Positions 1 through 64,000 of a stretch of 64,000 nt of DNA are shown piece by piece. How positions within the stretch are numbered: the stretch's first letter is position 1; each line of letters begins with the position of its first letter. The position numbers and the translations under genes are program-made. The stretch is from a bacterium. Lineage in GTDB: Bacteria > Patescibacteriota > Minisyncoccia > UBA6257 > 2-01-FULL-56-20. Where the stretch lies: NCBI GenBank assembly GCA_027310625.1, contig DAIDAM010000003.1, forward strand, positions 2,239-66,238. Reading direction: 5' to 3'. Below the pieces are notes generated by a model. That model searched no databases, was not told the origin of the DNA, and saw nothing but the letters and a program-made list of their open reading frames with translations.

Positions 1-46
1 TATTTGTAGATACTGATGGATATTAATAGATACTGACCCGCAAAAC

Positions 47-946
47 ATGCTCAATATCATTAACAACAAAAATATTTTTCTGACCATATCGCTGATTGTC
101 GTGGGTGCGGCGGTGGTTGCAATGACCGCTTTCGGATTCCGGCAGGGGATTGATTTCGCCGGCGGCACGCTTTGGCAATTTGTCATAACAAAGGACTCGC
201 CGTCAGCCGATAGTTTGGAAAACTTTTTTAAAATAAATCTGAATGGAGCAGATACAATCGTCACCTATGATTCTTCCAGCAGAACTTTCCTTGCGCGTCT
301 TCCGGAAATATCGGAAGAAAATCATCAGAAACTTCTCTCGGCTCTCAAAGAAAAATATCCTTCGCTCGAAGAATCGGGATTTCAGTCCATCGGGCCGTCA
401 ATCGGCAGCGAGCTTAGGAAAAAATCAATCACGGCGATGATAATCGTTCTCATCGGCATCTCGTTCTATGTCGCCTTCGCTTTCAGAAAAGTTTTCCAAC
501 CGGTGAGTTCGTGGACTTACGGGTTGATAACCCTCGTTACCCTCTTTCACGACGTCGCCGTGCCCGCCGGCCTGCTCGCTTTTCTCGGGCGATACGCAAA
601 CGTGGAAATAGACGGGAACTTCGTCGTTGCCCTTCTTGTCGTCATGGGCTTCTCGGTTCACGACACAATAGTCGTTTTTGACAGAATCAGGGAGAATCTT
701 TTGCTTGACCGCGGCAGGACGGCATTTACGGAAATTGTAAACCGGAGCGTAAATCAAACAATGGCGCGCTCAATCAACACTTCGCTCACTTTGATACTGG
801 TTTTGCTCGCGATTTACTTTGCGGGCCCGCCGACGCTCCAATATTTCATCCTTACGCTTCTCGTCGGGGTATCAACGGGGATATACTCGTCAATTTTTAT
901 CGCCAGCCCCCTTCTTGTGACATGGCACATGTGGAGAAAGCAATGA
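47..946 (+). CDS. secF: protein-export membrane protein SecF
   Basis: 299 aa. N-terminal TM, then the SecF signature 'GIDFAGGT', followed by a six-TM SecD/F-type C-terminal half ('VHDTIVVFDRIREN'). Confidence 0.85.
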   Translation: MLNIINNKNIFLTISLIVVGAAVVAMTAFGFRQGIDFAGGTLWQFVITKDSPSADSLENFFKINLNGADTIVTYDSSSRTFLARLPEISEENHQKLLSALKEKYPSLEESGFQSIGPSIGSELRKKSITAMIIVLIGISFYVAFAFRKVFQPVSSWTYGLITLVTLFHDVAVPAGLLAFLGRYANVEIDGNFVVALLVVMGFSVHDTIVVFDRIRENLLLDRGRTAFTEIVNRSVNQTMARSINTSLTLILVLLAIYFAGPPTLQYFILTLLVGVSTGIYSSIFIASPLLVTWHMWRKQ

Positions 947-964
947 TTTGACGCCTCACGCCAT

Positions 965-1030
965 AACGGCAATTGCGCCCGCCTACCGGCGGGCGCAGAT
1001 TCTCATGAAAGTTGCCGTTTGGTGTGGGGG
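965..1030. repeat. partial copy of an ~70-85 bp inverted-repeat (MITE-like) element; right arm TTGCCGTTTGGTGTGGGGG plus internal GC hairpin GCGCCCGCC-TACC-GGCGGGCGC
   Basis: Shares 'caattgcgc...gcgcagattc...aaagttgccgtttggtgtggggg' with the copies at 50421-50504 and 51084-51152. The left arm is truncated. Confidence 0.6.
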
Positions 1031-1072
1031 TTGACTACCATACCTCCTTGATTTACAATAATTCCCATCAAT

Positions 1073-2104
1073 ATGGCTACGGTAGACAAGGTTTTAAACT
1101 GGCTTTGGTCGCACTTGGACGAACGCCAGAGAAAAGTTATTGAAGGACGCTTCGGGGTGGGTGAAAACGACGAGTCCATGACGCTCGCCGAGCTCGGAGA
1201 GAAATACGGCATTACGAGGGAAAGAGTACGCCAAATAGAATCCGGCGCCCTTTCGATTTTGAGAGAAAAAGCAAAAGCGCACGATGATTTCTCCGAATTC
1301 GTCGAGAACGGGAAAAGGATTCTTAAAAATTCGGGCGGAGTGATTCTGAGAGAAAGATTTTTGGACGGGCACAGAAAAGTTTTCAGCGACATCGGCGGCA
1401 GCCACGTTGACCTCCTTGTGGAAATGCACGGCGGCTTCAATTTTCATCACGAAGACGACGAGTTTCATCCTTTTTACTTTTACGACAAGGAAAGCTTGAA
1501 TAACGCCCGCGGCTTCATAAATGATTGGGAAAAACTTTTGAAATCGGAGAGGGAAGAAATTCTCCTTTCGCCGAAGTATCATATCCACTTCAAAGCTTTC
1601 GTAAGGAAGTCGGGGGTCAATCCCAATCACGCGGAAAATTACGTTTTGATTTCGAAGAAATTTCACACGAACAGCTACGGCGACTCCGGACTCGCGGAAT
1701 GGCCGGAAATAAAACCGGTTACCGTCCGCGATTACATTTATCTCATTCTGAAAAAGGAAGAAAAGCCGATGCATTTCATTGACATAGCGGAACTGATAAA
1801 CGAGAAGAACGCTGCGAAACGAGCCGTCGGAGCCACCGTCCACAACGAACTCATAAAAGACAGGCGTTTCGTTCTTGTGGGGAGGGGAATTTACGGGCTC
1901 GCCGAAAACGGCTATCGTCCGGGAACGGCAAAAGAAGTGATACAAAGGATTTTGGATGAAAACGGGCCGATGCGAACGAGAGAAATAATCTCCGCGGTGC
2001 AAAAGGAAAGATTTTTCAAGCCCAACACGGTTTTGGTGAATCTTCAGAACAAAAAATACTTCTCGCGTCAGCCCGACGGAACTTATCTTATTCGCTCAAA
2101 ATAG
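1073..2104 (+). CDS. sigma-70 region-4-like HTH protein with C-terminal HARE-HTH-like winged helix domain
   Basis: N-terminus 'LTLAELGEKYGITRERVRQIESGALSILRE' is a textbook sigma-70 region 4 HTH. C-terminus 'VTVRDYIYLILKKEEKPMHFIDIAELI...RRFVLVGRGIYGLAENGY' resembles the HARE-HTH/RpoE-delta N-terminal domain. No regions 1-3 are present. Confidence 0.6.
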   Translation: MATVDKVLNWLWSHLDERQRKVIEGRFGVGENDESMTLAELGEKYGITRERVRQIESGALSILREKAKAHDDFSEFVENGKRILKNSGGVILRERFLDGHRKVFSDIGGSHVDLLVEMHGGFNFHHEDDEFHPFYFYDKESLNNARGFINDWEKLLKSEREEILLSPKYHIHFKAFVRKSGVNPNHAENYVLISKKFHTNSYGDSGLAEWPEIKPVTVRDYIYLILKKEEKPMHFIDIAELINEKNAAKRAVGATVHNELIKDRRFVLVGRGIYGLAENGYRPGTAKEVIQRILDENGPMRTREIISAVQKERFFKPNTVLVNLQNKKYFSRQPDGTYLIRSK

Positions 2105-2157
2105 GCCCTTTCTTGCGCGCCTTCAAAGAATGCGGGAGAATTAGGGGAATATAGCAC

Positions 2158-3555
2158 ATGCTTTCGGAATTCCTCGGAGTAATTTGGCAGATAATCTACA
2201 CAGGCGGCACGGGAGTTTTGAATTTCCTCGCGATAAGCTGGTGGCTTTGGACGTTTATAATACTTCTCGGGCTCACTTATTCGGCATGGTTCACGTGGAG
2301 AAAATTCATCTACAAGGAAAAAACCGATTTCATACTGCTGGAAATTAAAATCCCCCGCGAGCTGAAAGAAAATCCGAGGGCAATGGAGCAGGTTTTTACC
2401 GCGGTGCATTCTTTGCGAAACGTCTACAGCACATGGCTGGAGAAATGGTGGGACGGGGAAATAACGCGCTGGTATTCTTTTGAAATAGTAAGTTTCGGCG
2501 GCGAAACGCATTTTTACGTCCGCCTTTACAAAAAACAAAAGTCCCTGATGGAAGCGGCGTTTCTTTCTTATTATCCGGATATCGAGCTGGTGGAAGTTGA
2601 CGATTATATTGACCGTCTGCCGAAAAACGTATCGGAGATGTACGAGCAGGGATACGACATTTGGGGGAGCGAGATTGCGCTGACCAGAGAAGCGGCTTAT
2701 CCGATTAAAACGTACGTTGATTTCGAGTCGTCTCCCGACGAAGAAAAACAGTACGATACAATGTCGAGTTATCTTGAGTTTTTCTCAAGTTTAAAGAAGG
2801 AGGAGATAATAGCTTTTCAAATACTGGTGGCGCCAGCCGACCCCGACTGGTGGGAAAAATGGAAGGGACTTTTGGACAAACTCAACCAAAGAGCGGAAGA
2901 CAAACAAAAATCGGCAACCGCCACTTCCTTCCCGAGCGATTACGCAATCGGGCCGCTGCCGAGGTTTGAAATAGTGAAGCCGACAAAAGACGAGCTGAAA
3001 TTGCTGAAAACCGCTTTCAGAACTCCGGGGGAAACCGCCATCCTTGAAAAAGTCGCCAACAATTTGTCCAAGTTGGCTTTCGACACGACTATCCGCTTTA
3101 TCTATTTGGCGCCGAGGTCGATATATTACGATACCATACCGAGGCGAGGAGTGAAGGGAATTTTAGCCCACTTCGCCTCCCTCGACTTGAACTCCCTGGA
3201 TTACAAAATAAAAACCGACGTCGGTTCTGCGAGAGTGCTTCTCTTCAAGCCGCCGTACATCTTCCCAAAAAAAAGAGCGGAAAAAAGAAAAGCAAGAATT
3301 CTTTATAACTACATTCACAGAGAAATCCCGGAAGAAAATTTCGTCGGCGAAGTAATAACGTCGAGTTTATTCAGCTGGAGTTTTTCATCGAAGCGTTTTG
3401 AAATGAACACGGAGTGCCTGGCGACGATTTTCCATCCGCCGACGTACCTTTCGCTGACGGCGCCCCATATCGAGCGTGTAGAAAGCAAAAAGGGAGGGCC
3501 GCCCGCCGGACTGGCGATTTTCGGCGGCGAAGAAAACGTCGAAAAATTAAAATGA
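2158..3555 (+). CDS. hypothetical membrane-anchored protein (N-terminal 2 TM + ~400 aa soluble domain), upstream partner of ATPase copy 1
   Basis: 465 aa, no recognisable catalytic motif. Hydrophobic N-terminus 'FLAISWWLWTFIILLGLTYSAWF'. Same strand and close spacing with the ATPase at 4212. Confidence 0.5.
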   Translation: MLSEFLGVIWQIIYTGGTGVLNFLAISWWLWTFIILLGLTYSAWFTWRKFIYKEKTDFILLEIKIPRELKENPRAMEQVFTAVHSLRNVYSTWLEKWWDGEITRWYSFEIVSFGGETHFYVRLYKKQKSLMEAAFLSYYPDIELVEVDDYIDRLPKNVSEMYEQGYDIWGSEIALTREAAYPIKTYVDFESSPDEEKQYDTMSSYLEFFSSLKKEEIIAFQILVAPADPDWWEKWKGLLDKLNQRAEDKQKSATATSFPSDYAIGPLPRFEIVKPTKDELKLLKTAFRTPGETAILEKVANNLSKLAFDTTIRFIYLAPRSIYYDTIPRRGVKGILAHFASLDLNSLDYKIKTDVGSARVLLFKPPYIFPKKRAEKRKARILYNYIHREIPEENFVGEVITSSLFSWSFSSKRFEMNTECLATIFHPPTYLSLTAPHIERVESKKGGPPAGLAIFGGEENVEKLK

Positions 3556-3676
3556 CAGTATCTGCCAGTATCCATCAGTATCTACAAGTATCAACCAACA
3601 TCCACAAACATCTCGCCGATACCGATTGATACTCATCGATACTTATTGATGTTGTCTGAATTCGAAGAGTAAAAAC

Positions 3677-4174
3677 ATGGACCAACAAACAATCGTTTAT
3701 CTTTACGAACTTTTCAAAACGATTTTCACCGCCGCCAATGTTTTCTTGCTGGTATTTTTTGTTTTCTTGGTGATAAAGTCCGTAAAATACAGACCTAATT
3801 TCAAAATTGCAGAGGAAGAAAAAAAGGAGATAGTTTACACTCTGGGAAATGTTGTCATCCGCGAACGCTGGCAGTCCATCGTCAATAGGAGCAGAATAAA
3901 TTCTCCCGAAGCGATGAAACTCGCGGTGATTGACGCCGACAACCTTGTTGACGAACTTTTGAAAAGAATGGGTCTGGAAGGGGAGCACATGGCCGACCGC
4001 CTGGAAAATCTCACAACCGAGGACTTCAGAAGCCTCGATCGCATATGGGACGCCCATCGGCTGAGAAACAGATTGGTTCACGAATCGGGATTCGTTGTTT
4101 CACGCGAGGAAGCATGGAAAGCGATTGAGGATTACGCTTCGTTCCTTAAAGAAATAAGGGTGATTGAGGAATAA
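3677..4174 (+). CDS. small hypothetical protein with N-terminal TM helix (possible C-terminal Rx4H HEPN-like motif, weak)
   Basis: 165 aa. TM 'IFTAANVFLLVFFVFLVI'. C-terminal 'RLRNRLVHE' fits an R-x4-H pattern, which is speculative. Sits between the membrane protein and ATPase 1. Confidence 0.4.
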   Translation: MDQQTIVYLYELFKTIFTAANVFLLVFFVFLVIKSVKYRPNFKIAEEEKKEIVYTLGNVVIRERWQSIVNRSRINSPEAMKLAVIDADNLVDELLKRMGLEGEHMADRLENLTTEDFRSLDRIWDAHRLRNRLVHESGFVVSREEAWKAIEDYASFLKEIRVIEE

Positions 4175-4211
4175 CTAATAACTGATGACTGATAACTGAT
4201 GACTTAAATTT

Positions 4212-5651
4212 ATGCCAAAAGCCGGCAAAATTCAGATAATAAAATACGCCCCGCCTCCGCCGGAACTGCCAGTTTACGGAAGAGTGAAAACAAGGGACGT
4301 TTCTTTCGTCGGAAGGACAAACTACGTCGCCGCTCTTGAAGAAAAAAGATTTATTTTCGGGATAAAACGCATAGACCGCAGGCGCCACCTTTACATAATA
4401 GGAAAAACCGGCGTGGGCAAATCGAAGATGCTCGAACTGCTCATGCGGCAGGACATCGCCTACGGATACGGCGCGTGCTTCATCGACCCTCACGGCGACG
4501 TTATTGATTCGCTCCTGGATTTCGTTCCGGAAGAAAGAATGGACGACGTGGTTATCATCGACCCCTCGGACGCGAAACACCCGGTATCTTTCAATCCGCT
4601 CGCAAACGTAATAGCCGATTTCAAGCACCAGTTGGCGCAGGACCTGATTGAAGTGATGCAAAAACAGTTCGGAGCGAACTGGACTCCGCGACTGGAGCAC
4701 GTTTTTCGCTTCAGCGTTCTTGCGCTTCTCGATTATCCGCACGCGACCATGCGCGGAATGATTTCGCTTTTGACGGACAGGAATTACCGACAAAAAGTTA
4801 TCGAATACATAGAAGACGACATGGTGCGGCGTTTCTGGGCTATTGAGTTCGCCGATTGGAGCGAAAAGTTCGACACCGACGCCATCATTCCGCTTGTCAA
4901 CAAACTCGGGCAATTCCTTTCCAACCCGTTGCTCCGCAACATTTTCGGTCAAAAGGAAAACAAAATTGATTTGGACCGCTTCATGAAAGAGAAAAAAATA
5001 ATTTTCATCAATCTTTCCAAGGGACGGCTGGGAGAAGAAAACTCAAGCTTTTTCGGCTCTATGTTTCTGACAAAAATAAAGCAGGCAGGGATGGCGAGGG
5101 CAAGAATGAGGCCCGAAGAACGGGAGGACTTTTATTTGTACGTGGATGAGTTTCATAATGTCGTGACGGACACTTTTGAAAACCTTCTTACCGAATCGAG
5201 AAAATACGGCCTCTGCATAACCATCGCGCATCAGTACTTCGGCCAGCTGACGTCAAGGGTGCAATCGGCGGCGCTGGGAAACTCCGGAAACATAATTGTT
5301 TTCCGCGTCGGCGGTGAGGACGCGGTGAAACTCAAGCCGGAAATGTCGCCCGTATTTGATACGAAAGATATGATAAATCTCGGCACGCAGGAATTTTACA
5401 TAAAGGAAACGATAGACGGCGAAACCTATGACCCGTTTTCCGCAGAAACGCTGAAAGTAATGCCCGCGCCGCATCCGTCTTACCGGGAACGAATCATTGA
5501 GCAGTCGCGCGCGAAGTATTCCATCACCGCCGACGCGGCGAAAAAACTTATAAAAGAGGAGGAGTCGTCAATACTCCGGCATTCCCGCGAAAAAGCGATT
5601 ATAGAGGGTTCAACAAGCGCGGCGGAAAAAGAACCGGAACCATTAATTTAG
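4212..5651 (+). CDS. FtsK/HerA/TraD(VirD4)-superfamily P-loop ATPase (DUF87-like), copy 1
   Basis: 479 aa. Walker A 'IIGKTGVGKS', Walker B 'FYLYVDEFHN', Arg-finger/ATQ-type motif 'RKYGLCITIAHQYFGQL'. Paralogous to 11901-13652, aligning from 'RRHLYIIGKTG' to 'IAHQY'. Confidence 0.8.
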   Translation: MPKAGKIQIIKYAPPPPELPVYGRVKTRDVSFVGRTNYVAALEEKRFIFGIKRIDRRRHLYIIGKTGVGKSKMLELLMRQDIAYGYGACFIDPHGDVIDSLLDFVPEERMDDVVIIDPSDAKHPVSFNPLANVIADFKHQLAQDLIEVMQKQFGANWTPRLEHVFRFSVLALLDYPHATMRGMISLLTDRNYRQKVIEYIEDDMVRRFWAIEFADWSEKFDTDAIIPLVNKLGQFLSNPLLRNIFGQKENKIDLDRFMKEKKIIFINLSKGRLGEENSSFFGSMFLTKIKQAGMARARMRPEEREDFYLYVDEFHNVVTDTFENLLTESRKYGLCITIAHQYFGQLTSRVQSAALGNSGNIIVFRVGGEDAVKLKPEMSPVFDTKDMINLGTQEFYIKETIDGETYDPFSAETLKVMPAPHPSYRERIIEQSRAKYSITADAAKKLIKEEESSILRHSREKAIIEGSTSAAEKEPEPLI

Positions 5652-5698
5652 AATCCAGTATCTAGTATTTAGAATTTGGAACACAAGCAGAGTAGAGG

Positions 5699-6223
5699 TT
5701 ATAAATTCCTTCCTTTCAAAAAATCCCTTAAGGGGGTGGGCGATACGGCGAAGTGCGTCAGAAAACCGAAAATTCCTCCGAGAATTGATGATAAAAGAAT
5801 GTTATTGTATGTTCTTATGAAGAGATAGTGGAAAAGCGCGGAGAAAGCGAGGAATGTAAGAATTAAAACGAGAAGCCCCGAAATAATCGGTGGAGCGACT
5901 TTCTTGCCGCCGATAAAAAGAACGAAAACCACAAAAGCGCTGATGAGCGCGAGCGTCAAACTGAACCCCTGGTAAATATCGTTTCTCGGAAAACCGACTT
6001 TAAGGAAAACGCTCACCTGATAAACGAGAATTATGAGAAAAAGCATCACGCCCGCCCAATAGCCGGCGTTCATCGCCAAGCGGTGCTTTTTTTCCTCCGC
6101 CTTGTCAGCCATCGCTCTTATGAGCCAGATGCAAACCAAAAGAACGATGGGCACGGCGAGCCACACGATAAAATAAAAAACCAACTCCAAAGCGCTAGCC
6201 ATTTTTGCAACTTTATAATACAA
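5699..6223 (-). CDS. hypothetical integral membrane protein (5-6 TM)
   Basis: 174 aa, almost entirely hydrophobic helices. No motifs recognised. Confidence 0.5.
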   Translation of the reverse strand: MYYKVAKMASALELVFYFIVWLAVPIVLLVCIWLIRAMADKAEEKKHRLAMNAGYWAGVMLFLIILVYQVSVFLKVGFPRNDIYQGFSLTLALISAFVVFVLFIGGKKVAPPIISGLLVLILTFLAFSALFHYLFIRTYNNILLSSILGGIFGFLTHFAVSPTPLRDFLKGRNL

Positions 6224-6245
6224 TAAGGGATATTAAATTTCAACA

Positions 6246-7775
6246 ATGAAGATAGAACTCTCAAAAATCGTCAAACCTTCATCGGCTCCGGTGTTTTTGG
6301 TTGATGACGCAAGAAAAATAAAGGAGCACAAACTTTTTAAATTTCTCGGCGCGGAAGACAAAGATTACATCGTAAGGCTCTTTGAAGAAAACGGGGACGA
6401 AGAGTTTCTGCGTTTTATTGTCCTGCCGTCGGGCAAAAAGGCCTTAATCGGCTTTCTCAAAAACAAGAAAACTTCTTTGAGAAAAATGATAATCGCGATG
6501 CGCCGCGTAATTTCCCTTGCACACCGCGAAAAAATAAAAGAAATCGCAGTCAATCTCGGAGATTTTTTGACCGCCGGCTCAAAAAGCGAAGAAATTGCCG
6601 AACTTCTCGGAACGCAACTGGAACTGGCCAATTTTGAGTTTACCGGATATAAAACGGCGCCGAAAGAAGGATGGAATTTTGTCGAACGCGTTTTTGTAAT
6701 CGGTAAGGAAAGCTCACCCTCCAAAATTTCAAAAAGAAATTTAGGAGGGCAAGCCCTCAAAAAAGCGCTCGCCGACGGGAAAATAATCGGCGAAGAAATA
6801 AACAAAGCAAGAGCGCTATCGAATACGCCCGGCGGGGATATGACCCCACAACGACTTGCTGAGGCGGCAAGTCGTGAGGGGCGCAGCGCCGGCTTTCGCG
6901 TGAAGATTCTCAAAGAAGACCAAATCAAAAAACTCGGTATGGGCGGCGTGCTCGGGGTCGCCAAGGGCTCAGCAGAACGGCCGCGGTTCATTATTATGGA
7001 ATATTTCAAAGGAAAGAAAGGCGAAAAACCGGTCGTTCTCGTCGGCAAGGGCGTGACTTTCGACACGGGCGGGTTGAACCTTAAGCCCGACAATTATATC
7101 TACGAGATGCATATGGATATGTCCGGCGGCGCGGCGGTGATTCACGCCATCGCGGCGCTGGCGCGCTTGAAGGTAAAGAAAAATATCGTCGGCTTGGTTC
7201 CGGCGGTTGAAAATATGCCTTCCGGTTCGAGCTATCATCCGGGAGATTTGCTGAAAACGCTCGGCGGAAAAACAATCGAGGTTCTGAATACCGATGCCGA
7301 AGGGCGAGTGATTCTCGCGGACGCGCTTGAGTACGCAAAAAAATACAAGCCGCAACTCGTCATTGACGTCGCGACTTTGACGGGCGCGGCGATTGCGGCT
7401 TTGGGTCAGCGTGCGTCGGCGATTTTTTCTACCGACAAAAAAACAGAAAAAGAAATGATTGACGCCGGAGAAAAAACAGGGGATTACGTTTGGCCGCTGC
7501 CGCTTTGGGAAGAATACGAAGAGGAAATAAAAGGAACATTCGGCGATTTCGCGAATGTCGGCAAAACGCGCTACGGCGGCGCGATAACCGGCGCGGTGTT
7601 TCTCTGGCAATTCGTTAAAAACCAAGCTCCAAGTTCTAATCTCCAAGATTTTCCTTGGGTTCATCTCGACATCGCGCCGCGGATGACGACAATCGAAAGC
7701 GACTCGCTCGCCAAAGGCGCCGCCGGCGCGTCCATCGCGCTTTTAGTAAAGTTTTTACGAGAAGCAAATAGATAG
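6246..7775 (+). CDS. pepA: leucyl aminopeptidase (M17 family)
   Basis: M17 signature 'NTDAEGRVILADAL', 'VGKGVTFDTGG', 'DMSGGAAV'. Length 509 aa. Confidence 0.9.
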   Translation: MKIELSKIVKPSSAPVFLVDDARKIKEHKLFKFLGAEDKDYIVRLFEENGDEEFLRFIVLPSGKKALIGFLKNKKTSLRKMIIAMRRVISLAHREKIKEIAVNLGDFLTAGSKSEEIAELLGTQLELANFEFTGYKTAPKEGWNFVERVFVIGKESSPSKISKRNLGGQALKKALADGKIIGEEINKARALSNTPGGDMTPQRLAEAASREGRSAGFRVKILKEDQIKKLGMGGVLGVAKGSAERPRFIIMEYFKGKKGEKPVVLVGKGVTFDTGGLNLKPDNYIYEMHMDMSGGAAVIHAIAALARLKVKKNIVGLVPAVENMPSGSSYHPGDLLKTLGGKTIEVLNTDAEGRVILADALEYAKKYKPQLVIDVATLTGAAIAALGQRASAIFSTDKKTEKEMIDAGEKTGDYVWPLPLWEEYEEEIKGTFGDFANVGKTRYGGAITGAVFLWQFVKNQAPSSNLQDFPWVHLDIAPRMTTIESDSLAKGAAGASIALLVKFLREANR

Positions 7776-7815
7776 GATAGATTAGGATAATTTGTAAATT
7801 CTTATTTTGTCTATA

Positions 7816-7842
7816 CCCTCATTCGCGCGAATGGTAGAATAA
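7816..7842. promoter_or_regulatory. 27-bp operator/promoter motif CCCTCATTCGCGCGAATGGTAGAATAA (14-bp perfect palindrome CATTCGCGCGAATG fused to a TAGAAT -10-like box), copy 1, ~30 nt upstream of arsR-like gene
   Basis: The identical 27-mer occurs at 10078-10104. A 26-bp perfect-palindrome variant occurs at 8171-8196. All three sit immediately upstream of consecutive genes. Confidence 0.7.
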
Positions 7843-7872
7843 GAAAAGAGGTAAGGCAATCCAATGATATAA

Positions 7873-8148
7873 TTGCAATTGCAAACCATGAAAGAACTCG
7901 AACGAAATTTGAAAGCATTAGCCAATCGCAGGCGGCTGGCCATTTTGAAGTATCTCAAAGAAAATCGCGAAGCGTCGGTAGGCGATATTGCGGCAGAAAT
8001 AAATCTTTCGCTAAAAGCAACTTCAAAACATTTGGGAGTTCTCGCAGCGGCGGATATTGTGGAAAAAGACCAAAGAAGCTCGCAAGTATTTTATCGGCTT
8101 GCTTCTCCCGTAAAATCGGCGGCAAGGCATATTGTGTTACTTCTTTAA
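7873..8148 (+). CDS. ArsR/SmtB-family HTH transcriptional regulator
   Basis: 91 aa. 'NRRRLAILKYLKENREASVGDIAAEINLSLKATSKHLGVLAAADIV' is the classic ArsR wHTH. Confidence 0.85.
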   Translation: MQLQTMKELERNLKALANRRRLAILKYLKENREASVGDIAAEINLSLKATSKHLGVLAAADIVEKDQRSSQVFYRLASPVKSAARHIVLLL

Positions 8149-8170
8149 CTTTAGTGTTTTAACATCTTGA

Positions 8171-8196
8171 TTCCACCATTCGCGCGAATGGTGGAA
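8171..8196. promoter_or_regulatory. 26-bp perfect palindrome TTCCACCATTCGCGCGAATGGTGGAA (operator variant, copy 2) upstream of Zn-ribbon gene A
   Basis: The sequence equals its own reverse complement. It shares the CCATTCGCGCGAATGG core with the copies at 7816 and 10078. Confidence 0.7.
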
Positions 8197-8249
8197 TGTG
8201 GAAAACAAATGGAAAACAAAAAACTTTTGAAACAATCATCAAAAGTAAA

Positions 8250-10064
8250 ATGAATTCCGAAACGAGAAATTGTCAAAACTGCAAGCAGAATTTCGTCATT
8301 GATTCCGATGATTTTGCTTTCTATGAAAAAATGAAAGTTCCGCCGCCGACGTTCTGCCCGGAATGCAGAATGATAAGGCGATTCGTCTGGCGCAACGAGC
8401 GGCATCTTTTCCGGAGAAAAGACGATGCGACCGGAATGGTTCGACCCGGTTCACCACCACAGGAAATTTTCTCGAGTTTTCCGCCGCAGGTAACTGTAAA
8501 GGTTTATAACCATGATTACTGGTGGAGCGACAACTGGGACCCGTCGGACTACGGACGCGATTACGACTTTTCCCGTCCGTTTTTTGAACAATTCAGAGAA
8601 CTGTTTTACAGCGTCCCGTTGCCCGCAAGGAGCGTTTTCGACACAACCAATTCTGAATATTGCGACAACGCTTCTTATGTAAAAAATTCGTATCTTTCTT
8701 TCAATGTCGGATACTTGGAAAACTCCGCTTACTGCGTTACAACCTTCTACAGCAAAGATAATTTAGACCTCTACGAAGCAAGACACGCCGAGCTATCTTA
8801 TGAAAATTACATGTCGGACGAGGCGTATCGCGTCTTTTTTTCCGTTAATATTGAGGATTCAACCGACATCTGGTTTTCGCGAAATCTTATGGGGTGCAAT
8901 AACTGCTTCGGATGCGTGAATCTGCGCAACAAGTCCTATTACATTTTCAACAAACCGTACTCCAAAGAGGATTACTTCGCCTACATAAAACAATTTGACC
9001 TCGGCTCTTACAAAACAAAAGAAGAATTGTTGAATCGCGCCCGCAAATTCTGGATGCAGTTTCCGATGCGCTTCACGCTCGCGATAAACGTCGTTAATTC
9101 CACAGGCGAACACATTGAGCACTCGCGGAACCTGAAAAGGTGCTATTCCATCCACAAAGGAGAAAATATGGCTTACTGTCAAATTTTTGAACCGCCGGGG
9201 GCCGATTCGTACGATTGCACGGTTTTTGGCTGGGGCGCATCGCGGAGTTATGAATCCCTTGTCTGCGGCGAAGAGTGCTATGATTTAAAGTTTTGCATTG
9301 AGTGCTGGCCGAGTTTAACCAATCTTGAATATTCCGCCCATTGTCATTCCTCCAATAATCTCTTCGGCTGTATTGGTTTGAAGAAAAAAGAATACTGCAT
9401 TTTGAACAAGCAATACTCGAAAGAAGAGTATTTCAAACTCCGCGAAAAAATAATACAACATATGAACGAAATGCCCTACATAGGCAAAATCCGAAATCAG
9501 AAATCCGAAATCCGAAACATTGAATACAAATACGGGGAATTTTTTCCGGCGGAGCTTTCTCCGTTCGCTTACAACGAAACACTTGCAAACGACTTCTTCC
9601 CGCTGACGAAAGAAGAAGCGGAGGCAAAAGGATTTCTCTGGCGCGAACAGGAACGGAGGGAATACGAAACGACGATAAACGCTTTGGATTTGCCGGACAA
9701 CATCAAAGACGTTCAGGATTCCATTCTCAAGGAAATCATAAAATGCGGCGACTGCGGACGGGCGTACAGAATAATTGAGATGGAGCTTCAGTTTTACCGC
9801 CGCATCCCGCTTCCGCTGCCGCGAAAATGTCCGGAGTGCAGATTCAAAGACAGATTCAAATTTGTAAACCCGCCGAAGTTGTGGAAAGGGAAATGTCAGT
9901 GCGCGGGAGAAACCAGTGACCAGCGACCAGAGACCAGTTACAGAAACGCTGTAAAGCATTTTCACGGAGCGGAACATTGCCCGAATGAATTTGAAACATC
10001 TTACCAACCCAACAGGCCGGAAATTGTTTACTGCGAAAGCTGTTATAACAGCGAGGTTGCTTGA
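8250..10064 (+). CDS. multi-zinc-ribbon protein A (N-terminal CxxC...CPxCR ribbon, internal Cys-containing repeats, C-terminal double ribbon)
   Basis: Start moved to 'MNSETRNCQNCKQNF' by analogy with paralog B ('MNNETKTCQNCKNQF'); the ORF-track start at 8196 lies inside the palindrome. Motifs 'KVPPPTFCPECRMIRR', 'NCFGCVNLRNKSYYIFNKPYSKEDYF', 'FGCIGLKKKEYCILNKQYSKEEYF', 'CGDCGRAYRIIEMELQFYRRIPLPLPRKCPECR'. Confidence 0.7.
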   Translation: MNSETRNCQNCKQNFVIDSDDFAFYEKMKVPPPTFCPECRMIRRFVWRNERHLFRRKDDATGMVRPGSPPQEIFSSFPPQVTVKVYNHDYWWSDNWDPSDYGRDYDFSRPFFEQFRELFYSVPLPARSVFDTTNSEYCDNASYVKNSYLSFNVGYLENSAYCVTTFYSKDNLDLYEARHAELSYENYMSDEAYRVFFSVNIEDSTDIWFSRNLMGCNNCFGCVNLRNKSYYIFNKPYSKEDYFAYIKQFDLGSYKTKEELLNRARKFWMQFPMRFTLAINVVNSTGEHIEHSRNLKRCYSIHKGENMAYCQIFEPPGADSYDCTVFGWGASRSYESLVCGEECYDLKFCIECWPSLTNLEYSAHCHSSNNLFGCIGLKKKEYCILNKQYSKEEYFKLREKIIQHMNEMPYIGKIRNQKSEIRNIEYKYGEFFPAELSPFAYNETLANDFFPLTKEEAEAKGFLWREQERREYETTINALDLPDNIKDVQDSILKEIIKCGDCGRAYRIIEMELQFYRRIPLPLPRKCPECRFKDRFKFVNPPKLWKGKCQCAGETSDQRPETSYRNAVKHFHGAEHCPNEFETSYQPNRPEIVYCESCYNSEVA

Positions 10065-10077
10065 GTGGAAATTATGT

Positions 10078-10104
10078 CCCTCATTCGCGCGAATGGTAGA
10101 ATAA
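10078..10104. promoter_or_regulatory. operator/promoter motif copy 3 (identical 27-mer to copy 1) upstream of Zn-ribbon gene B
   Basis: CCCTCATTCGCGCGAATGGTAGAATAA, ~50 nt upstream of the start at 10153. Confidence 0.7.
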
Positions 10105-10152
10105 ACAAAACAACAAAATCATAGGCGCTATGACTAGTCATAGCGGTATAAA

Positions 10153-11880
10153 ATGAACAACGAAACCAAAACCTGTCAAAATTGCAAAAACCAGTTTGCC
10201 GTCGAGCCAGATGATTTTGATTTCTACGCCAAAATCAAAGTCCCGCCGCCGACGTTCTGCCCGCCGTGCCGACTGCAGAGGCGGCTGGCGTTTTTCAATA
10301 TTTTCAATCTCTATAAACGGCCGTGCGATTTATGCAAGAAAGATTTCATTTCGATGTATCGAGCCGACACGCCGTACACTATTTACTGCCCGAAATGCTG
10401 GTGGAGCGACGATTGGGATACTTTTGAATACGGCAGAGAATACGATTTTTCGCGGCCGTTTTTCGAGCAATACAACGAACTACTGCATCGAGTTCCGCTC
10501 ATCGGCGCTTCGATAGATATTCCGACAATGGAAACATCGCCGTACACGAACCATGCCGGCCATCTCAAGAATTCTTACCTTTTGTTCCACGTCGATTATG
10601 TCGAAGATTCCGCTTACGGATTTAACACATTCAACAATAAATCATTATTTGACTGTACCAATTTAATTCTATCCGAATTATCTTATGACATAATTCACGC
10701 CTACAAGATATCGCGCTCCGCCGGCTCGCAGGATTTGCTCGAATCCATCAATTGTTTCTTTATGAAGGATTCGGAAAATTGCCAAGATTGTTTTGCGTCC
10801 GCGAATTTACGGAATAAAAAACACTACATTTTCAATGAGCCGTATTCCAAAGAGGACTATTTTGACGAAATCAAGAAATGGAATTTAGGTTCTTATAAAA
10901 TTTATCAAGAAGTTAAAAAACGGGCGGAAGAGCACTGGAAAAAATTTCCGCCAGACCCGATTTATCAAAAATTTGCCATTAATTCAACGGGGAACAGGAT
11001 ATATGAGTCGAAAAACTGCAAGGAATGTTTTGAGGTCTCTTATGCCGAGGACTGCAAATGGGCGATGATGATGTACATTCGGACAATTAAGGATTGTTAC
11101 GACGTCGTCAGTTGGGGAAATAATATGTCGCGTTCGTACGAGTGCTGCAATGTCGGCGAGGATGTTTCCGAAGCGCGGTTCTGCAGCGAATCCGGACTGG
11201 GATTGATGGACGCAGAATATTGCAAACTCTCGACGGGCAACCATCATTTCGGCTGCGTATCCGTAAAGAAAGGCGATTACGTAATTCTAAACAAAAAATA
11301 TTCAGAGGATGAGTACCGGAAATTGCGCGAAAAAATTATCGCGCAAATGAACGAGTTGCCCTACGTTTCAAGGGCGACCAGCAACCGGGGACCAGAGACA
11401 AGGGAGATAATTTACAAATACGGGGAATTTTTCCCGGCGGAAATCAGCCCCTTTGCCTACAACGAAACGATTGCAAATAATTTCTTTCCCTTGGAAAAAG
11501 AAAAGGTCTTGGCGAACAGCTGGCGATGGAACGAACCGGAAACGCACGCCTACTCAATTACAAAACACGCCCAAGATTTGCCCGACCACATAAAAGACGC
11601 CGGTGACGATATTTTGAAAGAGGTAATCGCCTGCGCGAAATGCGGACGGGGATTCAGAATCATACGAATGGAACTCGATTTTCTGCGGCGGATGAATTTG
11701 CCTTTGCCGCGCGAGTGTCCGTTTTGCCGCATCGGCGAGAAATTCAATTACTGGGTCAAAGAATCGCGGCTGGTGAAACGAACCTGCGACAAATGCGGCG
11801 CGGAATTCGACAGCCCGCACACGAAAGAGAACTATCCGAAAATTCTTTGCAAAAAACACTGGCTGGAAGAAGTGGTGTAA
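10153..11880 (+). CDS. multi-zinc-ribbon protein B (tandem paralog of A)
   Basis: 575 aa, collinear with A: 'KVPPPTFCPPCRLQRR', 'YDFSRPFFEQYNEL', 'ANLRNKKHYIFNEPYSKEDYF', 'FGCVSVKKGDYVILNKKYSEDEYRKLREKIIAQMNELPYV', 'CAKCGRGFRIIRMELDFLRRMNLPLPRECPFCR'. It carries an extra CxxC...CPKCWW ribbon where A has lost the cysteines. Confidence 0.7.
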   Translation: MNNETKTCQNCKNQFAVEPDDFDFYAKIKVPPPTFCPPCRLQRRLAFFNIFNLYKRPCDLCKKDFISMYRADTPYTIYCPKCWWSDDWDTFEYGREYDFSRPFFEQYNELLHRVPLIGASIDIPTMETSPYTNHAGHLKNSYLLFHVDYVEDSAYGFNTFNNKSLFDCTNLILSELSYDIIHAYKISRSAGSQDLLESINCFFMKDSENCQDCFASANLRNKKHYIFNEPYSKEDYFDEIKKWNLGSYKIYQEVKKRAEEHWKKFPPDPIYQKFAINSTGNRIYESKNCKECFEVSYAEDCKWAMMMYIRTIKDCYDVVSWGNNMSRSYECCNVGEDVSEARFCSESGLGLMDAEYCKLSTGNHHFGCVSVKKGDYVILNKKYSEDEYRKLREKIIAQMNELPYVSRATSNRGPETREIIYKYGEFFPAEISPFAYNETIANNFFPLEKEKVLANSWRWNEPETHAYSITKHAQDLPDHIKDAGDDILKEVIACAKCGRGFRIIRMELDFLRRMNLPLPRECPFCRIGEKFNYWVKESRLVKRTCDKCGAEFDSPHTKENYPKILCKKHWLEEVV

Positions 11881-11900
11881 AGATGGTATAGTTTTGCGAA

Positions 11901-13652
11901 ATGGCTCCGTTTTTCAAAACCGACAAGCAGAAAGACGTCGTTTATTTCGCGCGCACCGATTTCCGCAATCAGAATCGGCTTTTCGGCATTAAAAGAAAAG
12001 ACCGCCGCCAGCACACGTACGTCGTCGGCAAAACCGGCACCGGTAAAACCGCGCTCCTCAACAATTTAATTGTTCAAGACATCGCAAACGGCGAAGGCGT
12101 CTGCGTCATTGACCCGCACGGCGAGCTCGTCGAGGGATTGCTCGACAAAATTCCGGCCGAGCGGATAAACGACATCATCTATTTCAATCCCGCCGACCCC
12201 GACCACCACATCGGTTTCAACATTCTGGAATTGCCCGACCCGAAATACAAACATCTGGTCGCTTCCGGTTTGATGGGAATTTTCACCAAAATCTGGTCGA
12301 ATGTCTGGTCGGCAAGAATGGAATACATTTTGAATAACGCCGTTTTGGCGCTTCTCGAAAATCCCGGCTCGACTTTGCTCGGCATCAACCGCATTCTTGT
12401 CGACAAGGACTACCGACAGCAAATCATTTCCAACGTCAAAGACCCGGTGATCAAGGCGTTTTGGGTCAACGAATACGAACAGTGGCGCGACCAGTTCCGG
12501 AACGAAGCCATCGCCCCGATTCAAAACAAAGTCGGCCAGTTCCTTTCGACGGCGATGATTCGAAACATCGTCGGGCAGGAAAAAAGCACGATAAACATTT
12601 TCGATTTGATGAACGAGAAAAAAATACTTCTCGTGAATGTCTCCAAGGGAAGAATAGGGGAGGACAATTCGGCGCTTCTGGGCGCGATGCTCATCACCAA
12701 AATTCAGCTTTCGGCGATGGAACGCGTCAGGATTCCCGAAGACGAGCGTCCGGATTTTTATCTTTACGTCGACGAGTTCCAGAATTTCGCCACCGATTCT
12801 TTTGCCGGCATTTTGTCCGAAGCAAGAAAATATCGCCTGAATCTCATCGTCGCGCATCAGTACATCGGACAATTGGTCACCGATGTTTCCACAAAAGTCC
12901 GCGACGCGGTCTTCGGGAACGTTGGGACAATGATTCTTTTCAGAATAGGCGCGGCGGACGCGGAATTTCTGGAAACGGAATTTGAACCGGAATTCGCCAT
13001 TCAGGACATGGTCAATCTGCCGAACTACCGCATTTACCTGAAATTGATGGTTGACGGCATCACCTGCCGTCCGTTTTCCGCGCAAACTTTGCCGCCGTTC
13101 AATCTCGAATCATCGGAGGAAATAAAAGATAAAATCATCGCCGTTTCGAGGAAACTTCATTCAAAGCCGAGCGTGGAAGTGGAAAAGGCGATCAATCGCT
13201 GGAGCGGAATGATGGGCGAAACTGCGGCACAGCTGCCCGGAGCCAAAATGTTTCCGGCTGTTTGCTCGAACTGCGGTAAAAACACCATGGTGCCTTTCGA
13301 GCCGGCGAAGGGCAGACCGGTTTACTGCGACGATTGTTTTGAAAAGATACAATCGGGAAAACTCGCTCCCGTCGGCGGCGCAGGAAGACAGGGAAAACCA
13401 TCGGAAGAATTCTCGCGCGACCTTGCGGAACTCGGAATAGAATTCGAATTCAGAAAACCGCCGGCGAGACGTTTGGAAGAAGTGCCCTCGGCGATTCCCG
13501 TTGAAAGAAAAGGAATTTCGCTCGCGGAATTGAAGCCGCAGGAGGAGAAAGAGAGAAAAGAAAAGACGAAGCAGGCGGGCGAAAAACCGAAAGTGGATAT
13601 AAACGAACTCCGCGAAGCGATAAAAGAATCGCTTAAGAAAGCAGAGGGTTAA
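11901..13652 (+). CDS. FtsK/HerA/TraD(VirD4)-superfamily P-loop ATPase (DUF87-like), copy 2, with C-terminal zinc ribbon and K/E-rich tail
   Basis: 583 aa. Walker A 'YVVGKTGTGKT', Walker B 'FYLYVDEFQNF', 'RKYRLNLIVAHQYIGQL'. C-terminal 'CSNCGKNTMVPFEPAKGRPVYCDDCF' followed by 'KPQEEKERKEKTKQAGEKPK'. Confidence 0.8.
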   Translation: MAPFFKTDKQKDVVYFARTDFRNQNRLFGIKRKDRRQHTYVVGKTGTGKTALLNNLIVQDIANGEGVCVIDPHGELVEGLLDKIPAERINDIIYFNPADPDHHIGFNILELPDPKYKHLVASGLMGIFTKIWSNVWSARMEYILNNAVLALLENPGSTLLGINRILVDKDYRQQIISNVKDPVIKAFWVNEYEQWRDQFRNEAIAPIQNKVGQFLSTAMIRNIVGQEKSTINIFDLMNEKKILLVNVSKGRIGEDNSALLGAMLITKIQLSAMERVRIPEDERPDFYLYVDEFQNFATDSFAGILSEARKYRLNLIVAHQYIGQLVTDVSTKVRDAVFGNVGTMILFRIGAADAEFLETEFEPEFAIQDMVNLPNYRIYLKLMVDGITCRPFSAQTLPPFNLESSEEIKDKIIAVSRKLHSKPSVEVEKAINRWSGMMGETAAQLPGAKMFPAVCSNCGKNTMVPFEPAKGRPVYCDDCFEKIQSGKLAPVGGAGRQGKPSEEFSRDLAELGIEFEFRKPPARRLEEVPSAIPVERKGISLAELKPQEEKERKEKTKQAGEKPKVDINELREAIKESLKKAEG

Positions 13653-13717
13653 AAGTTATCAGACAACAGTAATCAGACATCAGAAGTAATTTTTAATTCT
13701 CTGATTTCTGATGACTA

Positions 13718-14443
13718 ATGATTAATCTCTTAACTATGCATTTTGATATTATTACTATCTTCCCGAAGATTTTCAATTCTTTTTTAAAGGAGTCGCTTAT
13801 TAAGCGCGCCATCAAAAAGAAAATCATCGAGGTAAAAATAACGAACCTCAGGAATTTTTCCGACGACAGAAAGCACAGGAAAATTGACGACCGTCCCTAC
13901 GGCGGGGGACCGGGAATGGTCTTACAAATTGGACCTATCTATCGCGCAGTCCAATTTGTAATTTCAAAGTTCTCCGCCAAAGGCGGATCCGCCTCCGGAG
14001 GAAAAGTTCAAAGTTCAAAAACTCGGACAATTCTTTTTTCAACGCGCGGCAGAAAATTTGACGCAAAAACGGCGAAGCGGCTTTCAAAATACGGTTCGCT
14101 TATTCTGATTTGCGGACGCTACGAGGGCGTTGACGAAAGGGTTGCGAAATACATCGCCGACGAAGAAATCTCCATCGGCGATTACGTTTTGAACGGCGGA
14201 GAAGTGGCGGCAATGGCGCTTATGGAAGCGGTAAGCAGATTTTTGCCGGGATTTCTCGGCAAAACGGAATCGCTTGAAGAAATAAAGGGTCATTACGCCA
14301 CTTACACCCGTCCTGCCGAATTCGTCCCCGACGTTTCTTCAAGAAAAAAATTTTTTCCGAGAACGCCGAGGAAGTGGAGCGTTCCGAGCGTTCTTATGTC
14401 GGGACACCATGAAAAAATAAACAAATTGAGAAAATCGCGGTAG
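13718..14443 (+). CDS. trmD: tRNA (guanine37-N1)-methyltransferase
   Basis: 'HFDIITIFP', 'DDRPYGGGPGMV', 'LICGRYEGVDERV', 'SIGDYVLNGGE'. The true start may be the Met at 13736 (MHFDII...). Confidence 0.9.
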   Translation: MINLLTMHFDIITIFPKIFNSFLKESLIKRAIKKKIIEVKITNLRNFSDDRKHRKIDDRPYGGGPGMVLQIGPIYRAVQFVISKFSAKGGSASGGKVQSSKTRTILFSTRGRKFDAKTAKRLSKYGSLILICGRYEGVDERVAKYIADEEISIGDYVLNGGEVAAMALMEAVSRFLPGFLGKTESLEEIKGHYATYTRPAEFVPDVSSRKKFFPRTPRKWSVPSVLMSGHHEKINKLRKSR

Positions 14444-14449
14444 AGCAAA

Positions 14450-15859
14450 ATGCCGATTTACGATGTAGCTTTTTACGGAGCGCTGTCGTTTATTGCAGGG
14501 GCGCTTGCCGCCGGATTGAATTTATCGGCCGCAAAAGCGGTTTTCTTTTTTGCAATCCTCGCCCTTATTCTCGCCTACGTAAAAATCTGGGGAAAATTTC
14601 CGGCTTTTTTCTTCATTTTTTTCTTTGTCTTCGGAACGTTTTATTACAATTTTTTCTTTGCCATCAAAGAATCAAGCCAAAAAATAACTTTTGAAAAAAC
14701 CGTAGAATTTTCCGGAATGATAACAAGCGAGCCGCAACTCAACGAAAAATTCCAGAAAGCGACCATTGAACTTAATCCGCCATTTTCAGGGGAAATAAGC
14801 GTTCTTGCGCCGCTTTATCCTCAAATAAACTACGGCGACGTAATTGAAGCAAAAGGAGAAATAAGGCCATCCGTTTCAAAAAACCAAAGCCCCGTCTCAT
14901 TTTTCCCTGAATTAAAAATCATGGAAAGTCATCGCGGCTTCTGGCTGAAAGAAAAACTTCTTAACATCAAAAAGGGGATGATATCGCAGTTTAGAAATCT
15001 CCTGCCGGGCGATCCCGCGGCGCTTTTAAGCGGCATGACGCTCGGCTGGCGCGGCGATTTCACGGAAAAATTCAAGAAAGAAATGTCCTTGAGCGGCACG
15101 ACGCACATCGTCGCGCTTTCGGGATACAACATAACCATTCTTGTCATCGCCGTCGCCGCCGTTTTCGGCAACTGGCTCTCGCGGAGAATGACGTTTTTCC
15201 TCACCTCTTTCATAATTCTTCTCTTTATTTTTATGGTCGGCGCCGAAGAATCTGTGGTGCGCGCCGCAATAATGGGCTTCATTGCCCTCATTGCAAAGGA
15301 ATCGGGCAGAAGATTCAGTTTCAGGAACGCGATTGCGCTCACGGCGGCGGCAATGATTCTTTTCCGTCCCGATGTTTTATTCGATATCGGATTCATTCTC
15401 TCCTTTCTGAGCTTAATCGGGATAATCTATATCGCCCCGGAGCTGAAAGAGATTTTCAGAATCGGCGAATCGGGAAGTTTTATGTCATGGAAAGAAAACG
15501 CGATAACGACATTGTCGGCGCAGATGATGGTCGCGCCCGTTCTCATAAACGTTTTCGGAAATTTTTCGCTGACGAGCATCGCCGCGAACGTTCTCATTCT
15601 TGAATTCGTCCCGTTGACGATGCTTTTGGGTTTTGTGATCGCCGTTTTCGGATGGATTTTCTATTACGCCGGTTTCATTTTTTCGGTTTTCGGGAATATT
15701 CTTCTCCGCTACGAAATCGGGGTCATAAAATTTTTCGCGTTCTGGAGTATGCCCGTTTTTTCGGGAACACGCTCGCTGATTTTTTCTTTTTTTTATTACA
15801 TTGCATTGCTCGTTTTTCTTCTCTACAGAAAGGAAATTAAATCCCGCGAATTGATATAA
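14450..15859 (+). CDS. comEC: ComEC/Rec2 competence protein, N-terminal part (DUF4131 + competence channel domain)
   Basis: Polytopic membrane protein with 'GTTHIVALSGYNITIL' (the ComEC 'HxxAISGxHv' motif). It ends with TGA 8 nt before the MBL-domain ORF. Confidence 0.75.
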   Translation: MPIYDVAFYGALSFIAGALAAGLNLSAAKAVFFFAILALILAYVKIWGKFPAFFFIFFFVFGTFYYNFFFAIKESSQKITFEKTVEFSGMITSEPQLNEKFQKATIELNPPFSGEISVLAPLYPQINYGDVIEAKGEIRPSVSKNQSPVSFFPELKIMESHRGFWLKEKLLNIKKGMISQFRNLLPGDPAALLSGMTLGWRGDFTEKFKKEMSLSGTTHIVALSGYNITILVIAVAAVFGNWLSRRMTFFLTSFIILLFIFMVGAEESVVRAAIMGFIALIAKESGRRFSFRNAIALTAAAMILFRPDVLFDIGFILSFLSLIGIIYIAPELKEIFRIGESGSFMSWKENAITTLSAQMMVAPVLINVFGNFSLTSIAANVLILEFVPLTMLLGFVIAVFGWIFYYAGFIFSVFGNILLRYEIGVIKFFAFWSMPVFSGTRSLIFSFFYYIALLVFLLYRKEIKSRELI

Positions 15860-15866
15860 TCAAAAA

Positions 15867-16745
15867 ATGTCCGGCAACAAGGGCAAAAACAAACCGGGGA
15901 ATATTATTATTTCCTTCTTTATATTATCAATTGTCGTTGATTTCTTTGTCTGGTATCGCGTAATTTTCGGAGGTTACGAATCGAAACCGAAAGCGTATTT
16001 CCTCGACGTCGGGCAGGGGGACGCCGAGCTCGTAATTTTTCCGGGAAACACAAAGATTCTCACCGATGCCGGGCCCGACTCAAAAATCGTTGGCGAACTT
16101 GAGAAAATTCAGGAACTTGCCGGCAAATACATCGATTTGGCCGTAATAACCCATCCTCAGCTGGATCATTTCAACGGCTTTCTCGGTCTCCTTGATAGAT
16201 ATAATTTCGGCGCATTTATTTACAACGGGCGCTCCGACTCTCAAGAAGGATGGAGTGAGTTAATCGCAAAAATAAAAGAAAAGAAGATACCGCTGATAGC
16301 GCTGAAAGCGGGCGATGTGATAAAAAACGGCGAGAATAGAATAAATTTCCTCTCTCCCGACGAGAATCTCCTCGGGAGCGCGGAGTTGAACGACACGGGA
16401 CTTGTCCAGTTGACGGATATTTCCGGCTTAAAAATGCTTCTTGCGGCGGACATAGGAGGGGAAATAGAAAAATATCTCGCCGAAAATTTTGATTTGAAAG
16501 CGGATGTTTTGAAAGTGGCGCATCACGGCTCAAAATTCTCTTCGTCGGAGGAATTCCTAAAAGCCGTCGGTTCCCGAGTTGCGATAATTGAAGTCGGGGA
16601 AAACAACAAATACGGCCATCCTGCCTCCTCAACCCTTGAAAAACTTTCTGATTTTTCGCCGGCAATCCTGAGAACGGACGTCAACGGGCAGATTATGGCG
16701 CTCTTGGACAACGAAAAACTCAAAATTTTCGCAGAAAAGGAATAA
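15867..16745 (+). CDS. comEC: ComEC C-terminal metallo-beta-lactamase domain encoded as a separate ORF
   Basis: 'YFLDVGQGDAELVIFPGNTKILTDAG', 'VAHHGSKFSSS', 'NKYGHPASSTLEKL' are typical of the ComEC MBL domain. Confidence 0.75.
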   Translation: MSGNKGKNKPGNIIISFFILSIVVDFFVWYRVIFGGYESKPKAYFLDVGQGDAELVIFPGNTKILTDAGPDSKIVGELEKIQELAGKYIDLAVITHPQLDHFNGFLGLLDRYNFGAFIYNGRSDSQEGWSELIAKIKEKKIPLIALKAGDVIKNGENRINFLSPDENLLGSAELNDTGLVQLTDISGLKMLLAADIGGEIEKYLAENFDLKADVLKVAHHGSKFSSSEEFLKAVGSRVAIIEVGENNKYGHPASSTLEKLSDFSPAILRTDVNGQIMALLDNEKLKIFAEKE

Positions 16746-16768
16746 AATCTGTATAATTACAACGAATA

Positions 16769-18292
16769 ATGACCGTAATTATAAAAAACGTACGGCCGCT
16801 CGCAGCCGCGCGGCAACTTCCGCAGCAGGTTGACGTCCTCATAAGCGGCGACAAAATCTCCGCCTTCGGAAGTTTTCCCTCAAAAGGGGCGGATGAAACG
16901 ATAGACGGACAGGGAGCGTATTTAAGCCCCGGATTTGTAGACGTAAATACGGACTCCGACCACTACCTCACTCTTTTTGACGACCCGGCGCAGGAAGATT
17001 TTTTGATGCAGGGCGTCACGACAATCATCGGCGGACAGTGCGGTTCGTCGCTTGCGCCCCTCATCTACGGCGGACTTGAATCCGTAAGGAAGTGGGCGGA
17101 CATAAGCAAAGTAAACGTCGGCTGGCATTCTCTTGCAGAATTTGTTTCGGTTCTTGAAAAAAAACGCATCGGCGTCAATTTCGGCACGCTTGTGGGTCAT
17201 TCCACGATAAGAAGAGCTCTCGTCGGCGAATCGCAAAGGGCGCTTACGAAAAACGAACTGTCGATTTTTCTGGAAGTGCTCAAAAAATCCCTTCACGAGG
17301 GCGGCTTCGGTTTTTCAACCGGCCTCGGATATATTCACAGCAGAAACACCCCCTACCAGGAAATAAAGTCCTTTCTTAAAATAGTAAAAAACTACGACGG
17401 CGTATACGCCACGCATTTAAGAAAGAGCGGCGACGGCCTCGCCGAATCAATAGAGGAAACGCTTAAGGTTCACAACGAGACCGGCGTTAAAACCGTTATC
17501 AGCCACTTCCTGCCGCATTTCGGCGAAGAGGAAGAATACGAAAAAGCGCTTGAAGAATTCGCGAAACTGCCGGGGACGAGCGATTTTAACTTTGACGTTT
17601 ATCCTTTCAATCACACAATAGTTCCTCTTTACACGCTTTTGCCGGAATGGGCGCAAAGGGACAATCTTGAAACAATGAACAAACTTTTGCAGGATGAGTG
17701 GCAGCGTTCAAAAATACTGAAAGAGATTCCCAAACTTGAACCAGATAGCATCGTCGTTTCGAAAGCGCCCAAAAACGAAGCGGTTGTCGGGCATTCGTTG
17801 GGGGAACTCTCGTCAATTTACGGAATGAAGAATCCGAAAGACGCGCTGATGCGGCTGATGATGACGACGAATCTCAAAGCCGTCGTTTTTTACAAAAATA
17901 TAAACGAAAGGCTGATTAAAACGGCGCTTTCTCATCCGCGCTCTCTTATTGCGTCCAATGCCGCAAGCTCAGCCGACAAAAGCGATGAAAAATCGCTTAA
18001 ATCCGAGCGCGCTTTGTCAACTTTCAAGAAATTCATTTCTCTTGCGGCAAACGAAAATCTTATGCCTCTTGAAAAAGCGGTGAGAAAAATAACTTCCATT
18101 CCCGCGGAAAAGTTCAATTTGCGGGGCAGAGGAGAACTAAAAGAAGGTAATTTCGCCGATTTGGTCGTTTTCGGCGCCGGGGAAGGAAAAGATACGGAAA
18201 TAAAAGCGGTGGTCGCAAACGGCAAAGTGGCCGTAAAAGACGGCATCCTTAAAAACGGCGAAGCCGGAAAAATTCTGCGGCATGAAATATAA
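16769..18292 (+). CDS. amidohydrolase-family protein (D-aminoacylase/N-acyl-D-amino-acid deacylase-like), metal-binding motif degenerate
   Basis: 507 aa. 'LSPGFVDVNTDSDHY' sits at the position of the canonical 'FIDVHTHSD', with His replaced by Asn/Asp. The overall layout matches Amidohydro_3. Confidence 0.55.
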   Translation: MTVIIKNVRPLAAARQLPQQVDVLISGDKISAFGSFPSKGADETIDGQGAYLSPGFVDVNTDSDHYLTLFDDPAQEDFLMQGVTTIIGGQCGSSLAPLIYGGLESVRKWADISKVNVGWHSLAEFVSVLEKKRIGVNFGTLVGHSTIRRALVGESQRALTKNELSIFLEVLKKSLHEGGFGFSTGLGYIHSRNTPYQEIKSFLKIVKNYDGVYATHLRKSGDGLAESIEETLKVHNETGVKTVISHFLPHFGEEEEYEKALEEFAKLPGTSDFNFDVYPFNHTIVPLYTLLPEWAQRDNLETMNKLLQDEWQRSKILKEIPKLEPDSIVVSKAPKNEAVVGHSLGELSSIYGMKNPKDALMRLMMTTNLKAVVFYKNINERLIKTALSHPRSLIASNAASSADKSDEKSLKSERALSTFKKFISLAANENLMPLEKAVRKITSIPAEKFNLRGRGELKEGNFADLVVFGAGEGKDTEIKAVVANGKVAVKDGILKNGEAGKILRHEI

Positions 18293-18375
18293 AATCTGAA
18301 GCATGAAGCCCGAAATCCCAAACAACAAGTGAATTTTGTTTAAAATTTAAAATTTGAGATTTCGGATTTAGCAAC

Positions 18376-19476
18376 ATGTTTTTTAAAAGAAGCTACAAAC
18401 CAGATTACCTCCTGATGAGCGTTTTATTCATTCTCACCGTCCTCGGGATGGTCATTCTTGCAAGCGCTTCCTCAGAGCTCGGCAAATCCAAATTCAACGA
18501 CAGTTATTATTATCTGAAACACCAGATTATTTTCGGGCTGTCGTTCGGAATCATCGGTTTCATCGCGGCATATTTCATTCCTTATAAAAACTGGAGATAT
18601 TTTTCATTCGCTCTTTTAATTTTGAGCATCATTTTCCTTTCGCTTGTTTTCACCAAACTCGGGATTTCGTCCGGCGGCGCATCGCGATGGGTTAAAATCG
18701 GTCCCGTCTCCTTCCAACCCGCCGAAATAATCAAACTTACTTTCATCGTTTATCTCGCGGCATGGCTCAGTAATCCGAAAATGGACAGGATAAAAGATTT
18801 TTGGGTGGGTTTCATCCCCTTTATCCTTGTATCCGGCTTTATCGCAACTATGTTGATTCTCCAGCCGGCAACAAGCGTTGTTATGATACTTTTGGGCACG
18901 GCTTTGGTCATGTACTTGGTAAGCGGCGCGCGTCTTTTGCACATCGCCATCGCCATTGCAGCCGGAGCGGCCGTTATCGCCGTTGCGATACTCGCCACCC
19001 CCTACCGACTCCAAAGAATAATGACTTTTATAAATCCGCAAAAAGATACGACAACTTATTCTTATCAGATAAATCAATCCCTTAACGCCATAGGTTCGGG
19101 GGGAATTTTCGGGGTCGGCTATGGACGCTCGGTGACAAAAGGCGGATTTCTTCCAGGGCCCGCCGACGACTCCATCTTCGCGGTCGCGGCGGAAGAACTG
19201 GGTTTTGCGGGAGCGGGCACGATAGTGGCCCTTTTCGCCATTTTCGTTTTCCGTCTCTTTTGGCTGGCGAAGAATCTCCGCGACAAATTCGGCCAGCTGA
19301 TTCTGGTCGGCTTTGGTTCTCTGGTTGCTTTCCAATCGCTGATAAACATGGCGGCTTTGTCGGGGCTTATGCCGCTCACGGGAATCCCGCTTCCGTTCAT
19401 AAGTTACGGCGGAACCGCCCTCGCGGTCTTTTTGACTCTCGGGGGCATATCGGCAAACATATCGAAATATGTCTGA
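18376..19476 (+). CDS. ftsW: SEDS-family peptidoglycan glycosyltransferase FtsW/RodA
   Basis: 366 aa, 10 TM. 'SGGASRWVKIGPVSFQPAEIIKL', 'PADDSIFAVAAEELGF'. Lies immediately upstream of murG. Confidence 0.85.
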   Translation: MFFKRSYKPDYLLMSVLFILTVLGMVILASASSELGKSKFNDSYYYLKHQIIFGLSFGIIGFIAAYFIPYKNWRYFSFALLILSIIFLSLVFTKLGISSGGASRWVKIGPVSFQPAEIIKLTFIVYLAAWLSNPKMDRIKDFWVGFIPFILVSGFIATMLILQPATSVVMILLGTALVMYLVSGARLLHIAIAIAAGAAVIAVAILATPYRLQRIMTFINPQKDTTTYSYQINQSLNAIGSGGIFGVGYGRSVTKGGFLPGPADDSIFAVAAEELGFAGAGTIVALFAIFVFRLFWLAKNLRDKFGQLILVGFGSLVAFQSLINMAALSGLMPLTGIPLPFISYGGTALAVFLTLGGISANISKYV

Positions 19477-19529
19477 AAAATTGAATAATGAATTACGAAT
19501 TATGAATAAAGCGGAGATAAACTAAAACC

Positions 19530-20672
19530 ATGAAAACAATAAGAATTGCACTCACGGGAGGAGGAAGCGGGGGACACATATATCCCCTGGTCGCCGTGGC
19601 GGAAAAGCTGGAGCTCATCGCTATCGAACAGAAACTCTACATGGAGATAACGTATTTCGGTCCCGTTGACGTCTATAAACCCGTTCTTGAAGACGCCGGG
19701 ATAAAAACAAGCAAAATCGTTTCGGGAAAAATCCGGAGATACGGTTCTTTTTCAAACATAACCGACATACCGAAGTTTCTAATAGGGTTTTTGCAGGCGC
19801 TCGCGAAATTATTATTTTTCATGCCCGACGTTCTTTTTTCAAAAGGCGGCAGCGGGGCGTTCCCCGTCGTCCTTGCGGCGTGGTTTTACAGAATCCCCGT
19901 GGTGATTCACGAATCCGACGCGCAGCCGGGGCTCAACAATCTTTTTTCGGCGCGCTTTGCAAAAAGAATAGCGGTAAGTTTTGAAAAAGCCCTGAATTAT
20001 TTTGAGCCGAAAAAGACGGCATTGACGGGAACCCCGATAAGAAAATCAATGACGGACAACAGACAGGACGCGGGACTTGTCAAAGAAGAACTTGGATTCA
20101 ATTCCGACAAGCCGCTTGTCCTTTTTCTCGGCGGCTCACAGGGCTCCGAGAGAATAAACAAACTCCTGCTTTCCGTATTGAAGGATTTGACGAAAGAAGC
20201 GCAAATTCTTCATCAAACCGGGTTCGCGAATTTTTCGGCGGTTGAAGAAAGCGTCAAATCTTCCGCGTTGGAACTCATGCAAAAAACTCAGGAGGGGATA
20301 AAATATCTTCCCGTTCCCTATCTTGACCCGAAGGAAATGAAAATGGCGATGACGGCGGCGGATTTGATAGTTTCAAGAGGAGGAAGCAACACAATTTTTG
20401 AAATAGCGGCTTTTTCGAAGCCGTCCGTTATAATTCCGCTCCCGGAATCGGCGAACGACCATCAGCGCATAAATGCTTACGAGTTTGAAAAAATCGGGGC
20501 AACAATAGTCATAGAGGAAACGAATCTTTTCCCGAATCTGTTTCTCAACCAAATATCAAATCTGTTCAAGAATAAGGAACTTCTTAAAAAGATGGGTGAT
20601 GCCGCCGGCGGATTTTTCAAGCCGGACGCATCCAAAATAATTGCGGAAGAAATAATGAAACTCGCAAAGTGA
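19530..20672 (+). CDS. murG: UDP-N-acetylglucosamine--N-acetylmuramyl-(pentapeptide) pyrophosphoryl-undecaprenol GlcNAc transferase
   Basis: 'IALTGGGSGGHIYPLVAVAEKL', 'LGGSQGS'. GT28 architecture, 380 aa. Confidence 0.9.
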   Translation: MKTIRIALTGGGSGGHIYPLVAVAEKLELIAIEQKLYMEITYFGPVDVYKPVLEDAGIKTSKIVSGKIRRYGSFSNITDIPKFLIGFLQALAKLLFFMPDVLFSKGGSGAFPVVLAAWFYRIPVVIHESDAQPGLNNLFSARFAKRIAVSFEKALNYFEPKKTALTGTPIRKSMTDNRQDAGLVKEELGFNSDKPLVLFLGGSQGSERINKLLLSVLKDLTKEAQILHQTGFANFSAVEESVKSSALELMQKTQEGIKYLPVPYLDPKEMKMAMTAADLIVSRGGSNTIFEIAAFSKPSVIIPLPESANDHQRINAYEFEKIGATIVIEETNLFPNLFLNQISNLFKNKELLKKMGDAAGGFFKPDASKIIAEEIMKLAK

Positions 20673-20837
20673 AACGCGATACAAATATACAAATGCATGC
20701 GAATGATACGAATAATGCTGATTCGTATTCATTTGTATCATTAGAACAATTCGTAATATTTCGTATATTGGCATCATAGTTTACTGGATTACCGTTGGAA
20801 AATATGTCAAAATTCGCCCCATGTCCCGTAGGAAACT

Positions 20838-20866
20838 ATGCGGAAATACCTGTGCATTTCCGCATA
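20838..20866. promoter_or_regulatory. perfect 9-bp-stem hairpin TGCGGAAAT-ACCTGTGC-ATTTCCGCA in gltX leader region
   Basis: Inverted repeat read directly from the sequence ~95 nt upstream of the gltX start. No T-box consensus was found. Confidence 0.35.
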
Positions 20867-20959
20867 AAAATCCTAAGGGAGACTCTCTTCTATTCACGCC
20901 AACCGATTTAAGAAATAAAAAGGTATGGGTCGCCGAAAATATTTAATTTCCTACGGGAT

Positions 20960-22501
20960 ATGACAGCCACTCAAAAAAGAGGGGTACGTGTTCGTTTTGC
21001 TCCGTCGCCGACGGGGTTTCTGCACGTCGGCTCCGTAAGAACCGCACTCTTCAACTGGATTTTTGCAAAACAGAATAGCGGAAAATTTATTCTCAGAATC
21101 GAAGATACTGATAAGGAACGCTCAAAACCGGAATATGAAAAAAACATTCTTGAAAGTTTGAAATGGCTGGGTCTTGACTGGGATGAAGGACCCTCGCCCA
21201 ATGGCGCGCAGAATAACGCAGACGATACGCAGAATAACGCAGAAAAAAGTCAGCGTGAGTCAGCGTCAAGTCGGCGCAAGTCAGCGTATATTGGAGATTA
21301 TGGTCCTTATCGTCAGTCGGAAAGGATAAAAATTTACAGAAATTACATTGAACGTTTGATTGGCGAAGGAAGGGCTTATCGCTGCTTTTGCTCCAAAGAA
21401 CAGCTTGAATCAGACCGGCAAACGATGCTTGCCGAAGGTTTGCCTCCGAAATACGGCGGGCGATGCAGAAACATAAAAAAAGAAGACGGCGAAAAGAGAA
21501 TGAAAAACGGCGAAGCGTGCGTCATACGTTTCGTCGTTCCCGAAACGGATGTAGAATTCAACGATTTGGTCAGAGGGAATGTGAAATTCAGCGGCGAACT
21601 GATGGGGGACATGATAATCGCCAAAAGCGAGGATGAGCCGCTTTATAACTTCGCCGCAACGATAGACGACGAACTGATGGAAATAACCCACGTCATAAGG
21701 GCGGAAGAACACCTTTCAAACACGCCGAAACAAATATTTCTTCAGCAGGCGCTGAATTTCAGAGAGATTAAATACGCCCACATCCCTCTCATACTCAATC
21801 CCGACAGAAGCAAAATGTCCAAACGCTATCTTGAATCGTCGGTAAACGATTACCGCTCGGGAGGTTATCTGCCGGAAGCAATGCTGAATTTTCTTTCGCT
21901 TCTCGGATGGCATCCGAAAGAAGAAAAAGAAATTCTCGGCATTGACGAAATAATAAAAGAATTTGACATCAAGCGCGTGCAAAAAGCCGGAGCCGTTTTC
22001 AATATTGAAAAGCTGAACTGGATAAATTCCCAATACATAAAGAAGAAAACGAATACAGAGTTGGCGGCGCTTTTGAGAATTTTTCTTGAAAATAAAAATA
22101 TTGACGCGGAAGATGAATTTGTCGCAAAGGTCGCCGGCGCCGAGAAAGAGCGCGTAAAGACCATTGCCGAATTAGCCGAAGCCGCCGAGTTTTTTTTCAA
22201 ACTTCCCGATTACGGTCCGGAGCTTTTGACATGGAAAAATAGAACAGCCGCCGAGACGAAAAATGCAATAAATGAATCGCTTAAGATGTTGGATGAGATA
22301 CCGGAAGAAAAATTCGCGAGGGAAGAAATCGGGAACGCGCTGCAGCAATTGATAGAAAAAACGGGCAGGGGAGAGGTTCTGTGGCCAATCAGAGCCGCAC
22401 TTTCAGGGCAAAAAGCTTCGCCGGACCCCCTTGAAATAATGGGGATTTTAGGCAAAAAGGAAACGGAAAGGCGATTAAAAATCGCGATGAAAAAATTATA
22501 A
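20960..22501 (+). CDS. gltX: glutamyl-tRNA synthetase (non-discriminating likely), with ~28-aa low-complexity insertion
   Basis: 'RFAPSPTGFLHVGSVRTALFNW' (HIGH region) and 'KMSKR'. An insertion 'NGAQNNADDTQNNAEKSQRESASSRRKSAY' lies between the conserved 'WDEGP' and 'GDYGPYRQSER'. Confidence 0.9.
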   Translation: MTATQKRGVRVRFAPSPTGFLHVGSVRTALFNWIFAKQNSGKFILRIEDTDKERSKPEYEKNILESLKWLGLDWDEGPSPNGAQNNADDTQNNAEKSQRESASSRRKSAYIGDYGPYRQSERIKIYRNYIERLIGEGRAYRCFCSKEQLESDRQTMLAEGLPPKYGGRCRNIKKEDGEKRMKNGEACVIRFVVPETDVEFNDLVRGNVKFSGELMGDMIIAKSEDEPLYNFAATIDDELMEITHVIRAEEHLSNTPKQIFLQQALNFREIKYAHIPLILNPDRSKMSKRYLESSVNDYRSGGYLPEAMLNFLSLLGWHPKEEKEILGIDEIIKEFDIKRVQKAGAVFNIEKLNWINSQYIKKKTNTELAALLRIFLENKNIDAEDEFVAKVAGAEKERVKTIAELAEAAEFFFKLPDYGPELLTWKNRTAAETKNAINESLKMLDEIPEEKFAREEIGNALQQLIEKTGRGEVLWPIRAALSGQKASPDPLEIMGILGKKETERRLKIAMKKL

Positions 22502-22521
22502 AATTCATCGTCGGAATTAAA

Positions 22522-23817
22522 ATGAGAATATACATATCGGTACTCCTCGTAATTTTCTTCTTTGGAAATTTTCTTTCGGTTGTTTTCGGACAGGAAGCAA
22601 CATCAACTTCTCCGCAAACCGAGCTGCAATCAAAAATACAGGAAAGAACACGGCAACTGGAGGAAATAAACGGTAAGCTTAAGGAAGCTGAAAAAAATCT
22701 CTCGGAAACGCAAAACCAGCGCCAAACTCTTCAAAATCAGGTAAAAATTTATCAAAACACGATAAACCAGCTTAACCTCAACATTAATAACGACAACGTC
22801 TCAATTCAGAAATTAAGTTTAGAAGTGGAATCTCTCAACTACGATTTAAGAGACATACAGGAATCAATAGACAATAAAAAAATCGCAATAAATAAACTCC
22901 TCGTCGAGATTCAAAAAAACGACTACGAAAATTCCAATTTGCTGGCGGTTTTTCTCAAAAGCAAAACTCTTGCCGACGGCGTAATGGAAGCGCAGTCACT
23001 TGTGAATATAAGAAGTCAGCTCGATGACGATATCCAGAATCTTTCAACTCTCAGCGAACAATACACCTCCAAAATACAGGATAAAAACGGAAAAATCTCG
23101 GAAACGGAAATTCGTAAAAACAATCTTTCCGCAAGAAAATCAATAGTGGCTGGTCAAAAAGAAGAACAACAGACGCTCCTGACGCAAACAAGAGAGCGGG
23201 AGAGTGTCTACCAGAAACAACTCTCCGATATATACGCGCTGCAGGAAAAAGTCGCCGCCGAAATAGAAGAGATGGATAGGCAGCTGCGGCAGAATATTGA
23301 TCCTTCTCTTTTACCGCCGACAGACCCGAATACTTTCCTGAACCCCGTTCCCGCCGCCTATTTAACGCAGGGGTACGGAAGCACAAGTTTTGCCTTAAGA
23401 AATTACCGCGGAAAATGGCACAACGGGATAGATTTGGGCGCCCCTCTCGGCACCGAAATTTTCGCCGCCGCTGACGGCGTTGTGATCAATGTTGGAAATC
23501 AGGACAAATTTTGCCCCAAAGCCGGCTACGGAAAATTCGTGGTCATCAAGCACAATAACGGTCTGACAACGCTGTACGCGCACATGTCACTCTACGTTGT
23601 CTCCATCGGAGACAAAGTATCCCGCGGCCAGCTGATCGGATACGTCGGAAGAACGGGGTATGCGACGGGACCCCATACGCACCTCACCGTTTTCGCGAGC
23701 CAAACGCTGACACCCGCAAGAAGCGGCTACCCGGAAGGCGCAAAACCGTCAAGCTGCGGGCCTACGCCGGTGGGCGGCGACCTGAACCCGTTGCTCTATG
23801 TTTCCGTCAGAAAATAA
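22522..23817 (+). CDS. secreted coiled-coil M23-family peptidoglycan metalloendopeptidase (EnvC/NlpD-like)
   Basis: Signal peptide, long Q/N/E-rich coiled coil, and a C-terminal M23 domain with 'HNGIDLGAPLGTEIFAAADGVV', 'LYAHMS', 'GPHTHL'. Confidence 0.85.
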   Translation: MRIYISVLLVIFFFGNFLSVVFGQEATSTSPQTELQSKIQERTRQLEEINGKLKEAEKNLSETQNQRQTLQNQVKIYQNTINQLNLNINNDNVSIQKLSLEVESLNYDLRDIQESIDNKKIAINKLLVEIQKNDYENSNLLAVFLKSKTLADGVMEAQSLVNIRSQLDDDIQNLSTLSEQYTSKIQDKNGKISETEIRKNNLSARKSIVAGQKEEQQTLLTQTRERESVYQKQLSDIYALQEKVAAEIEEMDRQLRQNIDPSLLPPTDPNTFLNPVPAAYLTQGYGSTSFALRNYRGKWHNGIDLGAPLGTEIFAAADGVVINVGNQDKFCPKAGYGKFVVIKHNNGLTTLYAHMSLYVVSIGDKVSRGQLIGYVGRTGYATGPHTHLTVFASQTLTPARSGYPEGAKPSSCGPTPVGGDLNPLLYVSVRK

Positions 23818-23831
23818 CTTCCGACGATTCG

Positions 23832-25049
23832 ATGCAAATTTTCAGCACGCTTAAAAAAATAGTAAGAAATTTTCTGCCGGATTCTCTCATCAGCTTTTAT
23901 CATTTTGTTTTGGCATATTTGAGCGCTTTAATTTACGGTTTTCCGTCGCACCAGCTTTGCGTAATCGGCGTGACGGGCACAAAAGGCAAAACAACCGTAA
24001 CCGAACTGCTTACCGCGATTCTTGAATCGTCCGGGAAAAAAGTGGCGCTGGCGAACGGTCTCCGCTTCAAAATCGGAGACAATGAAACTCCCAACCTTTT
24101 CAAAATGACGATGCCCGGGCGGGGAAGGCTTCAAAAATTTCTGTCTGAGGCACGAAAATCGGGATGCAGCTATGCGGTACTTGAAGTCACTTCGGAAGGC
24201 ATCCGTCAGCATAGAAACGCATTTATCCGGTTTGCAATCGCCTCGTTAACGAATGTGCAAAAAGAACATTTGGAATCGCACGGTTCTTTTGATGCCTACC
24301 GCGCGGAAAAGGGCAAATTTTTCCGAGAAGTAGGGGATACCCATGTCATTAACGCCGAAGACCCGAACGCGGAATATTTCGGAAGATTCCCGGCAAAGAA
24401 AAAAATATTTTATTCACTGAAAGATGCCGAGAGATTAAAACTCAAGCCGCGCATTTGGGGCGAATTCAATATCATGAACGCGGTTTGCGCCGCGACGATT
24501 GCCGAAACGCTCGGCATCCCCGTTGAAAAAATACGGAAGGCAGTTTCCGATTTCAGAGGAACGCCGGGAAGGATGGAATCAATGCAGCGCGAACCTTTCA
24601 CGGTGATAGTGGATTACGCCCATACGCCCGATTCTTTAGAATCCGTTTATCGGGCAATCCGGGACAACATTAAACCCGCTCATATGGTGTGCCTGCTCGG
24701 CGCCGCAGGAAATCGCGACAAGTGGAAAAGACCGGTTATGGGCGGCATTGCCGCGCAATATTGCGATTTGATTTTCCTTGCAGACGAAGACCCGTACGAC
24801 GAAAACCCGGCCGAGATATTAAATGAAATAAAGTCGGGGATACCGAACGCCAAAATAAAACAAACAAATGTGGTGCCGGACAGAAAAAAGGCGATCGGAG
24901 AAGCGATTAAATCGGCGGGGGCGGGCGATGCCGTAATCATTACCGGCAAAGGAGCGGAACAATACATGATTGTCGGTTCAAAAAAAATCCCTTGGGACGA
25001 CCGCGAGGTGGTTCGCCAGGAATTAAGAAAAATGGTAAAATCGCATTGA
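23832..25049 (+). CDS. Mur ligase family protein (MurE-like, lacks N-terminal domain)
   Basis: 'VIGVTGTKGKTTVTELL' (P-loop), 'DYAHTPDSLESVYRAI', 'GNRDK'. 405 aa. Confidence 0.7.
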   Translation: MQIFSTLKKIVRNFLPDSLISFYHFVLAYLSALIYGFPSHQLCVIGVTGTKGKTTVTELLTAILESSGKKVALANGLRFKIGDNETPNLFKMTMPGRGRLQKFLSEARKSGCSYAVLEVTSEGIRQHRNAFIRFAIASLTNVQKEHLESHGSFDAYRAEKGKFFREVGDTHVINAEDPNAEYFGRFPAKKKIFYSLKDAERLKLKPRIWGEFNIMNAVCAATIAETLGIPVEKIRKAVSDFRGTPGRMESMQREPFTVIVDYAHTPDSLESVYRAIRDNIKPAHMVCLLGAAGNRDKWKRPVMGGIAAQYCDLIFLADEDPYDENPAEILNEIKSGIPNAKIKQTNVVPDRKKAIGEAIKSAGAGDAVIITGKGAEQYMIVGSKKIPWDDREVVRQELRKMVKSH

Positions 25050-25054
25050 TAAAA

Positions 25055-25462
25055 ATGAAAAAAATCCTTGTTATTTTTACAACCGTTGTTTTGCTGATAC
25101 CGACGTTATCGTTGGCGGAAATTTCACTCCAAACGCCGCAGAGCACATTGAATCTTCAAAGCTTGCCGTCGCCGTTCAGTGAATTCATCGGGAACCTTCG
25201 AGACATAAACAATTCTTTCAATACTCAAATAAGCAAATACTTCAGCATCTCGCCGATTCAGGCGCCGATAAGTTTTGAACAAATAAGCAAACTAAGTCCC
25301 AATCAATGGATCCAAAACATTCAAAACATGTTCCAAAATACGCCGCTGTCTGGTTTATATTCCATAGTAGTTAAAATTATCCAGACGGTGGGAAACATAG
25401 TTCTTTGGATTCTTGAAACGGCGATAGATCTCATAAAAGGCGGGTTGTCCATGTTGCGTTGA
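25055..25462 (+). CDS. small secreted hypothetical protein
   Basis: Start moved to 'MKKILVIFTTVVLLIPTLSLA' (signal peptide). The longer ORF-track start overlaps the preceding Mur ligase gene. Confidence 0.45.
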   Translation: MKKILVIFTTVVLLIPTLSLAEISLQTPQSTLNLQSLPSPFSEFIGNLRDINNSFNTQISKYFSISPIQAPISFEQISKLSPNQWIQNIQNMFQNTPLSGLYSIVVKIIQTVGNIVLWILETAIDLIKGGLSMLR

Positions 25463-25522
25463 TTGCGCTGATAGTCAAAGTAGATTTTATGATATTTGCT
25501 GGGCAAATGTTATAAAATTCAC

Positions 25523-25548
25523 GTCAACCTTGTTACGTCAGATATCAG
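25523..25548. promoter_or_regulatory. perfect palindrome ACGTCAGATAT-CAGA-ATATCTGACGT upstream of murC
   Basis: 11-bp arms with a 4-nt spacer, ~40 nt upstream of the murC start. No T-run follows, so an operator is more likely than a terminator. Confidence 0.4.
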
Positions 25549-25586
25549 AATATCTGACGTAAAAGGTATATTGGGCGACATATCTT

Positions 25587-26603
25587 ATGGCGAAGAAACA
25601 AAAAGAAAACCAATATCCCCTAGCAGATGTGCCATTCCTCTCAATAAGCCCGAAATCCGTTCATTTTATCGGCGTTCTGGGCATCGGCATAAGCTCCCTT
25701 GCCCAGTGGTTTATGGCCCGCCCTGAGCGCGGTCGAAGGGCTCAAAAATGGGCTGTTTCGGGGTCGGATACGGCAATTGGTCCTACCTATCAAATGCTCA
25801 AAAAAGCCGGTTTAAAAGCAAAAATTGGGCATAAAAGAGGCAATATTCCAGCAAAATGCGGTCTTGTTATATATAGCCGGGCGATAAAAAAGAATAACCC
25901 CGAACTTAAAGAAGCAAAAAGAATGGACATACCCGCGCTCTCCTATCCGCAGGCCGTCGGGAAGCTGACAAAGTTCTACAAAACGATTTGCATTTCCGGC
26001 ATGCACGGAAAGAGCACTACAACGGCGCTGACTGCGTTTCTTTTAATTAATGCGGGGTTGGATCCGACGGTAATCATCGGCACGCGCCTGAAGGAATTCG
26101 GATACAGAAATTTCCGCAATGGAAAAAACGAATTTCTTGTTTTAGAGGCGGACGAATACAAAGACGCTTTTTTGAACTACTCCCCTGCTTTTGCGATAGT
26201 CACCAATATAGACAAAGAACATCTGGACTATTTCAAAAACATAAACGAAATAAAAAATTCTTTTCTGAATTTTTTCCGCCGCGTAAAAAAAGGCGGAATA
26301 ATTATATTAAACCGCGACGATGCAATGCTTTATTCCCTCAAACGAAAAATAGATAAATTAAGCAAAATCAGAAACATAAAAACAAAATGGTATTCACTGC
26401 GAGACAAAGAAGCGGCGGAAGTAAAAAAGTATATAAAGTTGCCGGGAATGCATAATGTATCAAATGCTCTAGCGGTATATTGTTTGTCAAAGTTTCTCGG
26501 AATAAGCGGAAAAACCTTCTTAAAAACCATCTCCGAATACGCCGGTTCGTGGAGAAGAATGGAATACCGCGGCAAGTATCAAGTATCAAGTATCAGTTTA
26601 TGA
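25587..26603 (+). CDS. murC: UDP-N-acetylmuramate--L-alanine ligase, N-terminal and central domains (reading frame broken at 3' end)
   Basis: 'HFIGVLGIGISSLAQWF', 'CISGMHGKSTTTAL', 'LVLEADEY'. The ORF terminates inside the tandem heptamer AAGTATC x3 at 26582-26602. Confidence 0.8.
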   Translation: MAKKQKENQYPLADVPFLSISPKSVHFIGVLGIGISSLAQWFMARPERGRRAQKWAVSGSDTAIGPTYQMLKKAGLKAKIGHKRGNIPAKCGLVIYSRAIKKNNPELKEAKRMDIPALSYPQAVGKLTKFYKTICISGMHGKSTTTALTAFLLINAGLDPTVIIGTRLKEFGYRNFRNGKNEFLVLEADEYKDAFLNYSPAFAIVTNIDKEHLDYFKNINEIKNSFLNFFRRVKKGGIIILNRDDAMLYSLKRKIDKLSKIRNIKTKWYSLRDKEAAEVKKYIKLPGMHNVSNALAVYCLSKFLGISGKTFLKTISEYAGSWRRMEYRGKYQVSSISL

Positions 26604-27093
26604 CGATTACGCTCATCATCCGACGGAGATAAAAGCGACGCTTGCCGCGTTCAGGGAAAAGTTTCCTAAAAGCGAGATTGTCTGCGTTTTCCAGCCGCAT
26701 CAGGCGGAGCGGCTCAAGCTTTTATTCAAAGAATTTCGTAACGCCTTTGACGGCGCTGATAAAACAATAATTATGCCGATTTACAAAGTCGCCGGCCGCG
26801 AATCGTCGGTTAACTCCGAATATGACGCCGCGGCGCTCGTAAAATCAATCCAAAAAATGAAACCGCCGCGGAAAGTTTTTTATCTGAAAGACCCGAAAAA
26901 CTTGAAAAAGGCGCTAAAAATTCTCTTGTCCGATTACTCGCTCCCCTGCCCCCTTCCGCGTAAGTCGGCGTTAAGTCAGCGTGAGTCTGCGTCAGGTCCG
27001 CGTCAGTCCGCGGTCGTGATAATGATGGGCGCCGGCGACATTGTAAATTACACGGATTCACTCATTAAAAAAGACAGGGCCAGCAAGCGCTAG
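26596..27093 (+). pseudogene. murC: murC C-terminal domain in shifted frame (frameshift at AAGTATC x3; alternatively a sequencing or population variant)
   Basis: The frame gives 'VYDDYAHHPTEIKATLAAF...VCVFQPHQ...IMMGAGDI', the canonical MurC C-terminal motifs. Deleting one 7-bp unit restores a single ORF ('...RGKYQVSVYDDYAHHPTEI'). Confidence 0.7.
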
Positions 27094-27115
27094 CCCTTTA
27101 TCCCCGACGCCCCGT

Positions 27116-27345
27116 TCAGAATGGCCGCGACAGATGCGGATGGACGGAAGATTCGTACGACTCGTGGATTGAATCCCAACAGCTTCCGCAGAAGAGAAGC
27201 CCTTCTGGATAGTGCGGGGAAGGCGTCCCACGATCGCAGACATCGTAGTAGTTGCCGCTTCCGCACCCCGCACACCTGCCCTGCTTGGATAGCTTCTTCA
27301 TTCGCCCTATTTCTTCTTTTGAAGGTTCATAACCCCCGAACGTCA
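27116..27345 (-). CDS. small zinc-finger protein (CxxC...CxxC)
   Basis: 76 aa starting 'MTFGGYEPSKEE'. A strong SD 'AAAGGAGGTG' lies 5 nt upstream of the ATG. 'CAGCGSGNYYDVC...CGSCW'. Confidence 0.5.
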
Positions 27346-27516
27346 TAGAACCACCTCCTTTCACGCCCGAGTTAATACAAAAAATATCACAGGAAATATT
27401 TTCTTGCAACACGATTGTAAATTACCTGACTTTGCTGATAAAATGACACAGCAGTAATCAGCAATTAGACATCAGTAATCAGTTGTCGGCAGTCGGTTCC
27501 TAATGTCTAATGACTA

Positions 27517-28326
27517 ATGTCAATTGTCTATCTTACTTATATGTCCGAATACTATTCAACGCCCGAAAGTTTCAAGGAAGCCAACGGATATATTATTGAG
27601 GGCATTTGGTATCCGCGAGTAACAAAAATCGTTTCCATCAAGGCGAAGCCCGCTCTTTACCGCTTTTACGCCGAGCAGGAAAGCTTTGAAGCGAGCAGAA
27701 AAATAACGGAGCAATCGGCGGCCGAGGGAACGCTCGTCCACGAAGCGGCGGAGGCGATTCTCCTCGGACAAGCTCCGGAAATTGACGAGTCAATAAAGCC
27801 GGCCATAAAGGCGTTCCAAAAATTTCTGGAAGAGAAAAATATTCAGACCTCTCCGGAATACGTCGAGCGGCAAATTTTTCATCCCGGACACAGATACGCC
27901 GGAACAATAGACGTAATGGCGCTGATTGACGGAAAATTCGGCGTCCTCGACATAAAAACTTCACAGGGAATTTATCGCGATTACAATTTGCAAACGGCGG
28001 CGTATATGGGCGCGCTCAAAGACCAGTTTCAGCATTTGCAGACAAGATGGATTTTGAGAATTGATCAGATTCAAACCTGTCTCCGATGCGGCGCCACAAG
28101 GAGAACAAAAGGCGGACGCGAAAAGATAAGTTTGTGGAACAAAAACGGCGCGATGAACAAAGAAAAGATGAAAAAATGCGAACACGAGTGGTCAGAGGTT
28201 CGGGGAGAAATAGAATTCAAAGAATTCCCCTACTGGGAAAGCGATTTCGAAGCGTTCTTGGGGGCGAAAAAATTGTGGGAATGGGAAAATGAGAATTGGT
28301 TGCGGAAAATAGGATATTTAACTTAA
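27517..28326 (+). CDS. PD-(D/E)xK nuclease superfamily protein (Cas4/RecB-nuclease-like fold) with C-terminal Cys cluster
   Basis: 'GTIDVMALIDGKFGVLDIKTSQ' gives D...D-x-K after 'LVHEAAE'. C-terminal 'CLRCG...CEHEW'. Not adjacent to any cas genes. Confidence 0.55.
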   Translation: MSIVYLTYMSEYYSTPESFKEANGYIIEGIWYPRVTKIVSIKAKPALYRFYAEQESFEASRKITEQSAAEGTLVHEAAEAILLGQAPEIDESIKPAIKAFQKFLEEKNIQTSPEYVERQIFHPGHRYAGTIDVMALIDGKFGVLDIKTSQGIYRDYNLQTAAYMGALKDQFQHLQTRWILRIDQIQTCLRCGATRRTKGGREKISLWNKNGAMNKEKMKKCEHEWSEVRGEIEFKEFPYWESDFEAFLGAKKLWEWENENWLRKIGYLT

Positions 28327-28336
28327 ATCGGCGAAA

Positions 28337-29455
28337 ATGTTTGACCTTCTTTATTTGGTAACCTATAGAACGGGAGAAATTATCGCCTCAGTGGCGGCAG
28401 TTTTCGTCGCTTTTTCGCAACCGAGCGTCGAAATAATAAATCCCTCGCCGATTTTGGTTCTGCCCGTTCCGACTTCAACCGAGTTAATTGAAACTGCAGT
28501 GTCAACAACAACATCAACGGCTTTAGCTGCCGCCGTTGCTCCACTGTCTTCCCCAAAGCCGGCCCCAACCGCAAGCGTTCCTAAACCAAAGCAATCCTTT
28601 GCCCCCAAACCGGCAACAGTTCAGTCAATTCTTGAAGGAACAACGTTTTCTCTCGGCAAACGCTCCGACGGAACCTACTGGGTTTCTTTGCGTACAGATA
28701 TTGGAAACGGCTCGGGATTTGACTGGGGTTTCAGCGACTCATCGATAGGAGGAAGCGGGTCCGTTCCGCAAATGAAAACGTCTTTTTTATGCGACCCGCA
28801 ATGGATTTCACCGCCGTCCAATTCACCGGACCAAAACCCGATTTTTGATGTAAACACATCTTACAGCTGCAACATCTCGCTCACTGACGCCATGCTGCGA
28901 ATCGCCGAGAAAAAAATAACTTTCAAAACCGAGAACGGCCGATTAGTTGTTAAGTCGTCCAATTTAGGCACCACCCTAAGAAGCGGCACCGACAATAATG
29001 GTTTTGTCTTTGACAACCAAAGCGACTCGCCGATAAACGTCAATGGAATTGTCGTAGACGTTTCTTTCAGGTCGCTTAATACTTCATCCCCTATTGCGCT
29101 TCGTTTTTACAGCCCCGACAACGAGTCGCTTATCTCCGATTTCCAAATTCAAAATAGCCCGCCAGACCCACTCAAGTTAAATTTCAAAACAACCCAGGGG
29201 ATAGTTGTTTCGTTTCCTTTCACGTTTACGGTCAAGCCGCGGAGTCAACGCATGCTGCCGGTGCAGATTCTCGGCGTACAGCCGCTGAACGAGGTAGGAA
29301 TAAACCCTGAAATAGACATTGTGTTGAGACAGGTAAATTACGACAACCAGGGAATAAAAATTTCCTTGGTGTCGCCCGCAATATCGTGGAGCTGCATTCC
29401 TTACGATGCCCTTACTTCCGGAGGAAACCTACCGAACGAAAGCAACTGTCAGTAG
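28337..29455 (+). CDS. hypothetical secreted/membrane-anchored protein with Thr/Pro-rich linker
   Basis: N-terminal hydrophobic anchor, a 'PKPAPTASVPKPKQSFAPKP' linker, and a beta-rich C-terminus. No motif assignment. Confidence 0.45.
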   Translation: MFDLLYLVTYRTGEIIASVAAVFVAFSQPSVEIINPSPILVLPVPTSTELIETAVSTTTSTALAAAVAPLSSPKPAPTASVPKPKQSFAPKPATVQSILEGTTFSLGKRSDGTYWVSLRTDIGNGSGFDWGFSDSSIGGSGSVPQMKTSFLCDPQWISPPSNSPDQNPIFDVNTSYSCNISLTDAMLRIAEKKITFKTENGRLVVKSSNLGTTLRSGTDNNGFVFDNQSDSPINVNGIVVDVSFRSLNTSSPIALRFYSPDNESLISDFQIQNSPPDPLKLNFKTTQGIVVSFPFTFTVKPRSQRMLPVQILGVQPLNEVGINPEIDIVLRQVNYDNQGIKISLVSPAISWSCIPYDALTSGGNLPNESNCQ

Positions 29456-29483
29456 TCACTAGTCCGTCGCCTGTCGCCCGATT

Positions 29484-29645
29484 TACGATTTTAATTCGCA
29501 CTTCTCTATTACTATCGGCGCGTGATTAAACTCGCGGTTAGCAAGATATCCCAGGGCGAAATTTATCGTCGCCACCAAGAAAATCACCACGGCGAAAATG
29601 ATTTCCTTCTTGTAAAAAATAACCCAGTCGCGCAGTTTTTCCATA
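29484..29645 (-). CDS. possible 53-aa single-TM micro-protein
   Basis: 'MEKLRDWVIFYKKEIIFAVVIFLVATINFALGYLANREFNHAPIVIEKCELKS'. Below the ORF-track cutoff and speculative. Confidence 0.25.
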
Positions 29646-29767
29646 TTTCTGATTGTTTATGGCTAGTAGCTAACAGCTAATGGCTAAAGACCAATTACTA
29701 TCATTATATCACAATTGTGACATAATAATAAGTAATAAACTTTTTAATTAAATTTCGTTTTTTATGA

Positions 29768-30241
29768 TTACGAATGGAAAAGTTTTTTACACTCGTCTCG
29801 CATAAAGTCTTTGACGATTTCAATTTTTCCCGGCGATTTCTTTACAATTTCCTTTGAAGATATTTTTATCGTGCGCCAACTATATCTCTGATTGCCGTGA
29901 TTTTTGCCATGGTCGTTCATGTCAGAAACCCTGCTGCCATAAACGATACCATTCAATTTCGCCCATACCGCGGCAGAAGAGCACATCGGGCAAGGTTCGT
30001 GAGTAGTATACAACACACAATCACTCATATGCCTCCGTTTAAGAACTTTACTAGCTTGCAGAATCGCCAATGTTTCTGCGTGGCCGATTGGATTTTCATC
30101 CCTAATGCTGCGATTGCTCGCCGATGAAATTATCCTGTTTCCTCTCGCCATCACGGCGCCGATTGCGTAATCGCCCATCCGCTTCGCGGCTTTAGCCTCG
30201 CGAATCGCTCTTTCCATAAACTTTTTCTGCGGTTTCAGCAT
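29768..30241 (-). CDS. CMP/dCMP-type zinc deaminase (TadA/guanine deaminase-like)
   Basis: 'HAE' and 'PCPMC' zinc-binding motifs in 'PIGHAETLAILQAS...HEPCPMCSSA'. Confidence 0.75.
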   Translation of the reverse strand: MLKPQKKFMERAIREAKAAKRMGDYAIGAVMARGNRIISSASNRSIRDENPIGHAETLAILQASKVLKRRHMSDCVLYTTHEPCPMCSSAAVWAKLNGIVYGSRVSDMNDHGKNHGNQRYSWRTIKISSKEIVKKSPGKIEIVKDFMRDECKKLFHS

Positions 30242-30274
30242 AGTTATCAGTTATTAGTTATTGGTTATTGGTCA

Positions 30275-30994
30275 TCAAAATTTTAAGTACTTCTCCCATT
30301 TTTCATAAAGTTCTTTCGTCGCGTTTAAATCGCCGGCGTTATAGCGCGCTATTTCGGCGTATTTTTTTTCTTTGAAAAGTTTTCCGACATCGTCGCCGGT
30401 TATGCCGCCTGCCTTCGGGCTTGTTATGCCGAAAGCCCTCGTCCAAAGGTGGAGATTGCCTTTTCTCCGCACCGCGCCGTAAAAAGAAAGCTGGTCCAAA
30501 AGGTCAACATGGACGGCGTCGAAATTCTGCTGCGAAAAATATCTTCCGCGCATCAAATCTTTTGCGGGCCTGATGCTGTGCACCGCGGAACGGACCATCA
30601 AAAAAGGAATATCGAACGCCCTGCCGTTGAAAGTTATGAAGTAATTGTAATTCTTCGCGATATCCCAGAAATTCCGGAGCATCTCCTTTTCGGAACATTT
30701 TTTAAACGAAAAATTGTTTTCTCTGAAATCGCCGGCGTCGCTCTCCGGCGCCTGAAAATAAACCGCTCCTTCGTTTTTTTCACATTCAAGAACTCCTATC
30801 GCAACAACTTCCGCCGTAAGCGGCGAAAAGCCGAGACGATTTTTCAACTCGCTCAACGCTTCATCATAATCGGCATTGCTCTCCGATTCTTTCCTTATCC
30901 AGCGCGTGAGATTTTCCCTTGTCGCCTCATCAAGAGAATCAAAATCTTCCCCAACTGTTTCTATGTCCAAAACGAGTTTCTTAAAGGTTGACAT
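30275..30994 (-). CDS. RNase H-like 3'-5' exonuclease (PolB-exonuclease-like, YprB/RNase_H_2 family)
   Basis: 'LVLDIETVGEDF' (Exo I, DxE), 'FITFNGRAFDIPFL' (Exo II), 'YNAGDLNATKELY' (Exo III, YxxxD). Confidence 0.7.
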   Translation of the reverse strand: MSTFKKLVLDIETVGEDFDSLDEATRENLTRWIRKESESNADYDEALSELKNRLGFSPLTAEVVAIGVLECEKNEGAVYFQAPESDAGDFRENNFSFKKCSEKEMLRNFWDIAKNYNYFITFNGRAFDIPFLMVRSAVHSIRPAKDLMRGRYFSQQNFDAVHVDLLDQLSFYGAVRRKGNLHLWTRAFGITSPKAGGITGDDVGKLFKEKKYAEIARYNAGDLNATKELYEKWEKYLKF

Positions 30995-31120
30995 TCGTCT
31001 GAATTATATACTATAATCTTTTTTCATAAGTATCCATTAGTATCAACAAATATCGATGAGTATCATCTTTGATATTCGTAGATACTCGCTTCGCGATATT
31101 GATGGAAATTATCTCAAACT

Positions 31121-31393
31121 ATGGCTCACACAAAAAGTGGTGGTTCAACTAAATTAGGAAGGGACTCGGAAGCAAAACGCCTTGGCGTGAAAGTCCAGGA
31201 CGGCATGCCGGTACTTGCCGGACAAATAATAATACGCCAGCGCGGCACCAAATATTTTCCGGGAACAAACGTTTTGAGAGGCGCGGACGACACGCTTTAC
31301 GCCGCGCGCAATGGAAAAGTGAAATTCTACGAAAAGAATAAAACGAGATTTGACGCTTCGCGCCGAAAATCTACTTTTGTGAGCGTGGTGTAA
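31121..31393 (+). CDS. rpmA: 50S ribosomal protein L27
   Basis: '[24 protein letters not shown]...[11 protein letters not shown]'. Confidence 0.95.
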
Positions 31394-31404
31394 TGGTATA
31401 GTAT

Positions 31405-31854
31405 TTACTTTTCGGGGCGTAGTATAACTTTCAGTTCCGCAACTATCCCCTTCTTCAGACGGACTTCAATCTTGTGTTCGCCGAGTTCCTTGAGCGGCTT
31501 ATCAAGCTTTATTTCCACTCTTTCGGCGCGCACAAGCCCGGCGCCCCTTAAACCTTTGAGTATCATTTCTTTCGTAACCGAACCGAAAACTTCTCCTGAT
31601 TTTCCGGTTTTTATATCAAATTCCAGATAACGCTCTTTAAGATTTCTTGCGATTTCTTCAAGGCGTTTTTTTAATTCCCTGTTTTCCTTATCCGCTTCCG
31701 CTTTTTCTTTCTCCAGTTCCTTTAAGGAGCTTGGCGTAGCCGGTTTTGCAAGTTTGTTCGGAAAAAGAAAATTTCTCGCGTAGCCGTCAGCAACATTCTT
31801 GACTTCATCTTTTTTGCCGAGATTGCGGACGTCTTCAAGTAAAATTACCTGCAT
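31405..31854 (-). CDS. rplI: 50S ribosomal protein L9
   Basis: '[36 protein letters not shown]'. Confidence 0.9.
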
Positions 31855-31957
31855 AATTTTGTTTGAAAATCCTAAATTCTAAATCTGAAATCCGAAACAA
31901 ATTCTAAACACTAAATTCCAAATTGCAAACGTTTGGGATTTGGAATTTGTGATTTGT

Positions 31958-33199
31958 TTAGGATTTAGTGCTTCGAATTTCGGATTTGATAACTTCCAGT
32001 GCCTTGTCCAGCTGGGGGTCGCGTTTGTTTTTAACGTCGTCTTCCGTCATTTTAACCTCGAAATCGGGTGTCAAGCCGCCGTTTTCAAGCGACTTTCCGC
32101 TCGGCAAAACCCAGCGCGCTATCGTAAGCTTTACAGTAGAGCCCTCCGACAGCGGTATAACCTGCTGAACCGTTCCCTTGCCGAAACTTTTTTCGCCAAC
32201 CAGTTTCACTCTCCTGTTGTCGCGGAGCGCTCCGGCGATGATTTCAGAGGCCGAGGCGGAACCGCCGTTTATCAGGACAACAACCGGAACATCGGAAAGC
32301 GCTTCGTTGCCGACAGCGCGGAAATCTTTCTTGCCTTCCTCTTTTGACTCTTCACTCACTATCAAAGCTCCTCTCTTCAAAAACCATCCGCCCAAATCAA
32401 CGGCGACTTCAAGATATCCGCCGGGGTTGTTGCGAAGATCCAAAATTACTCCTTTCGCGCCTTCGGAAGCAAGTTTGTAAACAGCATTGTAGAAAAGATA
32501 ACCGGTGTTCGCGTTGAAACTGTAGAGCTGAATGTACGCCACATTTCCGTCTTTCATTGAAAAATCGAGGGTCGGCACCGTTATCGTGTCGCGGATTATT
32601 TCAAAGTCCTTCGATTTCTCCCAGCCCTCGCGGATTATTGAAAGCGTCACCTTCGTTCCTTGCGGACCGCGTATCAGTCGCACCGCCTCATCAACCGACA
32701 TTCCTTCCGTTGAGGTTGAATTTATCGCAAGTATGATGTCGCCCGCCGTTATCCCGGCCCTCATCGCGGGGGTGTCCTTAAGCGGAGCGACTACGACGAT
32801 GTTGTTTTTCTTTGAACCGATTTCGGCTCCTATGCCGCCGAAGCTTCCCTGAACGTCCTCCTGGAATTTTTTGTTGTCTTTCGGGGAGAGGAAAACGGAA
32901 TAAGGGTCTTTCAGCGATTGAACAAGACCGCTTATTGCTCCGTAGACCTTGTCCTGGGGCGATATTTTGTCGGCTCCGATGTAGCTTTTATTTATCACGT
33001 CCCACGTCTGCCAGAAAGTGCCGAAATTCACGGAGGACGGTTGTCCCGCGGACGTATTGCTGACTTCGGTAACGGTTATGTTTTGCGGGTACATTTTCCC
33101 CAAACTGAAACCGGCGGCAAAACCGCTTCCCAAAAGAGCGGCTCCGGCAATAACCCCCAATCCCCACCAGATCGCTTTGTCCCTTAAAAATTTCTTCAT
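31958..33199 (-). CDS. ctpA: carboxyl-terminal processing protease (S41 family)
   Basis: N-terminal anchor, PDZ region, and 'VVLINGGSASASEIIAGAL' with the catalytic Ser/Lys arrangement. Confidence 0.85.
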   Translation of the reverse strand: MKKFLRDKAIWWGLGVIAGAALLGSGFAAGFSLGKMYPQNITVTEVSNTSAGQPSSVNFGTFWQTWDVINKSYIGADKISPQDKVYGAISGLVQSLKDPYSVFLSPKDNKKFQEDVQGSFGGIGAEIGSKKNNIVVVAPLKDTPAMRAGITAGDIILAINSTSTEGMSVDEAVRLIRGPQGTKVTLSIIREGWEKSKDFEIIRDTITVPTLDFSMKDGNVAYIQLYSFNANTGYLFYNAVYKLASEGAKGVILDLRNNPGGYLEVAVDLGGWFLKRGALIVSEESKEEGKKDFRAVGNEALSDVPVVVLINGGSASASEIIAGALRDNRRVKLVGEKSFGKGTVQQVIPLSEGSTVKLTIARWVLPSGKSLENGGLTPDFEVKMTEDDVKNKRDPQLDKALEVIKSEIRSTKS

Positions 33200-33246
33200 T
33201 GCTCTCTATTCAAACGCAAGAACTTAATTGTACACTGCGTGAAAAA

Positions 33247-33798
33247 CTATTGCAAAAAATCCCAGTTCCCCATTTTGAAATATTCCGCACCGCTTCGTTT
33301 CAGAACTGATTCAAATAAATCAATGCTTTCCGGCTCGAACCGCACTTCAAAAGGCGACTCCGTTTTTTTGCGCGGTTGCGCCACCGGAAAGCGGGCGATT
33401 GTAACATGACCGTTGAATTTCCTGGATTCCTGCGCGAATTTTATCCCTTTCTCCGCCATCGCTTTCTCCAAAAATTCTTTAATTTCCAAGAGAATTTGCG
33501 ATGTTTTTTCGCTTGTCGTCAGCCAAATCATCCGCGGGGTTCTTCCGGGAGGGCCGAGCTCGAACCTGTCAAAAACTATTTCCGGCGGTTTGAAATTCTC
33601 CGCCGTTTCGCGGACGGCGTCAGTTATTTTCGGAATTTCGCCGTCATCCTGCGCGCCCAAAAAAGAAAGGGTTATGTGCAAGTTTTTTCCTGCAATAAAG
33701 CGAGCGTGGTCACCGAAGTTAATCTTTACAATTTCACTTTCTACTTTTTTCTTAATCCAATCCGGTAAATCCACGCCCACGAACAATCTTTTCTTCAT
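33247..33798 (-). CDS. thpR: RNA 2',3'-cyclic phosphodiesterase (2H phosphoesterase, LigT/ThpR)
   Basis: Two H-x-T/S-x motifs, 'HITLSF' and 'HVTIARF'. 183 aa. Confidence 0.8.
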   Translation of the reverse strand: MKKRLFVGVDLPDWIKKKVESEIVKINFGDHARFIAGKNLHITLSFLGAQDDGEIPKITDAVRETAENFKPPEIVFDRFELGPPGRTPRMIWLTTSEKTSQILLEIKEFLEKAMAEKGIKFAQESRKFNGHVTIARFPVAQPRKKTESPFEVRFEPESIDLFESVLKRSGAEYFKMGNWDFLQ

Positions 33799-33863
33799 TT
33801 CTAAATGATATTATTTACGGCCGAAAAATTGAAATTTATCGCTAAAAATCATAGAGTTTACGG

Positions 33864-34145
33864 ATGGGGCTTAAGGAAAATTACCTTAAAGAACTCAAAA
33901 AAAGGGCTGCGGAATCGAGAGTTTATAAAAAATATCAGCTCTTCGGACTTGAAATCGCTTCGCTTCTCGGAGACGAAAAACACAAATCGCTTTACATAAA
34001 ACTTGCGAAAGAAAACAACCCGGAAAAACTCTTGGGTATAGCCAAAAAAATCTCTGAAAACAAGAATGTAAAAAACAAAGGAGCGTATTTTATGACAATT
34101 GTTAAGACATCAGTCATCAGACACAAGACACCAGGGAGAAAATGA
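33864..34145 (+). CDS. hypothetical Lys-rich small protein
   Basis: ORF only, AT/Lys-rich. Confidence 0.25.
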   Translation: MGLKENYLKELKKRAAESRVYKKYQLFGLEIASLLGDEKHKSLYIKLAKENNPEKLLGIAKKISENKNVKNKGAYFMTIVKTSVIRHKTPGRK

Positions 34146-34516
34146 GCAAAATAAAATCTTTTCAGGAATTGAAAGTTTGGCAGGACGCGCACAAATTTAC
34201 GATTCTCATTTATAAAATAACAGAGAAGTTTCCCGCCAGCGAACAATTTGGACTAACCCTACAATTAAGACGCTCGGCGTCGTCAATCGGCGCGAACATT
34301 GCCGAAGGATTTGGAAGATATCACTACAGAGAGAAAGTAAAGTTTTATCTAAACGCGAGAGGTTCAGCAGTTGAATCAGAAAATCATATTTTGCTTGCGA
34401 GAGATTTAAAATACACAACAACAATCGAATACGAAGCACTGCATGAGTTAATAAAAGAAATATTGAGAGAATTGAACGGCTTAATAAATTCAACCGGTAA
34501 AACTCGTAACGATTGA
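34142..34516 (+). CDS. four-helix-bundle protein (23S rRNA-intervening-sequence protein family), copy 1
   Basis: 'FQELKVWQDAHKFTILIYKITEKFPASEQFGLTLQLRRSASSIGANIAEGFGR'. Confidence 0.8.
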   Translation: MSKIKSFQELKVWQDAHKFTILIYKITEKFPASEQFGLTLQLRRSASSIGANIAEGFGRYHYREKVKFYLNARGSAVESENHILLARDLKYTTTIEYEALHELIKEILRELNGLINSTGKTRND

Positions 34517-34565
34517 TGTTTTATACTTCTGATTACTGATGTCTAGTTACTGATTACTGATCATC

Positions 34566-35135
34566 ATGGATAAAATAGTCACAATAGAAAATAAAAAGGA
34601 CGAAAAATTTCTTCGCGAGAAAACGAAGAATTTTGACTTCGAAAAATTCAACAGAAAAGAAATAAATTCGCTGGTGGAAGGGATGAGGAAAGCGATGAAA
34701 ACGGCGAACGGCATAGGATTGAGCGCAAACCAAATCGGATTGGACATGCGCGTTTTCGTCGCCCAGATACAAAAAACCGACAGAATAGGCAAGGCGCGGC
34801 ATCTTTCGGCGGGAGAACAGAAATTTTACGCAATTTTCAATCCCGAAATAATAAAATCATCCGGAGAAAAAACGAAATCAGAGGAAGGATGTTTGAGCAT
34901 TCCCGGCTTTTATGGCGAAGTTGAAAGACCGGAGAAAATAACACTTGTCGGCATGGATAAAAACGGAAGGAAAATAAAAATAAACGCCTGGGGACTGCTC
35001 GCAAGAGTGTTCCAGCACGAAATGGACCACCTGAACGGCAAGCTGTTTATAGATAGGGCGAAAAAAGTTTATCATGTCCCGACTTCCGAGCGGTTAAAAG
35101 AGTATCAAGAATCAAGAAATATGAAGCATGAATGA
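34566..35135 (+). CDS. def: peptide deformylase
   Basis: 'EGCLSIPG', 'HEMDHLNG', 'GIGLSANQIG'. Confidence 0.9.
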   Translation: MDKIVTIENKKDEKFLREKTKNFDFEKFNRKEINSLVEGMRKAMKTANGIGLSANQIGLDMRVFVAQIQKTDRIGKARHLSAGEQKFYAIFNPEIIKSSGEKTKSEEGCLSIPGFYGEVERPEKITLVGMDKNGRKIKINAWGLLARVFQHEMDHLNGKLFIDRAKKVYHVPTSERLKEYQESRNMKHE

Positions 35136-35514
35136 AAATTCCAAAAAAATAAAAAATTTTACAGACCTGATTGCTTGGCAGGAAGCCCAAAAATTGATCC
35201 TGAGAATATACAAAATAACCAAAAATTTTCCGAGAGAAGAGCGATATTCTTTAACAGACCAAATAAGAAGAGCAGCAATTTCTGTTACGTCAAATATAGC
35301 TGAAGGATTCTCACGTAATTCCTACAAAGAAAAAATTTATTTCTATTCCATAGCGCAAGGTTCTTTAACAGAATTGCAGAATCAACTAATTCTCAGCAAA
35401 GATCTTGGATACCTCTCTAATAGTGATTTTGATGAAATTTTTGCGCACTCTGTTTCAACGCATAAGCTTATAAATGGATTAATAAAAGGAGCAAGAAAGA
35501 TTTCTCTTGCATGA
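35128..35514 (+). CDS. four-helix-bundle protein (23S rRNA IVS protein family), copy 2
   Basis: 'FTDLIAWQEAQKLILRIYKITKNFPREERYSLTDQIRRAAISVTSNIAEGFSR'. Its start overlaps the def stop. Confidence 0.8.
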   Translation: MNENSKKIKNFTDLIAWQEAQKLILRIYKITKNFPREERYSLTDQIRRAAISVTSNIAEGFSRNSYKEKIYFYSIAQGSLTELQNQLILSKDLGYLSNSDFDEIFAHSVSTHKLINGLIKGARKISLA

Positions 35515-35524
35515 TTCTTGATTC

Positions 35525-36448
35525 ATGATTCTTAATTCTCGATTTGTTTTCTTCGGCACGCCGGAATTTGCCGCAACAATCCTTGAAAAGCTGATAAGTT
35601 CCGGATTTGTTCCGGAGGCGGTTGTCTGCAACCCCGACCGCCCCGTCGGCAGGAAGAAGGTTATCACTCCCCCGCCGGTGAAACTGCTAATTATGAAGCA
35701 GGAAGCAAGAATCAAGAAGCAAGTTAAAATTTTTCAGCCAGAAAAATTAGATAAACAATTTCTTGATTCATTATTCTTGATTCATGATTCTTTTGATTTT
35801 TTTGTCGTTGCCGCCTATTCCCAAATTCTCCCTAAAGAAATAATCGAAATACCGCGGCTCGGAACAATCGGCGTCCATCCTTCGCTTCTGCCGAAATACC
35901 GCGGCGCCTCCCCCATCCAAGGCGCGATACTGAACGGAGAAAAGGAAACAGGCGTAACGCTTTATTTGATGGACGAGAAAACGGACCATGGGAAAATAGT
36001 ATCAAGTATCAGGTATCAAGTATCAGGGAATGAGAATTACAAAACATTGGAAAAAGAACTTGCGGAACTCGCGGGAAATCTGCTTGTGGAAACGTTGCCG
36101 AAATTCATCAAAGGAGAAATAAAACCCGTGCCGCAGGACGAATCAAAGGCGACCTACACGAAAAAATTCACGACTGAAGACGCGTTCATTGATGAAAAAA
36201 CTCTGGAAGAAGCGCTAAACGGAGAAAATGAAGAAACGGCTGAAAAAATCTATCGCAAAATTCTGGCTCTCAATCCCGAGCCGGGAACATGGACGTATGC
36301 GCGAGCACTGGAACATTCCAACGTTCTTGAGAATGTTGGAATGTCGTCTTCCGGCAAACGGATTAAGATTTTGGAGGCAAAAATTGAAAACGGAAAACTT
36401 GTTCTGAAAAAAATCCAGATTGAAGGAGAAAAACCCAAAGCCGTTTAG
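35525..36448 (+). CDS. fmt: methionyl-tRNA formyltransferase
   Basis: 'VFFGTPEFAATILEKL', 'NPDRPVGRKK', 'GVHPSLLPKYRGASPIQ'. Contains short in-frame repeat words (aagaatcaagaagcaag; agtatcaagtatcaggtatcaagtatcag). Confidence 0.9.
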   Translation: MILNSRFVFFGTPEFAATILEKLISSGFVPEAVVCNPDRPVGRKKVITPPPVKLLIMKQEARIKKQVKIFQPEKLDKQFLDSLFLIHDSFDFFVVAAYSQILPKEIIEIPRLGTIGVHPSLLPKYRGASPIQGAILNGEKETGVTLYLMDEKTDHGKIVSSIRYQVSGNENYKTLEKELAELAGNLLVETLPKFIKGEIKPVPQDESKATYTKKFTTEDAFIDEKTLEEALNGENEETAEKIYRKILALNPEPGTWTYARALEHSNVLENVGMSSSGKRIKILEAKIENGKLVLKKIQIEGEKPKAV

Positions 36449-38544
36449 CCGCGTCCCGATTCTTCCTCAACTTCCCAAACCTCTTTGCCGATATAGCGGC
36501 TGACCGCGTCCAGGTCCTTCATAAGTTTTTCTTCGCGGAGTTTTTCCTCCACGGAAATTTCTTTGCTCAATTTCACCTTGCGGATGACATTAAGTTCCGC
36601 TTCTATGTCGCGCTTCAAAATGGAAAACCCGCGGCGAACTGACTCTTCCGCTTCCTTAAGCATCGCATTGAGCCGGCGTTTCTTAACGTTGTAGTGATAA
36701 GCATGATAGACGGTGTAGGCGAGCAAACCGAGGAATGCAACAATGAATATGATGAAGAGAACGAGGTAAAGGTTCTCGAAACTCAAGCGCTTGCCGCCTA
36801 TTTGTATCGCCGTCTTCGCGACCGAAAGGTCCACTCGCGGGCTCGGCGGACTCACGCTGTCGCCATTCTGCAGCTGTGTCCAGGCGATATACTTGCCGGC
36901 GTCAAAGAATTTGGGGAAGGAGAAAAACCACGAACCGTCTTTGTCGGTCGTCGCCGTCTCCCCTATTGTGCTGCCGGTCTCCAGATTCTGAAGATAAATG
37001 AGAACTTTCGCCTGCGGAATTCCGGCGTTGCCGCCGATGTAAAGAATCTCGTCGTTCGAAATCGCCTGCGGGAAGAGAGTGACCACGGGCGGCTGCAGCG
37101 GAACGTTGTCTGTCGCCTGTGATTGCGATTGCGCGGCTTTCGCGGGAATGCCGGCGAACATCGAAAGCGAAAAGACGATTGCGAAGATGAGCGCTATCGC
37201 CAAATGTCTCCCGCCATATCCTTTGAATCTTTCCCTCATTTTTTTCAATTCTTCCAGTCCCGGAAGAATCGAGGGATGCTTCAGGCCGCCGTGCGCGAGG
37301 TGCTCTTCGATTTCGCGGTGCCGTTCCCAAAGCAGTTTCGCGAAATAGAAAAGTCCGATGAGAATTACGGCGCCGAGCGGCAGGGCGTAAATCCAGGGAA
37401 TGACGTATTCTCCTATGCCGATTCCTTCCAAATAAATAAATTCGAAGAATAGTTTTGTGATTGTCAGGTTTTGTTCCGTCTGATAATAGTTTCCCGCTTT
37501 GTCGTAGGCTTTGACGATGACTTTATAGCGTCCTTCGTCCAAATTGCGCGAATAAGGAGGCGCGGCCTCTATGAAAAACGGATTATTTCCCTGCGACGCG
37601 AGAGCGAGCTGTTTGTCGAGAGACGTGATGTTAAGTTCGTAATGGTCGATTCCGGAGGCGGCGTCGGTGGTTGCAAAATCGATAATCGGCCTGCGGTTGG
37701 AAGTTTGCCTGCTCGGCGAAATGTTTACTTTGAAAGACGCCGGCGGCGTGTTGTCCACATTTATGATGTAATCCGTTATTCCACCCCAGCTGCCGCTTCT
37801 CAGCGTTTTGATATGAAAATAGTAAACGCCGTCTGCTAAATTGTTGTACACTGCTCTCGTCTTAATACCTTCGGGAACATCGTCCACATCCGTAACAGGA
37901 TTCTGGTCGAGAATGTAACTGTAACCCTCGATATCCGGCGGGGAAGTCCATTCTAAAGAAACGGTTTTGGTGTTGTACCATTTTTCCTGGTCGGGGTTGG
38001 TTCTCGACGTGACTATCGGGCCAGCGGGCGGCGGCAGCGTGAGATAATAAACGCCGTCGGTCATTTGACCGAGAACGTTCGTGCCGCGGCCGTCGTTCAA
38101 AAGCACGCGCGAACTGTCGGAAAATTTCAAAACCGCCGTCCCGATGCTCTTTACGCGGAAAGTGACAGTTGAAATCAGTCCACCGTCGGTATTCAGCCCC
38201 GGCGCCGGTATCGCGCCCTGAAAATTAAGCGTGCCGTTCAGATTATCGTAAGACGGTTGGTTGACCCAGACCTGTATGGAAGACCTGCCCGCCGTAGGCG
38301 AAGCAACCTGCAGTTTATCCGGCGGAAAAGTGAGATTGGCTTCGACGGCGTTGACCGACTGCCCTCCCGTATCCACGTAAATGGAAACGGAAAAAGTGCT
38401 CCCGCTCGTGAAACTTCCGCTCGCCGGTGAAACGTAAAGCGAAGCGGCGGCATTCGCTCCTGACGGCGAAATAAAAAAACCGACGAAAAGGGCGCTTACC
38501 AAAACAACGGAAAAACGACAGGTTTTTGTCTGTTTATCCATCAC
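36445..38544 (-). CDS. large surface protein: signal peptide, cohesin-like domain, Ig/FN3-like domains, TM helix, cytoplasmic coiled-coil tail
   Basis: N-terminus 'LYVSPASGSFTSGSTFSVSIYVDTGGQSVNAVEANLTFPPDKLQV...TVTFRVKSIGTAVLKF' is cohesin-like. 'DNTPPASFKVNISPSRQTSNRRPIIDFATTDAASGIDHYEL' is paralogous to the 45030-45989 protein. TM 'VIPWIYALPLGAVILIGLFYF'. Confidence 0.65.
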   Translation of the reverse strand: MMDKQTKTCRFSVVLVSALFVGFFISPSGANAAASLYVSPASGSFTSGSTFSVSIYVDTGGQSVNAVEANLTFPPDKLQVASPTAGRSSIQVWVNQPSYDNLNGTLNFQGAIPAPGLNTDGGLISTVTFRVKSIGTAVLKFSDSSRVLLNDGRGTNVLGQMTDGVYYLTLPPPAGPIVTSRTNPDQEKWYNTKTVSLEWTSPPDIEGYSYILDQNPVTDVDDVPEGIKTRAVYNNLADGVYYFHIKTLRSGSWGGITDYIINVDNTPPASFKVNISPSRQTSNRRPIIDFATTDAASGIDHYELNITSLDKQLALASQGNNPFFIEAAPPYSRNLDEGRYKVIVKAYDKAGNYYQTEQNLTITKLFFEFIYLEGIGIGEYVIPWIYALPLGAVILIGLFYFAKLLWERHREIEEHLAHGGLKHPSILPGLEELKKMRERFKGYGGRHLAIALIFAIVFSLSMFAGIPAKAAQSQSQATDNVPLQPPVVTLFPQAISNDEILYIGGNAGIPQAKVLIYLQNLETGSTIGETATTDKDGSWFFSFPKFFDAGKYIAWTQLQNGDSVSPPSPRVDLSVAKTAIQIGGKRLSFENLYLVLFIIFIVAFLGLLAYTVYHAYHYNVKKRRLNAMLKEAEESVRRGFSILKRDIEAELNVIRKVKLSKEISVEEKLREEKLMKDLDAVSRYIGKEVWEVEEESGRG

Positions 38545-38574
38545 AATTATTATAACATTCTTGTTTTCGCGTTT

Positions 38575-39441
38575 TTATTTTGTTTTATAAAACCTTCCAA
38601 AAAAGAAAATAAACGAAAAAACAATAAGCACAACCAGCAAGGTTATCCCCGGCCCCCGGATAAACGCTTTCCAGTCATAGGCAGCCACGAGAGCGACATT
38701 GCCTTTATTGTCGGAAGCTGAAATTTCAACTGCCCAGACATTTTTCCCGACGGCGGCAGGATTGGTTATCTCCTGCCAATCCGTCCACAAAAACCAATTT
38801 TTCAGACGACCGCGAATTTCCTTGACGCCCGAGCCGGCGTCTTTGACGAGGAAACCGACTAGTTTTTGTTCCGGATTCAACGGGTCGGCGCTTAGAGAAA
38901 GCTCCTTTATTTCTGGCGGGGTTTTGTCGGTGACGCCCGATTCGCTTGCAAGATACTCTGAAGTTGACTTGGTAAGAACAATTGGCGCGGGTTCGACGAT
39001 TGGAGTATACTCCGTCCCCTTTCCGTCATTTACATAAACAAGCGGGTTTATAAACGAAAGCTCAATTTTCCCTTCTTTAAGAACTTGGAATCGCGCGATG
39101 ATTATCTCTCCGCCGCCGCCGCTGAACGGCGTTATGCTTACTCCGGCAAGCGCTATCGCCCCGCTTTCCGAAAAAGCAGGTCTTGTCTGCCATACGCTTA
39201 TAATGGAACGGCTGTCATCAAAGGAAACAATCTTAATCTTGTCCGCGGGAAAAGAAATGCCCAAAGAATACCCGTTCAACGGAGAATCGGAGTCAATCAA
39301 TGCCTTGACGGAAATTTCGGAACCGACGGCGGCAGACTCGGGAGCCGAAAAATAAACTTTTGTTGAAGAAGCGTCGGCGAAATGTGAAGAAACAAAGAAA
39401 GTCAGTGCGGATATAAGGATGATTAAATTTGTTTTTTTCAT
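38575..39441 (-). CDS. cohesin-like domain surface protein with C-terminal TM anchor
   Basis: Signal peptide, 'VYFSAPESAAVGSEISVKALIDSDSPLNGYSLGISFPADKIKIVSF...IIIARFQVLKEGKIELSF', C-terminal TM. Confidence 0.6.
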   Translation of the reverse strand: MKKTNLIILISALTFFVSSHFADASSTKVYFSAPESAAVGSEISVKALIDSDSPLNGYSLGISFPADKIKIVSFDDSRSIISVWQTRPAFSESGAIALAGVSITPFSGGGGEIIIARFQVLKEGKIELSFINPLVYVNDGKGTEYTPIVEPAPIVLTKSTSEYLASESGVTDKTPPEIKELSLSADPLNPEQKLVGFLVKDAGSGVKEIRGRLKNWFLWTDWQEITNPAAVGKNVWAVEISASDNKGNVALVAAYDWKAFIRGPGITLLVVLIVFSFIFFFGRFYKTK

Positions 39442-39480
39442 TTTTTCTAATTTCCAGATTCTAGTTTCCAGATTCTATTT

Positions 39481-40515
39481 TCACGATGCTATAGACCGGT
39501 AATATCTCTCGCCCGTCCAATAAAACATCATCACGGAAATGTCGGCGAAATCGACTCTGCTGTTTCCGTCAAAATCATATCGCGCAAACTCCGCTCCCCG
39601 CTCGCCATAAAAATAAATAAGTATTGAGAGGTCTATAAGATTAATTTTTCCGTCGCGATTCAGGTCAATCCTTGTGAAATCTTCCAGCGATGGTACGCGC
39701 GGGCCGAAGGGAGGCAAAAAGAACCCCGTTCCACCTCCCCCGCCTTGCTGAACGCCGCCACCATTATTGTTATTTTGCTGCTGTTGTTGCTGCTGGGAGC
39801 CGAAGAGCGCGAAGGAACTAAAATTGGCGGTAGAGAAAGTAACCGTTTTATTTGTAGTGTCGACTGTTGCCCCTGAAATTAATTGCCAAGAAGCATCACC
39901 GCTGCCCCACTTATAAGGGGCAAGGGTGCTTTGATCTATTCCGATAACATCGGAGTCGATATAAGTTGAAACAATAGTTGCCGTTTGCAGAAGAGTTGAA
40001 ACTGTCTCGCCGTCTGGGTTCACAAAAATGAAATCATAGGTTTTTCCTATAAAGTTTTTACCCGAGGGGGCCGGTTTGGTTGACGAAAAGAAACCGTTGG
40101 TATACGAAAACGCCTGCATCTGCAAGTCTTGAGTGTAAAAACCTGCCGGCAGAGTTATTTTAGCGGAGTCACCGCCGTTGGTTAGGGTGTAAGCACCACC
40201 AGTTGAAGCAGTAAAAGTTGGCTGTGCAGTTACCTCCGCACTGGTAGTGCAATTTGTTGTATTGAAAGTGCAAGAAGCGGAACAACTCAAAGTTCCGCTA
40301 CTAAAGCCGAGGTCGGTGCAACTTTTTACTCTCAAATCACTGCCATCGCACATTTCGCCGCCCTCCGCAGTATTATTTCCGCAAACCGAAATCTTGATTG
40401 TCGTATTTACCGTGGCATCTGGTGCGGCAAAACTAAATTTATGAAAAATAAAAAACGCGCCTCCAAAAACGAGTATGAAAAAGAAAAAATAAATAATTGA
40501 TTGATTGCTTTTCAT
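39481..40515 (-). CDS. secreted dockerin-domain protein with poly-Q/N/G linker
   Basis: C-terminal pair of Ca-binding dockerin repeats 'DLNRDGKINLIDLSIL' and 'DFDGNSRVDFADISVM'. Linker 'QQQQQQQNNNNGGGVQQGGGGG'. N-terminal signal peptide and Cys-rich module. Confidence 0.75.
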   Translation of the reverse strand: MKSNQSIIYFFFFILVFGGAFFIFHKFSFAAPDATVNTTIKISVCGNNTAEGGEMCDGSDLRVKSCTDLGFSSGTLSCSASCTFNTTNCTTSAEVTAQPTFTASTGGAYTLTNGGDSAKITLPAGFYTQDLQMQAFSYTNGFFSSTKPAPSGKNFIGKTYDFIFVNPDGETVSTLLQTATIVSTYIDSDVIGIDQSTLAPYKWGSGDASWQLISGATVDTTNKTVTFSTANFSSFALFGSQQQQQQQNNNNGGGVQQGGGGGTGFFLPPFGPRVPSLEDFTRIDLNRDGKINLIDLSILIYFYGERGAEFARYDFDGNSRVDFADISVMMFYWTGERYYRSIAS

Positions 40516-40564
40516 TCATCTCTAAAATATTCACCCCATTAGAAACGATGATTTTTTGATAGGG

Positions 40565-41179
40565 TCATTTTCTCGCTATTTGAAATTTAAACCTTTTGGA
40601 AATATACCAAAGCAAGGCCGCGACAAAAATCACCGCCAAAACAATGGTATCCCATGGGTGATAGCGCGAGTATAAACTGATAAAGCGGTAATAGATTCCT
40701 TGGAAAAAATTGGCTGGCGCAATTGTGAACCAAAGCTGAGTGGCAGCGGCAATGCCGATCGAAGTTTCGCCGGCAACAGATTTTTTCATCGGCTGGGCTT
40801 CCAAAAGCGCATAATAATTCCCCGGCGTTACTTTGGTCGGAAGAGTAAGTGTTACTTTGACGGTCTGGACCTTACCTGGTTCAAGAGAAAATGTTTGAGG
40901 CGTAAAAGTGAACCATTCTTCTGCCGGTCTAAGTCCCATATCGCTTCTCGTTTCCTGTTTTTCAAAGTATTGAACCGAAACTTGGTAATTAGCCGTCTCA
41001 TCGCCGGTGTTTAAAACCGGAACCGCCGGTAAATCATAAATACCGCCGGCTCTAAGCTGTTCATCTGTATAGATTTTGCCAGCACCAACTCCAACCCCGA
41101 TTCTGGCAAATACCGCAGCTGGCAGAATTAAAATCAGCGCAGATAATATTAAAAATTTTAACGCAGATTTAAAACTCAT
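40565..41179 (-). CDS. secreted beta-rich protein with C-terminal TM anchor and basic tail
   Basis: Signal peptide, then a C-terminal 'IVLAVIFVAALLWYISKRFKFQIARK'. The architecture recalls DUF916-type partners in WxL loci, which is an inference. Confidence 0.45.
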   Translation of the reverse strand: MSFKSALKFLILSALILILPAAVFARIGVGVGAGKIYTDEQLRAGGIYDLPAVPVLNTGDETANYQVSVQYFEKQETRSDMGLRPAEEWFTFTPQTFSLEPGKVQTVKVTLTLPTKVTPGNYYALLEAQPMKKSVAGETSIGIAAATQLWFTIAPANFFQGIYYRFISLYSRYHPWDTIVLAVIFVAALLWYISKRFKFQIARK

Positions 41180-41275
41180 AAATTATGATCGCAAAAACTT
41201 CCCATAGCCACATCCCGCTAGAAATGAAGCGCACAAAATTTTAATTTAACTTCGGCGTCAATTTCTAACGGGATT

Positions 41276-41797
41276 TTAAAAGGCAATAGCTGTGAGAGTA
41301 ACATTGGGGCTCTGCTGTGTGAACACGGTTGAAGGATTCGGCGTTGTGATCTGCAAGTTCAAGGTCGAGGTTCCCGCCGCCGCTATATTAGTCGCCAGGT
41401 CCTGATCCGAAGTGGTTAACGCCGTGCCACCAGAAAAAGTGGAACAAGTACCATTCTTGAACTGATGCACATATTGATCGCTTGCCGTCGTAGCTCCCAA
41501 TGCCCAGTTGGCGGTGGCCACCCCCTTGATCCTGAAAGTTTCCGCCACATTGCCATCATTAGTAACGGTTTGAGCATCGTTTAGTTCTGAAGTGCATGTG
41601 CTCTTGCTGGTATTAGAGCCGAGTGTTCCATACGCGACCGCACCATCAGCAACGGAAAGCGAAATACTCTGCACCGTAACCGTGGCCGTAACTGTTGCCG
41701 AAGAACCAGCCAAAGCCACTGAATAAGCGACGAGTATCCCAGCTAGCCCGATTATTCCAGTAGAAACAACGAACGGTTTTGTAATTTTTCTTGACAT
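41276..41797 (-). CDS. small secreted protein; whole protein is the domain shared with the C-terminus of 42104-43981 (W-x-L motif)
   Basis: 'TCTSELNDAQTVTNDGNVAETFRIKGVATANWALGATTASDQYVHQFKNGTCSTFSGGTALTTSDQ' aligns with 'TKSTCSTELNDAQTVTNNGNVNENFNIRGQNSANWTLGATAGSNQYVQKFLNGTCSTFSGGTALTTSDQ'. Confidence 0.55.
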   Translation of the reverse strand: MSRKITKPFVVSTGIIGLAGILVAYSVALAGSSATVTATVTVQSISLSVADGAVAYGTLGSNTSKSTCTSELNDAQTVTNDGNVAETFRIKGVATANWALGATTASDQYVHQFKNGTCSTFSGGTALTTSDQDLATNIAAAGTSTLNLQITTPNPSTVFTQQSPNVTLTAIAF

Positions 41798-41924
41798 ATC
41801 TTTGTTAATTTAAATTTATACCAAACTTATAATTCGACCATTTAATAAACACAAAAAGCGCCGCTAAAACAGCGCCTTAAGTGTCTACGATTATAAGTAA
41901 AGAAGTAAAATCGCGGAGCGATTT

Positions 41925-41959
<35 letters not shown>

Positions 41960-42103
41960 TTTTGACTCCGAGGTTTGATAAAATAAAATAAGTGTCCTTA
42001 TCATAGCCATATATAAACTACGAGTTTATTATACCACATATCAACTTGAAATGTAACCAATACAATTCCATTATATCACTAATCAGCTTGATAATCTACA
42101 ATT

Positions 42104-43981
42104 TTACGGTTGTACGGCGGTAATCGTCACATCCACTGACTGTTGAGTGTAAACCGTGGAAGGATTCGGGGTGTTAATTTGAAGATTCAGCGTGGCTGTC
42201 CCGCTCGGCGCAATACCAGTCGCAAATGACTGATCGGAAGTCGTCAGGGCAGTACCCCCAGAAAAAGTGGAACAAGTACCATTCAAAAATTTCTGCACAT
42301 ACTGGTTGCTTCCCGCTGTCGCCCCCAGCGTCCAGTTGGCGGAATTCTGACCACGGATATTGAAATTCTCGTTTACATTTCCATTATTAGTAACCGTTTG
42401 AGCATCATTTAATTCAGTAGAACAAGTGCTTTTGGTGGTGTTCGCCGGGATCGTCCCATAAGTGACCACTCCATCGGAAACGGTGACAGAAATAGTCGGC
42501 GTCAATGTGGTGAAAGTGTTGCAAGTCGTAGAATCTGTGAAAGTATTACTGCCATCAGGGTCTTTGACTGACGCCTTCCACCAGTATTGGGTGTTGTAGG
42601 AGAGTGCATCAGCTGACTGTAAAGTAAAACTGCCTTGAGTGCCGGAGTTATAGCATGATGTTGGATTATTGGTGCAGGTCGCGTCAGTTCCGCCCCAACC
42701 GGTAGAATTAGTTGATTGGTCATGAGCATTTCCTACAACCGTCGTGCATGCGCTGTTCGAATAAATTGTGACTTTATAGCTCAAATGGTCTGGGTCGGGA
42801 TCGGTCGCGGTCATTAAAAAAGTTGGGGTTACCGAAACGCCAGTCGCGCTATTTGCCGGCGAATCCTGCGAAGGCGCGTTGGGCGCGACATTAGTGTTTT
42901 TTTTCGCGTAAACCACATTGAAATAGAGCGGCATGTTGTCCGTACCGGTATTGAAAGTGGCAGTAAGGGTATGGGTATGCGTCGAACCGGCGGCCGCGGT
43001 GCCACTTGTTGAGCTGCCCTTTGTTTTGGCGCTGGCTGCGCCGGACGCGCCGCTGGTTTCGTTGGCATGATCATGGGTTGTGGCGCCCTGTGAAGTGCCA
43101 TTATAACTCGTGAAGTCGCGAATAAATTGCTGATAAAAGGGGCCTCCACTTGCCGATTTTATTGTCCATGCCGAACCCGGATCGCCGTCGAACATGGCAA
43201 TCATTCCATTGGGCAAAGATGCAGTATTAGAATTCGCCTTGGCGATGATTACTTGAATATAAGGCGGGAGAGCTGTCATGCTTGCGGTTTGCGTAGCAGC
43301 GGGGGCAGTATGGGTATGCGTAGTTGCGGCACCTGCATTAGCTGTACCAGAGCAAGTATTGAGCGTACCGTTTGCAGTTCCAAGAGAACTCCAAGTAAGC
43401 GAATGGGTATGCGTGTCTGATCCTCCCGTGCCGACCGTGGAGTTAACTTCAATCATTTTATTGTTGATGGTGCCCGATTGATCAGTCCATCCTGAAGGAG
43501 CAGCTGCGTCAAAAATCGCGATTGCGCCGGCCGGAATGGAAACAGGAATGCCGGCGTCAAATTGAATGAGTTTATAACTTTGATAAGCCGGCAAATTGTT
43601 CGCCGACCCAACCGTGACGGAAAGCGAAGCGTGTGTGTGATTGTAGGAAGAACAAGAGTTGGTAGAAGCCGCAGTCGTTCCTGCTGATGGCGCGCTGTTT
43701 GTGACACTTGCTACCGTTGGCGTATGCGTGGAATTTCCTCCAGTCGTGCCGAAATTCGCCACCGCCTCTCCGCGCGGGAACTTTCCGTCATAAGTTGTTA
43801 CGATACTCCAGCCGGTCGGAGCAGACGCACCATCCCAAAAAAGAAGCATGCGCACTGTGGCGGCTTTTGCATCTTTTGCCCCCGGGGGCACGGGTGGATT
43901 ATTCCAAATTCGCGGCCAGCCGGAAAAAATCCAACCTGCTATTAAAACTATAATTAAAAATTTTTTTATATAACGAGACAT
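42104..43981 (-). CDS. large surface protein: N-terminal anchor, three phage-tail-collar-like repeats each followed by THTH segments, C-terminal shared (W-x-L motif) domain
   Basis: 'MLLFWDGASAPTGWS', 'IAIFDAAAPSGWTDQSGT', 'MIAMFDGDPGSAWTIK' resemble the 'FAGxxAPxGW' motif of phage tail collar/Mdp domains. 'GGSDTHTHSLTW', 'TTHTHTAPAAT'. C-terminal 160 aa homologous to 41276-41797. Confidence 0.55.
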   Translation of the reverse strand: MSRYIKKFLIIVLIAGWIFSGWPRIWNNPPVPPGAKDAKAATVRMLLFWDGASAPTGWSIVTTYDGKFPRGEAVANFGTTGGNSTHTPTVASVTNSAPSAGTTAASTNSCSSYNHTHASLSVTVGSANNLPAYQSYKLIQFDAGIPVSIPAGAIAIFDAAAPSGWTDQSGTINNKMIEVNSTVGTGGSDTHTHSLTWSSLGTANGTLNTCSGTANAGAATTHTHTAPAATQTASMTALPPYIQVIIAKANSNTASLPNGMIAMFDGDPGSAWTIKSASGGPFYQQFIRDFTSYNGTSQGATTHDHANETSGASGAASAKTKGSSTSGTAAAGSTHTHTLTATFNTGTDNMPLYFNVVYAKKNTNVAPNAPSQDSPANSATGVSVTPTFLMTATDPDPDHLSYKVTIYSNSACTTVVGNAHDQSTNSTGWGGTDATCTNNPTSCYNSGTQGSFTLQSADALSYNTQYWWKASVKDPDGSNTFTDSTTCNTFTTLTPTISVTVSDGVVTYGTIPANTTKSTCSTELNDAQTVTNNGNVNENFNIRGQNSANWTLGATAGSNQYVQKFLNGTCSTFSGGTALTTSDQSFATGIAPSGTATLNLQINTPNPSTVYTQQSVDVTITAVQP

Positions 43982-43983
43982 AC

Positions 43984-44535
43984 TTAAGGCGTACCCAATA
44001 CATTGGGATTTGTAATATCAAAAAGTGTTTCGGAAATAAAATTGGAGCTATTTTTGCAGGATTCGTAACTCACTCCCGCACCGGAGCCAATACAAGCATC
44101 GAAATCATAGCCGTATTCTACAAAGCTATAATGGCCCGGCGGTAAATTGGTAAGAGGGGTGCCATTATTGCCGAAACACTGCGGAGTGCATAAAGAAAAT
44201 TCTCCGACAGTCCGCATGGAATTGATATCTTGATCAAAATATTTAATCGCAGCACAGAGGTTATTGGCGGCATCCAGATTATTACTAATGGCAATCGGAT
44301 GGTCGGGTTTATCTAAATTATAGATAAAGCCGTTATGATTATTAAAATCAAAATCGCTGAAAGCTATTGCGCAAGCATTATCTGCCGCTGGAGTGGCAAT
44401 ATTTATCGCCCGCGCCTCTCTAATTTCTGGCGGTATTCGTAGATTTTGCCAAATCTGCGGCCGGCCGGAAAAAATCCAAGCAAAAATAATAAGAAATATA
44501 ATTCCTGTCCGTAAATATTTAATGTGCGCATTCAT
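43984..44535 (-). CDS. hypothetical protein sharing N-terminal anchor motif with 42104-43981
   Basis: 'IFAWIFSGRPQIWQNLRIPPE' versus 'IAGWIFSGWPRIWNNPPVPPG'. The DNA is also similar (ccaaat(c/t)tgcggcc(g/a)gccggaaaaaatccaa). Confidence 0.45.
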   Translation of the reverse strand: MNAHIKYLRTGIIFLIIFAWIFSGRPQIWQNLRIPPEIREARAINIATPAADNACAIAFSDFDFNNHNGFIYNLDKPDHPIAISNNLDAANNLCAAIKYFDQDINSMRTVGEFSLCTPQCFGNNGTPLTNLPPGHYSFVEYGYDFDACIGSGAGVSYESCKNSSNFISETLFDITNPNVLGTP

Positions 44536-44606
44536 CTGCTATTAATCTATATTATAACAAGTGGAACGGCGTGCAATACTTAATTGCTTCTTGACTGCTT
44601 TACTTT

Positions 44607-44677
44607 ACCCCGTTAGAAATCGGACGAATAACGAATTCAGGCGGAGTTATGCAACTATGTCTGATTTCTAACGGGGT
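44607..44677. other. long near-perfect inverted repeat ACCCCGTTAGAAATCGGAC...(33 nt)...GTCTGATTTCTAACGGGGT
   Basis: 18 of 19 bp complementary arms in a 500-bp non-coding gap. Possible structured RNA or regulatory site. Confidence 0.4.
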
Positions 44678-44935
44678 TTATATTCAATCAAAATTTCCTG
44701 CTTATCTTTTAAAACATGATTTTCGTAGTCGGCATTCGGCTAACTGTCAACAGACGTTACAGTTTTGCGACTGTCATCGGTTTGATAATCCAAAATTTGG
44801 TTTTTGAAAAACAGCTTGCCTCAGACGCTGAAAAAATCTGCAAGCATTAGGGGGATTTACCGAAAAATTCTCGCTTTCACTCCCTAGCCGGGAGTTTGGA
44901 CGCTCAAACAAACGCCGGACAAGCGCCGGAGAGTC

Positions 44936-45030
44936 AAACTGCTTGAGGCAAAAATTGAAAACGGAAAATTAATTCTCCGAAAAATTCAGACGGAGGGAGA
45001 AAAACCGAAACGCCTTTACGGTGTTTGAGT
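44936..45030 (+). pseudogene. fmt: relic duplicate of fmt 3' end (encodes ...KLLEAKIENGKLILRKIQTEGEKPKRLYGV*)
   Basis: Matches the fmt C-terminus 'KILEAKIENGKLVLKKIQIEGEKPKAV*' at 36365-36448. The first 22 nt are identical (ggcaaaaattgaaaacggaaaa), then ~75% identity. No upstream ORF. Confidence 0.7.
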
Positions 45031-45989
45031 CAGCGCTTGAAGCCGTCTTTTTCTATTTTGTTTATTTCTCGCCGTAATTCTTTGCCAAATTCGGCGGCAT
45101 CGCGCTCAACCGCATCTCTCAATCTCTTGAACCGCAGACCAATTAAGTACAAAGTGAATAAAACCTCGATTATCGTGAGCGGCAAAATCCACCAACTGGT
45201 GAAAAATATCAGCAACCGGTAAAGAAGCGACGCCGGCTCGGTTTTGGGCACAACGCTGAACTGAATCACCGAATCGCGGAAATTTCCCGCGAAATCGTAG
45301 GCGCGAACGGCCAGAATTCTTGAATACTTCGTAGATTGTTCGGGTAAAACGTAATCTCCGTCTTCGTTTTTCAAAATTTCGGGATTAAACCATTCCCCTT
45401 CCCCGATTTTCGCTTTCTCGTAGGCAACGCCGGATACTCTGTCGCTTGCTTTCCAGCCGAAAACCGGACGATTGCTTGAAATATCTTTGTCAACGCGCGT
45501 TATGTCAAATGACTCCGGCGGCGTCCTGTCCAAAAGAAAATGTTTTACTGTAATCGGCCCCCAATAACCCCTTTCGTTAAAGGCGACGGAAAAATAACGG
45601 TCGCCGTCAACAAGCGGCCTCAGGTCATACGCGGCTTCCGACACTCTTCCTTTGCTGACTTTCGGAAATTCGTAATTGAGATTTTCCGAAAAAACATAAT
45701 TCACGCCTTCCACTGCCGGAGGAATTTCCCAGCTGAATTTTATCGAATCCAAACTGTAGTACCTGCATTCAATTACATTCACGGGCGGTTCCGAATAAAT
45801 CACCGGAGCCGGGATGTAAGGAACTGTTGATGTTGTGCGATAGAGCGTAAACTCGTTCGGCAGAAGTATGCAGGAACCGGTCCACTTGCAAACAATCGGC
45901 GTGCTTCTCACCCACAAAAGAGAAAAAATTATCGCGGCGGTGACGGCGATTATCAAAACAATCACGCCGACGTTGCCTTTGGCATTCAT
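45030..45989 (-). CDS. membrane-anchored surface protein with Ig/FN3-like ectodomain, paralog of central part of 36445-38544
   Basis: N-terminal TM, 'DRTPPESFDITRVDKDISSNRPVFGWKASDRVSGVAYEKAKI', 'VRAYDFAGNFRDSVIQFSV', C-terminal TM plus charged cytoplasmic tail. Confidence 0.55.
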   Translation of the reverse strand: MNAKGNVGVIVLIIAVTAAIIFSLLWVRSTPIVCKWTGSCILLPNEFTLYRTTSTVPYIPAPVIYSEPPVNVIECRYYSLDSIKFSWEIPPAVEGVNYVFSENLNYEFPKVSKGRVSEAAYDLRPLVDGDRYFSVAFNERGYWGPITVKHFLLDRTPPESFDITRVDKDISSNRPVFGWKASDRVSGVAYEKAKIGEGEWFNPEILKNEDGDYVLPEQSTKYSRILAVRAYDFAGNFRDSVIQFSVVPKTEPASLLYRLLIFFTSWWILPLTIIEVLFTLYLIGLRFKRLRDAVERDAAEFGKELRREINKIEKDGFKR

Positions 45990-46306
45990 CCCGTTAGAGA
46001 CAGGAAGCGTTTCATTCTATTTTTCAGATAGCGCTTGCCCATGCCTGATTTAAGGTATCTTTCTCTCGACCTTGCGTCGGCGACGTTTTTAGAAAATTCT
46101 CCATAGATGAGTTCAAATGGACCCCTGCCCCTAGTCCAGCCGGCAACACCATCATTGTGCTCATTGAAGCGCTTCCGTAAGTTATCAGTGAAGCCTGTAT
46201 ACCACACACCGTCCCTCTTGCTGCGCAAGACATAGACATAGTAGAATTTATTGTCTCTAACGGGATTCACTTCCGCTAGATTATACCAGCGGCAGCCGAA
46301 TATCAA
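45986..46306 (-). CDS. GIY-YIG nuclease family protein (UPF0213-like)
   Basis: 'FYYVYVLRSKRDGVWYTGFTDNLRKRFNEHN'. Confidence 0.75.
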   Translation of the reverse strand: MIFGCRWYNLAEVNPVRDNKFYYVYVLRSKRDGVWYTGFTDNLRKRFNEHNDGVAGWTRGRGPFELIYGEFSKNVADARSRERYLKSGMGKRYLKNRMKRFLSLTG

Positions 46307-46310
46307 AAAA

Positions 46311-46382
46311 TGGGGGTTCGTCTAATGGTAGGACACATCCCTTTGAAGGATGGTATTGGGGTTCGAGTCCCTGACCCCCAGC
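46311..46382 (+). tRNA. tRNA-Gln (anticodon UUG)
   Basis: Cloverleaf folded by hand: acceptor TGGGGGT/ACCCCCA, D-arm GTCT-AATGGTA-GGAC, anticodon arm CATCC-CTTTGAA-GGATG, T-arm TGGGG-TTCGAGT-CCCTG, discriminator G. Confidence 0.7.
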
Positions 46383-46394
46383 AAATAAAAAATC

Positions 46395-46970
46395 ATGCGA
46401 ACTTACGGAAAAATGAGAAAACACAGGCCGTATGAATTAAAGGAATACGATCCTGAATGGAAAGAAAAATTCCTTGAATACGCCGGACGATTGAAACCGA
46501 TTTTGGGCGACAACCTTCTTGAGATAGAACACATGGGAAGCACTGCTATTGAAGGAATGGTTGCAAAACCGCAAATCGATATACTCGCAATTGTAAAAGA
46601 TTTAGATAAAATTAAAGATATTTATGACCGTTTCATCTCCGAAGGATTTACTCCTCGCGGGAGAGAGTATGTCGGAATCGGGGATGAATATGTGACTCTC
46701 GACGCTCCAAACGGGAAAAGACTCGCAAGCATCCATATTTTTCAAAAAGGCCACCCCCGAATTGCGGAGGACAGATTATTCAGAAAATACTTGTCTACGC
46801 ATGAATCGGATAAACAGCTGTATATAAAAACCAAAAAAGAACTTTATGCCAAACACCGTGATAATTATGAAGGATACGACACGGGCAAAAATAATGTAAT
46901 CAAGGCAATCAAATTACGCGCTCAACAGTGGGCCGACGAAATTGATGGAAGTTCAATTCCAAGCCCATAG
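46395..46970 (+). CDS. GrpB-family protein (UPF0157)
   Basis: 'YDPEWKEKFLEYAGRLKPILGDNLLEIEHMGSTAIEGMVAKPQIDILAIV'. Confidence 0.7.
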   Translation: MRTYGKMRKHRPYELKEYDPEWKEKFLEYAGRLKPILGDNLLEIEHMGSTAIEGMVAKPQIDILAIVKDLDKIKDIYDRFISEGFTPRGREYVGIGDEYVTLDAPNGKRLASIHIFQKGHPRIAEDRLFRKYLSTHESDKQLYIKTKKELYAKHRDNYEGYDTGKNNVIKAIKLRAQQWADEIDGSSIPSP

Positions 46971-46979
46971 CCGCAAATT

Positions 46980-47585
46980 ATGCCCCACGCTTTTAAAACA
47001 GATTTGGTCGTTTCTCTTGCGAGCGGAATTTTTATCGGCGGCGCGCTATTTGGCGTCTTTCCCGAATCGTCCGGAAAGATCGGGATGACGGCGGCCGCAT
47101 TGTGGCTGGCGGGCGGACTCGTCGGCTGGTGGATAGCAAAAGTTTCTCTGCAGAAATTAAAAAAGCCGGCGATGCCGATTCTCACCGCAATCACAATCTG
47201 GATTCATTCCGTTTTGGAAGGAGTTGTTACGGGTCTTGCTTTCGGCGTATCGCAAATATTCGGCGTTTTCGTATTCGTCGCAATAACGCTTCACGTCCTA
47301 CCGGAATTTTTCGCGGCAACGGTGCTTATGAAAGGAACGGGTTCGACAACGAAAGGTTCGATTGCGACCTCTCTTGCGGGGTTTGGTCTTCTTTACGCAA
47401 GCTTTGCGGCGACGTATTTGCTGCTGCCCGACTTCGGAGCAGTACTGCCCGCGGCGCTTGCCGTGTCCGGCGGCGCGTTCATCTTCATCGGCCTTGCGAG
47501 TTTCTGGAAAAGAAAATCGTTTTGGAATTTTGTTTCGCTCCTGGTCGGCGCGCTGGCCGTTTTCCTGCAAACAAACCTGCAGTAA
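46980..47585 (+). CDS. ZIP-family divalent metal transporter (short ZupT-like)
   Basis: 'HSVLEGVVTGLAFG' and 'HVLPEFFAATVLM', i.e. the HxxxEG / HxxPE ZIP motifs. 6-7 TM. Confidence 0.6.
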   Translation: MPHAFKTDLVVSLASGIFIGGALFGVFPESSGKIGMTAAALWLAGGLVGWWIAKVSLQKLKKPAMPILTAITIWIHSVLEGVVTGLAFGVSQIFGVFVFVAITLHVLPEFFAATVLMKGTGSTTKGSIATSLAGFGLLYASFAATYLLLPDFGAVLPAALAVSGGAFIFIGLASFWKRKSFWNFVSLLVGALAVFLQTNLQ

Positions 47586-47641
47586 GAAAAATACTGAAAC
47601 TAATTTCATCGATAATCGCAAACCAGTAAACGAGAGTTTCC

Positions 47642-47680
47642 GAAAACACAAAAGCCCCGCAAAGGGGCTTTTGTGTTTTC
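47642..47680. terminator. bidirectional intrinsic terminator, 17-bp perfect arms GAAAACACAAAAGCCCC-GCAAA-GGGGCTTTTGTGTTTTC
   Basis: Lies between convergent genes ending at 47585 and 47703. GC core stem with U-tracts on both sides. Confidence 0.8.
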
Positions 47681-47702
47681 GGCGTTTTCAGTTTTCAGAA
47701 AC

Positions 47703-47921
47703 TTACAGCGAATTCAAATCGGTATCAACAGGTCCGAAGTCCGGCTCCTGAACGTTTATGCTGTTCAGATTGCTGTTGATGGAAGCGGTGTTGTCGCTCG
47801 TTGACAAAGCTCCCGCCGGCGCGCCGGTTGTCGGAGCGGAAGCGGGCTGATTCGACCACCACCAAACACCGAGAATAATAATGACGACAACTGCGATTAA
47901 AATGTAGGTTGATTTGTTCAT
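47703..47921 (-). CDS. small membrane/secreted protein
   Basis: 'MNKSTYILIAVVVIIILGVWWWSNQ' anchor, then a low-complexity S/N/T tail. Confidence 0.4.
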   Translation of the reverse strand: MNKSTYILIAVVVIIILGVWWWSNQPASAPTTGAPAGALSTSDNTASINSNLNSINVQEPDFGPVDTDLNSL

Positions 47922-47931
47922 GGGCTAAAAT

Positions 47932-48663
47932 TTACTGGTTTGTAGATGTGGTAGTTGATGTTGCCGTGGAGGTTGGCTGCTTCAATTCGTCAACGCCGCG
48001 AATCTGACCCAAGGTTACCGCGGCGTTTCTCACTGCTTCGCGCGCCGCTTTTACGGCATCGCCAACTTTTTTCAAGTCCCCTTGCAACGCTTTGCGAGCT
48101 TCGCCTACAACGTTTTTGAGAGTCGCATCGGTCGTGACATTAAGCGTGTAAACTTTACTCACCTGCGCCGTTACGGCCGCACGCGCGGCGTCAATCGCCG
48201 TCTGCGCTTTTGTAATCGCCGTCCTCACAGAAGCGACGTCAAGGCCGCTGGTCTGCGCCTTGTCCGCGCGCGAAACAATCCTTTTCAGAACGTCGCTGAT
48301 TTGGTCAAGAACATTAGAATAGTGAGTTGTCATTCTGGCGTTGAGATCGGTCAAACTCTTATCAATCCGCTCAACTGCCGCTTTCTTTCTTTCGTCTTTT
48401 ATATTCTGAAGTTTCGTCTTCAGTTCCTCGCGGCTTGACTGTATCGCTGTTTTCAAATTCTCGCGCATAGATTCGACTTTCTGCTTGAAAGCTTCCCGCT
48501 CTTTCTGTATTTGTTCCTGAGTCGCCTGACGCATAACCTGAACCTGCTGTTTCGCCGCCGACCTTATATCCTGAACCCGCGTTGAGGTCGTAGAAGTCGT
48601 CTGCGCCGACGCGCTAAAAACGAGCGCTGACGAAAAAACGACCGTTAAAAATGTTTTAAGCAT
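47932..48663 (-). CDS. secreted alpha-helical coiled-coil protein
   Basis: Start moved to 'MLKTFLTVVFSSALVFSASA' (signal peptide). The rest is Q/K/A-rich coiled coil. Confidence 0.5.
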   Translation of the reverse strand: MLKTFLTVVFSSALVFSASAQTTSTTSTRVQDIRSAAKQQVQVMRQATQEQIQKEREAFKQKVESMRENLKTAIQSSREELKTKLQNIKDERKKAAVERIDKSLTDLNARMTTHYSNVLDQISDVLKRIVSRADKAQTSGLDVASVRTAITKAQTAIDAARAAVTAQVSKVYTLNVTTDATLKNVVGEARKALQGDLKKVGDAVKAAREAVRNAAVTLGQIRGVDELKQPTSTATSTTTSTNQ

Positions 48664-48742
48664 GGGGTAATTATAGCAAACCCGCCAGTGGCGCAAGCAT
48701 CCCCTGTGGATAAAATGTTTAACAGGGAACTCTTTTGATATA

Positions 48743-49198
48743 ATGATGATGTCCGAAGATAAAGACGAAATGACCAATAAAAATCTTACTTTGATAATAG
48801 TGGCTCTTTTGGCAATTGCCGCGGTTTTTTTGGCCTTTAAAACAAATTACAGAAACGAGGTGAGCAAATTTTCTGAAACCGCAGGTCTGGGCGGGCCGCT
48901 TTATGCGGTGATAGTCACTTACACAAACGACGGATTTTCTCCAAAAACCGTTGAAATACAGAACGGCGTTTCGGTTATTTTCAAAAACCAATCCTCCAAG
49001 AATCTCTGGGTTGCTTCCGGTCCGCACCCGACACATAACGCCTACCCGGAAATCGACGGCTGCATCGGGAGCACGTTTGATTCCTGCGCCAATATCCCGC
49101 CGAACGTCTCGTGGTCGTTCACCTTCAAAAATTCCGGTTCCTGGAAATACCATGATAATCTGAATCCCTCGCAAACAGGAACGGTAATCGTCAAGTAA
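48743..49198 (+). CDS. membrane-anchored cupredoxin-like domain protein
   Basis: TM anchor. 'TVEIQNGVSVIFKNQSSKNLWVASGPHPTH...CIGSTFDSC...YHDNLNPSQTGTVIV' fits the Cupredoxin_1-like fold with His/Cys/His ligands. Confidence 0.5.
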   Translation: MMMSEDKDEMTNKNLTLIIVALLAIAAVFLAFKTNYRNEVSKFSETAGLGGPLYAVIVTYTNDGFSPKTVEIQNGVSVIFKNQSSKNLWVASGPHPTHNAYPEIDGCIGSTFDSCANIPPNVSWSFTFKNSGSWKYHDNLNPSQTGTVIVK

Positions 49199-49200
49199 AA

Positions 49201-49416
49201 ATGCCTACAATCCACGGACACACAATCGAGGGCGACCCAACGGCGCTTCATTACCTTGCGAATCTCGACTACGGAGAAATAGAAACCCTCGTCAATCAGG
49301 CAAAGTACGGAGGGAAAGCGAAGTTCAAATACGACTACAAGCATTACGAAATTGCCTACACTTCATCCGGAACTTACGTCGTCACGAGAGTGGAAACGGA
49401 TTCGGGGTTGTTCTGA
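49201..49416 (+). CDS. small hypothetical protein
   Basis: 71 aa, 3 nt downstream of the preceding gene. Confidence 0.35.
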   Translation: MPTIHGHTIEGDPTALHYLANLDYGEIETLVNQAKYGGKAKFKYDYKHYEIAYTSSGTYVVTRVETDSGLF

Positions 49417-49425
49417 AAAAAAGAG

Positions 49426-49458
49426 CGGCTGTCCGCCTAGGGCGGACAGCCGTTTTTG
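49426..49458. terminator. intrinsic terminator CGGCTGTCCGCC-TAG-GGCGGACAGCCG + TTTTTG
   Basis: Perfect 12-bp GC-rich stem followed by a T-run. Confidence 0.85.
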
Positions 49459-49498
49459 TTTCGACACAGCGCGCCGGGCGCGGCGTGTCAGTGTACCG

Positions 49499-50173
49499 TC
49501 AGAACCTCATCCCCGGAATGAATCCCGTCGCCGGACCGTAGCTGCGGTCCGGTTCCGAAACTTTCCTCATGAGACACCGCCTCCTCCTCACAGAATAATC
49601 CAAGAAGGAATTGAGACAGGGGATCTTGGGAGAACCATTACCGTTAAAGTCCGCGTTGCCGGAGCAATCAATGCCGAGCTCGCCTGACTCTCCCGTCAGC
49701 CGCCCCGGATGCGTAACAAGGGCGGCAGCGGAGAGATAAAAATCAAGGCCGAATTCGTTTTTCTCGAGATTTCTTCTTGTTTTTTCCACGCATACTCCTG
49801 CGTAAAACCGGCCGAGCTGTCCCGGAATCAGCCAGAAATCGCCTCTGTAAAGTCGCCTCATCACCCTCAGCGCCTGAACCGTTCTCTCTTCCCTTTCAAG
49901 TTCATCGAGAGGAACGTGTTTCGTATCGATGCCGAGGTAGTAGAGCATGAACGCCGTCGCCTCGGCGAGCGACTTTCCGACCCTCCTGTCGTCCGGAATG
50001 ACGAAGAAGTCGTCGATGCCGTTCGGCGTGTTCCACGGCAAGCGACTAATAACTTCCTCTCCGTCAAGGTACGGCAGTATTTTTTTGAGAATTGAAACCT
50101 GCGCGTCCACTGGAACGCGGACATACGTCCGCGGATAGCCGAGCGGACGCAACGAAGGAATTATCTCTTGCAC
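49499..50173 (-). CDS. hypothetical protein in compositionally GC-rich segment
   Basis: 224 aa, no motif recognised. The local sequence is visibly more GC-rich than flanking DNA. Bounded by terminators at 49426 and 50513. Confidence 0.45.
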   Translation of the reverse strand: MQEIIPSLRPLGYPRTYVRVPVDAQVSILKKILPYLDGEEVISRLPWNTPNGIDDFFVIPDDRRVGKSLAEATAFMLYYLGIDTKHVPLDELEREERTVQALRVMRRLYRGDFWLIPGQLGRFYAGVCVEKTRRNLEKNEFGLDFYLSAAALVTHPGRLTGESGELGIDCSGNADFNGNGSPKIPCLNSFLDYSVRRRRCLMRKVSEPDRSYGPATGFIPGMRF

Positions 50174-50420
50174 AAAACCTCCTTATTCATTGTTACAAGT
50201 TGCACATTGGCCCGAAGGCCATCCGAAAACGAAACGAGCTCTTTATCCAAGAGCTCGTTTTTGATGTCGTATGTTTCTTGTAGTGAGTTTTATCGAATCA
50301 TTACAACAGCAAAAATGAACTCTCGGACGAGTTTCTAAAGAAGAAAAATCCAAAAAAGCGGCGTTTCGAGTTCATTTTGTTTATAGGAAAAATGTTAAAG
50401 CCGGCAAGAAAAAATGTCAA

Positions 50421-50504
50421 CCCCCACACCAAACGGCAATGTATTTAATTTTTGCGCTGCGCCTGCCTGCTGGCGGCAGGCATAGTTGCCGTTTGGTGTG
50501 GGGG
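50421..50504. repeat. MITE-like element with 19-bp terminal inverted repeats CCCCCACACCAAACGGCAA / TTGCCGTTTGGTGTGGGGG and internal hairpin GCCTGCCTGC-TGGC-GGCAGGC
   Basis: Arms are exact reverse complements. Located 3' of the major pilin gene. Confidence 0.7.
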
Positions 50505-50512
50505 TAAACGAA

Positions 50513-50539
50513 AAACGCCCGCCTAAGGCGGACGTTTTT
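50513..50539. terminator. intrinsic terminator-like hairpin AACGCCCGCC-TAA-GGCGGACGTTTTT
   Basis: GC stem plus T-run, downstream of the pilin gene (minus strand). Also A-run on the other side. Confidence 0.6.
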
Positions 50540-50555
50540 CAAGAAACCAGCGAAT

Positions 50556-51008
50556 TTACTGGGTCAAAGAAATTGCGGTTCCGAGTTCTGCTGATGGCGC
50601 GCTGACGGTTACGCGTCCGGTGCTGGATGAAACCGAAACGTTATAGCCGCTGTCGTAGTCGGAAGTGCTCGTCCAGTGCGCTCCCGTCGCCGACGGGTCG
50701 AAGGGCATATTCGGAAGATAGGTGGGAACAACGCAACCCGCTATGTCGTATCCCCCGGTGTTCGCCATTTTTGTAGCCGTTTGAGGCAAAGCCCCCGCGG
50801 CGCAAGTGAAGATGCCTTTGTTGTCGGCCATGTTTTGTCCGATGGCGTTAAGTATTGCAAGAACGTTGGACTGTCTTTGCGTATTCCTTGCCTGAGCAAA
50901 CTGCCTTGCGGGGTTCAACGCAACTATTACTACCGCCGCCAAGATAGCTATGATGCCGATCACAACGAGAAGTTCTATCAAAGTGAAACCTTTCCTTGAT
51001 TGAAACAT
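50556..51008 (-). CDS. pilA: type IV major pilin (PilA-like)
   Basis: 'MFQSRKG|FTLIELLVVIGIIAILAAVV', the class III prepilin leader with cleavage/methylation site. 150 aa. Confidence 0.85.
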   Translation of the reverse strand: MFQSRKGFTLIELLVVIGIIAILAAVVIVALNPARQFAQARNTQRQSNVLAILNAIGQNMADNKGIFTCAAGALPQTATKMANTGGYDIAGCVVPTYLPNMPFDPSATGAHWTSTSDYDSGYNVSVSSSTGRVTVSAPSAELGTAISLTQ

Positions 51009-51083
51009 AATTTGAAAACCTGTAATTTCTCGACCTTTCTGATTTGTTTGATTATACCAAAAAGGAGAATTAATTTATCCACA

Positions 51084-51152
51084 CCCCCACACCAAACAGC
51101 AATTGCGCTTCGCGCAGATTCAATTTTGCAAAAGTTGCCGTTTGGTGTGGGG
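51084..51152. repeat. MITE-like element copy (arms CCCCCACACCAAACAGCAA / TTGCCGTTTGGTGTGGGGG, internal GCGCTTCGCGC hairpin)
   Basis: Sits between the pilin start and the upstream pseudopilin stop. Its internal sequence matches the partial copy at 965-1030. Confidence 0.7.
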
Positions 51153-51153
51153 G

Positions 51154-51585
51154 TCAGAAATTAGGCAATTCTTCCCGTCTCACAACGGAAAGAGTTGAAG
51201 AATTCACGGTAACCTTGAGATTTGTAAATGAGGAATTGAACTGCGCCTGTGTTGAAATCACTTTTTCTGCGGTTCCGCTCGCAACAATTGAAATTATTCT
51301 GCACGTATCGCTTGCAATGGAAATCGTTTCATTGCCGGAGTAAGAACTGTTCTGTGATAACTTCAAGAGCGCTTCTTCCACGCACGCCCTTGCAAGCAGT
51401 GAGCTCTTTTCCTTGTAAGAGGTGGTGGAAATATTAACGCGCGAAAGAAAAGAACCCGTGCTGATTACAAAAATTATCACGAGAACCATCGCGCCGATGA
51501 AAATGGCGGAAGTCAGAGCGATGTATCCCCCACACAACTTGCTTATGCGGGGGACAAGCCCTTCTTTGTTTTTAGAAAAGCTCAT
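51154..51585 (-). CDS. pseudopilin/minor pilin with extended leader (…LVPRISKLCGG|YIALTSAIFIGAMVLVIIF)
   Basis: Hydrophobic pilin-like helix after a Gly. Conserved leader motif shared with 52118 and 54158. Confidence 0.6.
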   Translation of the reverse strand: MSFSKNKEGLVPRISKLCGGYIALTSAIFIGAMVLVIIFVISTGSFLSRVNISTTSYKEKSSLLARACVEEALLKLSQNSSYSGNETISIASDTCRIISIVASGTAEKVISTQAQFNSSFTNLKVTVNSSTLSVVRREELPNF

Positions 51586-52118
51586 CTCAGATAAATTGTA
51601 TTTTCAATGGTTGTGGAAGCCCTTACAACTGCCTCGGATGTGGAAGCAACCACAGATAAAGTTATCCGGACTGCTTCAGGCGCAGTTCCGGAAGCAACAA
51701 GATGAGAAAAAACGATTTCCGTCACGTTTACGTTCCCGTTTGTAAGCGGAGCGGCAGTTCCGCCACCGCGACCCAAACGGACAGAGCCGGACGAAACGTC
51801 AAAAGTAAGAGGATTTTGCGAAAAATTGTATCTACTAAGGGTTAGAACGGAAGACGTCGCTCCTGCGGCCGGCGAGGAAACGCTTTCCGCGGAATTCAAA
51901 GCCCAAACGATTTTTCTCATCAAAAAGTCGGCTTCCGTTTCAACCTCGCGACGTGTTCTGTTTTGCGATTCCAGCGAAACAATTTGATAAAAAATTATCA
52001 CCGCAAAGCTGATGACTATCGCAAAAAGACCGGAATAAACCAGGGTTTCTACAAGAGTGAATCCTCCGCATAACTTGCTTACGTGGGGGACAAGTCCCCT
52101 TTGCAGTTTCTTTCTCAT
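51582..52118 (-). CDS. pseudopilin/minor pilin (MRKKLQRGLVPHVSKLCGG|FTLVETLVYSGLFAIVI)
   Basis: Start moved to the internal Met. The extended ORF-track N-terminus has no support. Confidence 0.65.
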   Translation of the reverse strand: MRKKLQRGLVPHVSKLCGGFTLVETLVYSGLFAIVISFAVIIFYQIVSLESQNRTRREVETEADFLMRKIVWALNSAESVSSPAAGATSSVLTLSRYNFSQNPLTFDVSSGSVRLGRGGGTAAPLTNGNVNVTEIVFSHLVASGTAPEAVRITLSVVASTSEAVVRASTTIENTIYLR

Positions 52119-52120
52119 TT

Positions 52121-53596
52121 TTACTGGCTTGAAGTTATGATTCTGAAGGCATCGTTCGACCTGACTGAAACGTAGACGAAGTTGTCCTCGTAATCTATCC
52201 CGGTGCCTACGTTGGGGAAATTGTACGAACTCCAGAGCGAAGGCGCGGAGGAAGTGGAGATATTCCATGCCTGGAACTCTTTATTCGTGTCCGATGTGGC
52301 AAGAAACGCAAGGTAATCTGTAACGTAAATCCCGTTAACCGATACGTTTCCCAAATTCGCAATGCCGAGCTGCGTCGGCGAGGAAGAATTGGAAACGTCG
52401 ATAATGATGAAATCGCTCGTTCCACCGGCTCTCCCGAGATAAGCTTTCGCGCCGGAAATGTAAATACTTTTCCCGTCGTCATTCCCCGAAGCGTTGAAAC
52501 TGCCGAGTTGCGCTATATGCGCGGGGTCGCTAACGTCGAGAATTAGAAGTTCCTTGGAATCGTCGGAGGTGGCGAGGTAAGCGGTCGTGCCGGAAACGAA
52601 AATGTCGTTCACGTCCGCTCCCACTTCGTAACTTCCGAACTCCGAGGGCGCCGCGGGATTAGAAACGTCGACGACATGAAACTCCGGTCCGCTCGCCGCT
52701 TTCGTGCCGATGTAGATTTTATTGTTGTAGAAAAACAGGCTTTGTCCCATTGCTCCTGAGCCGGAAACGCCTGGGAGTTTGAAAGACGCGAGAACGTAGG
52801 GCGCGGCGGGATTGTTCATATCTATCACCTGCAGCTGGGCGTTAGTGTCGGAATTGGCGACGTAGGCGTAATTTTGGACGGCATCGACAGCATTAAGTCC
52901 CGGACCGGTGTCAATTTTGGAAACGAGGTAGGGATTCCGGCCGTCGGTGGCGTTGATGATGAAAAAGTCGGGCTTGGTGCGATCCGACGCGGTGGCCGAC
53001 ATATAAATTATTTTGTTGATGACGTCTAAGCCGGTGGCGGACTCACCCGGCCCCAGGTCTATCGAGCCGAATGTGGTCGGATTTTTCCAATCGCCTGTCA
53101 CTCCCCCGCCACTGGTGTCTCCGCCGGTTGCCTGATTAACCTGCCAATTGGTGACAATTGTCGTCAGTTCAATTTTTTGGATGCGCAAGGGGTCGGTGCT
53201 CCAGCTCACTCGGCTCGTAATTTTTTTCTTGTTCGCGTCAACGTTTTCAACAATTATTTCTTTTAGAAATTCTCCTTGTGTGCTTGAACTTGAAACAAGT
53301 CCGCCGAAGTCGTTTTTCGCAAAAGCGATGGAATTCTCAATTGATTGCCTCGCCAAGTTAACGGCTCGGTTTGATTCCTGTGTATCCGCCAAAAGCGATT
53401 GACTGCTCGAAATTACCACTGCTATCGCCGACAAACTTATCGCGATAACGGCAAAGGCGATAAGAATTTCAAGCGTTGACTGCCCGGCTGCTCTAGAGAC
53501 CAGAGACCAGAAAGTAGAAACCGGGGGACGGAAACTAGAGACTAGAAACCGGAGACCAGAGAAAGAGAATAGGTTTGTTATTTTTGCGTTGTCCAT
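52121..53596 (-). CDS. large pilin-like protein with C-terminal LVIVD-repeat beta-propeller (putative pilus tip adhesin)
   Basis: 'AAGQSTLEILIAFAVIAISLSAIAVV' prepilin-like helix. Repeated 'YAYVANSDTNAQLQVIDMNNPAAP', 'AYLATSDDSKELLILDVSDPAHIA', 'FIIIDVSNSSSP' match LVIVD repeats. The N-terminal leader is encoded by GACCAGAGACCAG-type tandem repeats. Confidence 0.6.
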   Translation of the reverse strand: MDNAKITNLFSFSGLRFLVSSFRPPVSTFWSLVSRAAGQSTLEILIAFAVIAISLSAIAVVISSSQSLLADTQESNRAVNLARQSIENSIAFAKNDFGGLVSSSSTQGEFLKEIIVENVDANKKKITSRVSWSTDPLRIQKIELTTIVTNWQVNQATGGDTSGGGVTGDWKNPTTFGSIDLGPGESATGLDVINKIIYMSATASDRTKPDFFIINATDGRNPYLVSKIDTGPGLNAVDAVQNYAYVANSDTNAQLQVIDMNNPAAPYVLASFKLPGVSGSGAMGQSLFFYNNKIYIGTKAASGPEFHVVDVSNPAAPSEFGSYEVGADVNDIFVSGTTAYLATSDDSKELLILDVSDPAHIAQLGSFNASGNDDGKSIYISGAKAYLGRAGGTSDFIIIDVSNSSSPTQLGIANLGNVSVNGIYVTDYLAFLATSDTNKEFQAWNISTSSAPSLWSSYNFPNVGTGIDYEDNFVYVSVRSNDAFRIITSSQ

Positions 53597-53645
53597 ATTT
53601 TTATTTCTTGCCCGGTTGCCGGTCACTGGTTACTGGTCGCTCTTT

Positions 53646-54158
53646 TCACCAATCAATCCTACCCTCGGAATTAACGAACACATTTAGCGTTTTCACGCCG
53701 TTGGAAATTGAAACCGTGCCGGAGACGTTGGAGTTACCATCAAGTTGCGAAAAAACAATCTCCGGTGCACCGCTGATATTCATTCCGCCCGTTCTTGGAA
53801 AAAACTCGTCGTAAACGGGATTTCTCGAGGCGTATAAGCTGCCCTGAAAAATGACGTAATTCCCCGCTGAGCCGAAGTAAATGCCGTGAGCGGACTGGTT
53901 CACGTTGTTCTGCGCGCTGTTGCGGGCTTTTTTCAAAATATAGACAACTGTATCGCGCTCCGCGCTTATTACCTTTTGCCTGTAAAAATCAACGCTTACG
54001 AGCAAACCGAGCGAAAAAATCACAACCATTATGAAAGCGGATATGGAAATTTCCCACAGAGTGAATCCCCCGCATAAATCATACTTTGTGCGGGGGAGCC
54101 CCTCACATAACTTGCTTATGCGGGGGGTATCGTCAGCGAATACTTGAGGTAACTTCAT
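53646..54158 (-). CDS. pseudopilin with extended leader (…DTPRISKLCEGLPRTKYDLCGG|FTLWEISISAFIMVVIF)
   Basis: Pilin-like N-terminal helix. The leader motif is duplicated. Confidence 0.6.
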   Translation of the reverse strand: MKLPQVFADDTPRISKLCEGLPRTKYDLCGGFTLWEISISAFIMVVIFSLGLLVSVDFYRQKVISAERDTVVYILKKARNSAQNNVNQSAHGIYFGSAGNYVIFQGSLYASRNPVYDEFFPRTGGMNISGAPEIVFSQLDGNSNVSGTVSISNGVKTLNVFVNSEGRIDW

Positions 54159-55215
54159 AAATCGGCGTTATTATGGAGAGAGCAACAAAACCGACGATTA
54201 ACCCCATGAAAACAAGGAGTGCCGGCTCAAGCAACTCAGTTAACCTTGAAACCATCAACTGCACTTCTTCGGCGTAGTAGTCGGAAAGATAAAAAAGATT
54301 TTCCTCCAAATTGCCCGTGTTCTCCCCTATTTCAATCAAACTCAAAAGTATGTAAGGGAAAAACTTTTTGTTCTTGTTCAAAATGTTCACGAATTGCTCT
54401 CCTTTTCTTATATCGTCCGCCGTCTGAAGAAGTATCCTCCTGTAAACGAGATTGTTCAGCGTATAAGCCGTTATACTAACGGCTTCAACTATTTTTACGC
54501 CGCTTTTAAGAAGGACGGCCATCGTCCTCGTGAAATTGGACATCGCCATTCCCACTGTGAGCGACGAAACAATCGGCGTATAAAAGAGAAGCATATTTGA
54601 AACGTACTTCACCGGCTGGAAGCGAAGAGCGATTCTCAAAACAACGATGACCAAAACGAGCGCAACAATTAAAGTCCACCAGTAATTGAGGAGGAAATTG
54701 AAAACAACTATGAGAATTTTTGTCGTAATCGGAAGTTCTATCCTTAAGCTTGAAAATATCGGGAGGACCTTCGGGAAAACGGAGAAAGTAAGAAGAGCCG
54801 TTATGCCTATCGTTGCCGTAAAAATCACGATGGGATAAATCATCGCCGAACGGATTTTGTTTTTAAGTTCCTTCGCTTTTTTCATTTCGTCCGCAAGATA
54901 AAGAAGATTCTGAAAAAGCGTCCCGCTTTGCTCGCCGACGTGGACGATGCTTATGAAAAAATCGCTGAAAACGTTTCTGTGTTTTTCCATTCCCTGCGCG
55001 AGAAATTGTCCGCCTTCCACGCTTGAAATGATGTCCCCTATTGCCCGCTTCAGCGCGCCGGATTGCGTTTGTTTTTCAACTATTTTCAGCGATTCCAAAA
55101 GGGGCATCCCCGACTTTATCGTCAGAGAAAGGTGACGCGCGAAATTTATCTTTTCCTGTTCGGAGACGTGCGAAAAAACGCGCTTCCACCAAGGAAATTT
55201 TCCCTTTTTATTCAT
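54133..55215 (-). CDS. pilC: type IV pilus assembly platform protein PilC / GspF family
   Basis: Two GspF repeats, 'ARHLSLTIKSGMPLLESL', 'MAVLLKSGVKIVEAV'. 360 aa, 3 TM. Confidence 0.8.
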   Translation of the reverse strand: MNKKGKFPWWKRVFSHVSEQEKINFARHLSLTIKSGMPLLESLKIVEKQTQSGALKRAIGDIISSVEGGQFLAQGMEKHRNVFSDFFISIVHVGEQSGTLFQNLLYLADEMKKAKELKNKIRSAMIYPIVIFTATIGITALLTFSVFPKVLPIFSSLRIELPITTKILIVVFNFLLNYWWTLIVALVLVIVVLRIALRFQPVKYVSNMLLFYTPIVSSLTVGMAMSNFTRTMAVLLKSGVKIVEAVSITAYTLNNLVYRRILLQTADDIRKGEQFVNILNKNKKFFPYILLSLIEIGENTGNLEENLFYLSDYYAEEVQLMVSRLTELLEPALLVFMGLIVGFVALSIITPIYEVTSSIR

Positions 55216-56437
55216 GAATTATCCTCAAAATTTCCTGTACGGTCGTTATTCCCATCCTCGCTTTTTCAATGCCGTCCTGAAGCATTGTTGTCATGCCGTT
55301 TTTGATTGCGGCTTCCTTTATCTGTTTTGCGTTTGCCCGCGACATAATGAGCTCTCTTATTTCGTCGTTTATCTCGAGAACTTCGCGGATGCCGATTCTC
55401 CCCTCGTAACCCGTGCCTCCGCATTTGTCGCAGCCCTCGCCGGCGTAAAAAGTTTTCATGTCGCCGACGTCGGGGATTATTTCCTTCAAACTCGCCAGTT
55501 CTTCTTTCTTTATGTCGCGTTCTTTCTTGCAATTTTTGCAAATCATTCTCACGAGACGCTGTCCCATCGCGATGTTCACAGTTGAGGCGACAAGGAACGG
55601 CGGAACACCCATATCAATGAGGCGCGGGAAAGTGGTGGCGGCGTCGTTTGTGTGCAGCGTTGAAAGAACAAGGTGTCCGGTGAGCGCGGCGTTGACGGCG
55701 ATGTCGGCCGTTTCCTCATCGCGGATTTCTCCGACCATAATGACGTTCGGGTCCTGGCGGAGAATGGAGCGGAGACCGTTCGCGAATGTGAGACCAACTT
55801 TCGCGTCCACTTGTATCTGCGTGGTTCCTGCAAGCGAATATTCAATCGGGTCTTCTATCGTGATGATGGAAATCTCCGGCTTGTTGAGATTTTTAAGAAT
55901 GGTGTAGAGGGTCGTTGTCTTTCCGGAACCGGTCGGACCGTTGGCAAGAATCATTCCGTAGGGCTTTTTGATGGAGCGTTTTACTCTTTCAAGGTCGTTT
56001 TTGGAAAAGCCGAGGTCTTCAAGATTGAAGGCGCGCGTCTCCGCAAGAATTCTCAAAATGGCGTTCTCGCCGTGGTATGTCGGCATGATGGAAACTCTTA
56101 TGTCCACGTCGCCGAAGCCCTCAATGTTAACCCTGAATCTTCCATCCTGCGGCAGAAGGTGTTCGTCCGTGCGGAGACCGGCAAGAACCTTGATTCTCGT
56201 AATCACTTCCTGATGCAAATCTTTGGAAAGCCCTTTATCAAGGATATCGCGGAGCATTCCGTCTATCCTGAAACGCAGGCGCACCGCGTCGACTTCCGGC
56301 TCTATATGAATATCGGAAGAGCGCGAGCTGTAGGCGTATTCTATGAAAAGGTCAACTATTTCAACTATGGAAACTTCGTCCGCTTTGACGCTCAATTTTT
56401 TCTCGATCAGCGGCTTGAGGGTTTTTATGTCGCGCAT
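55208..56437 (-). CDS. pilB: type IV pilus assembly ATPase PilB / GspE family (short form)
   Basis: Walker A 'LANGPTGSGKTTTLYTIL', 'VMVGEIRD', His box, and C-terminal tetracysteine 'CKNC...CDKCGGTGY'. Confidence 0.85.
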   Translation of the reverse strand: MRDIKTLKPLIEKKLSVKADEVSIVEIVDLFIEYAYSSRSSDIHIEPEVDAVRLRFRIDGMLRDILDKGLSKDLHQEVITRIKVLAGLRTDEHLLPQDGRFRVNIEGFGDVDIRVSIMPTYHGENAILRILAETRAFNLEDLGFSKNDLERVKRSIKKPYGMILANGPTGSGKTTTLYTILKNLNKPEISIITIEDPIEYSLAGTTQIQVDAKVGLTFANGLRSILRQDPNVIMVGEIRDEETADIAVNAALTGHLVLSTLHTNDAATTFPRLIDMGVPPFLVASTVNIAMGQRLVRMICKNCKKERDIKKEELASLKEIIPDVGDMKTFYAGEGCDKCGGTGYEGRIGIREVLEINDEIRELIMSRANAKQIKEAAIKNGMTTMLQDGIEKARMGITTVQEILRIIHE

Positions 56438-56484
56438 TTTGAAAAGTTGTCAGTTGCTAGTTGTCAGTTACTGGTTACTAGTTA

Positions 56485-57393
56485 CTAGTTCTTCAGATAC
56501 CTTCTGACGGCGAGGAAGCTCGAAAGTCCGCCGATTATTACCGCGAAGAGAATTTGATAAAGCGTGAGGCGGAAAATATTGGAAACGAAATATCCAAAAA
56601 CGTTCAGTTGCGGAACGAAAGAATTCAAATACGGCGAAGCGGAATAAACGATGGGCGCCGAAATTATTACGCTCACGACCGCGGCAAGCACTCCGTTTAT
56701 AATTCCCTCCACGACGTAAGGTCCGCGCACGAGACCGTTGGAAGCTCCGACCGCGCGCATTATCCCTATCTCTTCGCGGTTGGAGTAAATGGCGAGGCGA
56801 ATGGTGTTGAAAACGACAAGCCCCGCAATAACCGCCATTGCGATTGTGACAACCAGCCCGCCGCGGCTTATGCTTTGGATAATCGCGTTAAGCCGGTCTA
56901 TCGCCGTCTGATTTTCGGTGTAAGTAACGCTGTCCACATACTGCTTGAGGTCGGGGGAATCAAAATAGGAAGCGATTGTCTTGTACTGGTCCGGCTGTTT
57001 TGCCTTGATGTTCAAAGACGCCTCAAGCGGATTTATGTTAAGTTCGTTTATCGCCTGACTGATTGTTTCATCGCCGGCGTGTTTGCTTTTGAAAATCTCA
57101 AGCGCCTGGTCTTTGGAAACATATTCGGCGCTTTTGACTTCCGCCATTTTTTCAAGAGTGCTTTTAATGTTTAATATCTCGTCTTCGGGAGCGTCGGTTT
57201 TGAAGTAAACGCTGATGTCGATTTTTTCCTGAATGGAAGCGACTGCTTTGGCGGTGACGTATCCGAAAAGCATCAGCCCCATGGAAACCAAAAGTGCGAG
57301 CGTCATCACGACAACCGTCGTCGCCGACAGCCATCCGTTTCTCCGGAAACTCGTCATCCCGTACTGAATTATTCTTGAAATGACCGTGAACAT
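56485..57393 (-). CDS. ftsX: cell division permease FtsX
   Basis: 4 TM with a large periplasmic loop, FtsX-like C-terminus. Sits downstream of ftsE. Confidence 0.75.
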   Translation of the reverse strand: MFTVISRIIQYGMTSFRRNGWLSATTVVVMTLALLVSMGLMLFGYVTAKAVASIQEKIDISVYFKTDAPEDEILNIKSTLEKMAEVKSAEYVSKDQALEIFKSKHAGDETISQAINELNINPLEASLNIKAKQPDQYKTIASYFDSPDLKQYVDSVTYTENQTAIDRLNAIIQSISRGGLVVTIAMAVIAGLVVFNTIRLAIYSNREEIGIMRAVGASNGLVRGPYVVEGIINGVLAAVVSVIISAPIVYSASPYLNSFVPQLNVFGYFVSNIFRLTLYQILFAVIIGGLSSFLAVRRYLKN

Positions 57394-57605
57394 GCCAATT
57401 TTACCCGCGAGGGCAAGTTTTTATCTGCATTTATTCAATACTACACGCAGCCCGAGTGGTTGTAAAATTGAGCACCCCGCACCATTTGTGGCACGGTGCA
57501 TGCACATTCTTTGTCTGTAGCCGATAGGCGGCTTCGCCTTTATTGTGTAATATATTGACGTTCATACTTGCAAATGGTGCGGGGTTAAGATTTTGTAGAA
57601 AAAAT

Positions 57606-58286
57606 CTAAACAAGGATGTACTTTCCTTTCTCCTCGTCTCTTATCATCCTCCCTTTGTCCAGCGTGACAACCCTTTTCTCCAGGTCATTGACGATGTCTT
57701 TCTCGTGAGTCGCAAGAATCAAAGTCGTGCCGAGGTCATTGATTTTTTTCAAAAGCCCGATGATTTCCGCGCTATGAAACGGGTCGAGGTTCCCCGTCGG
57801 CTCGTCGGCGATTATCACTTCGGGGCGGTTCGCCATCGCGCGCGCTATCGCGACTCTCTGTTTCTCTCCGCCAGAAAGTTCGTGCGGAAAATTCTTCATC
57901 TTGTCGCTCAACCCAACCATCTCAAGAACCTGCGGGGCGATTTCTTTTATCTCGCTCTGCGGGCGGCTGGCGGCTTCCATCGCGAAGGCGACGTTTTCAA
58001 AAGAGTTTTTGTTCGGCAAAAGGCGGAAATCCTGAAAAACGACTCCGATGTGTCTCCTGAAAAGCGGCAGCTCATCGTCCGCAAGCTTATTCACTTCGTA
58101 CTGACCGAAAAATATTCTCCCTTTCGTCGGTTTTTCGGTGCCGATAAGGAGATTTATCGCCGTCGTTTTGCCCGCGCCCGAGCGGCCGACGAGTATCACA
58201 AACTCGCCGGGATCCACCTTCAAATTGAAGTCCTCAAGAGCAGTAGTGCCGTTATACAGCTTATAAACGTTCTGGAAAGAAATCAT
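57606..58286 (-). CDS. ftsE: cell division ATP-binding protein FtsE
   Basis: ABC ATPase 'GRSGAGKTT', '[14 protein letters not shown]', 'ILATHE'. 226 aa. Confidence 0.85.
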
Positions 58287-58322
58287 TGTATCCGAATGCC
58301 TTAACGAATAGGCACATACGAA

Positions 58323-59445
58323 TTAAATTCGCGACATTCGCATGGAATTCGCGTCATTCGCATCGCACAGTAATTCTACCTCACTCTCAATAAATATGTC
58401 TATGTCTCCTTCAAGAACATTATCCACCTGCGTCGTTTCCACATTTGTCCTGTTGTCTTTCACGAGTTTATAAGGATTCAGAACATAGGAGCGTATCTGA
58501 TTTCCCCATTCCGGCTTGACGTTCACGCGCAACTTGGAAAGCTCATCAACCTTGTTTTTTTCCATCAACTGCATGAGTTTTGATTTCAGCAAGCTCAGCG
58601 CTTTCTGCCTGTTTTGCTCCTGCGAACGCTCGGCGCGCGAACTGGCGGAAATTCCGGTCGGGACGTGAACGACGCGGACGGCGGTTTCCACTTTGTTGAC
58701 ATTCTGCCCTCCGGGTCCGCCGGAGCGCGAAAATTCAAGTTTCAAATCTTTTTCGGGAATCTCCAGTTTTGACTCTTCAATTTCCGGAAGTTCGGGAACA
58801 ACCTCAACCAAAGCGAAAGAAGTGTGGCGGAGTTTTTTTGCCGAAAATGGCGAAACTCTAACGAGGCGGTGCACGCCTGATTCGTTCTTCAAATAACCAT
58901 AAATGTAATCCCCCTTCCCGCCCGAGGCGGGTCCCTGCCCGACGGCGGGCGTGGCGCCTCTGGCGGAGATTTCGAGCGTCCGACGATTCGGAGTATCGTC
59001 AAGAATTGCTATTTGCCATTTGCGCTTCGCCGCATAGCTTCTGTACATTTCAAAAAGCATTCTCGCCCAATCAGCCGCGTCCTCTCCTCCCGCGCCGGGA
59101 TAAACCGAAATCACCGCCGGCTCTTTGTCGTATTTGCCTTTGAAAAGTTCTTCCAGTTCCAGCTGGCGGAATTTCCGCTTCGTTTCGTAAAACTTATTCT
59201 CGTCAAAATTCTTTTCTAGTATCTCAATATCATTTTCAATATCCGAGTATCGCTTCAATAGATTATCCAATTCGCCGAACTCCTTTATTTTTTGGTCAGC
59301 CCTCTTTCTGTCCGCCCAAAAATCCGGCTGCGACATTTCCGCCTCGATTTCGTTTTTCAGTTGTTCTTTTCCGGCGACGTCAAAGCCGGCCGCCTAAGCG
59401 GCGGCATTCAACTGCTAAATCCTTTAATTCCTGTCTGAGGTCCAT
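58323..59445 (-). CDS. prfB: peptide chain release factor 2 with programmed +1 ribosomal frameshift
   Basis: Frame 0 reads '[21 protein letters not shown]' and stops at CTT TGA C (plus-strand ~59380-59386). The +1 frame continues '[22 protein letters not shown]...[20 protein letters not shown]'. An SD-like 'TAGGCGGCC' lies upstream of the shift site. Confidence 0.85.
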
Positions 59446-59547
59446 GAGGGAAGTATTACACAAATTAGAGAACTTGAAAATAACACGCCCGTACTCGCTT
59501 TTCCGCAACCGAATTTCGTGACAGCTAAGCTGGTGCGCCGCTTAAAA

Positions 59548-61059
59548 TTAAGCGAATAACGTCAATTCTCGTTTTGCGGGATGCAAATCAAATTCTTTCA
59601 CCAAAGTAGAATTTATTGGGAGTTTTTCAAGTGATCTTGGCTCAACCTTAATGGCACCCGAGCCATAAGATTTCCCAACCAACTGTAGATTTGAAATTGT
59701 ACTTGGGTGTTGCAGAACTTGCCAAAGCTTCTCGATGAATTCCTTATCGTTTGAACGAGGATATACACAAAGAAATCCGGTGAGGGGAACGATGCCCGCC
59801 TCATTTTTGATAAATCGGGCATTACGCCGTCCCAAATATGCAAAGAGGAACATTGGTACTTCTCTCACTTCCATTTTATACCAAGGTTGTCGTGTGGAAA
59901 TTAGAGCGCGTTTTGCTAGGCCACTTTTTTCCCCCTCTTGAATATAACTTTTGACCGATTCTGGTAAATCTTCCCATTTAACACCGTTCGGAAAGAAAAG
60001 CAGTGTCGGTCGTCCTTTTTCTTCAAGTCTTTTAATCGTTTCTTCTGTGATAAAAGATTCCTCCGCATCTCTTGTTCTACCTATTGCGGGCAAGAAAAAT
60101 TTTTCTGGAATTTGAAGATTTTTTGCCTGTTCTTTTGTGAGAAAGAAAAACTCATTTGCACCCGTAGCAATTCCTCGCATTACTCGAGCGAAATCGGCAA
60201 GCGTAAATTCAAAATGATGATCTTCGAGCGGTTTTCGAGAAAGCCCAACAGATAGAGCTTCTTCTAAACTGCGATTGTAAATTTCTAAATCATCAAAGTT
60301 GTCATCGAGGAGATCATTTTTTAGAAATTCAAATAATCCTCGGCTTTGTGGCTCAAGACAACGACCCCATTTCAGTTTTTCTTGGGGTCTGGCATTTCTT
60401 ATCAAGAAAATAACAGCATTTGTATCAACACCAGGGAATGGTGTTGCCTTCTGATCAAAAGTGATAACTCCATCAATGCAGAATTTCTTTGAAATCCAAT
60501 TCCAAAGTTTTTTTGAAAATACGCCCTCGCAGGTATCGGCTGGCATAATAAACGCCAATCTTCCGCTTTTATCGAGCAAACTCAATGCTTGTATCAAAAA
60601 GTAAATATGAAGCCCTGCTCGTCCGTCCAAAGTATCGCCAATGTTAAGCAAACTTATTTTGCGGAACTGATCTTTTTGCTCTTGTGAGAGGCGGTGGTGG
60701 CGGATATAGGGCGGATTTGCAACGATGGCTTTAAAAAGTTTTTGGGGTGGATTAAGAATAAAATCCCGCATTTCTAGTTGAGCATTACGATCAAAAATTC
60801 CTTTTTCTTTTGCTTGAGAAATCACTTCTGGATCAATATCTATTCCAAAAAACATTCTTCTTGGAGTAACTTTCTTTAGTGCAGTGTAAAAAGCTCCCAT
60901 TCCCACGCCAGGGTCAAAAATTAAATCAGCATCGTGCGAGACATACGCCACCATCGCCTCTGCAACCCAGTCAGGTGTCCAAAATTGCCCTTTATCGCGC
61001 AATTTTTCGCGTTCGTTCCATTGCTTATTAGGTAATTTTTGATGAATTACTTTTTTCAT
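59548..61059 (-). CDS. N6-adenine DNA methyltransferase, gamma-class (type II R-M, PstI/BsuBI-like size and organisation)
   Basis: 'GQFWTPDWVAEAMV' (motif X), 'DPGVGMGAF' (motif I), 'ANPPYIRHH' (motif IV NPPY). 503 aa. Confidence 0.8.
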   Translation of the reverse strand: MKKVIHQKLPNKQWNEREKLRDKGQFWTPDWVAEAMVAYVSHDADLIFDPGVGMGAFYTALKKVTPRRMFFGIDIDPEVISQAKEKGIFDRNAQLEMRDFILNPPQKLFKAIVANPPYIRHHRLSQEQKDQFRKISLLNIGDTLDGRAGLHIYFLIQALSLLDKSGRLAFIMPADTCEGVFSKKLWNWISKKFCIDGVITFDQKATPFPGVDTNAVIFLIRNARPQEKLKWGRCLEPQSRGLFEFLKNDLLDDNFDDLEIYNRSLEEALSVGLSRKPLEDHHFEFTLADFARVMRGIATGANEFFFLTKEQAKNLQIPEKFFLPAIGRTRDAEESFITEETIKRLEEKGRPTLLFFPNGVKWEDLPESVKSYIQEGEKSGLAKRALISTRQPWYKMEVREVPMFLFAYLGRRNARFIKNEAGIVPLTGFLCVYPRSNDKEFIEKLWQVLQHPSTISNLQLVGKSYGSGAIKVEPRSLEKLPINSTLVKEFDLHPAKRELTLFA

Positions 61060-62003
61060 AGTGAGTCTAGGATTTCAACAGCTTCCTTGCGAATTTTCAA
61101 TTTTCCGCCATCGAATTTTACATAAGGCAAAATGTGTCCATTTTTGTCCTCGACATACGCTGAAACAAGTTTCGGCTCCTCAACAGCATCACCGAGTGGG
61201 TATCCGTACCGATAGTAAATTTTGTATATTGCTTTCTTTGTTGTCGCGCCGCCTGGAGCTTGGAATGTTTGAATTGTCGGCTGAATAAGGCCGTCGTTTA
61301 TTAAACGCTCTGCTTCATCAAGAGGAATGCCAAATGCTTGATCGTAAAATACATGCCAAACATGAATTGGCACATGATTTTGATCTTGCCATTTCTTTAG
61401 TGGCTCACGATCTTCTTCTTTAATAATGATTGTCGGCAATACTGCGGTCTTTTTTAATCCAAGTTTTCCATTCAACCTTTTTTGAGCCGAGAATTCCGTC
61501 GCATAATCCGGCATTTTCTTTGACTTCCATAAACTGTTTTCACATTCAATCGCGGCAACAGCTTTCTTGAGCAATGGCTTTAATTTATCTTCTTGGATAA
61601 ACGGCAATTCCTGCACTCCGCCAATCACCTTCAAAAATTTATCAATTTCGCTCTTGTCTTCTTTTTTGAAAACGAGCAAATCCGGTCTTTTGATGTTTCC
61701 AAGTCCAGCGGCCTCCAATCGTTCGAAATATAACTCGAATGCACGGACATCATCCGTTGGGGCAGTGCCGCTTGGTCCATAAGGAATCGCAAAATATCCA
61801 CCATTTTCGTTTACGGCTTCAATCAAGCGATTTTCGCTCCACACACCTTGCGACCACCGCATTAGAAAGTCGCTTCCGCGAAGCCGTCGAGGATTTAGAA
61901 GAAAATCAGTCCAAGGCAACAAAGGAAAATCATGTATCTCCAGGGCGATGTTTTCTTTCGAAACACTTAAGACTTTTTCAAATGAGTGAATGTGTTTTTT
62001 CAT
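61056..62003 (-). CDS. putative cognate type II restriction endonuclease
   Basis: 315 aa. 4-nt overlap with the downstream MTase gene (translationally coupled). Candidate PD...ExK elements 'RPDLLVF' and 'AIECENSLWK'. Assignment is by context. Confidence 0.55.
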   Translation of the reverse strand: MKKHIHSFEKVLSVSKENIALEIHDFPLLPWTDFLLNPRRLRGSDFLMRWSQGVWSENRLIEAVNENGGYFAIPYGPSGTAPTDDVRAFELYFERLEAAGLGNIKRPDLLVFKKEDKSEIDKFLKVIGGVQELPFIQEDKLKPLLKKAVAAIECENSLWKSKKMPDYATEFSAQKRLNGKLGLKKTAVLPTIIIKEEDREPLKKWQDQNHVPIHVWHVFYDQAFGIPLDEAERLINDGLIQPTIQTFQAPGGATTKKAIYKIYYRYGYPLGDAVEEPKLVSAYVEDKNGHILPYVKFDGGKLKIRKEAVEILDSL

Positions 62004-62197
62004 AATTACTTATTTAAAGTAGTATAGCTTTGTTTAATAGATTTACGGCTTCAATCTTACAATACTAGTGGGCCAGGAAGGACTCTCCGCCCGAGGCGGA
62101 TGCGCCCTGGGCGCAGAACCTAGAACCTCGAGGTATATGAAACAAAACTTCGTTTTGTTTCATCAATCAGGTCGCTCGTCGAAGATTAGAATATTTG

Positions 62198-62271
62198 TGG
62201 GCATGCCTGGACTCGAACCAGGAACCGCTAAGGTATAAGCTTAGTGCTCTAACCAGTTGAGCTACATGCCC
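62198..62271 (-). tRNA. tRNA-Ile (anticodon UAU)
   Basis: Reverse-complement fold: GGGCATG acceptor, TAGCTCAACTGGTTAGAGC D-arm (Ile-like), anticodon arm CTAAG-CTTATAC-CTTAG, T-arm CCTGG-TTCGAGT-CCAGG, discriminator A. Confidence 0.65.
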
Positions 62272-62299
62272 ATTTTAATATTCTAATCCTCTTCTCGCT

Positions 62300-62342
62300 A
62301 CTGATTGTAAGCTTAGCGCTCTGCCGTTGAGCTATGTGCGCA
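62300..62342 (-). pseudogene. 5'-half tRNA fragment related to adjacent tRNA-Ile
   Basis: GCGCACATAGCTCAACGGCAGAGCGCTAAGCTTACAA matches the tRNA-Ile 5' half (acceptor, D-arm and anticodon 5' stem) but has no T-arm. Confidence 0.5.
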
Positions 62343-62441
62343 TATTAGCAACCAGAATTTTGAGACCAGAAACCGGAGTTATTTTTACTCAACAGTCGCT
62401 TTGTCTCTGGTCGCTGGTCTCTGGTCGCTGGTCGCTGGTCG

Positions 62442-64000
62442 CTACACCGTCACCGGCTTTATCTTATAAGGTTTCAGCAAATTGTAAAATTCGTCGCCTT
62501 CGATAGTTTCTTTCTCAATGAGCGTTTCGGCGACTTTTTTGAGAGCGTTTTTGTTGGTCTGAAGAATTTTTTGCGCGACAGCGTGAGCGCGTTCAACGAA
62601 GGCGCGGACTTCTTCGTCTATTTTTTCCGCCATTTTCTCGGAGTAATTTTTCTCGGTGGCGATTTCCCGTCCGAGGAAAATGAGCTCTTCGGTTTTGCCG
62701 AAAGTCAGCGGGCCGAGTTTTTCGCTCATACCGTATTTGGTAACGAGAGCGCGGGCGAGTTCCGACGCCTGGCGCAAATCATTGGAAGCGCCGGTGGAAA
62801 CGTCGCCGAAAATTATTTTTTCCGAAGCGTAGCCGCCCATCATCACGGCGATGTCGTTCAAAAACTGCGTTTTGGTGCGAAGGTGCTGTTCCTCCATCGG
62901 CAGTTTCATCGTGTATCCTCCCGCCATCCCTCTGCTGATGATGGAAATTTTATGAACGGGGTCGGAGCCCTTGAGCGATGCGGCGACGAGCGCGTGCCCG
63001 CCTTCGTGATAAGCGGTGATTTTCTTTTCGTTTTCCGAAATCGCGCGGCTTCTCCTTTCAGGCCCGAGTATTACTTTCTCAATCGCTTCCTGAAGTTCTT
63101 CCTGACCGATTTCTTTTTTGTTCGCGCGTCCGGCAAGAATCGCCCCTTCGTTCATAAGATTCGCCAAGTCGGCGCCGGAAAACCCGGGTGTCCTGATGGC
63201 GAGTTTTCTTAAGTCAATGCCCTTTGCGAGAATTTTTCCCTTGCTGTGGATTTTTAAAATCTCCTCACGGTCGTTGATGTCCGGCAAATCAAGAACAACG
63301 CGCCTATCAAACCTTCCCGGACGGAGAAGCGCAGGGTCGAGAATGTCGGGGCGGTTGGTTGCAGCAAGAACGATAACGCGCGTGTCTCTGTCAAAGCCGT
63401 CGAGCTCCACGAGAATCTGGTTGAGCGTTTGTTCGCGCTCGTCGTTTCCCCCGCCGAGCCCCGCGCCGCGCTGGCGACCGACGGCATCAATTTCATCAAT
63501 GAAAAGTATGGAAGGCGCCGCTTTCTTTGCGGTCGCGAAAGCGTCGCGCGTTCTTGAGGCGCCGACGCCAACAAACATCTCAACGAACTCCGAAGCGGAA
63601 ATGTGGAAGAAAGGAACGTTTGATTCGCCCGCAACGGCCCGCGCCATAAGAGTTTTTCCGGTTCCCGGAGGACCCATCAAAAGGACGCCGCGCGGGATTC
63701 TCGCGCCCAAATCAAGAAATTTTTTCGGGTCCTTCAGAAACTGGACGATTTCCAGAAGTTCTTCTTTCGCCTCCTTCAACCCTGCAACGTCCTTGAAAGT
63801 TATTTTTTCTTTTTCAAAACCGGAGAGGCGGATGTTGGAACGCCCGAAGCTGAACGCCTGATTGACGCCCGTCCGCGCTTGACGGAGCATGAACCAAAAA
63901 ATCAGTCCGATTATCAAAACCGGCAAAACGGAGGGAATGAGAATCGCGGCCCAGTACTGAAATCCCGACTCGCTTTCAACGCCGATTTTAACTTTTTCAA
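62442..64000 (-). CDS. ftsH: ATP-dependent zinc metalloprotease FtsH (N-terminus beyond window)
   Basis: '[22 protein letters not shown]', SRH '[19 protein letters not shown]', 'HEGGHAL' zinc site. The frame stays open upstream of the TTG at 63926 to the window edge ('...[31 protein letters not shown]'). Confidence 0.9.

Follow-up and report, generated by a model that had tools for sequence, protein, structure and literature searches.

The surface-protein locus downstream of fmt in an uncultured Patescibacterium as a probable recombinant of two diverged chromosomal layouts

The region downstream of fmt, the gene for methionyl-tRNA formyltransferase, in the stretch of 64,000 nucleotides analysed here (the window) is best explained by recombination between two diverged forms of the DNA which follows fmt in related Patescibacteria (Paceibacteria-type) lineages, through a homologous crossover and an illegitimate joint; we give this reading a probability of about two in three. 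A working fmt is followed by a cluster of surface-protein genes spanning 8.4 kb, and at the far end of the cluster lies a second fmt tail which is displaced and decayed. An initial annotation had already described a block bounded by these two tails, and that description stands. The event is of a known kind and the locus is an ordinary scar of genome evolution, not a new type of genetic element or system. The features of the locus are collected in Table 1.

Table 1. Genes, relics and joint of the locus downstream of fmt (positions in the window)
Feature	Position	Strand	Description
fmt	35525..36448	+	methionyl-tRNA formyltransferase, intact, 307 aa; Pfam Formyl_trans_N 1.6e-35 and Formyl_trans_C
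A699	36445..38544	-	signal peptide, cohesin, Ig-like domain, membrane spans; Pfam Cohesin 4.2e-6 and Big_13
B288	38575..39441	-	cohesin-like A699 paralogue with C-terminal membrane anchor; 29% identity to A699 N-terminus
C344	39481..40515	-	secreted, C-terminal dockerin; Pfam Dockerin_1 6.4e-8
D204	40565..41179	-	fn3_5/PapD-like, membrane-anchored; Pfam fn3_5 9.8e-6
E173	41276..41797	-	C-terminus 70% identical to that of F625
F625	42104..43981	-	two-gene module with G183; N-terminal membrane anchor common to both
G183	43984..44535	-	N-terminal 41 aa in common with F625
174-aa gene relic (pseudogene)	44671..44844	-	last 62 codons of a secreted protein, 2 in-frame stops
Putative illegitimate joint between relics	44827..44854	.	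13-nt microhomology and filler
Displaced fmt tail (relic)	44855..45028	+	one in-frame TAG; without loop insertion
H319	45030..45989	-	membrane-anchored; paralogue of A699 middle domain, cohesin domain absent
GIY-YIG gene	45986..46306		Pfam 6.8e-15; between H319 and tRNA-Gln
tRNA-Gln(TTG)	46311..46382	+	ARAGORN; Rfam tRNA 56.8 bits

Counted from fmt, A699 is the opening gene of the cluster, and all seven ORFs between the tails are on the minus strand, as first noted. The same holds for the position of the two fmt tails, each of which borders on the stop codon (36445 and 45030) of a gene on the minus strand, and for the paralogy of the two genes concerned, A699 and H319 (25% identity over 259 aa, E 6e-18). 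The initial list of encoded proteins is confirmed as to cohesin (A699), dockerin (C344) and the C-terminal domain shared by E173 and F625, but the tail-collar assignment is not, F625 having no such Pfam match at E <= 0.01. D204 and E173 (40565..41797) make up the variable portion of the cluster and gave no homologues at 1e-5 among the fetched loci. The block encodes side by side an anchored protein with a cohesin and a partner with a dockerin (A699 and C344). No catalytic domain was found by Pfam in C344 or any other gene of the block, and a carbohydrate-active enzyme fused to a dockerin, as a cellulosome-like assembly would have, was not found in it. Judged from the domains alone, the block probably serves to display dockerin-bearing proteins at the cell surface on membrane-anchored cohesin proteins.

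The recurrence of the fmt 3' end, which the initial annotation had reported, is well above background. A gapped local alignment of the fmt tail with the relic scores 155, against 47 +/- 6.6 with a maximum of 66.5 for shuffled sequences (n=200). BLASTN of fmt against the window pairs 36374-36447 with 44945-45018 (81% over 74 nt, E 3e-14) and, as a second piece, 36248-36295 with 44855-44902 (79% identity, E 1e-5). The repeat had been put at ~95 nt; it exists, and the true relic is about twice as long (36248-36447 vs 44855-45018), the working copy being the final ~200 nt of fmt. Likewise the identical run exists but has 24 nt instead of 22 (36374-36397 = 44945-44968). The matched stretch measures 200 nt in fmt and 164 nt in the relic, which is 36 nt shorter. 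The relic covers about 57-65 terminal codons, its reading frame (...IYRKILAFTP, stop, PGVWTLKQTPDKRRRVKLLEAKIENGKLILRKIQTEGEKPKRLYGV, stop) contains a single in-frame TAG, and its end sits 1 nt short of the stop codon of H319. No RNA family was found in the relic region with Rfam, and the terminator and promoter scans gave background level only.

The two tails differ by 12 synonymous and 13 non-synonymous changes at 26.8 synonymous and 90.2 non-synonymous sites, giving a dN/dS of 0.24 (binomial p=0.005; dS ~0.68), an estimate underlain by only these 25 differences. Since the tails differ mostly at synonymous sites, both must have evolved within working fmt genes in separate lineages. Neutral drift would be expected of a fragment copied in place, and the dN/dS of 0.24 therefore argues that the relic was not made by copying in place. 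This is at variance with the original proposal of an old duplication followed by expansion of adhesin genes. The relic is 81% identical in nucleotides to the window's own fmt and at most 70% identical, over comparable length, to that of any fetched relative, which suggests that the partner lineage was a fairly close relative. No second fmt tail is present in any of 87 related loci, so the event appears to be specific to the window's lineage. The two relics should also be young, because only 3 stops and not one frameshift have accumulated in their ~120 codons.

The true right-hand joint is defined by the relic of a gene for a 174-aa protein. In a tblastn search of the window the 174-aa protein of a related locus, L004, finds this relic with 53% identity over 62 aa (E 1.7e-15), and the relic can be aligned codon by codon to intact genes in L004, L037, L017 and L006. 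The intact gene lies directly downstream of fmt in L037, L017, L006 and L031 and at the far end of the cluster in L004; the relic sits at exactly the expected terminus of cluster-type sequence. The two relics meet head-to-head with their truncated ends facing each other. At 44827-44839 the 13 nt GCTGAAAAAATCT, antisense in the 174-aa gene, are identical to fmt 36239-36251, and the 174-aa gene of L004 has the same 16-mer, GCAGATTTTTTCAGCG. Between this microhomology and the return of the fmt homology lie another 5 nt of the 174-aa gene and then ~10 nt of filler (44845-44854), and the microhomology may not coincide with the exact crossover point. The initial annotation had overlooked this second relic (44671-44844).

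Both parental layouts are found in relatives. In the H319-type layout, seen in L084-L087, def-fmt is followed on the opposite strand by H319 and tRNA-Gln, the latter being the conserved right-hand landmark. It had been suggested to look in related genomes for an fmt followed by the H319-type gene, and this is what was found: the gene follows the intact fmt directly in L084 and after one GNAT-like gene in L085-L087, and the 8.4-kb block is missing from all four. The upstream genes of these four are the same as in the window (S41 protease, 72-73%, L9 and L27). Full-length H319 orthologues (46-48%) adjoin both intact fmt and tRNA-Gln in L084 and L085; in L086 and L087 the H319 neighbourhood is visible on the fmt side only. 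A 62% homologue of H319 lies beside tRNA-Gln in L096, which comes from the same sample as the window and has no fmt relic. The displaced fmt tail has H319 as its native neighbour, tail-to-tail.

In the cluster-type layout def-fmt is followed by a cohesin/dockerin cluster on the opposite strand. The order fmt-A699-B288-C344, with the A699 orthologue tail-to-tail with fmt, occurs in L007, L019, L033, L045, L088, L098 and L101. The orthologues of A699 which adjoin fmt elsewhere, in many other species, are 50-63% identical, and more than 430 A699 homologues were found at E <= 1e-50 (best 63% identity). Orthologues of B288 (36-44%) come after A699 in L019, L033, L045, L098 and L101, and homologues of C344 hold the equivalent position in L004 and in all of the seven just listed except L088. 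The closest complete fmt in a GTDB scan is that of L004 (64%), which has two derived insertions in common with the fmt of the window, KQFLDSLFLIHDSFDFF and the tail-loop insertion; its layout is fmt-SOD-cluster-174-aa gene, and the cluster terminates in the intact 174-aa gene. The G183-F625 pair (58% and 65% identical) is found beside a glycosyltransferase in another genome, L097, in an unrelated context. L098 was considered as a carrier of both A699 and H319 and was rejected, its 319-aa protein being a B288 orthologue of coincidental length. A parental genome of >90% identity was not found among the available relatives, which have 45-73% protein identity, and protein searches for such a parent with H319, G183 and A699 gave best identities of only 62%, 58% and 63%.

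These data fit a locus in which cluster-type sequence on the left would extend into the middle of the 174-aa gene and H319-type sequence would make up the right portion, beginning ~190 nt ahead of the fmt end, the two halves having been fused illegitimately at the 13-nt microhomology. The outcome would be one complete fmt contiguous with A699 and the fmt tail of the other lineage stranded beside H319, where it decays. We infer a single event, and its most likely route would be that linear DNA of a relative was taken up and entered the chromosome by homologous crossover at one of its ends and by illegitimate joining at the other, i.e. homology-facilitated illegitimate recombination (HFIR). The window contains type IV pilus genes (pilin, PilC and PilB), which makes DNA uptake by the organism plausible. 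Base composition gave no decision as to which half is foreign: the tetranucleotide r of the block is 0.92-0.93, the least typical stretch, vs 0.97-0.98, a mild deviation which is common to the entire 36-52 kb region and may be caused by the amino-acid content of surface proteins. With 65-72% nucleotide identity the relatives are too distant for mapping breakpoints of a chimerism within the working fmt.

The final structure would be identical if two steps had been involved, the arrival of a larger foreign or duplicated segment giving two complete fmt genes, and a later microhomology-mediated deletion from the middle of the 174-aa gene to the middle of fmt, by which the redundant copy lost its 5' part together with all that lay before it. 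Such a course of events accounts for the dN/dS of 0.24 as well as for the microhomology at the joint, and small genomes are expected to delete redundant genes. We regard it as rather unlikely, since it requires one additional event, two fmt copies or tails are seen in none of the 87 loci, and the window holds no record of the deleted interval.

A microhomology-mediated tandem duplication within the genome, reaching from the fmt tail to the tail of the 174-aa gene, with subsequent divergence of the copies and loss of most of the second one, corresponds to the old duplication favoured by the initial annotation and is somewhat more doubtful still. The end of the 174-aa tail is fused to the point where the fmt tail starts, in the orientation of a tandem-duplication junction, and A699 is paralogous to H319. 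A fragment duplicated in this way would, however, be non-functional from the outset and should show a dN/dS near 1 instead of 0.24. The paralogy, which the initial annotation took as a sign of the same event, does not help either: at 25% amino acid identity A699 and H319 are far older than the tails with their 81% nucleotide identity, and A699 orthologues adjoin fmt elsewhere. In addition, the right side from H319 to tRNA-Gln is a separate layout which is intact in other genomes, and neither a second 174-aa gene nor a body of one follows the second copy.

Phages e14 and 21 integrate in the icd gene of E. coli and leave a displaced icd 3' pseudogene, in a reaction driven by an integrase at a defined att core. 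The working tail comes with the inserted DNA and the original one ends up stranded on the far side; most of the differences between them are synonymous. The window too has a working and a stranded tail with mostly synonymous differences, and a site-specific integrative island which entered at the fmt 3' end with its own replacement tail and has since lost its integrase would give this pattern; the 24-nt identical run and the "empty site" offered by L084 would also agree with it. We nevertheless consider such an island very improbable. A Pfam scan finds no integrase or recombinase domain in the seven ORFs, in agreement with the initial annotation, viral contigs scanned with F625 and A699 gave no matches, and the cargo is chromosomal in relatives, A699, B288 and C344 being chromosomal neighbours of fmt in at least seven other species. 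At the far end one finds a chromosomal gene that has been truncated, not the terminus of an element. The 24-nt run was tried as an att core and rejected, as a run of this length is reached in 5% of shuffles (p ~0.05), and no convincing core was found. The similarity moreover continues ~90 nt upstream of the run, unlike an attR arm, and similarity on both flanks makes an att site a weak basis for the target duplication suggested earlier.

Three runs (SRR5161795, SRR5161788 and SRR5161805), assembled independently in Logan, match the window at 100% identity over fmt-A699...E173 (L001) and over F625-G183-relic-H319 (L094, L095 and L106); the only break in these assemblies is an unbridged (TC)14 repeat at 41927-41955, where continuity comes from the deposited contig. 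That every Logan contig stops at one point (41927-41951) could be taken to indicate an assembly chimera of two co-occurring strains, but this is hardly credible, as the break is a microsatellite with the length of the assembler's word size, the relic pair lies within single contigs which are 100% identical in the three runs, and a chimera could not create the relics.

The proposed recombinant locus has features in common with several known systems. At the pneumococcal cps locus (dexB-aliA) the surface polysaccharide is switched via conserved flanks by clean double homologous crossovers which leave no truncated duplicates. The window likewise has a variable surface-structure locus between conserved flanks, exchanged among lineages, but it keeps truncated duplicates. 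In the T6SS clusters of Vibrio cholerae effector genes are displaced, and Rhs/CDI loci carry strings of orphan 3' ends (PMC5361080). There, as proposed for the window, a module enters via conserved upstream homology, the old downstream part is kept as a remnant, and a conserved 5' part lies beside variable 3' cargo. The anchor in the window is, however, the housekeeping gene fmt, functionally unrelated to the cargo, and there is one displaced remnant and no array. HFIR has been documented in the naturally competent bacteria S. pneumoniae, Acinetobacter baylyi and Pseudomonas stutzeri, the incoming DNA being anchored by homology at one end and joined at a short microhomology at the other (reviewed in PMC3240628). 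The same process has been put forward to explain comparable displaced-gene scars (PMC5361080). The window would resemble these cases in having foreign genes trapped beside a conserved gene, with homology at one end and a putative microhomology joint at the other. It differs in that the event is read from a natural scar in an uncultured Patescibacterium whose competence is putative, and in that, were the cluster the foreign part, the incoming piece would measure ~8.6 kb, a large size for HFIR.

Gene flow and competence in Patescibacteria are otherwise mostly inferred. The locus offers a footprint, datable and readable in its mechanism, of the exchange of DNA among diverged uncultured lineages of this group, in which a cohesin/dockerin surface-protein locus has been reshuffled at a fixed chromosomal site beside fmt. 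The relic pair can be used as a marker to track the window's lineage. It should also be noted, as a caution for annotation, that a seemingly intergenic region here holds two pseudogene fragments.

The position right after fmt is a clade-wide synteny breakpoint. It is conceivable, and we put it forward only tentatively, that the fmt 3' end serves as a standing homology anchor for transformation, by which these episymbiont-type bacteria exchange or stack cassettes of surface proteins time and again, and that the window is one example caught in progress. Such a role would be compatible with the diversity seen among 43 genomes, where 24 neighbour families are found downstream of fmt, while def lies upstream in 27. 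It would also be compatible with the indels which occur at the downstream junction of fmt even among strains that are 97-99.9% identical: a gene-sized indel at the fmt/H319 junction separates strains of 97% identity, and the fmt tail of strains otherwise 99.9% identical contains a mosaic patch of 130 nt which includes a 36-nt indel.

The 3' end of fmt is present twice, once on each side of the surface-protein block. When fmt was compared with the window by BLASTN, two collinear downstream matches were found, fmt 36374-36447 with 44945-45018 (81% over 74 nt, E 3e-14) and fmt 36248-36295 with 44855-44902 (79%, E 1e-5). A gapped local alignment of the fmt tail with the relic scores 155, and shuffled sequences score 47 ± 6.6, at most 66.5. 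The relic is 36 nt shorter than its matching fmt stretch and reads in a single frame as IYRKILAFTP*PGVWTLKQTPDKRRRVKLLEAKIENGKLILRKIQTEGEKPKRLYGV*. The repeat proposed in the initial annotation is thus borne out, with a relic about twice as long as stated there. Its description of the surroundings also holds: each copy of the tail abuts the stop codon of a minus-strand gene, every one of the seven ORFs between the copies lies on the minus strand, A699 has a cohesin and C344 a dockerin domain, an integrase is absent (no recombinase domain in any of the seven), and A699 and H319 are paralogues, though with only 25% identity.

Features of the window around fmt and the surface-protein block; properties of the block ORFs A699 to G183 are from domains only
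Feature	Position	Strand	Description
TrwB/VirD4-type coupling-protein ATPases	4212-5651; 11901-13652		two genes
575-622-aa paralogue family	8196-11880		beside these ATPases
Four-helix-bundle genes	34142-34516; 35128-35514		23S-rRNA-IVP-type, flanking def
AGAATCAAGAA/TTCTTGATTCT motif	35098-35132; 35510-35538; 35689-35794		
fmt	35525-36448	+	intact, 307 aa; Pfam Formyl_trans_N 1.6e-35
A699	36445-38544	-	membrane-anchored cohesin protein
B288	38575-39441	-	membrane-anchored cohesin protein
C344	39481-40515	-	secreted dockerin protein without catalytic domain
D204	40565-41179	-	fn3/PapD-like fold signature
E173	41276-41797	-	secreted or anchored
(TC)14	41927-41955		microsatellite
F625	42104-43981	-	secreted or anchored
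G183	43984-44535	-	secreted or anchored
Inverted repeat	44607-44677		19-nt arms, 95% complementary, 33-nt loop
174-aa gene relic	44671-44844	-	last 62 codons of secreted protein; 53% identity, two in-frame stops
fmt relic	44855-45028		last ~65 fmt codons; one in-frame TAG
H319	45030-45989	-	A699 paralogue without cohesin
GIY-YIG nuclease-domain gene	45986-46306		between tRNA-Gln and H319
tRNA-Gln(TTG)	46311-46382		
sraL match (Rfam RF01408)	47645-47780	-	46.8 bits, gathering score 39, E 9.7e-8
Pilin	50556-51008		type IV pilus
PilC	54133-55215		type IV pilus
PilB	55208-56437		type IV pilus

From their domains the block ORFs most likely encode a cohesin-dockerin display system at the cell surface. 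E173, F625 and G183 have modules in common: E173 corresponds to the F625 C-terminal domain (70% identity), and the first 41 aa of G183 are common to F625. The G-F pair recurs in another genome beside a glycosyltransferase (L097 3442-5894).

Patescibacteria MAGs with labels such as Liptonbacteria, Wolfebacteria and Paceibacterota are the nearest genomes, and the top identity of a complete fmt in a GTDB scan is 64%. Upstream, the order S41 protease, LigT, 93-aa gene, def, fmt is widely kept (def is the neighbour in 27 of the 43 genomes with an fmt at least 45% identical), while the downstream side is not conserved; its first gene belongs to 24 families in the same 43 genomes. In the cluster-type layout, present in L007, L019, L033, L045, L088, L098 and L101, fmt is tail-to-tail with a full-length A699 orthologue (50-62%) followed by homologues of B288 and C344, in some cases with SOD, GIY-YIG or four-helix-bundle genes in between. 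Since A699 orthologues adjoin fmt in relatives, and the family has more than 430 proteins of ~700 aa, the fmt/A699 junction is old and chromosomal and not the edge of a recent island. In the H319-type layout the intact fmt adjoins a full-length H319 orthologue (46-48%) of the same architecture, without cohesin domain and with upstream genes as in the window. This layout is found in L084, L085, L086 and L087; the comparison with related genomes that the initial annotation proposed as a check thus has a positive outcome. Just past H319 there is a tRNA-Gln(TTG) in L084, L085 and L096, as in the window.

Other genes were noted at these junctions. A GNAT-like gene of 184-191 aa lies between H319 and fmt in L085 (1267-1821), L086 and L087 (542-1202) and not in L084 (7045-7131); L084 is 97% identical to L087, and such near-identical strains thus show turnover on the scale of a gene right at the fmt 3' junction. 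In L009, L023, L035 and L075 the place immediately downstream of fmt is taken by inverted members of the 575-622-aa paralogue family, and therefore large inversions share the fmt 3' breakpoint. L084, L085 and L096 lack the GIY-YIG gene at its place in the window; L098, L005, L031 and L039 carry similar genes within or close to their clusters, which suggests that the gene is mobile.

A second relic, overlooked in the initial annotation though key, lies head to head with the first. The stretch 44681-44844 was first flagged by nucleotide comparison with the relative's locus L004, and it is the tail of a 174-aa gene (tblastn E 1.7e-15 against the window; aligned codon by codon with the intact genes of four relatives). 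The intact gene is immediately downstream of fmt and convergent in L037, L017, L006 and L031, and in L004 it lies where the surface-protein cluster ends away from fmt, in the order fmt, SOD, cohesin protein, B-like, C-like, ..., 699 aa, 174 aa, DoxX. L004 and the window also have two derived fmt insertions in common. Between fmt and 44844 the window is thus collinear with an L004-like layout that breaks off in the middle of the 174-aa gene; from 44855 onward it has the H319-type layout, in which fmt is reduced to its last ~190 nt. The two relics are truncated at the ends by which they meet. The inverted repeat that separates the start of G183 from the 174-aa relic extends over the stop codon of this relic.

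Read in antisense, the sequence GCTGAAAAAATCT at 44827-44839 gives the conserved DFFS codons of the 174-aa gene (the L004 gene has the same 16-mer as at the joint), and it is identical to fmt 36239-36251, just upstream of where the fmt relic begins. A 13-mer shared at the joint is unlikely to be chance and points to an illegitimate joint guided by microhomology. The joint is not clean: past the 13-mer the 174-aa gene continues for 5 nt, and ~10 nt of filler separate it from the fmt homology, which starts at 44855.

Over 39 alignable codons the fmt tail and the relic have 12 synonymous and 13 non-synonymous differences, on 26.8 and 90.2 sites respectively, which gives a dS of about 0.68 and a dN/dS of 0.24 (binomial p 0.005 for the synonymous excess). 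Most of the divergence therefore arose at a time when the two tails were still parts of functional fmt genes. Such a history is not possible for a fragment copied in place, which argues that two orthologues from separate lineages met and disfavours a simple tandem duplication. The relic is 81% identical at the nucleotide level to the resident fmt and at most 70% to any fetched relative over comparable length, so the partner lineage was a moderately close relative. A second fmt tail was absent from all other loci (87 checked). Together the two relics have just three stops and zero frameshifts, which suggests a fairly recent event.

The structure requires one homologous exchange, either within fmt or to its left or else at some point to the right of H319, and additionally one illegitimate joint. 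Homology-facilitated illegitimate recombination, known from naturally transformable bacteria (PMC3240628), would leave such a structure; it has also been proposed for similar remnants of displaced genes at Vibrio T6SS and Rhs loci (PMC5361080). DNA uptake is plausible since genes for pilin, PilC and PilB are found in the window. Neither half of the locus stands out as the resident one: the flanking genes resemble the two kinds of relatives to about the same degree, and the composition of the block is only mildly atypical. The locus is a known kind of recombination scar at a clade-wide synteny breakpoint and not a new system, though for an uncultured lineage it makes a neat example.

A two-step history, in which two full fmt copies were present and a deletion came later, is also conceivable. 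An in-place tandem duplication would give the observed orientation of the joint, but it fails both the dN/dS test and the age test; of the initial annotation the insertion reading was essentially right, and the preferred "old duplication" is not supported. That the block is an assembly chimera is very unlikely. Logan assemblies from three separate runs match the window at 100% identity, L001 covering def-fmt-A699...E173 and L094, L095 and L106 covering F625-G183-relic-H319-GrpB..., and the relic region lies inside single contigs. All of these contigs end at 41927-41951, in the (TC)14 microsatellite, whose length is close to that of the assembler's word. An integrase-type island of the e14/icd kind is rejected for four reasons: a recombinase is absent from the seven ORFs, the core is not significant (p about 0.05), the similarity reaches beyond the core on the wrong side, and the cargo is chromosomal in relatives.

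The microsatellite is located upstream of E173, with the F625 stop on one side and two terminator-like hairpins on the other, and its length could in principle vary. The working fmt has a 12-codon loop insertion (36296-36355), absent from the relic, with a 10-bp inverted repeat inside (hairpin arms about 36313-36344). L085 and L086, from the same aquifer, are 99.9% identical over ~1.8 kb and differ at the same place in fmt by a 130-nt mosaic patch that includes a 36-nt indel (L085 1920-2053). The motif GTATCAAGTATCAGG... is in frame in fmt at 36003-36040 and is found again 9.4 kb upstream at 26573-26610 (84% over 38 nt). Inverted repeats based on AGAATCAAGAA/TTCTTGATTCT bracket the four-helix-bundle gene between def and fmt, and a ~100-nt palindromic copy of the motif is in frame inside fmt, where it encodes KQFLDSLFLIHDSFDFF, common to L004. 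Members of the four-helix-bundle family also occur dispersed among the surface-protein genes in the clusters of L004 and L007, and the gene looks like a small mobile or repeat-associated one. The sraL match, unexpected in a Patescibacterium, overlaps a perfect 19-bp hairpin (47640-47682) and a 72-aa ORF (47703-47921).

What the first reader, a model, noticed from the sequence alone, without database searches (positions are those of the whole stretch)
36445..40515. Cohesin-dockerin pair in a putative small-genome bacterium
Two proteins carry cohesin-like beta-sandwich N-terminal modules: 36445-38544 (with TM and a cytoplasmic coiled coil) and 38575-39441 (with a C-terminal anchor). The neighbouring secreted protein ends in a canonical double Ca-binding dockerin (DLNRDGKINLID / DFDGNSRVDFAD) behind a poly-Q/N/G linker. 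A membrane-anchored cohesin scaffold plus a dockerin-bearing cargo suggests a mini-cellulosome-like or, more plausibly here, a cell-cell attachment complex. That would be relevant to an epibiotic lifestyle.
Basis: partly seen in the sequence, partly recalled or inferred. Interest (0 to 1): 0.6.

Follow-up and report, generated by a model that had tools for sequence, protein, structure and literature searches.

The report
Conserved cohesin–dockerin surface cassette in Parcubacteria
Three adjacent genes of an ultra-small (CPR/Patescibacteria) bacterium encode two membrane-anchored proteins with cohesin modules and one exported protein ending in a dockerin; the trio is kept together in dozens of related lineages, so it is probably a built-in way of holding a variable protein on the cell surface, not a cellulose-degrading machine.

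Summary

The main new result is synteny. The order C, B, A recurs in 51 of 59 Patescibacteria loci that have enough upstream sequence. In 1.2 Mb around A genes, 68 of 70 dockerins sit at this position.

A is more complex than described. It has a signal peptide, a cohesin, two Ig-like modules, three transmembrane segments, a second ectodomain and a conserved cytoplasmic helical tail. The dockerin stays constant across lineages, but the domain it carries varies (at least 18 types). In this window that domain is a Cys-rich repeat plus a ZU5/GAIN-like β-domain.

There are no CAZymes, no multi-cohesin scaffoldin and only one dockerin, so a cellulosome is rejected. The best reading is a non-cellulosomal surface-display or receptor complex. 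Binding itself, which cohesin is the partner, and any host-attachment role remain untested. I found no description of it in the literature searched.

The parts
36445..38544 (-). Gene A: 699-aa polytopic membrane protein. Signal peptide, cohesin, two Ig/FN3-like modules, TM1, cytoplasmic loop, TM2, second Ig-like ectodomain, TM3, conserved cytoplasmic helical tail. The database copy P0001 is 698 aa, so the real start is probably the ATG at 38541.
   Evidence: ORF. Pfam Cohesin and Big_13. More than 455 homologs of about 700 aa at 42-63% identity, those that carry a name all from Patescibacteria. 2643 clusters (50% identity) at E<=1e-30. AF2 model.
38029..38445 (-). Cohesin module of A (residues about 34-172). 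It is the most conserved region of the protein.
37450..38028 (-). Two Ig/FN3-like modules of A (residues 173-365). The second is shared with B. The region as a whole is shared with H (45030-45989) and repeated many times in giant surface proteins.
   Evidence: AF2 strands at 178-362. Big_13, Y_Y_Y and DUF7743 partial hits. hhalign to B. midA HMM hits. Multi-repeat giants.
36448..37413 (-). Membrane-embedded and C-terminal half of A. TM1 (residues 378-400), basic cytoplasmic loop (401-447), TM2 (448-466), second Ig-like ectodomain (485-588), TM3 (592-612), cytoplasmic helical tail (613-699).
   Evidence: Hydrophobicity scan: the three segments recur in nearly all of 40 homologs. K+R counts around each TM follow the positive-inside rule. 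AF2 gives beta strands at 487-587 and helices at 589-660 and 665-698. ecto2A and tailA HMMs recover the A gene in essentially every related locus (79 of the 80 distinct loci).
38575..39441 (-). Gene B: 288-aa single-pass membrane protein. Signal peptide, cohesin-like module (about residues 24-160; nt 38962-39372), one Ig-like module (about 171-255), C-terminal TM (266-284; nt 38590-38646) and a basic tail.
   Evidence: A B-type gene lies directly upstream of A in 52 of 59 loci.
39481..40515 (-). Gene C: 344-aa exported dockerin protein. N-terminal signal peptide or signal anchor (residues 1-30), Cys-rich repeat (about 44-90), ZU5/GAIN-like beta domain (about 95-241), disordered Q/N/G linker (242-276), C-terminal dockerin.
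   Evidence: AF2 mean pLDDT 87.4. Foldseek matches.
39511..39687 (-). Dockerin module of C (residues about 277-335). Two Ca-binding F-hand loops, D284-D295 and D314-D325, each followed by a helix (LSILIYFY and ISVMMFYW).
   Evidence: Pfam PF00404 at 33.1 bits, above GA 22.9. Weak matches to solved dockerins 2y3n_B, 5k39_B and 4fl4_A. Conservation of D1, N3, D5, D/N9, D12, S14 and I15 in both repeats of 57 orthologs. Helices in the AF2 model.
39793..40233 (-). Cargo beta domain of C (residues 95-241) with a ZU5/GAIN-like fold. This is the lineage-variable part of the cassette.
   Evidence: pLDDT of the 10-residue blocks 91-98. Foldseek hits to ankyrin ZU5 (3f59, 3kbu; E 1e-5, TM 0.65), GAIN domains (4dlo, 8vy2, 9mqr) and NLRP1 FIIND (7crw). 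This cargo type occurs in only 3 of 68 dockerin proteins compared.

Best explanation
This is a non-cellulosomal cohesin-dockerin cell-surface complex encoded by a conserved three-gene cassette (C, B, A).

Proposed mechanism:
1. Proteins A and B are inserted in the cytoplasmic membrane with their N-terminal cohesin modules outside. A is held by three TM segments and B by one C-terminal TM.
2. Protein C is exported through its N-terminal signal sequence.
3. C's C-terminal Ca-loaded dockerin docks non-covalently onto the cohesin of A and/or B, at the end of a flexible Q/N/G linker. This holds C's N-terminal 'cargo' domain at the cell surface.
4. The platform (cohesins plus dockerin) is conserved across Parcubacteria. 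The cargo is swapped between lineages, so the cassette acts as a generic display or receptor platform for a lineage-specific ectodomain.
5. That ectodomain is most plausibly a binding (adhesion or ligand-recognition) domain.
6. A's conserved cytoplasmic loop and helical tail suggest the platform is coupled to something inside the cell.

Shown here: module identities, topology, synteny, conservation pattern.

Inferred: the physical cohesin-dockerin contact, which cohesin is used, Ca dependence, and the biological role.
For: Module identity:
- B cohesin at family level.
- C dockerin: Pfam above GA, with complete Ca-loop residues.

Functional linkage:
- Of 59 loci with at least 3 kb upstream of an A homolog, 51 have both a B-type cohesin gene and a dockerin gene on the same strand in the same order. 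Six more have the dockerin gene.
- In 1.20 Mb of such loci, 68 of 70 dockerin ORFs and 145 of 146 cohesin ORFs belong to the cassette.

Topology puts all three modules on the same (outer) side:
- Each cohesin directly follows a signal peptide.
- The positive-inside rule holds in 40 homologs.
- C has an N-terminal hydrophobic leader with an S-F-A/A-P site.

Conservation pattern:
- A's cohesin is the most conserved part of A (0.74 majority frequency; 57% mean pairwise identity).
- The dockerin is conserved (47%), while cargo regions fall into at least 18 unrelated clusters.
- In 4 loci without B (L029, L030, L046, L064; a fifth, L044, has an assembly gap), the dockerin gene sits 30-67 nt from A, so there A's cohesin is the only candidate partner within the locus.

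The closest structural relatives include experimentally proven non-cellulosomal cohesins of A. fulgidus (2xdh) and C. perfringens (2vo8, 2w1n).
Against: - No binding test of any kind was possible. AlphaFold-Multimer is not available here and the structure jobs were exhausted.
- B itself does not reach any Pfam cohesin threshold.
- The dockerin's putative contact positions (L/I-V at 10/11, F/L-S-I at 13-15) differ from the classical clostridial Ser-Thr pairs, so specificity cannot be read from known rules.
- The distance-matrix correlation of dockerin with B is not domain-specific (r 0.54 with B's cohesin and 0.54 with the rest of B). It therefore shows shared gene history rather than contact.
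- A's high conservation and cytoplasmic domains are not needed for a simple anchor.
- A genome-wide dockerin census could not be done, so other partners elsewhere in the genome are not excluded.
- C's long hydrophobic leader could be an uncleaved signal anchor. In that case all three proteins would be membrane proteins interacting in cis.
Confidence: 0.62

Rival explanations
1. Host-attachment adhesin complex. The cassette's role would be to glue the ultra-small cell to a host cell. C's cargo domain binds the host surface, and the mechanically strong cohesin-dockerin bond transmits the load to the membrane anchors.
For: - Cargo domains are variable between lineages, as expected for host-specific ligands.
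- The cargo here is a Cys-rich repeat plus a beta-sandwich of a fold used in eukaryotic adhesion receptors.
- The cassette lies downstream of genes for large surface proteins, and about 10 kb from a type IV pilus cluster.
- Cultured Paceibacteria/Minisyncoccia attach to host cells (abstracts listed: PMC9763046, PMC12281837; PMC10936435 read).
- This is a sub-case of the best explanation, not an alternative to the cohesin-dockerin contact.
Against: - No evidence for any host ligand.
- Many cargo versions are tiny (about 100-120 aa) or are plain Ig tandems.
- The lifestyle of this organism is unknown.
- Some Parcubacteria are reported as free-living (title of PMC12625730, listed).
- The conserved cytoplasmic tail of A is unexplained by pure adhesion.
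Confidence: 0.3
2. Envelope-structural or signalling platform. A is a conserved transmembrane receptor or organiser, for example anchoring an S-layer-like coat or sensing an extracellular cue. Its cytoplasmic loop and coiled-coil tail engage an intracellular partner. C is its extracellular ligand-binding or coat subunit, and B is a co-receptor.
For: - A is conserved at 42-63% identity over its full length in several hundred listed homologs, including the cytoplasmic tail (majority frequency 0.64) and loop.
- The family has at least 2643 clusters at 50% identity.
- The polytopic topology with two ectodomains is unusual for a mere anchor.
- The best Foldseek match to the whole A model is an archaeal S-layer protein built of Ig-like domains (7ptp), although that match only reflects tandem Ig domains.
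Against: - No recognisable signalling domain (kinase, anti-sigma, GGDEF and so on) in A, B or C.
- The tail matches nothing in the PDB beyond generic TM-plus-helix proteins.
- No conserved cytoplasmic partner gene was found in the neighbourhood clustering.
- C is too small and variable for a typical S-layer protein.
Confidence: 0.25
3. The modules do not interact with each other. The cohesin-like modules would be just another kind of Ig-like spacer in surface proteins, and the dockerin a Ca-binding stabilising or wall/glycan-binding module. Adjacency would reflect co-regulation of surface proteins only.
For: - Non-cellulosomal cohesins and dockerins often occur as orphans with unknown partners (own knowledge: Peer et al. 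2009, FEMS Microbiol Lett).
- No binding data here.
- The mirror-tree signal is not domain-specific.
Against: - 68 of 70 dockerins lie immediately upstream of cohesin genes, and 51 of 59 loci keep the exact triad order across deeply diverged lineages. That is hard to explain by co-regulation alone.
- The cohesin is the most conserved region of A, implying a conserved ligand.
- Cargo is swapped but the dockerin is kept.
Confidence: 0.12
4. Mini-cellulosome: a scaffoldin-enzyme complex for polysaccharide degradation.
For: Presence of Pfam Cohesin and Dockerin_1 modules. The nearest solved structures are mostly cellulosomal.
Against: - One cohesin per protein and no CBM.
- No glycoside hydrolase or any catalytic domain on the dockerin protein, in this window or in the dockerin-protein homologs listed (Pfam columns).
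- A single dockerin in 64 kb, and about one per 17 kb only at this locus in relatives.
Confidence: 0.02

Closest known systems
Non-cellulosomal cohesin-dockerin pairs: Clostridium perfringens GH84C/NagJ cohesin with the mu-toxin dockerin (PDB 2o4e, 2ozn, 2w1n, 2vo8), and the Archaeoglobus fulgidus cohesin-dockerin pair (PDB 2xdh)
   Same: - Single cohesin and single dockerin on separate, non-cellulolytic proteins.
- The cohesin is followed by an FN3/Ig-like module, as in 2w1n.
- The B-family profile hits the NagJ cohesin sequence over its full length.
- The A. fulgidus pair is a proven binder, used for surface display (PMC9705933; PMC12484212).
   Different: - Here the cohesins sit on integral membrane proteins, one of them polytopic with a conserved cytoplasmic tail.
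- There are two different cohesin proteins for one dockerin.
- The three genes form a syntenic cassette conserved across a whole candidate superphylum branch.
- The dockerin carrier has no enzyme domain.
- Binding is unproven here.
Cellulosome anchoring scaffoldins (for example C. thermocellum OlpA/OlpC/SdbA, R. flavefaciens ScaE, A. cellulolyticus ScaC; PDB 3ul4, 4dh2, 2zf9, 4uyp)
   Same: - A cell-surface-anchored protein with a single cohesin captures a dockerin-bearing protein.
- The dockerin is a duplicated 22-residue F-hand segment at the C-terminus.
   Different: - Anchoring is by transmembrane helices rather than SLH domains or sortase.
- No enzymes, no CBM, no multi-cohesin primary scaffoldin.
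- Dockerin contact positions are hydrophobic (L-I/V, F-S-I) rather than Ser-Thr or Ala-Leu.
- The organism is a CPR bacterium with no sign of polysaccharide degradation in the window.
C. acetobutylicum CaCohA2-CaDoc0917 (PDB 6kgc, 6kgf; PMC7608827)
   Different: It is a cellulosomal pair. The relevance of dual binding sites to the two-cohesin situation here is only an analogy.
ZU5 / GAIN / FIIND beta-sandwich domains of eukaryotic ankyrins, adhesion GPCRs and NLRP1 (for C's cargo domain only)
   Same: - Foldseek E 1e-5 to 1e-4, target-normalised TM 0.65.
- An invariant Phe followed usually by Ser lies in the tight turn between the last two strands.
- The last strand, SSFALFG, resembles the aGPCR 'Stachel' TNFAVLM (own knowledge).
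   Different: - No sequence-level match to Pfam ZU5 or GPS.
- No conserved His.
- The residue after the Phe is Gly in some close homologs, so autoproteolysis is not supported.
- Fold similarity only.

Membership tests
Cohesin module (Pfam PF00963) | Sequence match to the family HMM above the curated gathering score | tested here: met
   Protein A: 27.4 bits against GA 24.1, E 4.2e-6, residues 46-144. Most of the 120 listed homologs carry precomputed PF00963.
Cohesin module (Pfam PF00963) | Same HMM criterion applied to protein B | tested here: not met
   No Pfam cohesin hit for window B, even at E<=1. At family level, 9 of 45 B orthologs hit PF00963 (best 8e-7). The B profile hits solved cohesins 5aoz/5m2o/2jh2 (E 8e-5 to 2e-3). 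hhalign to the A family gives 100% probability, E 1.7e-40. B is therefore a divergent cohesin homolog, assigned by profile rather than by Pfam.
Cohesin module (Pfam PF00963) | Nine-stranded flattened beta-sandwich (jelly-roll) fold superposable on solved cohesins | tested here: met
Cohesin module (Pfam PF00963) | Binds a dockerin | not testable with these tools
   No multimer prediction or experiment was available. The only support is indirect: the conserved gene triad.
Dockerin type I module (Pfam PF00404) | Sequence match above the gathering score | tested here: met
   33.1 bits against GA 22.9, E 6.4e-8, residues 284-330.
Dockerin type I module (Pfam PF00404) | Tandem duplicated segment. 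Each copy is a 12-residue EF-hand-like Ca loop (D/N at positions 1, 3, 5, 9, 12) followed by a helix. | tested here: met
   DLNRDGKINLID (284-295) and DFDGNSRVDFAD (314-325), 30 residues apart. Positions 1, 5 and 12 of repeat 1 and positions 1 and 12 of repeat 2 are invariant Asp in 57 orthologs, and positions 3 and 9 are N/D/S. AF2 helices at 293-301 and 323-343.
Dockerin type I module (Pfam PF00404) | Ca-dependent folding and cohesin binding | not testable with these tools
   Needs biochemistry or a multimer model.
Cellulosome | Scaffoldin with several cohesins, usually with a CBM | tested here: not met
   A and B each have one cohesin and no CBM.
Cellulosome | Multiple dockerin-bearing carbohydrate-active enzymes | tested here: not met
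   There is one dockerin ORF in 64 kb, and it has no catalytic domain. 68 of 70 dockerins in 1.2 Mb of related loci are this same gene. The whole genome was not available.
Non-cellulosomal cohesin-dockerin systems | Cohesin and dockerin on separate proteins of an organism without cellulolytic machinery | tested here: met
   the window encodes typical CPR housekeeping genes plus T4P, T4SS and competence genes, and no CAZymes were seen among the proteins scanned.
ZU5/GAIN autoproteolytic domains (cargo of C) | Fold similarity | tested here: inconclusive
   Foldseek E 1e-5, target-normalised TM about 0.65, about 10-17% identity. No Pfam ZU5 or GPS hit.
ZU5/GAIN autoproteolytic domains (cargo of C) | Conserved nucleophile (S/T/C) after the scissile bond, and a conserved His general base | tested here: not met
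   Residue 233 is S, G or T among homologs. There is no invariant or nearly invariant His in the domain.

The most novel reading that the evidence does not exclude
The cassette could be a bacterial analogue of an adhesion receptor.
- The near-symmetric two-repeat dockerin of C would bridge the two different membrane-anchored cohesins (A and B) at once, forming a ternary complex.
- Force or ligand binding on C's ZU5/GAIN-like cargo domain would be transmitted through the mechanically strong cohesin-dockerin bond. This might involve cleavage or strand release at the conserved F-S turn.
- The signal would pass to A's polytopic membrane part and its conserved cytoplasmic coiled coil, coupling host contact to an intracellular response in Parcubacteria.
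Probability: 0.06. Interest if true: 0.85.

Novelty: new variant of a known kind. Interest (0 to 1): 0.58.

Why it matters
Parcubacteria/Paceibacteria make up a large share of bacterial diversity, yet almost nothing is known about the molecules on their surface or how they contact other cells. This is a widespread cassette: at least 368 species-level genomes matched in one scan, and the A family has at least 2643 clusters at 50% identity. It is built from modules whose binding chemistry is well understood, and the exchangeable outer domain marks where lineage-specific recognition would reside.

That makes a concrete, cheap experiment possible: express three small modules and test Ca-dependent binding, then use labelled cargo domains as probes for the unknown partners of uncultured CPR bacteria. 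It would also add a membrane-integral, two-cohesin/one-dockerin arrangement to the known non-cellulosomal uses of cohesin-dockerin pairs.

Tried and rejected
1. Homolog search with B alone returned only itself.
B's fold therefore rests on profiles.
3. Mirror-tree test for the dockerin's partner. Dockerin distances correlate best with B's cohesin (r 0.54) and less with A's cohesin (0.39). They correlate equally with the non-cohesin part of B (0.54), so this is gene-level co-history, not contact evidence. Inconclusive.
4. The idea that loci lacking B have single-repeat dockerins (one repeat per cohesin) was rejected. They have two repeats with a longer spacer.
5. An attempt to link the upstream genes E and F to the 300-aa Thr/Ser-rich proteins upstream in other loci, by iterative HMM, did not expand beyond L062 and L072. 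D-G are not part of the conserved core.
6. Autoproteolysis of the ZU5/GAIN-like domain was considered and judged unsupported: no conserved His and a variable +1 residue.
7. The profile of the A family against PDB sequences found nothing informative for the cytoplasmic tail.
8. NCBIfam gave no useful assignment.
9. The promoter/terminator scan showed counts near shuffle expectation. The only strong terminator-like hairpins lie between F and E (41855-41929), which is compatible with E-D-C-B-A or D-C-B-A being one transcription unit but proves nothing.
10. Five literature searches for cohesin/dockerin in CPR, Patescibacteria or Parcubacteria found no description of this cassette.

Full report
**What is in the sequence**

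They are separated by 30 and 39 nt. More same-strand genes for exported proteins lie upstream: D at 40565-41179, E at 41276-41797, F at 42104-43981, G at 43984-44535 and H at 45030-45989. Convergent fmt and def lie downstream.

**Module identities: A**

- Pfam assigns Cohesin to A above the curated threshold: 27.4 against 24.1 bits, residues 46-144.
- An AlphaFold2 model of A was built on 40 homologs (mean pLDDT 78.7; most 10-residue blocks of the cohesin score 84-94, one 73).
- These include type I (1ohz, 2vn5), type II (5k39) and type III (5n5p, 2zf9) cohesins, and the non-cellulosomal cohesins of Archaeoglobus fulgidus (2xdh) and Clostridium perfringens (2vo8, 2w1n).
- Foldseek agrees, finding 6kgf_C and 2w1n.

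**Module identities: B**

B gets no Pfam cohesin hit of its own. Family-level evidence settles it in favour of a cohesin:
- A against B by BLASTP gives 29% identity, E 7e-13.
- 9 of 45 B orthologs reach Pfam Cohesin.
- A profile of the B family hits the sequences of solved cohesins 5aoz/5m2o (E 8e-5 and 2e-4), and the C. perfringens NagJ cohesin over its full length.
- hhalign of the B family against the A family gives probability 100%, E 1.7e-40.

That hhalign alignment shows B to be A's cohesin plus A's third module.

**Module identities: C**

- Pfam assigns Dockerin_1 to C above threshold: 33.1 against 22.9 bits.
- C has two complete Ca loops, D284-D295 and D314-D325.
- Positions 1, 3, 5, 9 and 12 of both loops are conserved in 57 orthologous dockerins. 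So are the following S14-I15 and the terminal YW motif.
- The Q/N/G linker is predicted to be disordered.

**Architecture and topology**

- signal peptide
- cohesin (34-172)
- two Ig/FN3-like modules (173-365)
- TM1 (about 381-399)
- a basic loop
- TM2 (448-466)
- a second Ig-like ectodomain (485-588)
- TM3 (594-612)
- a helical tail of about 85 residues

The hydrophobic segments recur in nearly all of 40 homologs. K+R counts on each side of every TM follow the positive-inside rule. This puts both ectodomains outside, and the loop and tail inside.

B is a signal peptide, cohesin and one Ig-like module, followed by a C-terminal TM and a basic tail.

C is a hydrophobic leader with an S-F-A/A-P site, a six-Cys repeat, a confidently modelled beta domain (residues 95-241; pLDDT of its 10-residue blocks 91-98), the linker and the dockerin. 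I could not tell whether the leader is cleaved or acts as a signal anchor.

**Distribution and synteny**

A belongs to a large family of about 700-aa proteins at 42-63% identity. Every homolog that carries a name comes from Patescibacteria (Liptonbacteria, Nomurabacteria, Kaiserbacteria, Jorgensenbacteria, Spechtbacteria, Buchananbacteria, Doudnabacteria and others). A scan of one genome per species found relatives in 368 stretches. A profile search of 1.84 billion cluster representatives found 2643 at E<=1e-30.

I built HMMs for the cohesin, dockerin and other A regions and scanned all ORFs of the fetched loci.
- Of 59 loci with at least 3 kb upstream of A, 51 carry a B-type cohesin gene and a dockerin gene on the same strand, in the order C, B, A.
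- Six more have the dockerin gene only. In some of these the gap is B-sized, so B was probably missed.
- One has B only and one has neither on that strand.
- In 1.20 Mb of these loci, 68 of 70 dockerin ORFs and 145 of 146 cohesin ORFs are members of the cassette.
- The 64-kb window itself holds exactly one dockerin and two cohesins.

The upstream genes D-G are found in only 2-3 other loci and are not part of the conserved core.

**Conservation pattern**

- Within A, the cohesin is the most conserved region: majority-residue frequency 0.74, against 0.63-0.66 for the other ectodomains and 0.64 for the tail.
- Across 61 triads, mean pairwise identity is 57% for A's cohesin, 47% for the dockerin, 29% for B's cohesin and 23% for the rest of B.
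- The N-terminal 'cargo' parts of the dockerin proteins fall into at least 18 clusters. These include Ig tandems (22 loci), a 'YRW' domain (11) and small domains of about 120 aa (9). The window's type (Cys-rich plus beta domain) occurs in only 3.

So the docking parts are constant and the displayed part is exchangeable.

**Which cohesin is the partner?**

This is unresolved.
- Dockerin distance matrices correlate better with B's cohesin (r 0.54) than with A's cohesin (0.39). They correlate equally with the non-cohesin part of B (0.54). This reflects shared gene history rather than an interface.
- In four loci that lack B altogether (a fifth has an assembly gap), the dockerin gene directly abuts A, so A's cohesin must be the partner there if there is one.
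- The dockerin's two repeats are nearly symmetric in the family consensus. Alternate or simultaneous binding of A and B is conceivable but untested.

**Most likely mechanism**

A and B present cohesins on the outer face of the membrane. C is exported and captured through its Ca-loaded dockerin, displaying a lineage-specific domain on a flexible linker.

- Shown: module identities, topology, linkage and conservation.
- Inferred: the contact itself, its Ca dependence, its stoichiometry and the biological role.

A cellulosome is rejected. There is one cohesin per protein, no CBM, no catalytic domain on the dockerin protein or the homologs listed for it, and only one dockerin.

Host attachment is plausible. 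The cargo is variable, large surface proteins are encoded just upstream, and a type IV pilus cluster lies at about 50.5-56.4 kb. It is not demonstrated. A's strong conservation and cytoplasmic domains point at least as much to a conserved platform or receptor role.

**Comparison with known systems**

The closest known systems are the non-cellulosomal cohesin-dockerin pairs of C. perfringens toxin complexes and of A. fulgidus, and the single-cohesin anchoring scaffoldins of cellulosomes (PMC9705933; PMC12484212; Peer et al. 2009 and Adams et al. 2008 from my own knowledge).

This cassette differs from them in several ways:
- Anchoring is by integral membrane helices, one protein being polytopic with a conserved cytoplasmic tail.
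- There are two distinct cohesin proteins for one dockerin.
- The gene order is fixed across a large CPR clade.
- The cargo is exchangeable and non-enzymatic.
- The dockerin contact positions are hydrophobic.

Five full-text searches found no description of this cassette. Database annotation stops at 'cohesin domain-containing protein'. I rate it a new variant of a known kind.

**Side observation on the cargo**

C's beta domain matches ankyrin ZU5, adhesion-GPCR GAIN and NLRP1 FIIND domains by Foldseek (E about 1e-5, TM 0.65). An invariant Phe232, followed usually by Ser, sits in the tight turn before the last strand, SSFALFG. That geometry recalls the autoproteolytic sites of those families. 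However, there is no conserved His, and the +1 residue is Gly in close homologs, so self-cleavage is not supported.

**Limits**

- No multimer prediction or experiment was possible.
- B's structure was not predicted.
- The whole genome was not available for a dockerin census.
- Taxon labels of many TPA assemblies ('uncultured Candidatus Saccharibacteria', one 'Gammaproteobacteria') are probably unreliable.

Noticed in passing
window 39793-40233 (-), residues 95-241 of protein C: The cargo beta domain has a ZU5/GAIN/FIIND-like fold (Foldseek E 1e-5, TM 0.65). An invariant Phe232-Ser233 sits in the turn before the last strand, SSFALFG, which resembles the adhesion-GPCR tethered-agonist strand. 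There is no conserved His, and the +1 residue is Gly in some homologs, so autoproteolysis is doubtful.
   Followed up: partly
window 40565-41179, 41276-41797, 42104-43981, 43984-44535 (all -): These are four further exported proteins directly upstream of the cassette.
- D (204 aa) has a signal peptide, an Ig-like domain with weak fn3_5, PapD_N and WxL-interacting-protein hits, and a C-terminal TM.
- E (173 aa) and the C-terminus of F (625 aa) share a domain of about 135 aa with no Pfam match.
- F has His-Thr-rich 'THTHT' motifs and resembles parts of 1400-2000-aa giant surface proteins that precede the cassette in other loci.
- The D-E-F arrangement recurs only in L062 and L072.
   Followed up: partly
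window 45030-45989 (-): Protein H (319 aa) has an N-terminal TM, an Ig-like region homologous to A's middle modules (HMM E 4e-20), and C-terminal hydrophobic segments. It looks like a cohesin-less paralog of A. No Pfam hit.
   Followed up: partly
window 50556-56437 (-): Type IV pilus gene cluster: two pilin-like proteins with N-terminal methylation motifs (50556-51008, 51582-52268), an LVIVD-repeat beta-propeller protein (52121-53626), PilC-like T2SSF (54133-55215) and a PilB/T2SSE ATPase (55208-56437). It is on the same strand as the cassette but separated from it by plus-strand genes and a tRNA-Gln.
   Followed up: no
window 34142-34516 and 35128-35514 (+): Two paralogous '23S rRNA intervening sequence protein' four-helix-bundle genes (PF05635, E 7e-36 and 6e-39; the second also bAvd-like) bracket the peptide deformylase gene, between the cassette's neighbour fmt and the upstream genes. 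A PF05635 gene also lies near the cassette in locus L003.
   Followed up: no
window 11901-13652 (+) and 14450-15859 (+): A VirD4/TrwB-type type IV secretion coupling protein with a treble-clef zinc finger, and a ComEC competence channel. These are typical CPR DNA-uptake and transfer genes. The neighbours at 8196-10064 and 10153-11880 have little or no Pfam match.
   Followed up: no
window 59548-62003 (-): A restriction-modification pair: an Eco57I/N6-type DNA methyltransferase (59548-61059) and an AccI-like restriction endonuclease (61056-62003). A tRNA-Ile (anticodon TAT) lies just beyond, at 62197-62271.
   Followed up: no
loci L029, L030, L046, L064 (related genomes): A sub-lineage lacks the small cohesin gene B. 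There, a short dockerin protein (84-191 aa) lies 30-67 nt from A, on the opposite strand in L029. Its two dockerin repeats are separated by a longer spacer containing a conserved 'LGLGRPSPD' motif.
   Followed up: partly
protein representatives P0229, P0230, P0231, P0250, P0269 and others: A's middle Ig-like module (residues about 173-365) occurs as up to 31 tandem copies in giant proteins of 1700-5800 aa. Short forms of A (about 400-470 aa: cohesin, Ig modules, TM1 and loop, without the second ectodomain and tail) are also common.
   Followed up: no

What the first reader, a model, noticed from the sequence alone, without database searches (positions are those of the whole stretch)
50421..51152. 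MITE-like inverted-repeat element in three copies, two of them bracketing the major pilin gene
An element with 19-bp terminal inverted repeats CCCCCACACCAAAC(G/A)GCAA...TTGCCGTTTGGTGTGGGGG and an internal GC hairpin occurs at 50421-50504 (3' of pilA), at 51084-51152 (5' of pilA), and as a left-truncated copy at 965-1030 (3' of secF). The copies at 965 and 51084 share the interior 'caattgcgc...gcgcagattc...aaagttgccg'. Flanking the pilin gene on both sides could promote pilin-gene recombination or replacement, or simply provide hairpin terminator/attenuator structures.
Basis: seen in the sequence. Interest (0 to 1): 0.6.

Follow-up and report, generated by a model that had tools for sequence, protein, structure and literature searches.

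The report
Hairpin mini-transposons landing on promoters
The three repeats are copies of a previously undescribed family of tiny non-coding transposons (MITEs) found in several Patescibacteria; they insert at the sequence TTGA, usually the first four bases of a promoter, and nothing suggests they drive pilin-gene exchange.

Summary
The 19-nt arm occurs five times in the window (0 expected), forming three hairpin elements at 953-1030, 50421-50504 and 51084-51153. The first is full length with a diverged left arm, not truncated.

It is a true MITE family. About 32 distinct copies (38-169 nt) were recovered from other Patescibacteria contigs. All have near-identical 20-nt terminal inverted repeats and unrelated interiors. 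An exactly 4-bp target-site duplication is perfect in 19 of 32 copies (p=6.5e-14), mostly TTGA/TCAA. Relatives have clean or near-clean empty sites at all three window positions. Two copies in another genome sit in frame inside a prmC-like gene.

The target is TTGA(C). Nine of 13 TTGA flanks carry a -10 box 16-18 nt downstream (15% at control TTGA sites), so the elements abut intact promoters, including two in this window.

No strand bias supports an RNA role. PilA is 81-83% identical in relatives that lack the elements, so bracketing of pilA looks incidental. No transposase partner was found.

Verdict: a new MITE family with an unusual promoter-box target; moderately interesting.

The parts
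953..1030 (.). MITE copy A (78 nt), 6 nt after the secF stop codon. Left arm 953-972 is diverged, with 3 substitutions and a bulged T at 964. Right arm is 1011-1030. The interior holds a GC hairpin plus an AT-rich stretch.
   Evidence: 50.7 bits, E 6e-11; -52.6 kcal/mol, z -8.2
948..951 (.). Left target-site duplication TTGA of copy A; one extra base, c952, lies between it and the arm.
   Evidence: The empty site in relative L108 has a single TTGA.
1031..1059 (+). Promoter-like site TTGACT-17-TACAAT for the sigma70_r4/HARE-HTH gene (1073-2104). Its first four bases (1031-1034) are the right TSD of copy A.
   Evidence: 10 of 12 matches. The same promoter is present without an element in L108 and L095.
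50421..50504 (.). MITE copy B (84 nt) with perfect 19-nt arms, lying just beyond the pilA terminator. Flanks are TCAA (50417-50420) and TAAA (50505-50508), a 3-of-4 match.
   Evidence: (61.5 bits). Absent after pilA in relatives L102 and L104.
50392..50420 (-). Promoter-like site TTGACA-17-TAACAT abutting copy B. It drives a conserved 25-codon ORF plus terminator (about 50215-50392, minus strand).
   Evidence: 10 of 12 matches. The orthologous promoter TTGACA-17-TACTAT is present without the element in L102.
51084..51153 (.). MITE copy C (70 nt), starting directly after the stop codon (51154-51156) of the last minor-pilin gene and upstream of the pilA promoter. It has no recognisable TSD (CACA / TCAG).
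   Evidence: (61.3 bits). Empty sites in L101, L104 and L102 read stop codon, 4-11 nt, then TGTGGATAAA.
51051..51083 (-). pilA promoter region, on the minus strand TGTGGATAAA-N-TGGTATAAT. It is conserved in relatives and not part of the element.
   Evidence: read from the sequences of the window, L101, L104 and L102 printed side by side
50556..51008 (-). Major pilin gene pilA (150 aa, N_methyl motif), bracketed by copies B and C.
50510..50545 (-). pilA's own intrinsic terminator (GC stem plus T-run), separate from copy B.

Best explanation
The three repeats are copies of a non-autonomous DNA transposon (MITE) family found in Patescibacteria (CPR bacteria). An element consists of two 20-22-bp terminal inverted repeats, CCCCCACACCA(T)AAC(G/A)GCAAG ... 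CTTGC(C/T)GTT(A)TGGTGTGGGGG. Between them lies an interior of anything from 3 to about 130 nt with no coding capacity. Shown here: the element inserts with an exactly 4-bp target-site duplication. The preferred target is TTGA, usually followed by C. It is present or absent at orthologous sites in related genomes. It can sit in frame inside genes. Inferred: it is moved in trans by a DDE-type (cut-and-paste, staggered-cut) transposase that recognises the conserved arms. That enzyme was not found. In these AT-rich, tightly packed genomes TTGAC is mostly the -35 hexamer of sigma-70-type promoters. Because TTGA is duplicated, the promoter is rebuilt at the element's outer edge and the insertion is tolerated. 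This explains why copies A and B abut good promoters. Copy C likewise fills one of the few free intergenic gaps, although it abuts no -35 box and has no TSD. Bracketing of pilA follows from pilA having free intergenic DNA on both sides. It is not a pilin-exchange device. Once transcribed as 3' or 5' untranslated RNA, the 20-bp perfect stems would form very stable hairpins. A side effect on transcript stability or RNase III processing, as known for Correia elements, is plausible but untested.
For: Repeat is real: (5 arms, 0 expected). Family: the metagenome and genome scans gave paired arms on about 40 contigs; 32 distinct copies of 38-169 nt; the covariance model scores 31.9-76.2 bits. TSD: 19 of 32 copies have a perfect 4-bp direct repeat abutting both ends. 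The cross-copy control rate is 7.6%, p = 6.5e-14. Repeats of 5 or 6 bp: 0. Reverse-complementary flanks: 0. TSDs are varied: TTGA x6, TCAA x4, TTTA, TAAA, TTTG, CTTG, TGGG, CTGA, CTTT, TTTT. Empty sites: the pilA upstream and downstream sites are empty in L101, L104 and L102. The secF junction is empty in L108, with a single TTGA inside TTGACT-17-TAAAAT, and filled in the window and in L031. Coding insertions: two copies lie in frame in a prmC/hemK-like ORF of L072; the alignment to solved HemK structures shows one as a ~29-residue insertion. Target: C follows the TSD in 17 of 26 sites. Nine of 13 TTGA flanks have a -10-like hexamer at 16-18 nt, against 15% of intergenic TTGA sites, p = 2e-5. 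The independent scan tool calls both window promoters. Against a strand-specific RNA role: G-U pairs 11 on the sense strand vs 13 on the antisense strand; bulge side 7 vs 6. Copies A and C share interior sequence, as expected for recent copies within one genome. Short-read contigs of the same population end at the elements (L023, L099), as repeats cause.
Against: No autonomous element with these arms and no transposase was found in the window or in about 0.5 Mb of related loci, so the mobilising enzyme is purely inferred. Copy C has no TSD, and copy B has only 3 of 4. Interiors differ almost completely between copies while the arms are about 97% paired and nearly invariant across genomes. In one orthologous trio the arms are 90-100% identical, against 73-83% for flanks and 58-86% for interiors. 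That is more than simple neutral decay of old copies predicts and could mean the arms are under selection in the host. The promoter association could result from selection on survivors rather than from target choice.
Confidence: 0.85

Rival explanations
1. The hairpins are mainly host-functional elements (domesticated): insulators, RNA-stabilising 3' hairpins or RNase III sites between transcription units. They would be kept by selection, and mobility would only be their origin.
For: Arms are nearly invariant across distant genomes while interiors are free. The orthologous trio keeps the arms better than the flanks. Copies sit between gene ends and promoters. Stems are very stable, z -6.7 to -8.2. 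Two compensatory positions keep pairing.
Against: There is no preference of G-U pairs or bulge side for the transcribed strand. The nearest relatives do without the elements at all three sites. Copies occur inside coding sequence. Paired changes in both arms are equally expected for transposase-recognised TIRs. The outer hairpin has no U-tract.
Confidence: 0.2
2. The two copies around pilA act as recombination or cassette sites (composite-transposon or integron-attC-like) that allow pilin gene replacement, inversion or deletion.
For: Two of the three copies lie 579 bp apart around pilA. The outer arms form a 733-bp inverted-repeat unit whose outer flanks TCAA / TCAG match at 3 of 4 positions.
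Against: pilA, its promoter and its terminator are orthologous and well conserved in relatives that lack both elements (81-83% identity, higher than PilC). The ends are CCCCC/GGGGG, not attC core sites (read directly from the sequence). No integrase is nearby. One arrangement is seen in three assemblies. With about 60 intergenic gaps and 3 copies, two neighbouring gaps being hit by chance is roughly a 1-in-10 event (own estimate).
Confidence: 0.04
3. It is a REP/REPIN-like element spread by a single-copy HUH (RAYT, IS200/IS605-like) transposase acting on single-stranded hairpins.
For: Short palindromic, mostly intergenic repeats with conserved stems and a bulged base. The arms are conserved across a whole lineage, which would suit a vertically inherited enzyme.
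Against: A 4-bp target duplication of variable sequence flanks most copies. HUH single-strand transposition makes no duplication (established knowledge). There is no GTAG motif in the arms (read directly from the sequence). Both orientations are equally frequent relative to genes. No Y1 transposase was seen in the ORFs scanned.
Confidence: 0.04
4. The three hairpins are unrelated terminators that look alike by chance.
For: They lie at gene ends.
Against: Identical 19-mers with 0 expected by chance; a family across many genomes; TSDs; no T-run after the stems.
Confidence: 0.01

Closest known systems
Correia repeat-enclosed elements (CREE / nemis) of Neisseria
   Same: Short non-coding elements bounded by ~20-26-bp inverted repeats. 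They are dispersed mostly between genes and often next to promoters. They fold into long hairpins in transcripts, which in Neisseria are cut by RNase III (review PMC10969869).
   Different: Correia elements duplicate TA and carry promoter parts and an IHF site inside a conserved ~100-150-bp body (own knowledge plus PMC10969869). Here the duplication is 4 bp (TTGA), the promoter belongs to the target rather than the element, the body is not conserved and can be as short as 3 nt, the arm sequence is unrelated, and the hosts are Patescibacteria.
Rickettsia palindromic elements (RPE)
   Same: Palindromic mobile repeats that can sit in frame inside protein-coding genes without destroying the reading frame (PMC10969869). 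Compare the two copies in the prmC-like gene of L072.
   Different: RPEs are ~100-150 bp, restricted to Rickettsia, and mostly intragenic. Most copies here are intergenic. There is no sequence relation.
REP / REPIN elements with RAYT transposases
   Same: Very short conserved palindromes, with conserved stems and free loops, abundant in intergenic DNA.
   Different: REPs have a GTAG head, make no target duplication and depend on an HUH enzyme (own knowledge). Here there is a 4-bp TSD and no GTAG (read from the sequence).
IS1380 family (prokaryotic relatives of piggyBac), IS701 and the IS5 group as possible parents
   Same: From memory of the ISfinder family table: 4-bp (IS701, IS5 group) or 4-5-bp (IS1380) duplications, and IS1380 ends beginning with CC. 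The elements here begin CCCCC and duplicate 4 bp.
   Different: This is a lead only. No transposase or full-length IS with these arms was found, and the arm sequence matched nothing in the plasmid or phage collections.

Membership tests
MITE (miniature inverted-repeat transposable element) | Short (tens to a few hundred bp) and non-coding | tested here: met
   38-169 nt; interiors unalignable and without ORFs
MITE | Terminal inverted repeats | tested here: met
   20 paired positions, 97.3% of cells paired in 26 copies
MITE | Target-site duplication of fixed length | tested here: met
   Exactly 4 bp; 19 of 32 perfect; p = 6.5e-14 against the cross-copy control
MITE | Multiple dispersed copies and presence/absence at orthologous sites | tested here: met
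   3 copies in 64 kb. Empty sites in L101, L102, L104 and L108. Filled orthologous sites in L031, and in L064, L069 and L025.
MITE | A related autonomous IS with the same ends supplying the transposase | tested here: inconclusive
   None in the window or in the held loci.
Correia element (Neisseria) | TA duplication, conserved ~26-bp Correia TIR, IHF site | tested here: not met
   The duplication is 4 bp, mostly TTGA. The arms are CCCCCACACC..., unlike the Correia TIR (the Correia sequence is from memory).
REP/REPIN-RAYT | No target duplication; GTAG head; associated Y1 HUH transposase | tested here: not met
   A TSD is present. There is no GTAG in the arms (sequence). No such gene is among the scanned ORFs.
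Integron attC site | Terminal core sites RYYYAAC / GTTRRRY, co-oriented arrays next to intI | tested here: not met
   The ends are CCCCC / GGGGG. Copies are scattered. No integrase was found among the window ORFs scanned.
Intrinsic (rho-independent) terminator | GC-rich stem directly followed by a U-tract | tested here: not met
   The outer stems are followed by TTGAC.., TAAAC.., TCAGA.. or TGTGG... The terminator scan reports pilA's own terminator (50516-50530) and a few short stems lying within the elements, but no outer element hairpin.
Any Rfam RNA family | Score at or above the family's gathering threshold | tested here: not met
   Only two tRNAs in the window. The best sub-threshold hit on the elements is 26.8 bits against a cut-off of 55.
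IS1380 / piggyBac-like derivative | Ends and TSD matching an IS1380-family transposon present in the same genomes | not testable with these tools
   The resemblance (CC ends, 4-5-bp TSD) is recalled from the ISfinder table. No transposase is available to compare.

The most novel reading that the evidence does not exclude
This is a Patescibacteria-wide superfamily of hairpin transposons whose transposase specifically chooses the -35 hexamer (TTGAC) of sigma-70-type promoters and rebuilds it by duplicating TTGA. Forms consisting only of the two arms (27-38 nt, e.g. L067, L047:11219, L091:5288) would then be among the smallest mobile DNAs known. In this reading the invariant arms are kept by selection, either by a vertically inherited single-copy transposase or because the hairpins have become insulators between transcription units in these very compact genomes. 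The related 27-30-nt hairpins inserted in frame into prepilin leader peptides would belong to the same system.
Probability: 0.25. Interest if true: 0.7.

Novelty: new member of a known kind. Interest (0 to 1): 0.45.

Why it matters
I found no description of MITEs in the candidate phyla radiation. The recent review of prokaryotic MITEs does not mention Patescibacteria, and no paper in the library contains the arm sequence. These bacteria have tiny, dense genomes that are thought to carry little mobile DNA. A transposon family that survives there by landing on the -35 box and restoring it would show how selfish DNA fits into a streamlined genome. It also gives a ready marker of promoters, of strain variation and of assembly breaks in CPR metagenomes. 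In practice, the elements fragment short-read assemblies and add about 26 residues to proteins when in frame, which annotators should recognise. For pilus biology the message is negative: nothing here indicates pilin variation.

Tried and rejected
1. Rfam at gathering and at permissive thresholds: only tRNAs and noise.
2. Literature search for the arm sequences and for MITEs in CPR: nothing.
3. BLAST of an element against the plasmid and phage collections, and an exact-pattern scan of viral contigs: only chance hits.
4. Search for an autonomous parent. No pair of CCCC...GGGG 16-mers 0.6-3.5 kb apart enclosing an ORF in any held locus, apart from the pilA pair itself. No transposase among 30 of the larger window ORFs. 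No protein family recurs next to copies except by synteny or the common type IV pilus ATPases.
5. Strand-specific RNA function. The two G-U pairs of copy A on the sense strand looked suggestive, but across 21 copies with inferable sense strand the G-U pairs split 11 vs 13, and across 20 of them the bulge side splits 7 vs 6. Rejected.
6. DNA-uptake-sequence idea (the window holds pilus and ComEC genes). Rejected, because arms occur only as pairs, only 5 per 64 kb, and with TSDs.
7. attC, REP and terminator readings: see the membership table.
8. Host range beyond CPR. The 'Gammaproteobacteria' MAG carrying long copies proved to be a Parcubacteria-type genome. The 'Saccharibacteria' MAG is a close relative of the window organism.
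9. Single unpaired arm matches in the genome and metagenome scans (Bacteroides, Eubacteriales, Chitinophaga and others) lie in unrelated sequence without a partner arm. I treat them as chance or unrelated.

Full report
THE OBSERVATION

The arm TTGCCGTTTGGTGTGGGGG occurs five times in the window, with at most one mismatch. None was found in 100 shuffles. The arms pair up into three elements at 953-1030, 50421-50504 and 51084-51153. A covariance model built from 26 family members finds exactly these three at 50.7-61.5 bits. Nothing comparable exists elsewhere in the 64 kb.

The copy after secF is not truncated. Its left arm is present at 953-972 with three substitutions and a one-base bulge, and the whole element folds at -52.6 kcal/mol. 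All three copies are far more stable than shuffled controls (z -6.7 to -8.2).

CONTEXT

The window comes from a Patescibacteria genome near Candidatus Liptonbacteria. The closest SecF homologues, 71-77% identical, carry that label or 'Patescibacteria group'.

- Copy A lies between secF (47-946) and a sigma70_r4/HARE-HTH gene.
- Copies B and C bracket the major pilin gene. This gene sits at the end of a type IV pilus operon: T2SSE ATPase, PilC, three minor pilins and an LVIVD-repeat protein.
- pilA has its own promoter (TGTGGATAAA...TGGTATAAT) and its own canonical terminator. Both are separate from the elements.

A WIDESPREAD FAMILY

Exact-pattern scans of species-representative genomes and of metagenome contigs returned paired arms on about 40 contigs. 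Many come from groundwater samples enriched for ultra-small cells.

After removing duplicates there are about 32 distinct copies. Their consensus is CCCCCACACCA(T)AAC(G/A)GCAAG - interior - CTTGC(C/T)GTT(A)TGGTGTGGGGG.

- Twenty positions pair, and 97.3% of cells form standard pairs.
- Two positions show compensatory changes.
- One arm often carries a single extra base.
- Interiors run from 3 nt (L067, a bare 38-nt hairpin) to about 130 nt. They cannot be aligned between most copies, though many hold a small GC hairpin next to an AT-rich stretch.
- Subfamilies share only the outer ten bases (L044:1284, L080:10167).

Every host that could be checked is a Patescibacterium.
- The MAG labelled Saccharibacteria (L001) has a pilus operon 71% identical in PilC to the window's.
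- The MAG labelled Gammaproteobacteria, which carries 136-169-nt copies, has a MurG whose nearest named relatives are Parcubacteria/Patescibacteria.

IT IS MOBILE DNA

First, target-site duplication. Nineteen of 32 copies are flanked by a perfect direct repeat of exactly 4 bp. The same test with 5 or 6 bp gives zero, and reverse-complementary flanks give zero. Pairing the left flank of one copy with the right flank of another matches in only 7.6% of cases (p = 6.5e-14). The repeats differ between copies (TTGA, TCAA, TTTA, TAAA, TTTG, CTTG, TGGG, CTGA, CTTT, TTTT). They are therefore duplicated target, not part of the element.

Second, empty sites.
- Copy C site: in relatives with PilC 82%, 71% and 68% identical (L101, L102, L104), the last minor-pilin stop codon is followed after 4-11 nt by the conserved TGTGGATAAA of the pilA promoter. 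No element is present.
- Copy B site: no element follows the pilA terminator in L102 and L104.
- Copy A site: relative L108 reads ...caggccTTGACT-N17-TAAAAT with a single TTGA. The window and L031 read TTGA-element-TTGACT-N17-TACAAT. L095 has no intact element, only a G-run before TTGACT.

Third, insertion into a gene. In L072 two copies lie inside a prmC/hemK-like gene. Each insert plus its duplication is a multiple of three (81 and 78 nt), and the reading frame stays open. Alignment to solved HemK structures shows the second as a ~29-residue insertion between conserved blocks.

Fourth, other signs.
- Copies A and C share interior sequence, as recent siblings would.
- Short-read contigs of this same population stop at the elements (L023, L099).

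TARGET PREFERENCE

When sites are oriented by their duplication, the consensus is TTGA followed by C in 17 of 26 sites. That is the start of the -35 hexamer.

Of 13 element ends that abut TTGA, nine have a -10-like hexamer 16-18 nt downstream. The rate is 15% for TTGA sites outside long ORFs in the same loci (p = 2e-5). An independent scan calls TTGACT-17-TACAAT at 1031-1059 and TTGACA-17-TAACAT at 50420-50392. Both start at the first base outside an element.

The empty sites show that these promoters existed before the insertion (L108; L102). So the element lands on the -35 box and the duplication restores it. Whether the transposase chooses this site or selection leaves only harmless insertions cannot be told from sequence.

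The secF junction is filled in two lineages, with unrelated interiors (33-39% identity) and the bulge on opposite arms. This suggests a hot spot hit twice. An old insertion with turnover of the interior is not excluded.

DNA ELEMENT OR FUNCTIONAL RNA?

Copy A pairs better on the sense strand (-52.6 vs -43.6 kcal/mol), which hinted at selection on RNA. The family does not bear this out.
- Among the 21 copies with inferable sense strand, G-U pairs fall 11 on the sense and 13 on the antisense strand.
- Among 20 of them, the bulged arm is 5' in 7, 3' in 6 and absent in 7.
- No Rfam family matches.
- The outer stems lack a U-tract.

One point remains open. In an orthologous trio (L064, L069, L025) the arms are 90-100% identical, the flanks 73-83% and the interiors 58-86%. 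Across all hosts the arms hardly vary. This fits continued selection for transposability. It also leaves room for a host role of the hairpins. I give that 0.2.

THE PILIN QUESTION

PilA of the window is 81-83% identical over its full length to PilA of L104 and L102, and 95% over the available part of L101. That is better conserved than PilC, and all these relatives lack both elements.

The window and two independent short-read contigs show the same arrangement. The outer arms of copies B and C do form a 733-bp inverted-repeat unit, but nothing indicates it moves or recombines. With only about 60 intergenic gaps in the window, two of three insertions falling in adjacent gaps is not remarkable (my rough estimate, about 1 in 10).

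WHAT WAS NOT FOUND

No transposase and no full-length element with these arms were found in the window or in about half a megabase of related loci. Nothing similar exists in the plasmid, phage or viral collections.

The 4-bp staggered duplication points to a DDE-type enzyme. From memory of the ISfinder table, IS1380 (ends CC, 4-5 bp; the bacterial relative of piggyBac), IS701 and the IS5 group are candidates. This is a lead, not a result.

COMPARISON WITH KNOWN ELEMENTS

The elements meet every structural criterion of a MITE except the identified parent. They work most like Correia elements (hairpin-forming TIRs next to promoters). Occasionally they resemble Rickettsia palindromic elements (in-frame inserts) (PMC10969869). 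They differ from both in sequence, host, duplication length and the lack of a conserved body. They are not REP/RAYT elements, attC sites or terminators; the membership table gives the defining features that fail.

VERDICT

This is a real, mobile and apparently undescribed MITE family of Patescibacteria. Its notable trait is insertion at TTGA(C), which makes it sit on intact promoters. The link to pilin variation is not supported. The finding is of moderate interest. The more novel reading (true -35 targeting, arm-only 'nano' forms, selection on the arms) remains possible at about 0.25.

Noticed in passing
window 54067-54126 (two in tandem), 52063-52089, 51527-51553; L104:8105-8131; L101:3055-3081: There are 27-30-nt hairpins (e.g. 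CCCCCGCATAAGCAAGTTGTGTGGGGG, same CCCCC(A/G)CA...GGGGG ends as the MITE) lying in frame in the leader-peptide region of the three minor pilin genes. They sit just before the G|F prepilin cleavage site and encode ..P(R/H)ISKLCGG. They are present or absent among orthologues: gene 1 has two in the window, one in L104 and none in L101 or L102; gene 2 has one in the window and L101 only; gene 3 has one in the window only. No clean 4-bp TSD was seen. They could be arm-only relatives of the MITE or a leader variant spread by gene conversion.
   Followed up: partly
window 44608-44676 and 57474-57585: Two further MITE-like palindromic elements with CCCC ends. One is 69 nt with 19-nt arms CCCCGTTAGAAATCGGAC and a perfect TTTA/TTTA duplication. 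The other is 112 nt with arms ACCCCGCACCATTTG and no clear TSD. Neither arm occurs in the other loci fetched.
   Followed up: partly
L091:5288-5315, L005:3742-3770, L047:11219-11245, L067:625-662; nested copies in L008:1098-1125 and L057:3917-3945: Arm-only elements of 27-38 nt, e.g. CCCCCACACCTATGCATAGGTGTGGGGG. Two have a perfect CTTG duplication, and some are inserted inside longer copies. If mobile as such, they are unusually small for a transposable unit.
   Followed up: partly
window about 50215-50392 (minus strand); L102:11640-11860: A conserved unit downstream of pilA: a promoter, a 25-codon ORF (MNSKRRFFGFFFFRNSSESSFLLL* in the window...FFFTGSIESSFLLL* in L102), about 70 nt of further sequence, and a strong terminator. 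The core is nearly identical at DNA level between genomes whose PilC is 71% identical. No Rfam match.
   Followed up: partly
L005, L007, L008, L010 (CAZDOL01) and L001, L102 (CAYHXB01): Two public MAGs seem mislabelled. 'Uncultured Gammaproteobacteria' CAZDOL01 has hrcA-grpE-dnaK and a MurG closest to Parcubacteria/Patescibacteria. 'Candidatus Saccharibacteria' CAYHXB01 shares a syntenic pilus operon with this Liptonbacteria-like window.
   Followed up: partly
window 7816-7847, 8173-8204, 10078-10109: The palindrome CC(C/A)(T/C)CATTCGCGCGAATGGT(A/G)GAAT is repeated three times: once after the gene ending at 7775 and once just upstream of each of the paralogous genes 8196-10064 and 10153-11880. 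It looks like an operator-type site (families D14, I4, I13).
   Followed up: no
window 1-35 / 3556-3590, 9486-9519, 9912-9937, 27452-27482 / 34529-34559, 53503-53554, 62355-62439 and others: There are many short low-complexity repeats built of 6-8-nt units (GATACTG, GAAATCC, GACCAG, AGTCAGCG...). They recur in both orientations across the window; some lie between ORFs and some, e.g. 53503-53554, inside them. Their nature was not examined.
   Followed up: no
L102:10850-11095: In this relative the gap between the last minor pilin gene and pilA holds a tandem duplication of an ~85-nt unit. Each unit has TATAATCAGTAG.GAGGAGT...GCCGAACGCCCTGATTAATGA. This is a different way of expanding the same intergenic region.
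   Followed up: no
L095:9605-9982, L096:456-833, L097:9585-9989, L098:740-1144: Relatives carry a 125-134-aa gene with the 23S_rRNA_IVP / bAvd fold between secD and secF. In the window's own population (L099) secD and secF are adjacent, 66 nt apart, with no called gene between them.
   Followed up: no
L044:1146-2020: In a relative (SecF 74%), two elements of different subfamilies flank about 590 nt of apparently non-coding DNA inserted between rplC and rpsJ. These genes are normally adjacent in the S10 operon.
   Followed up: no
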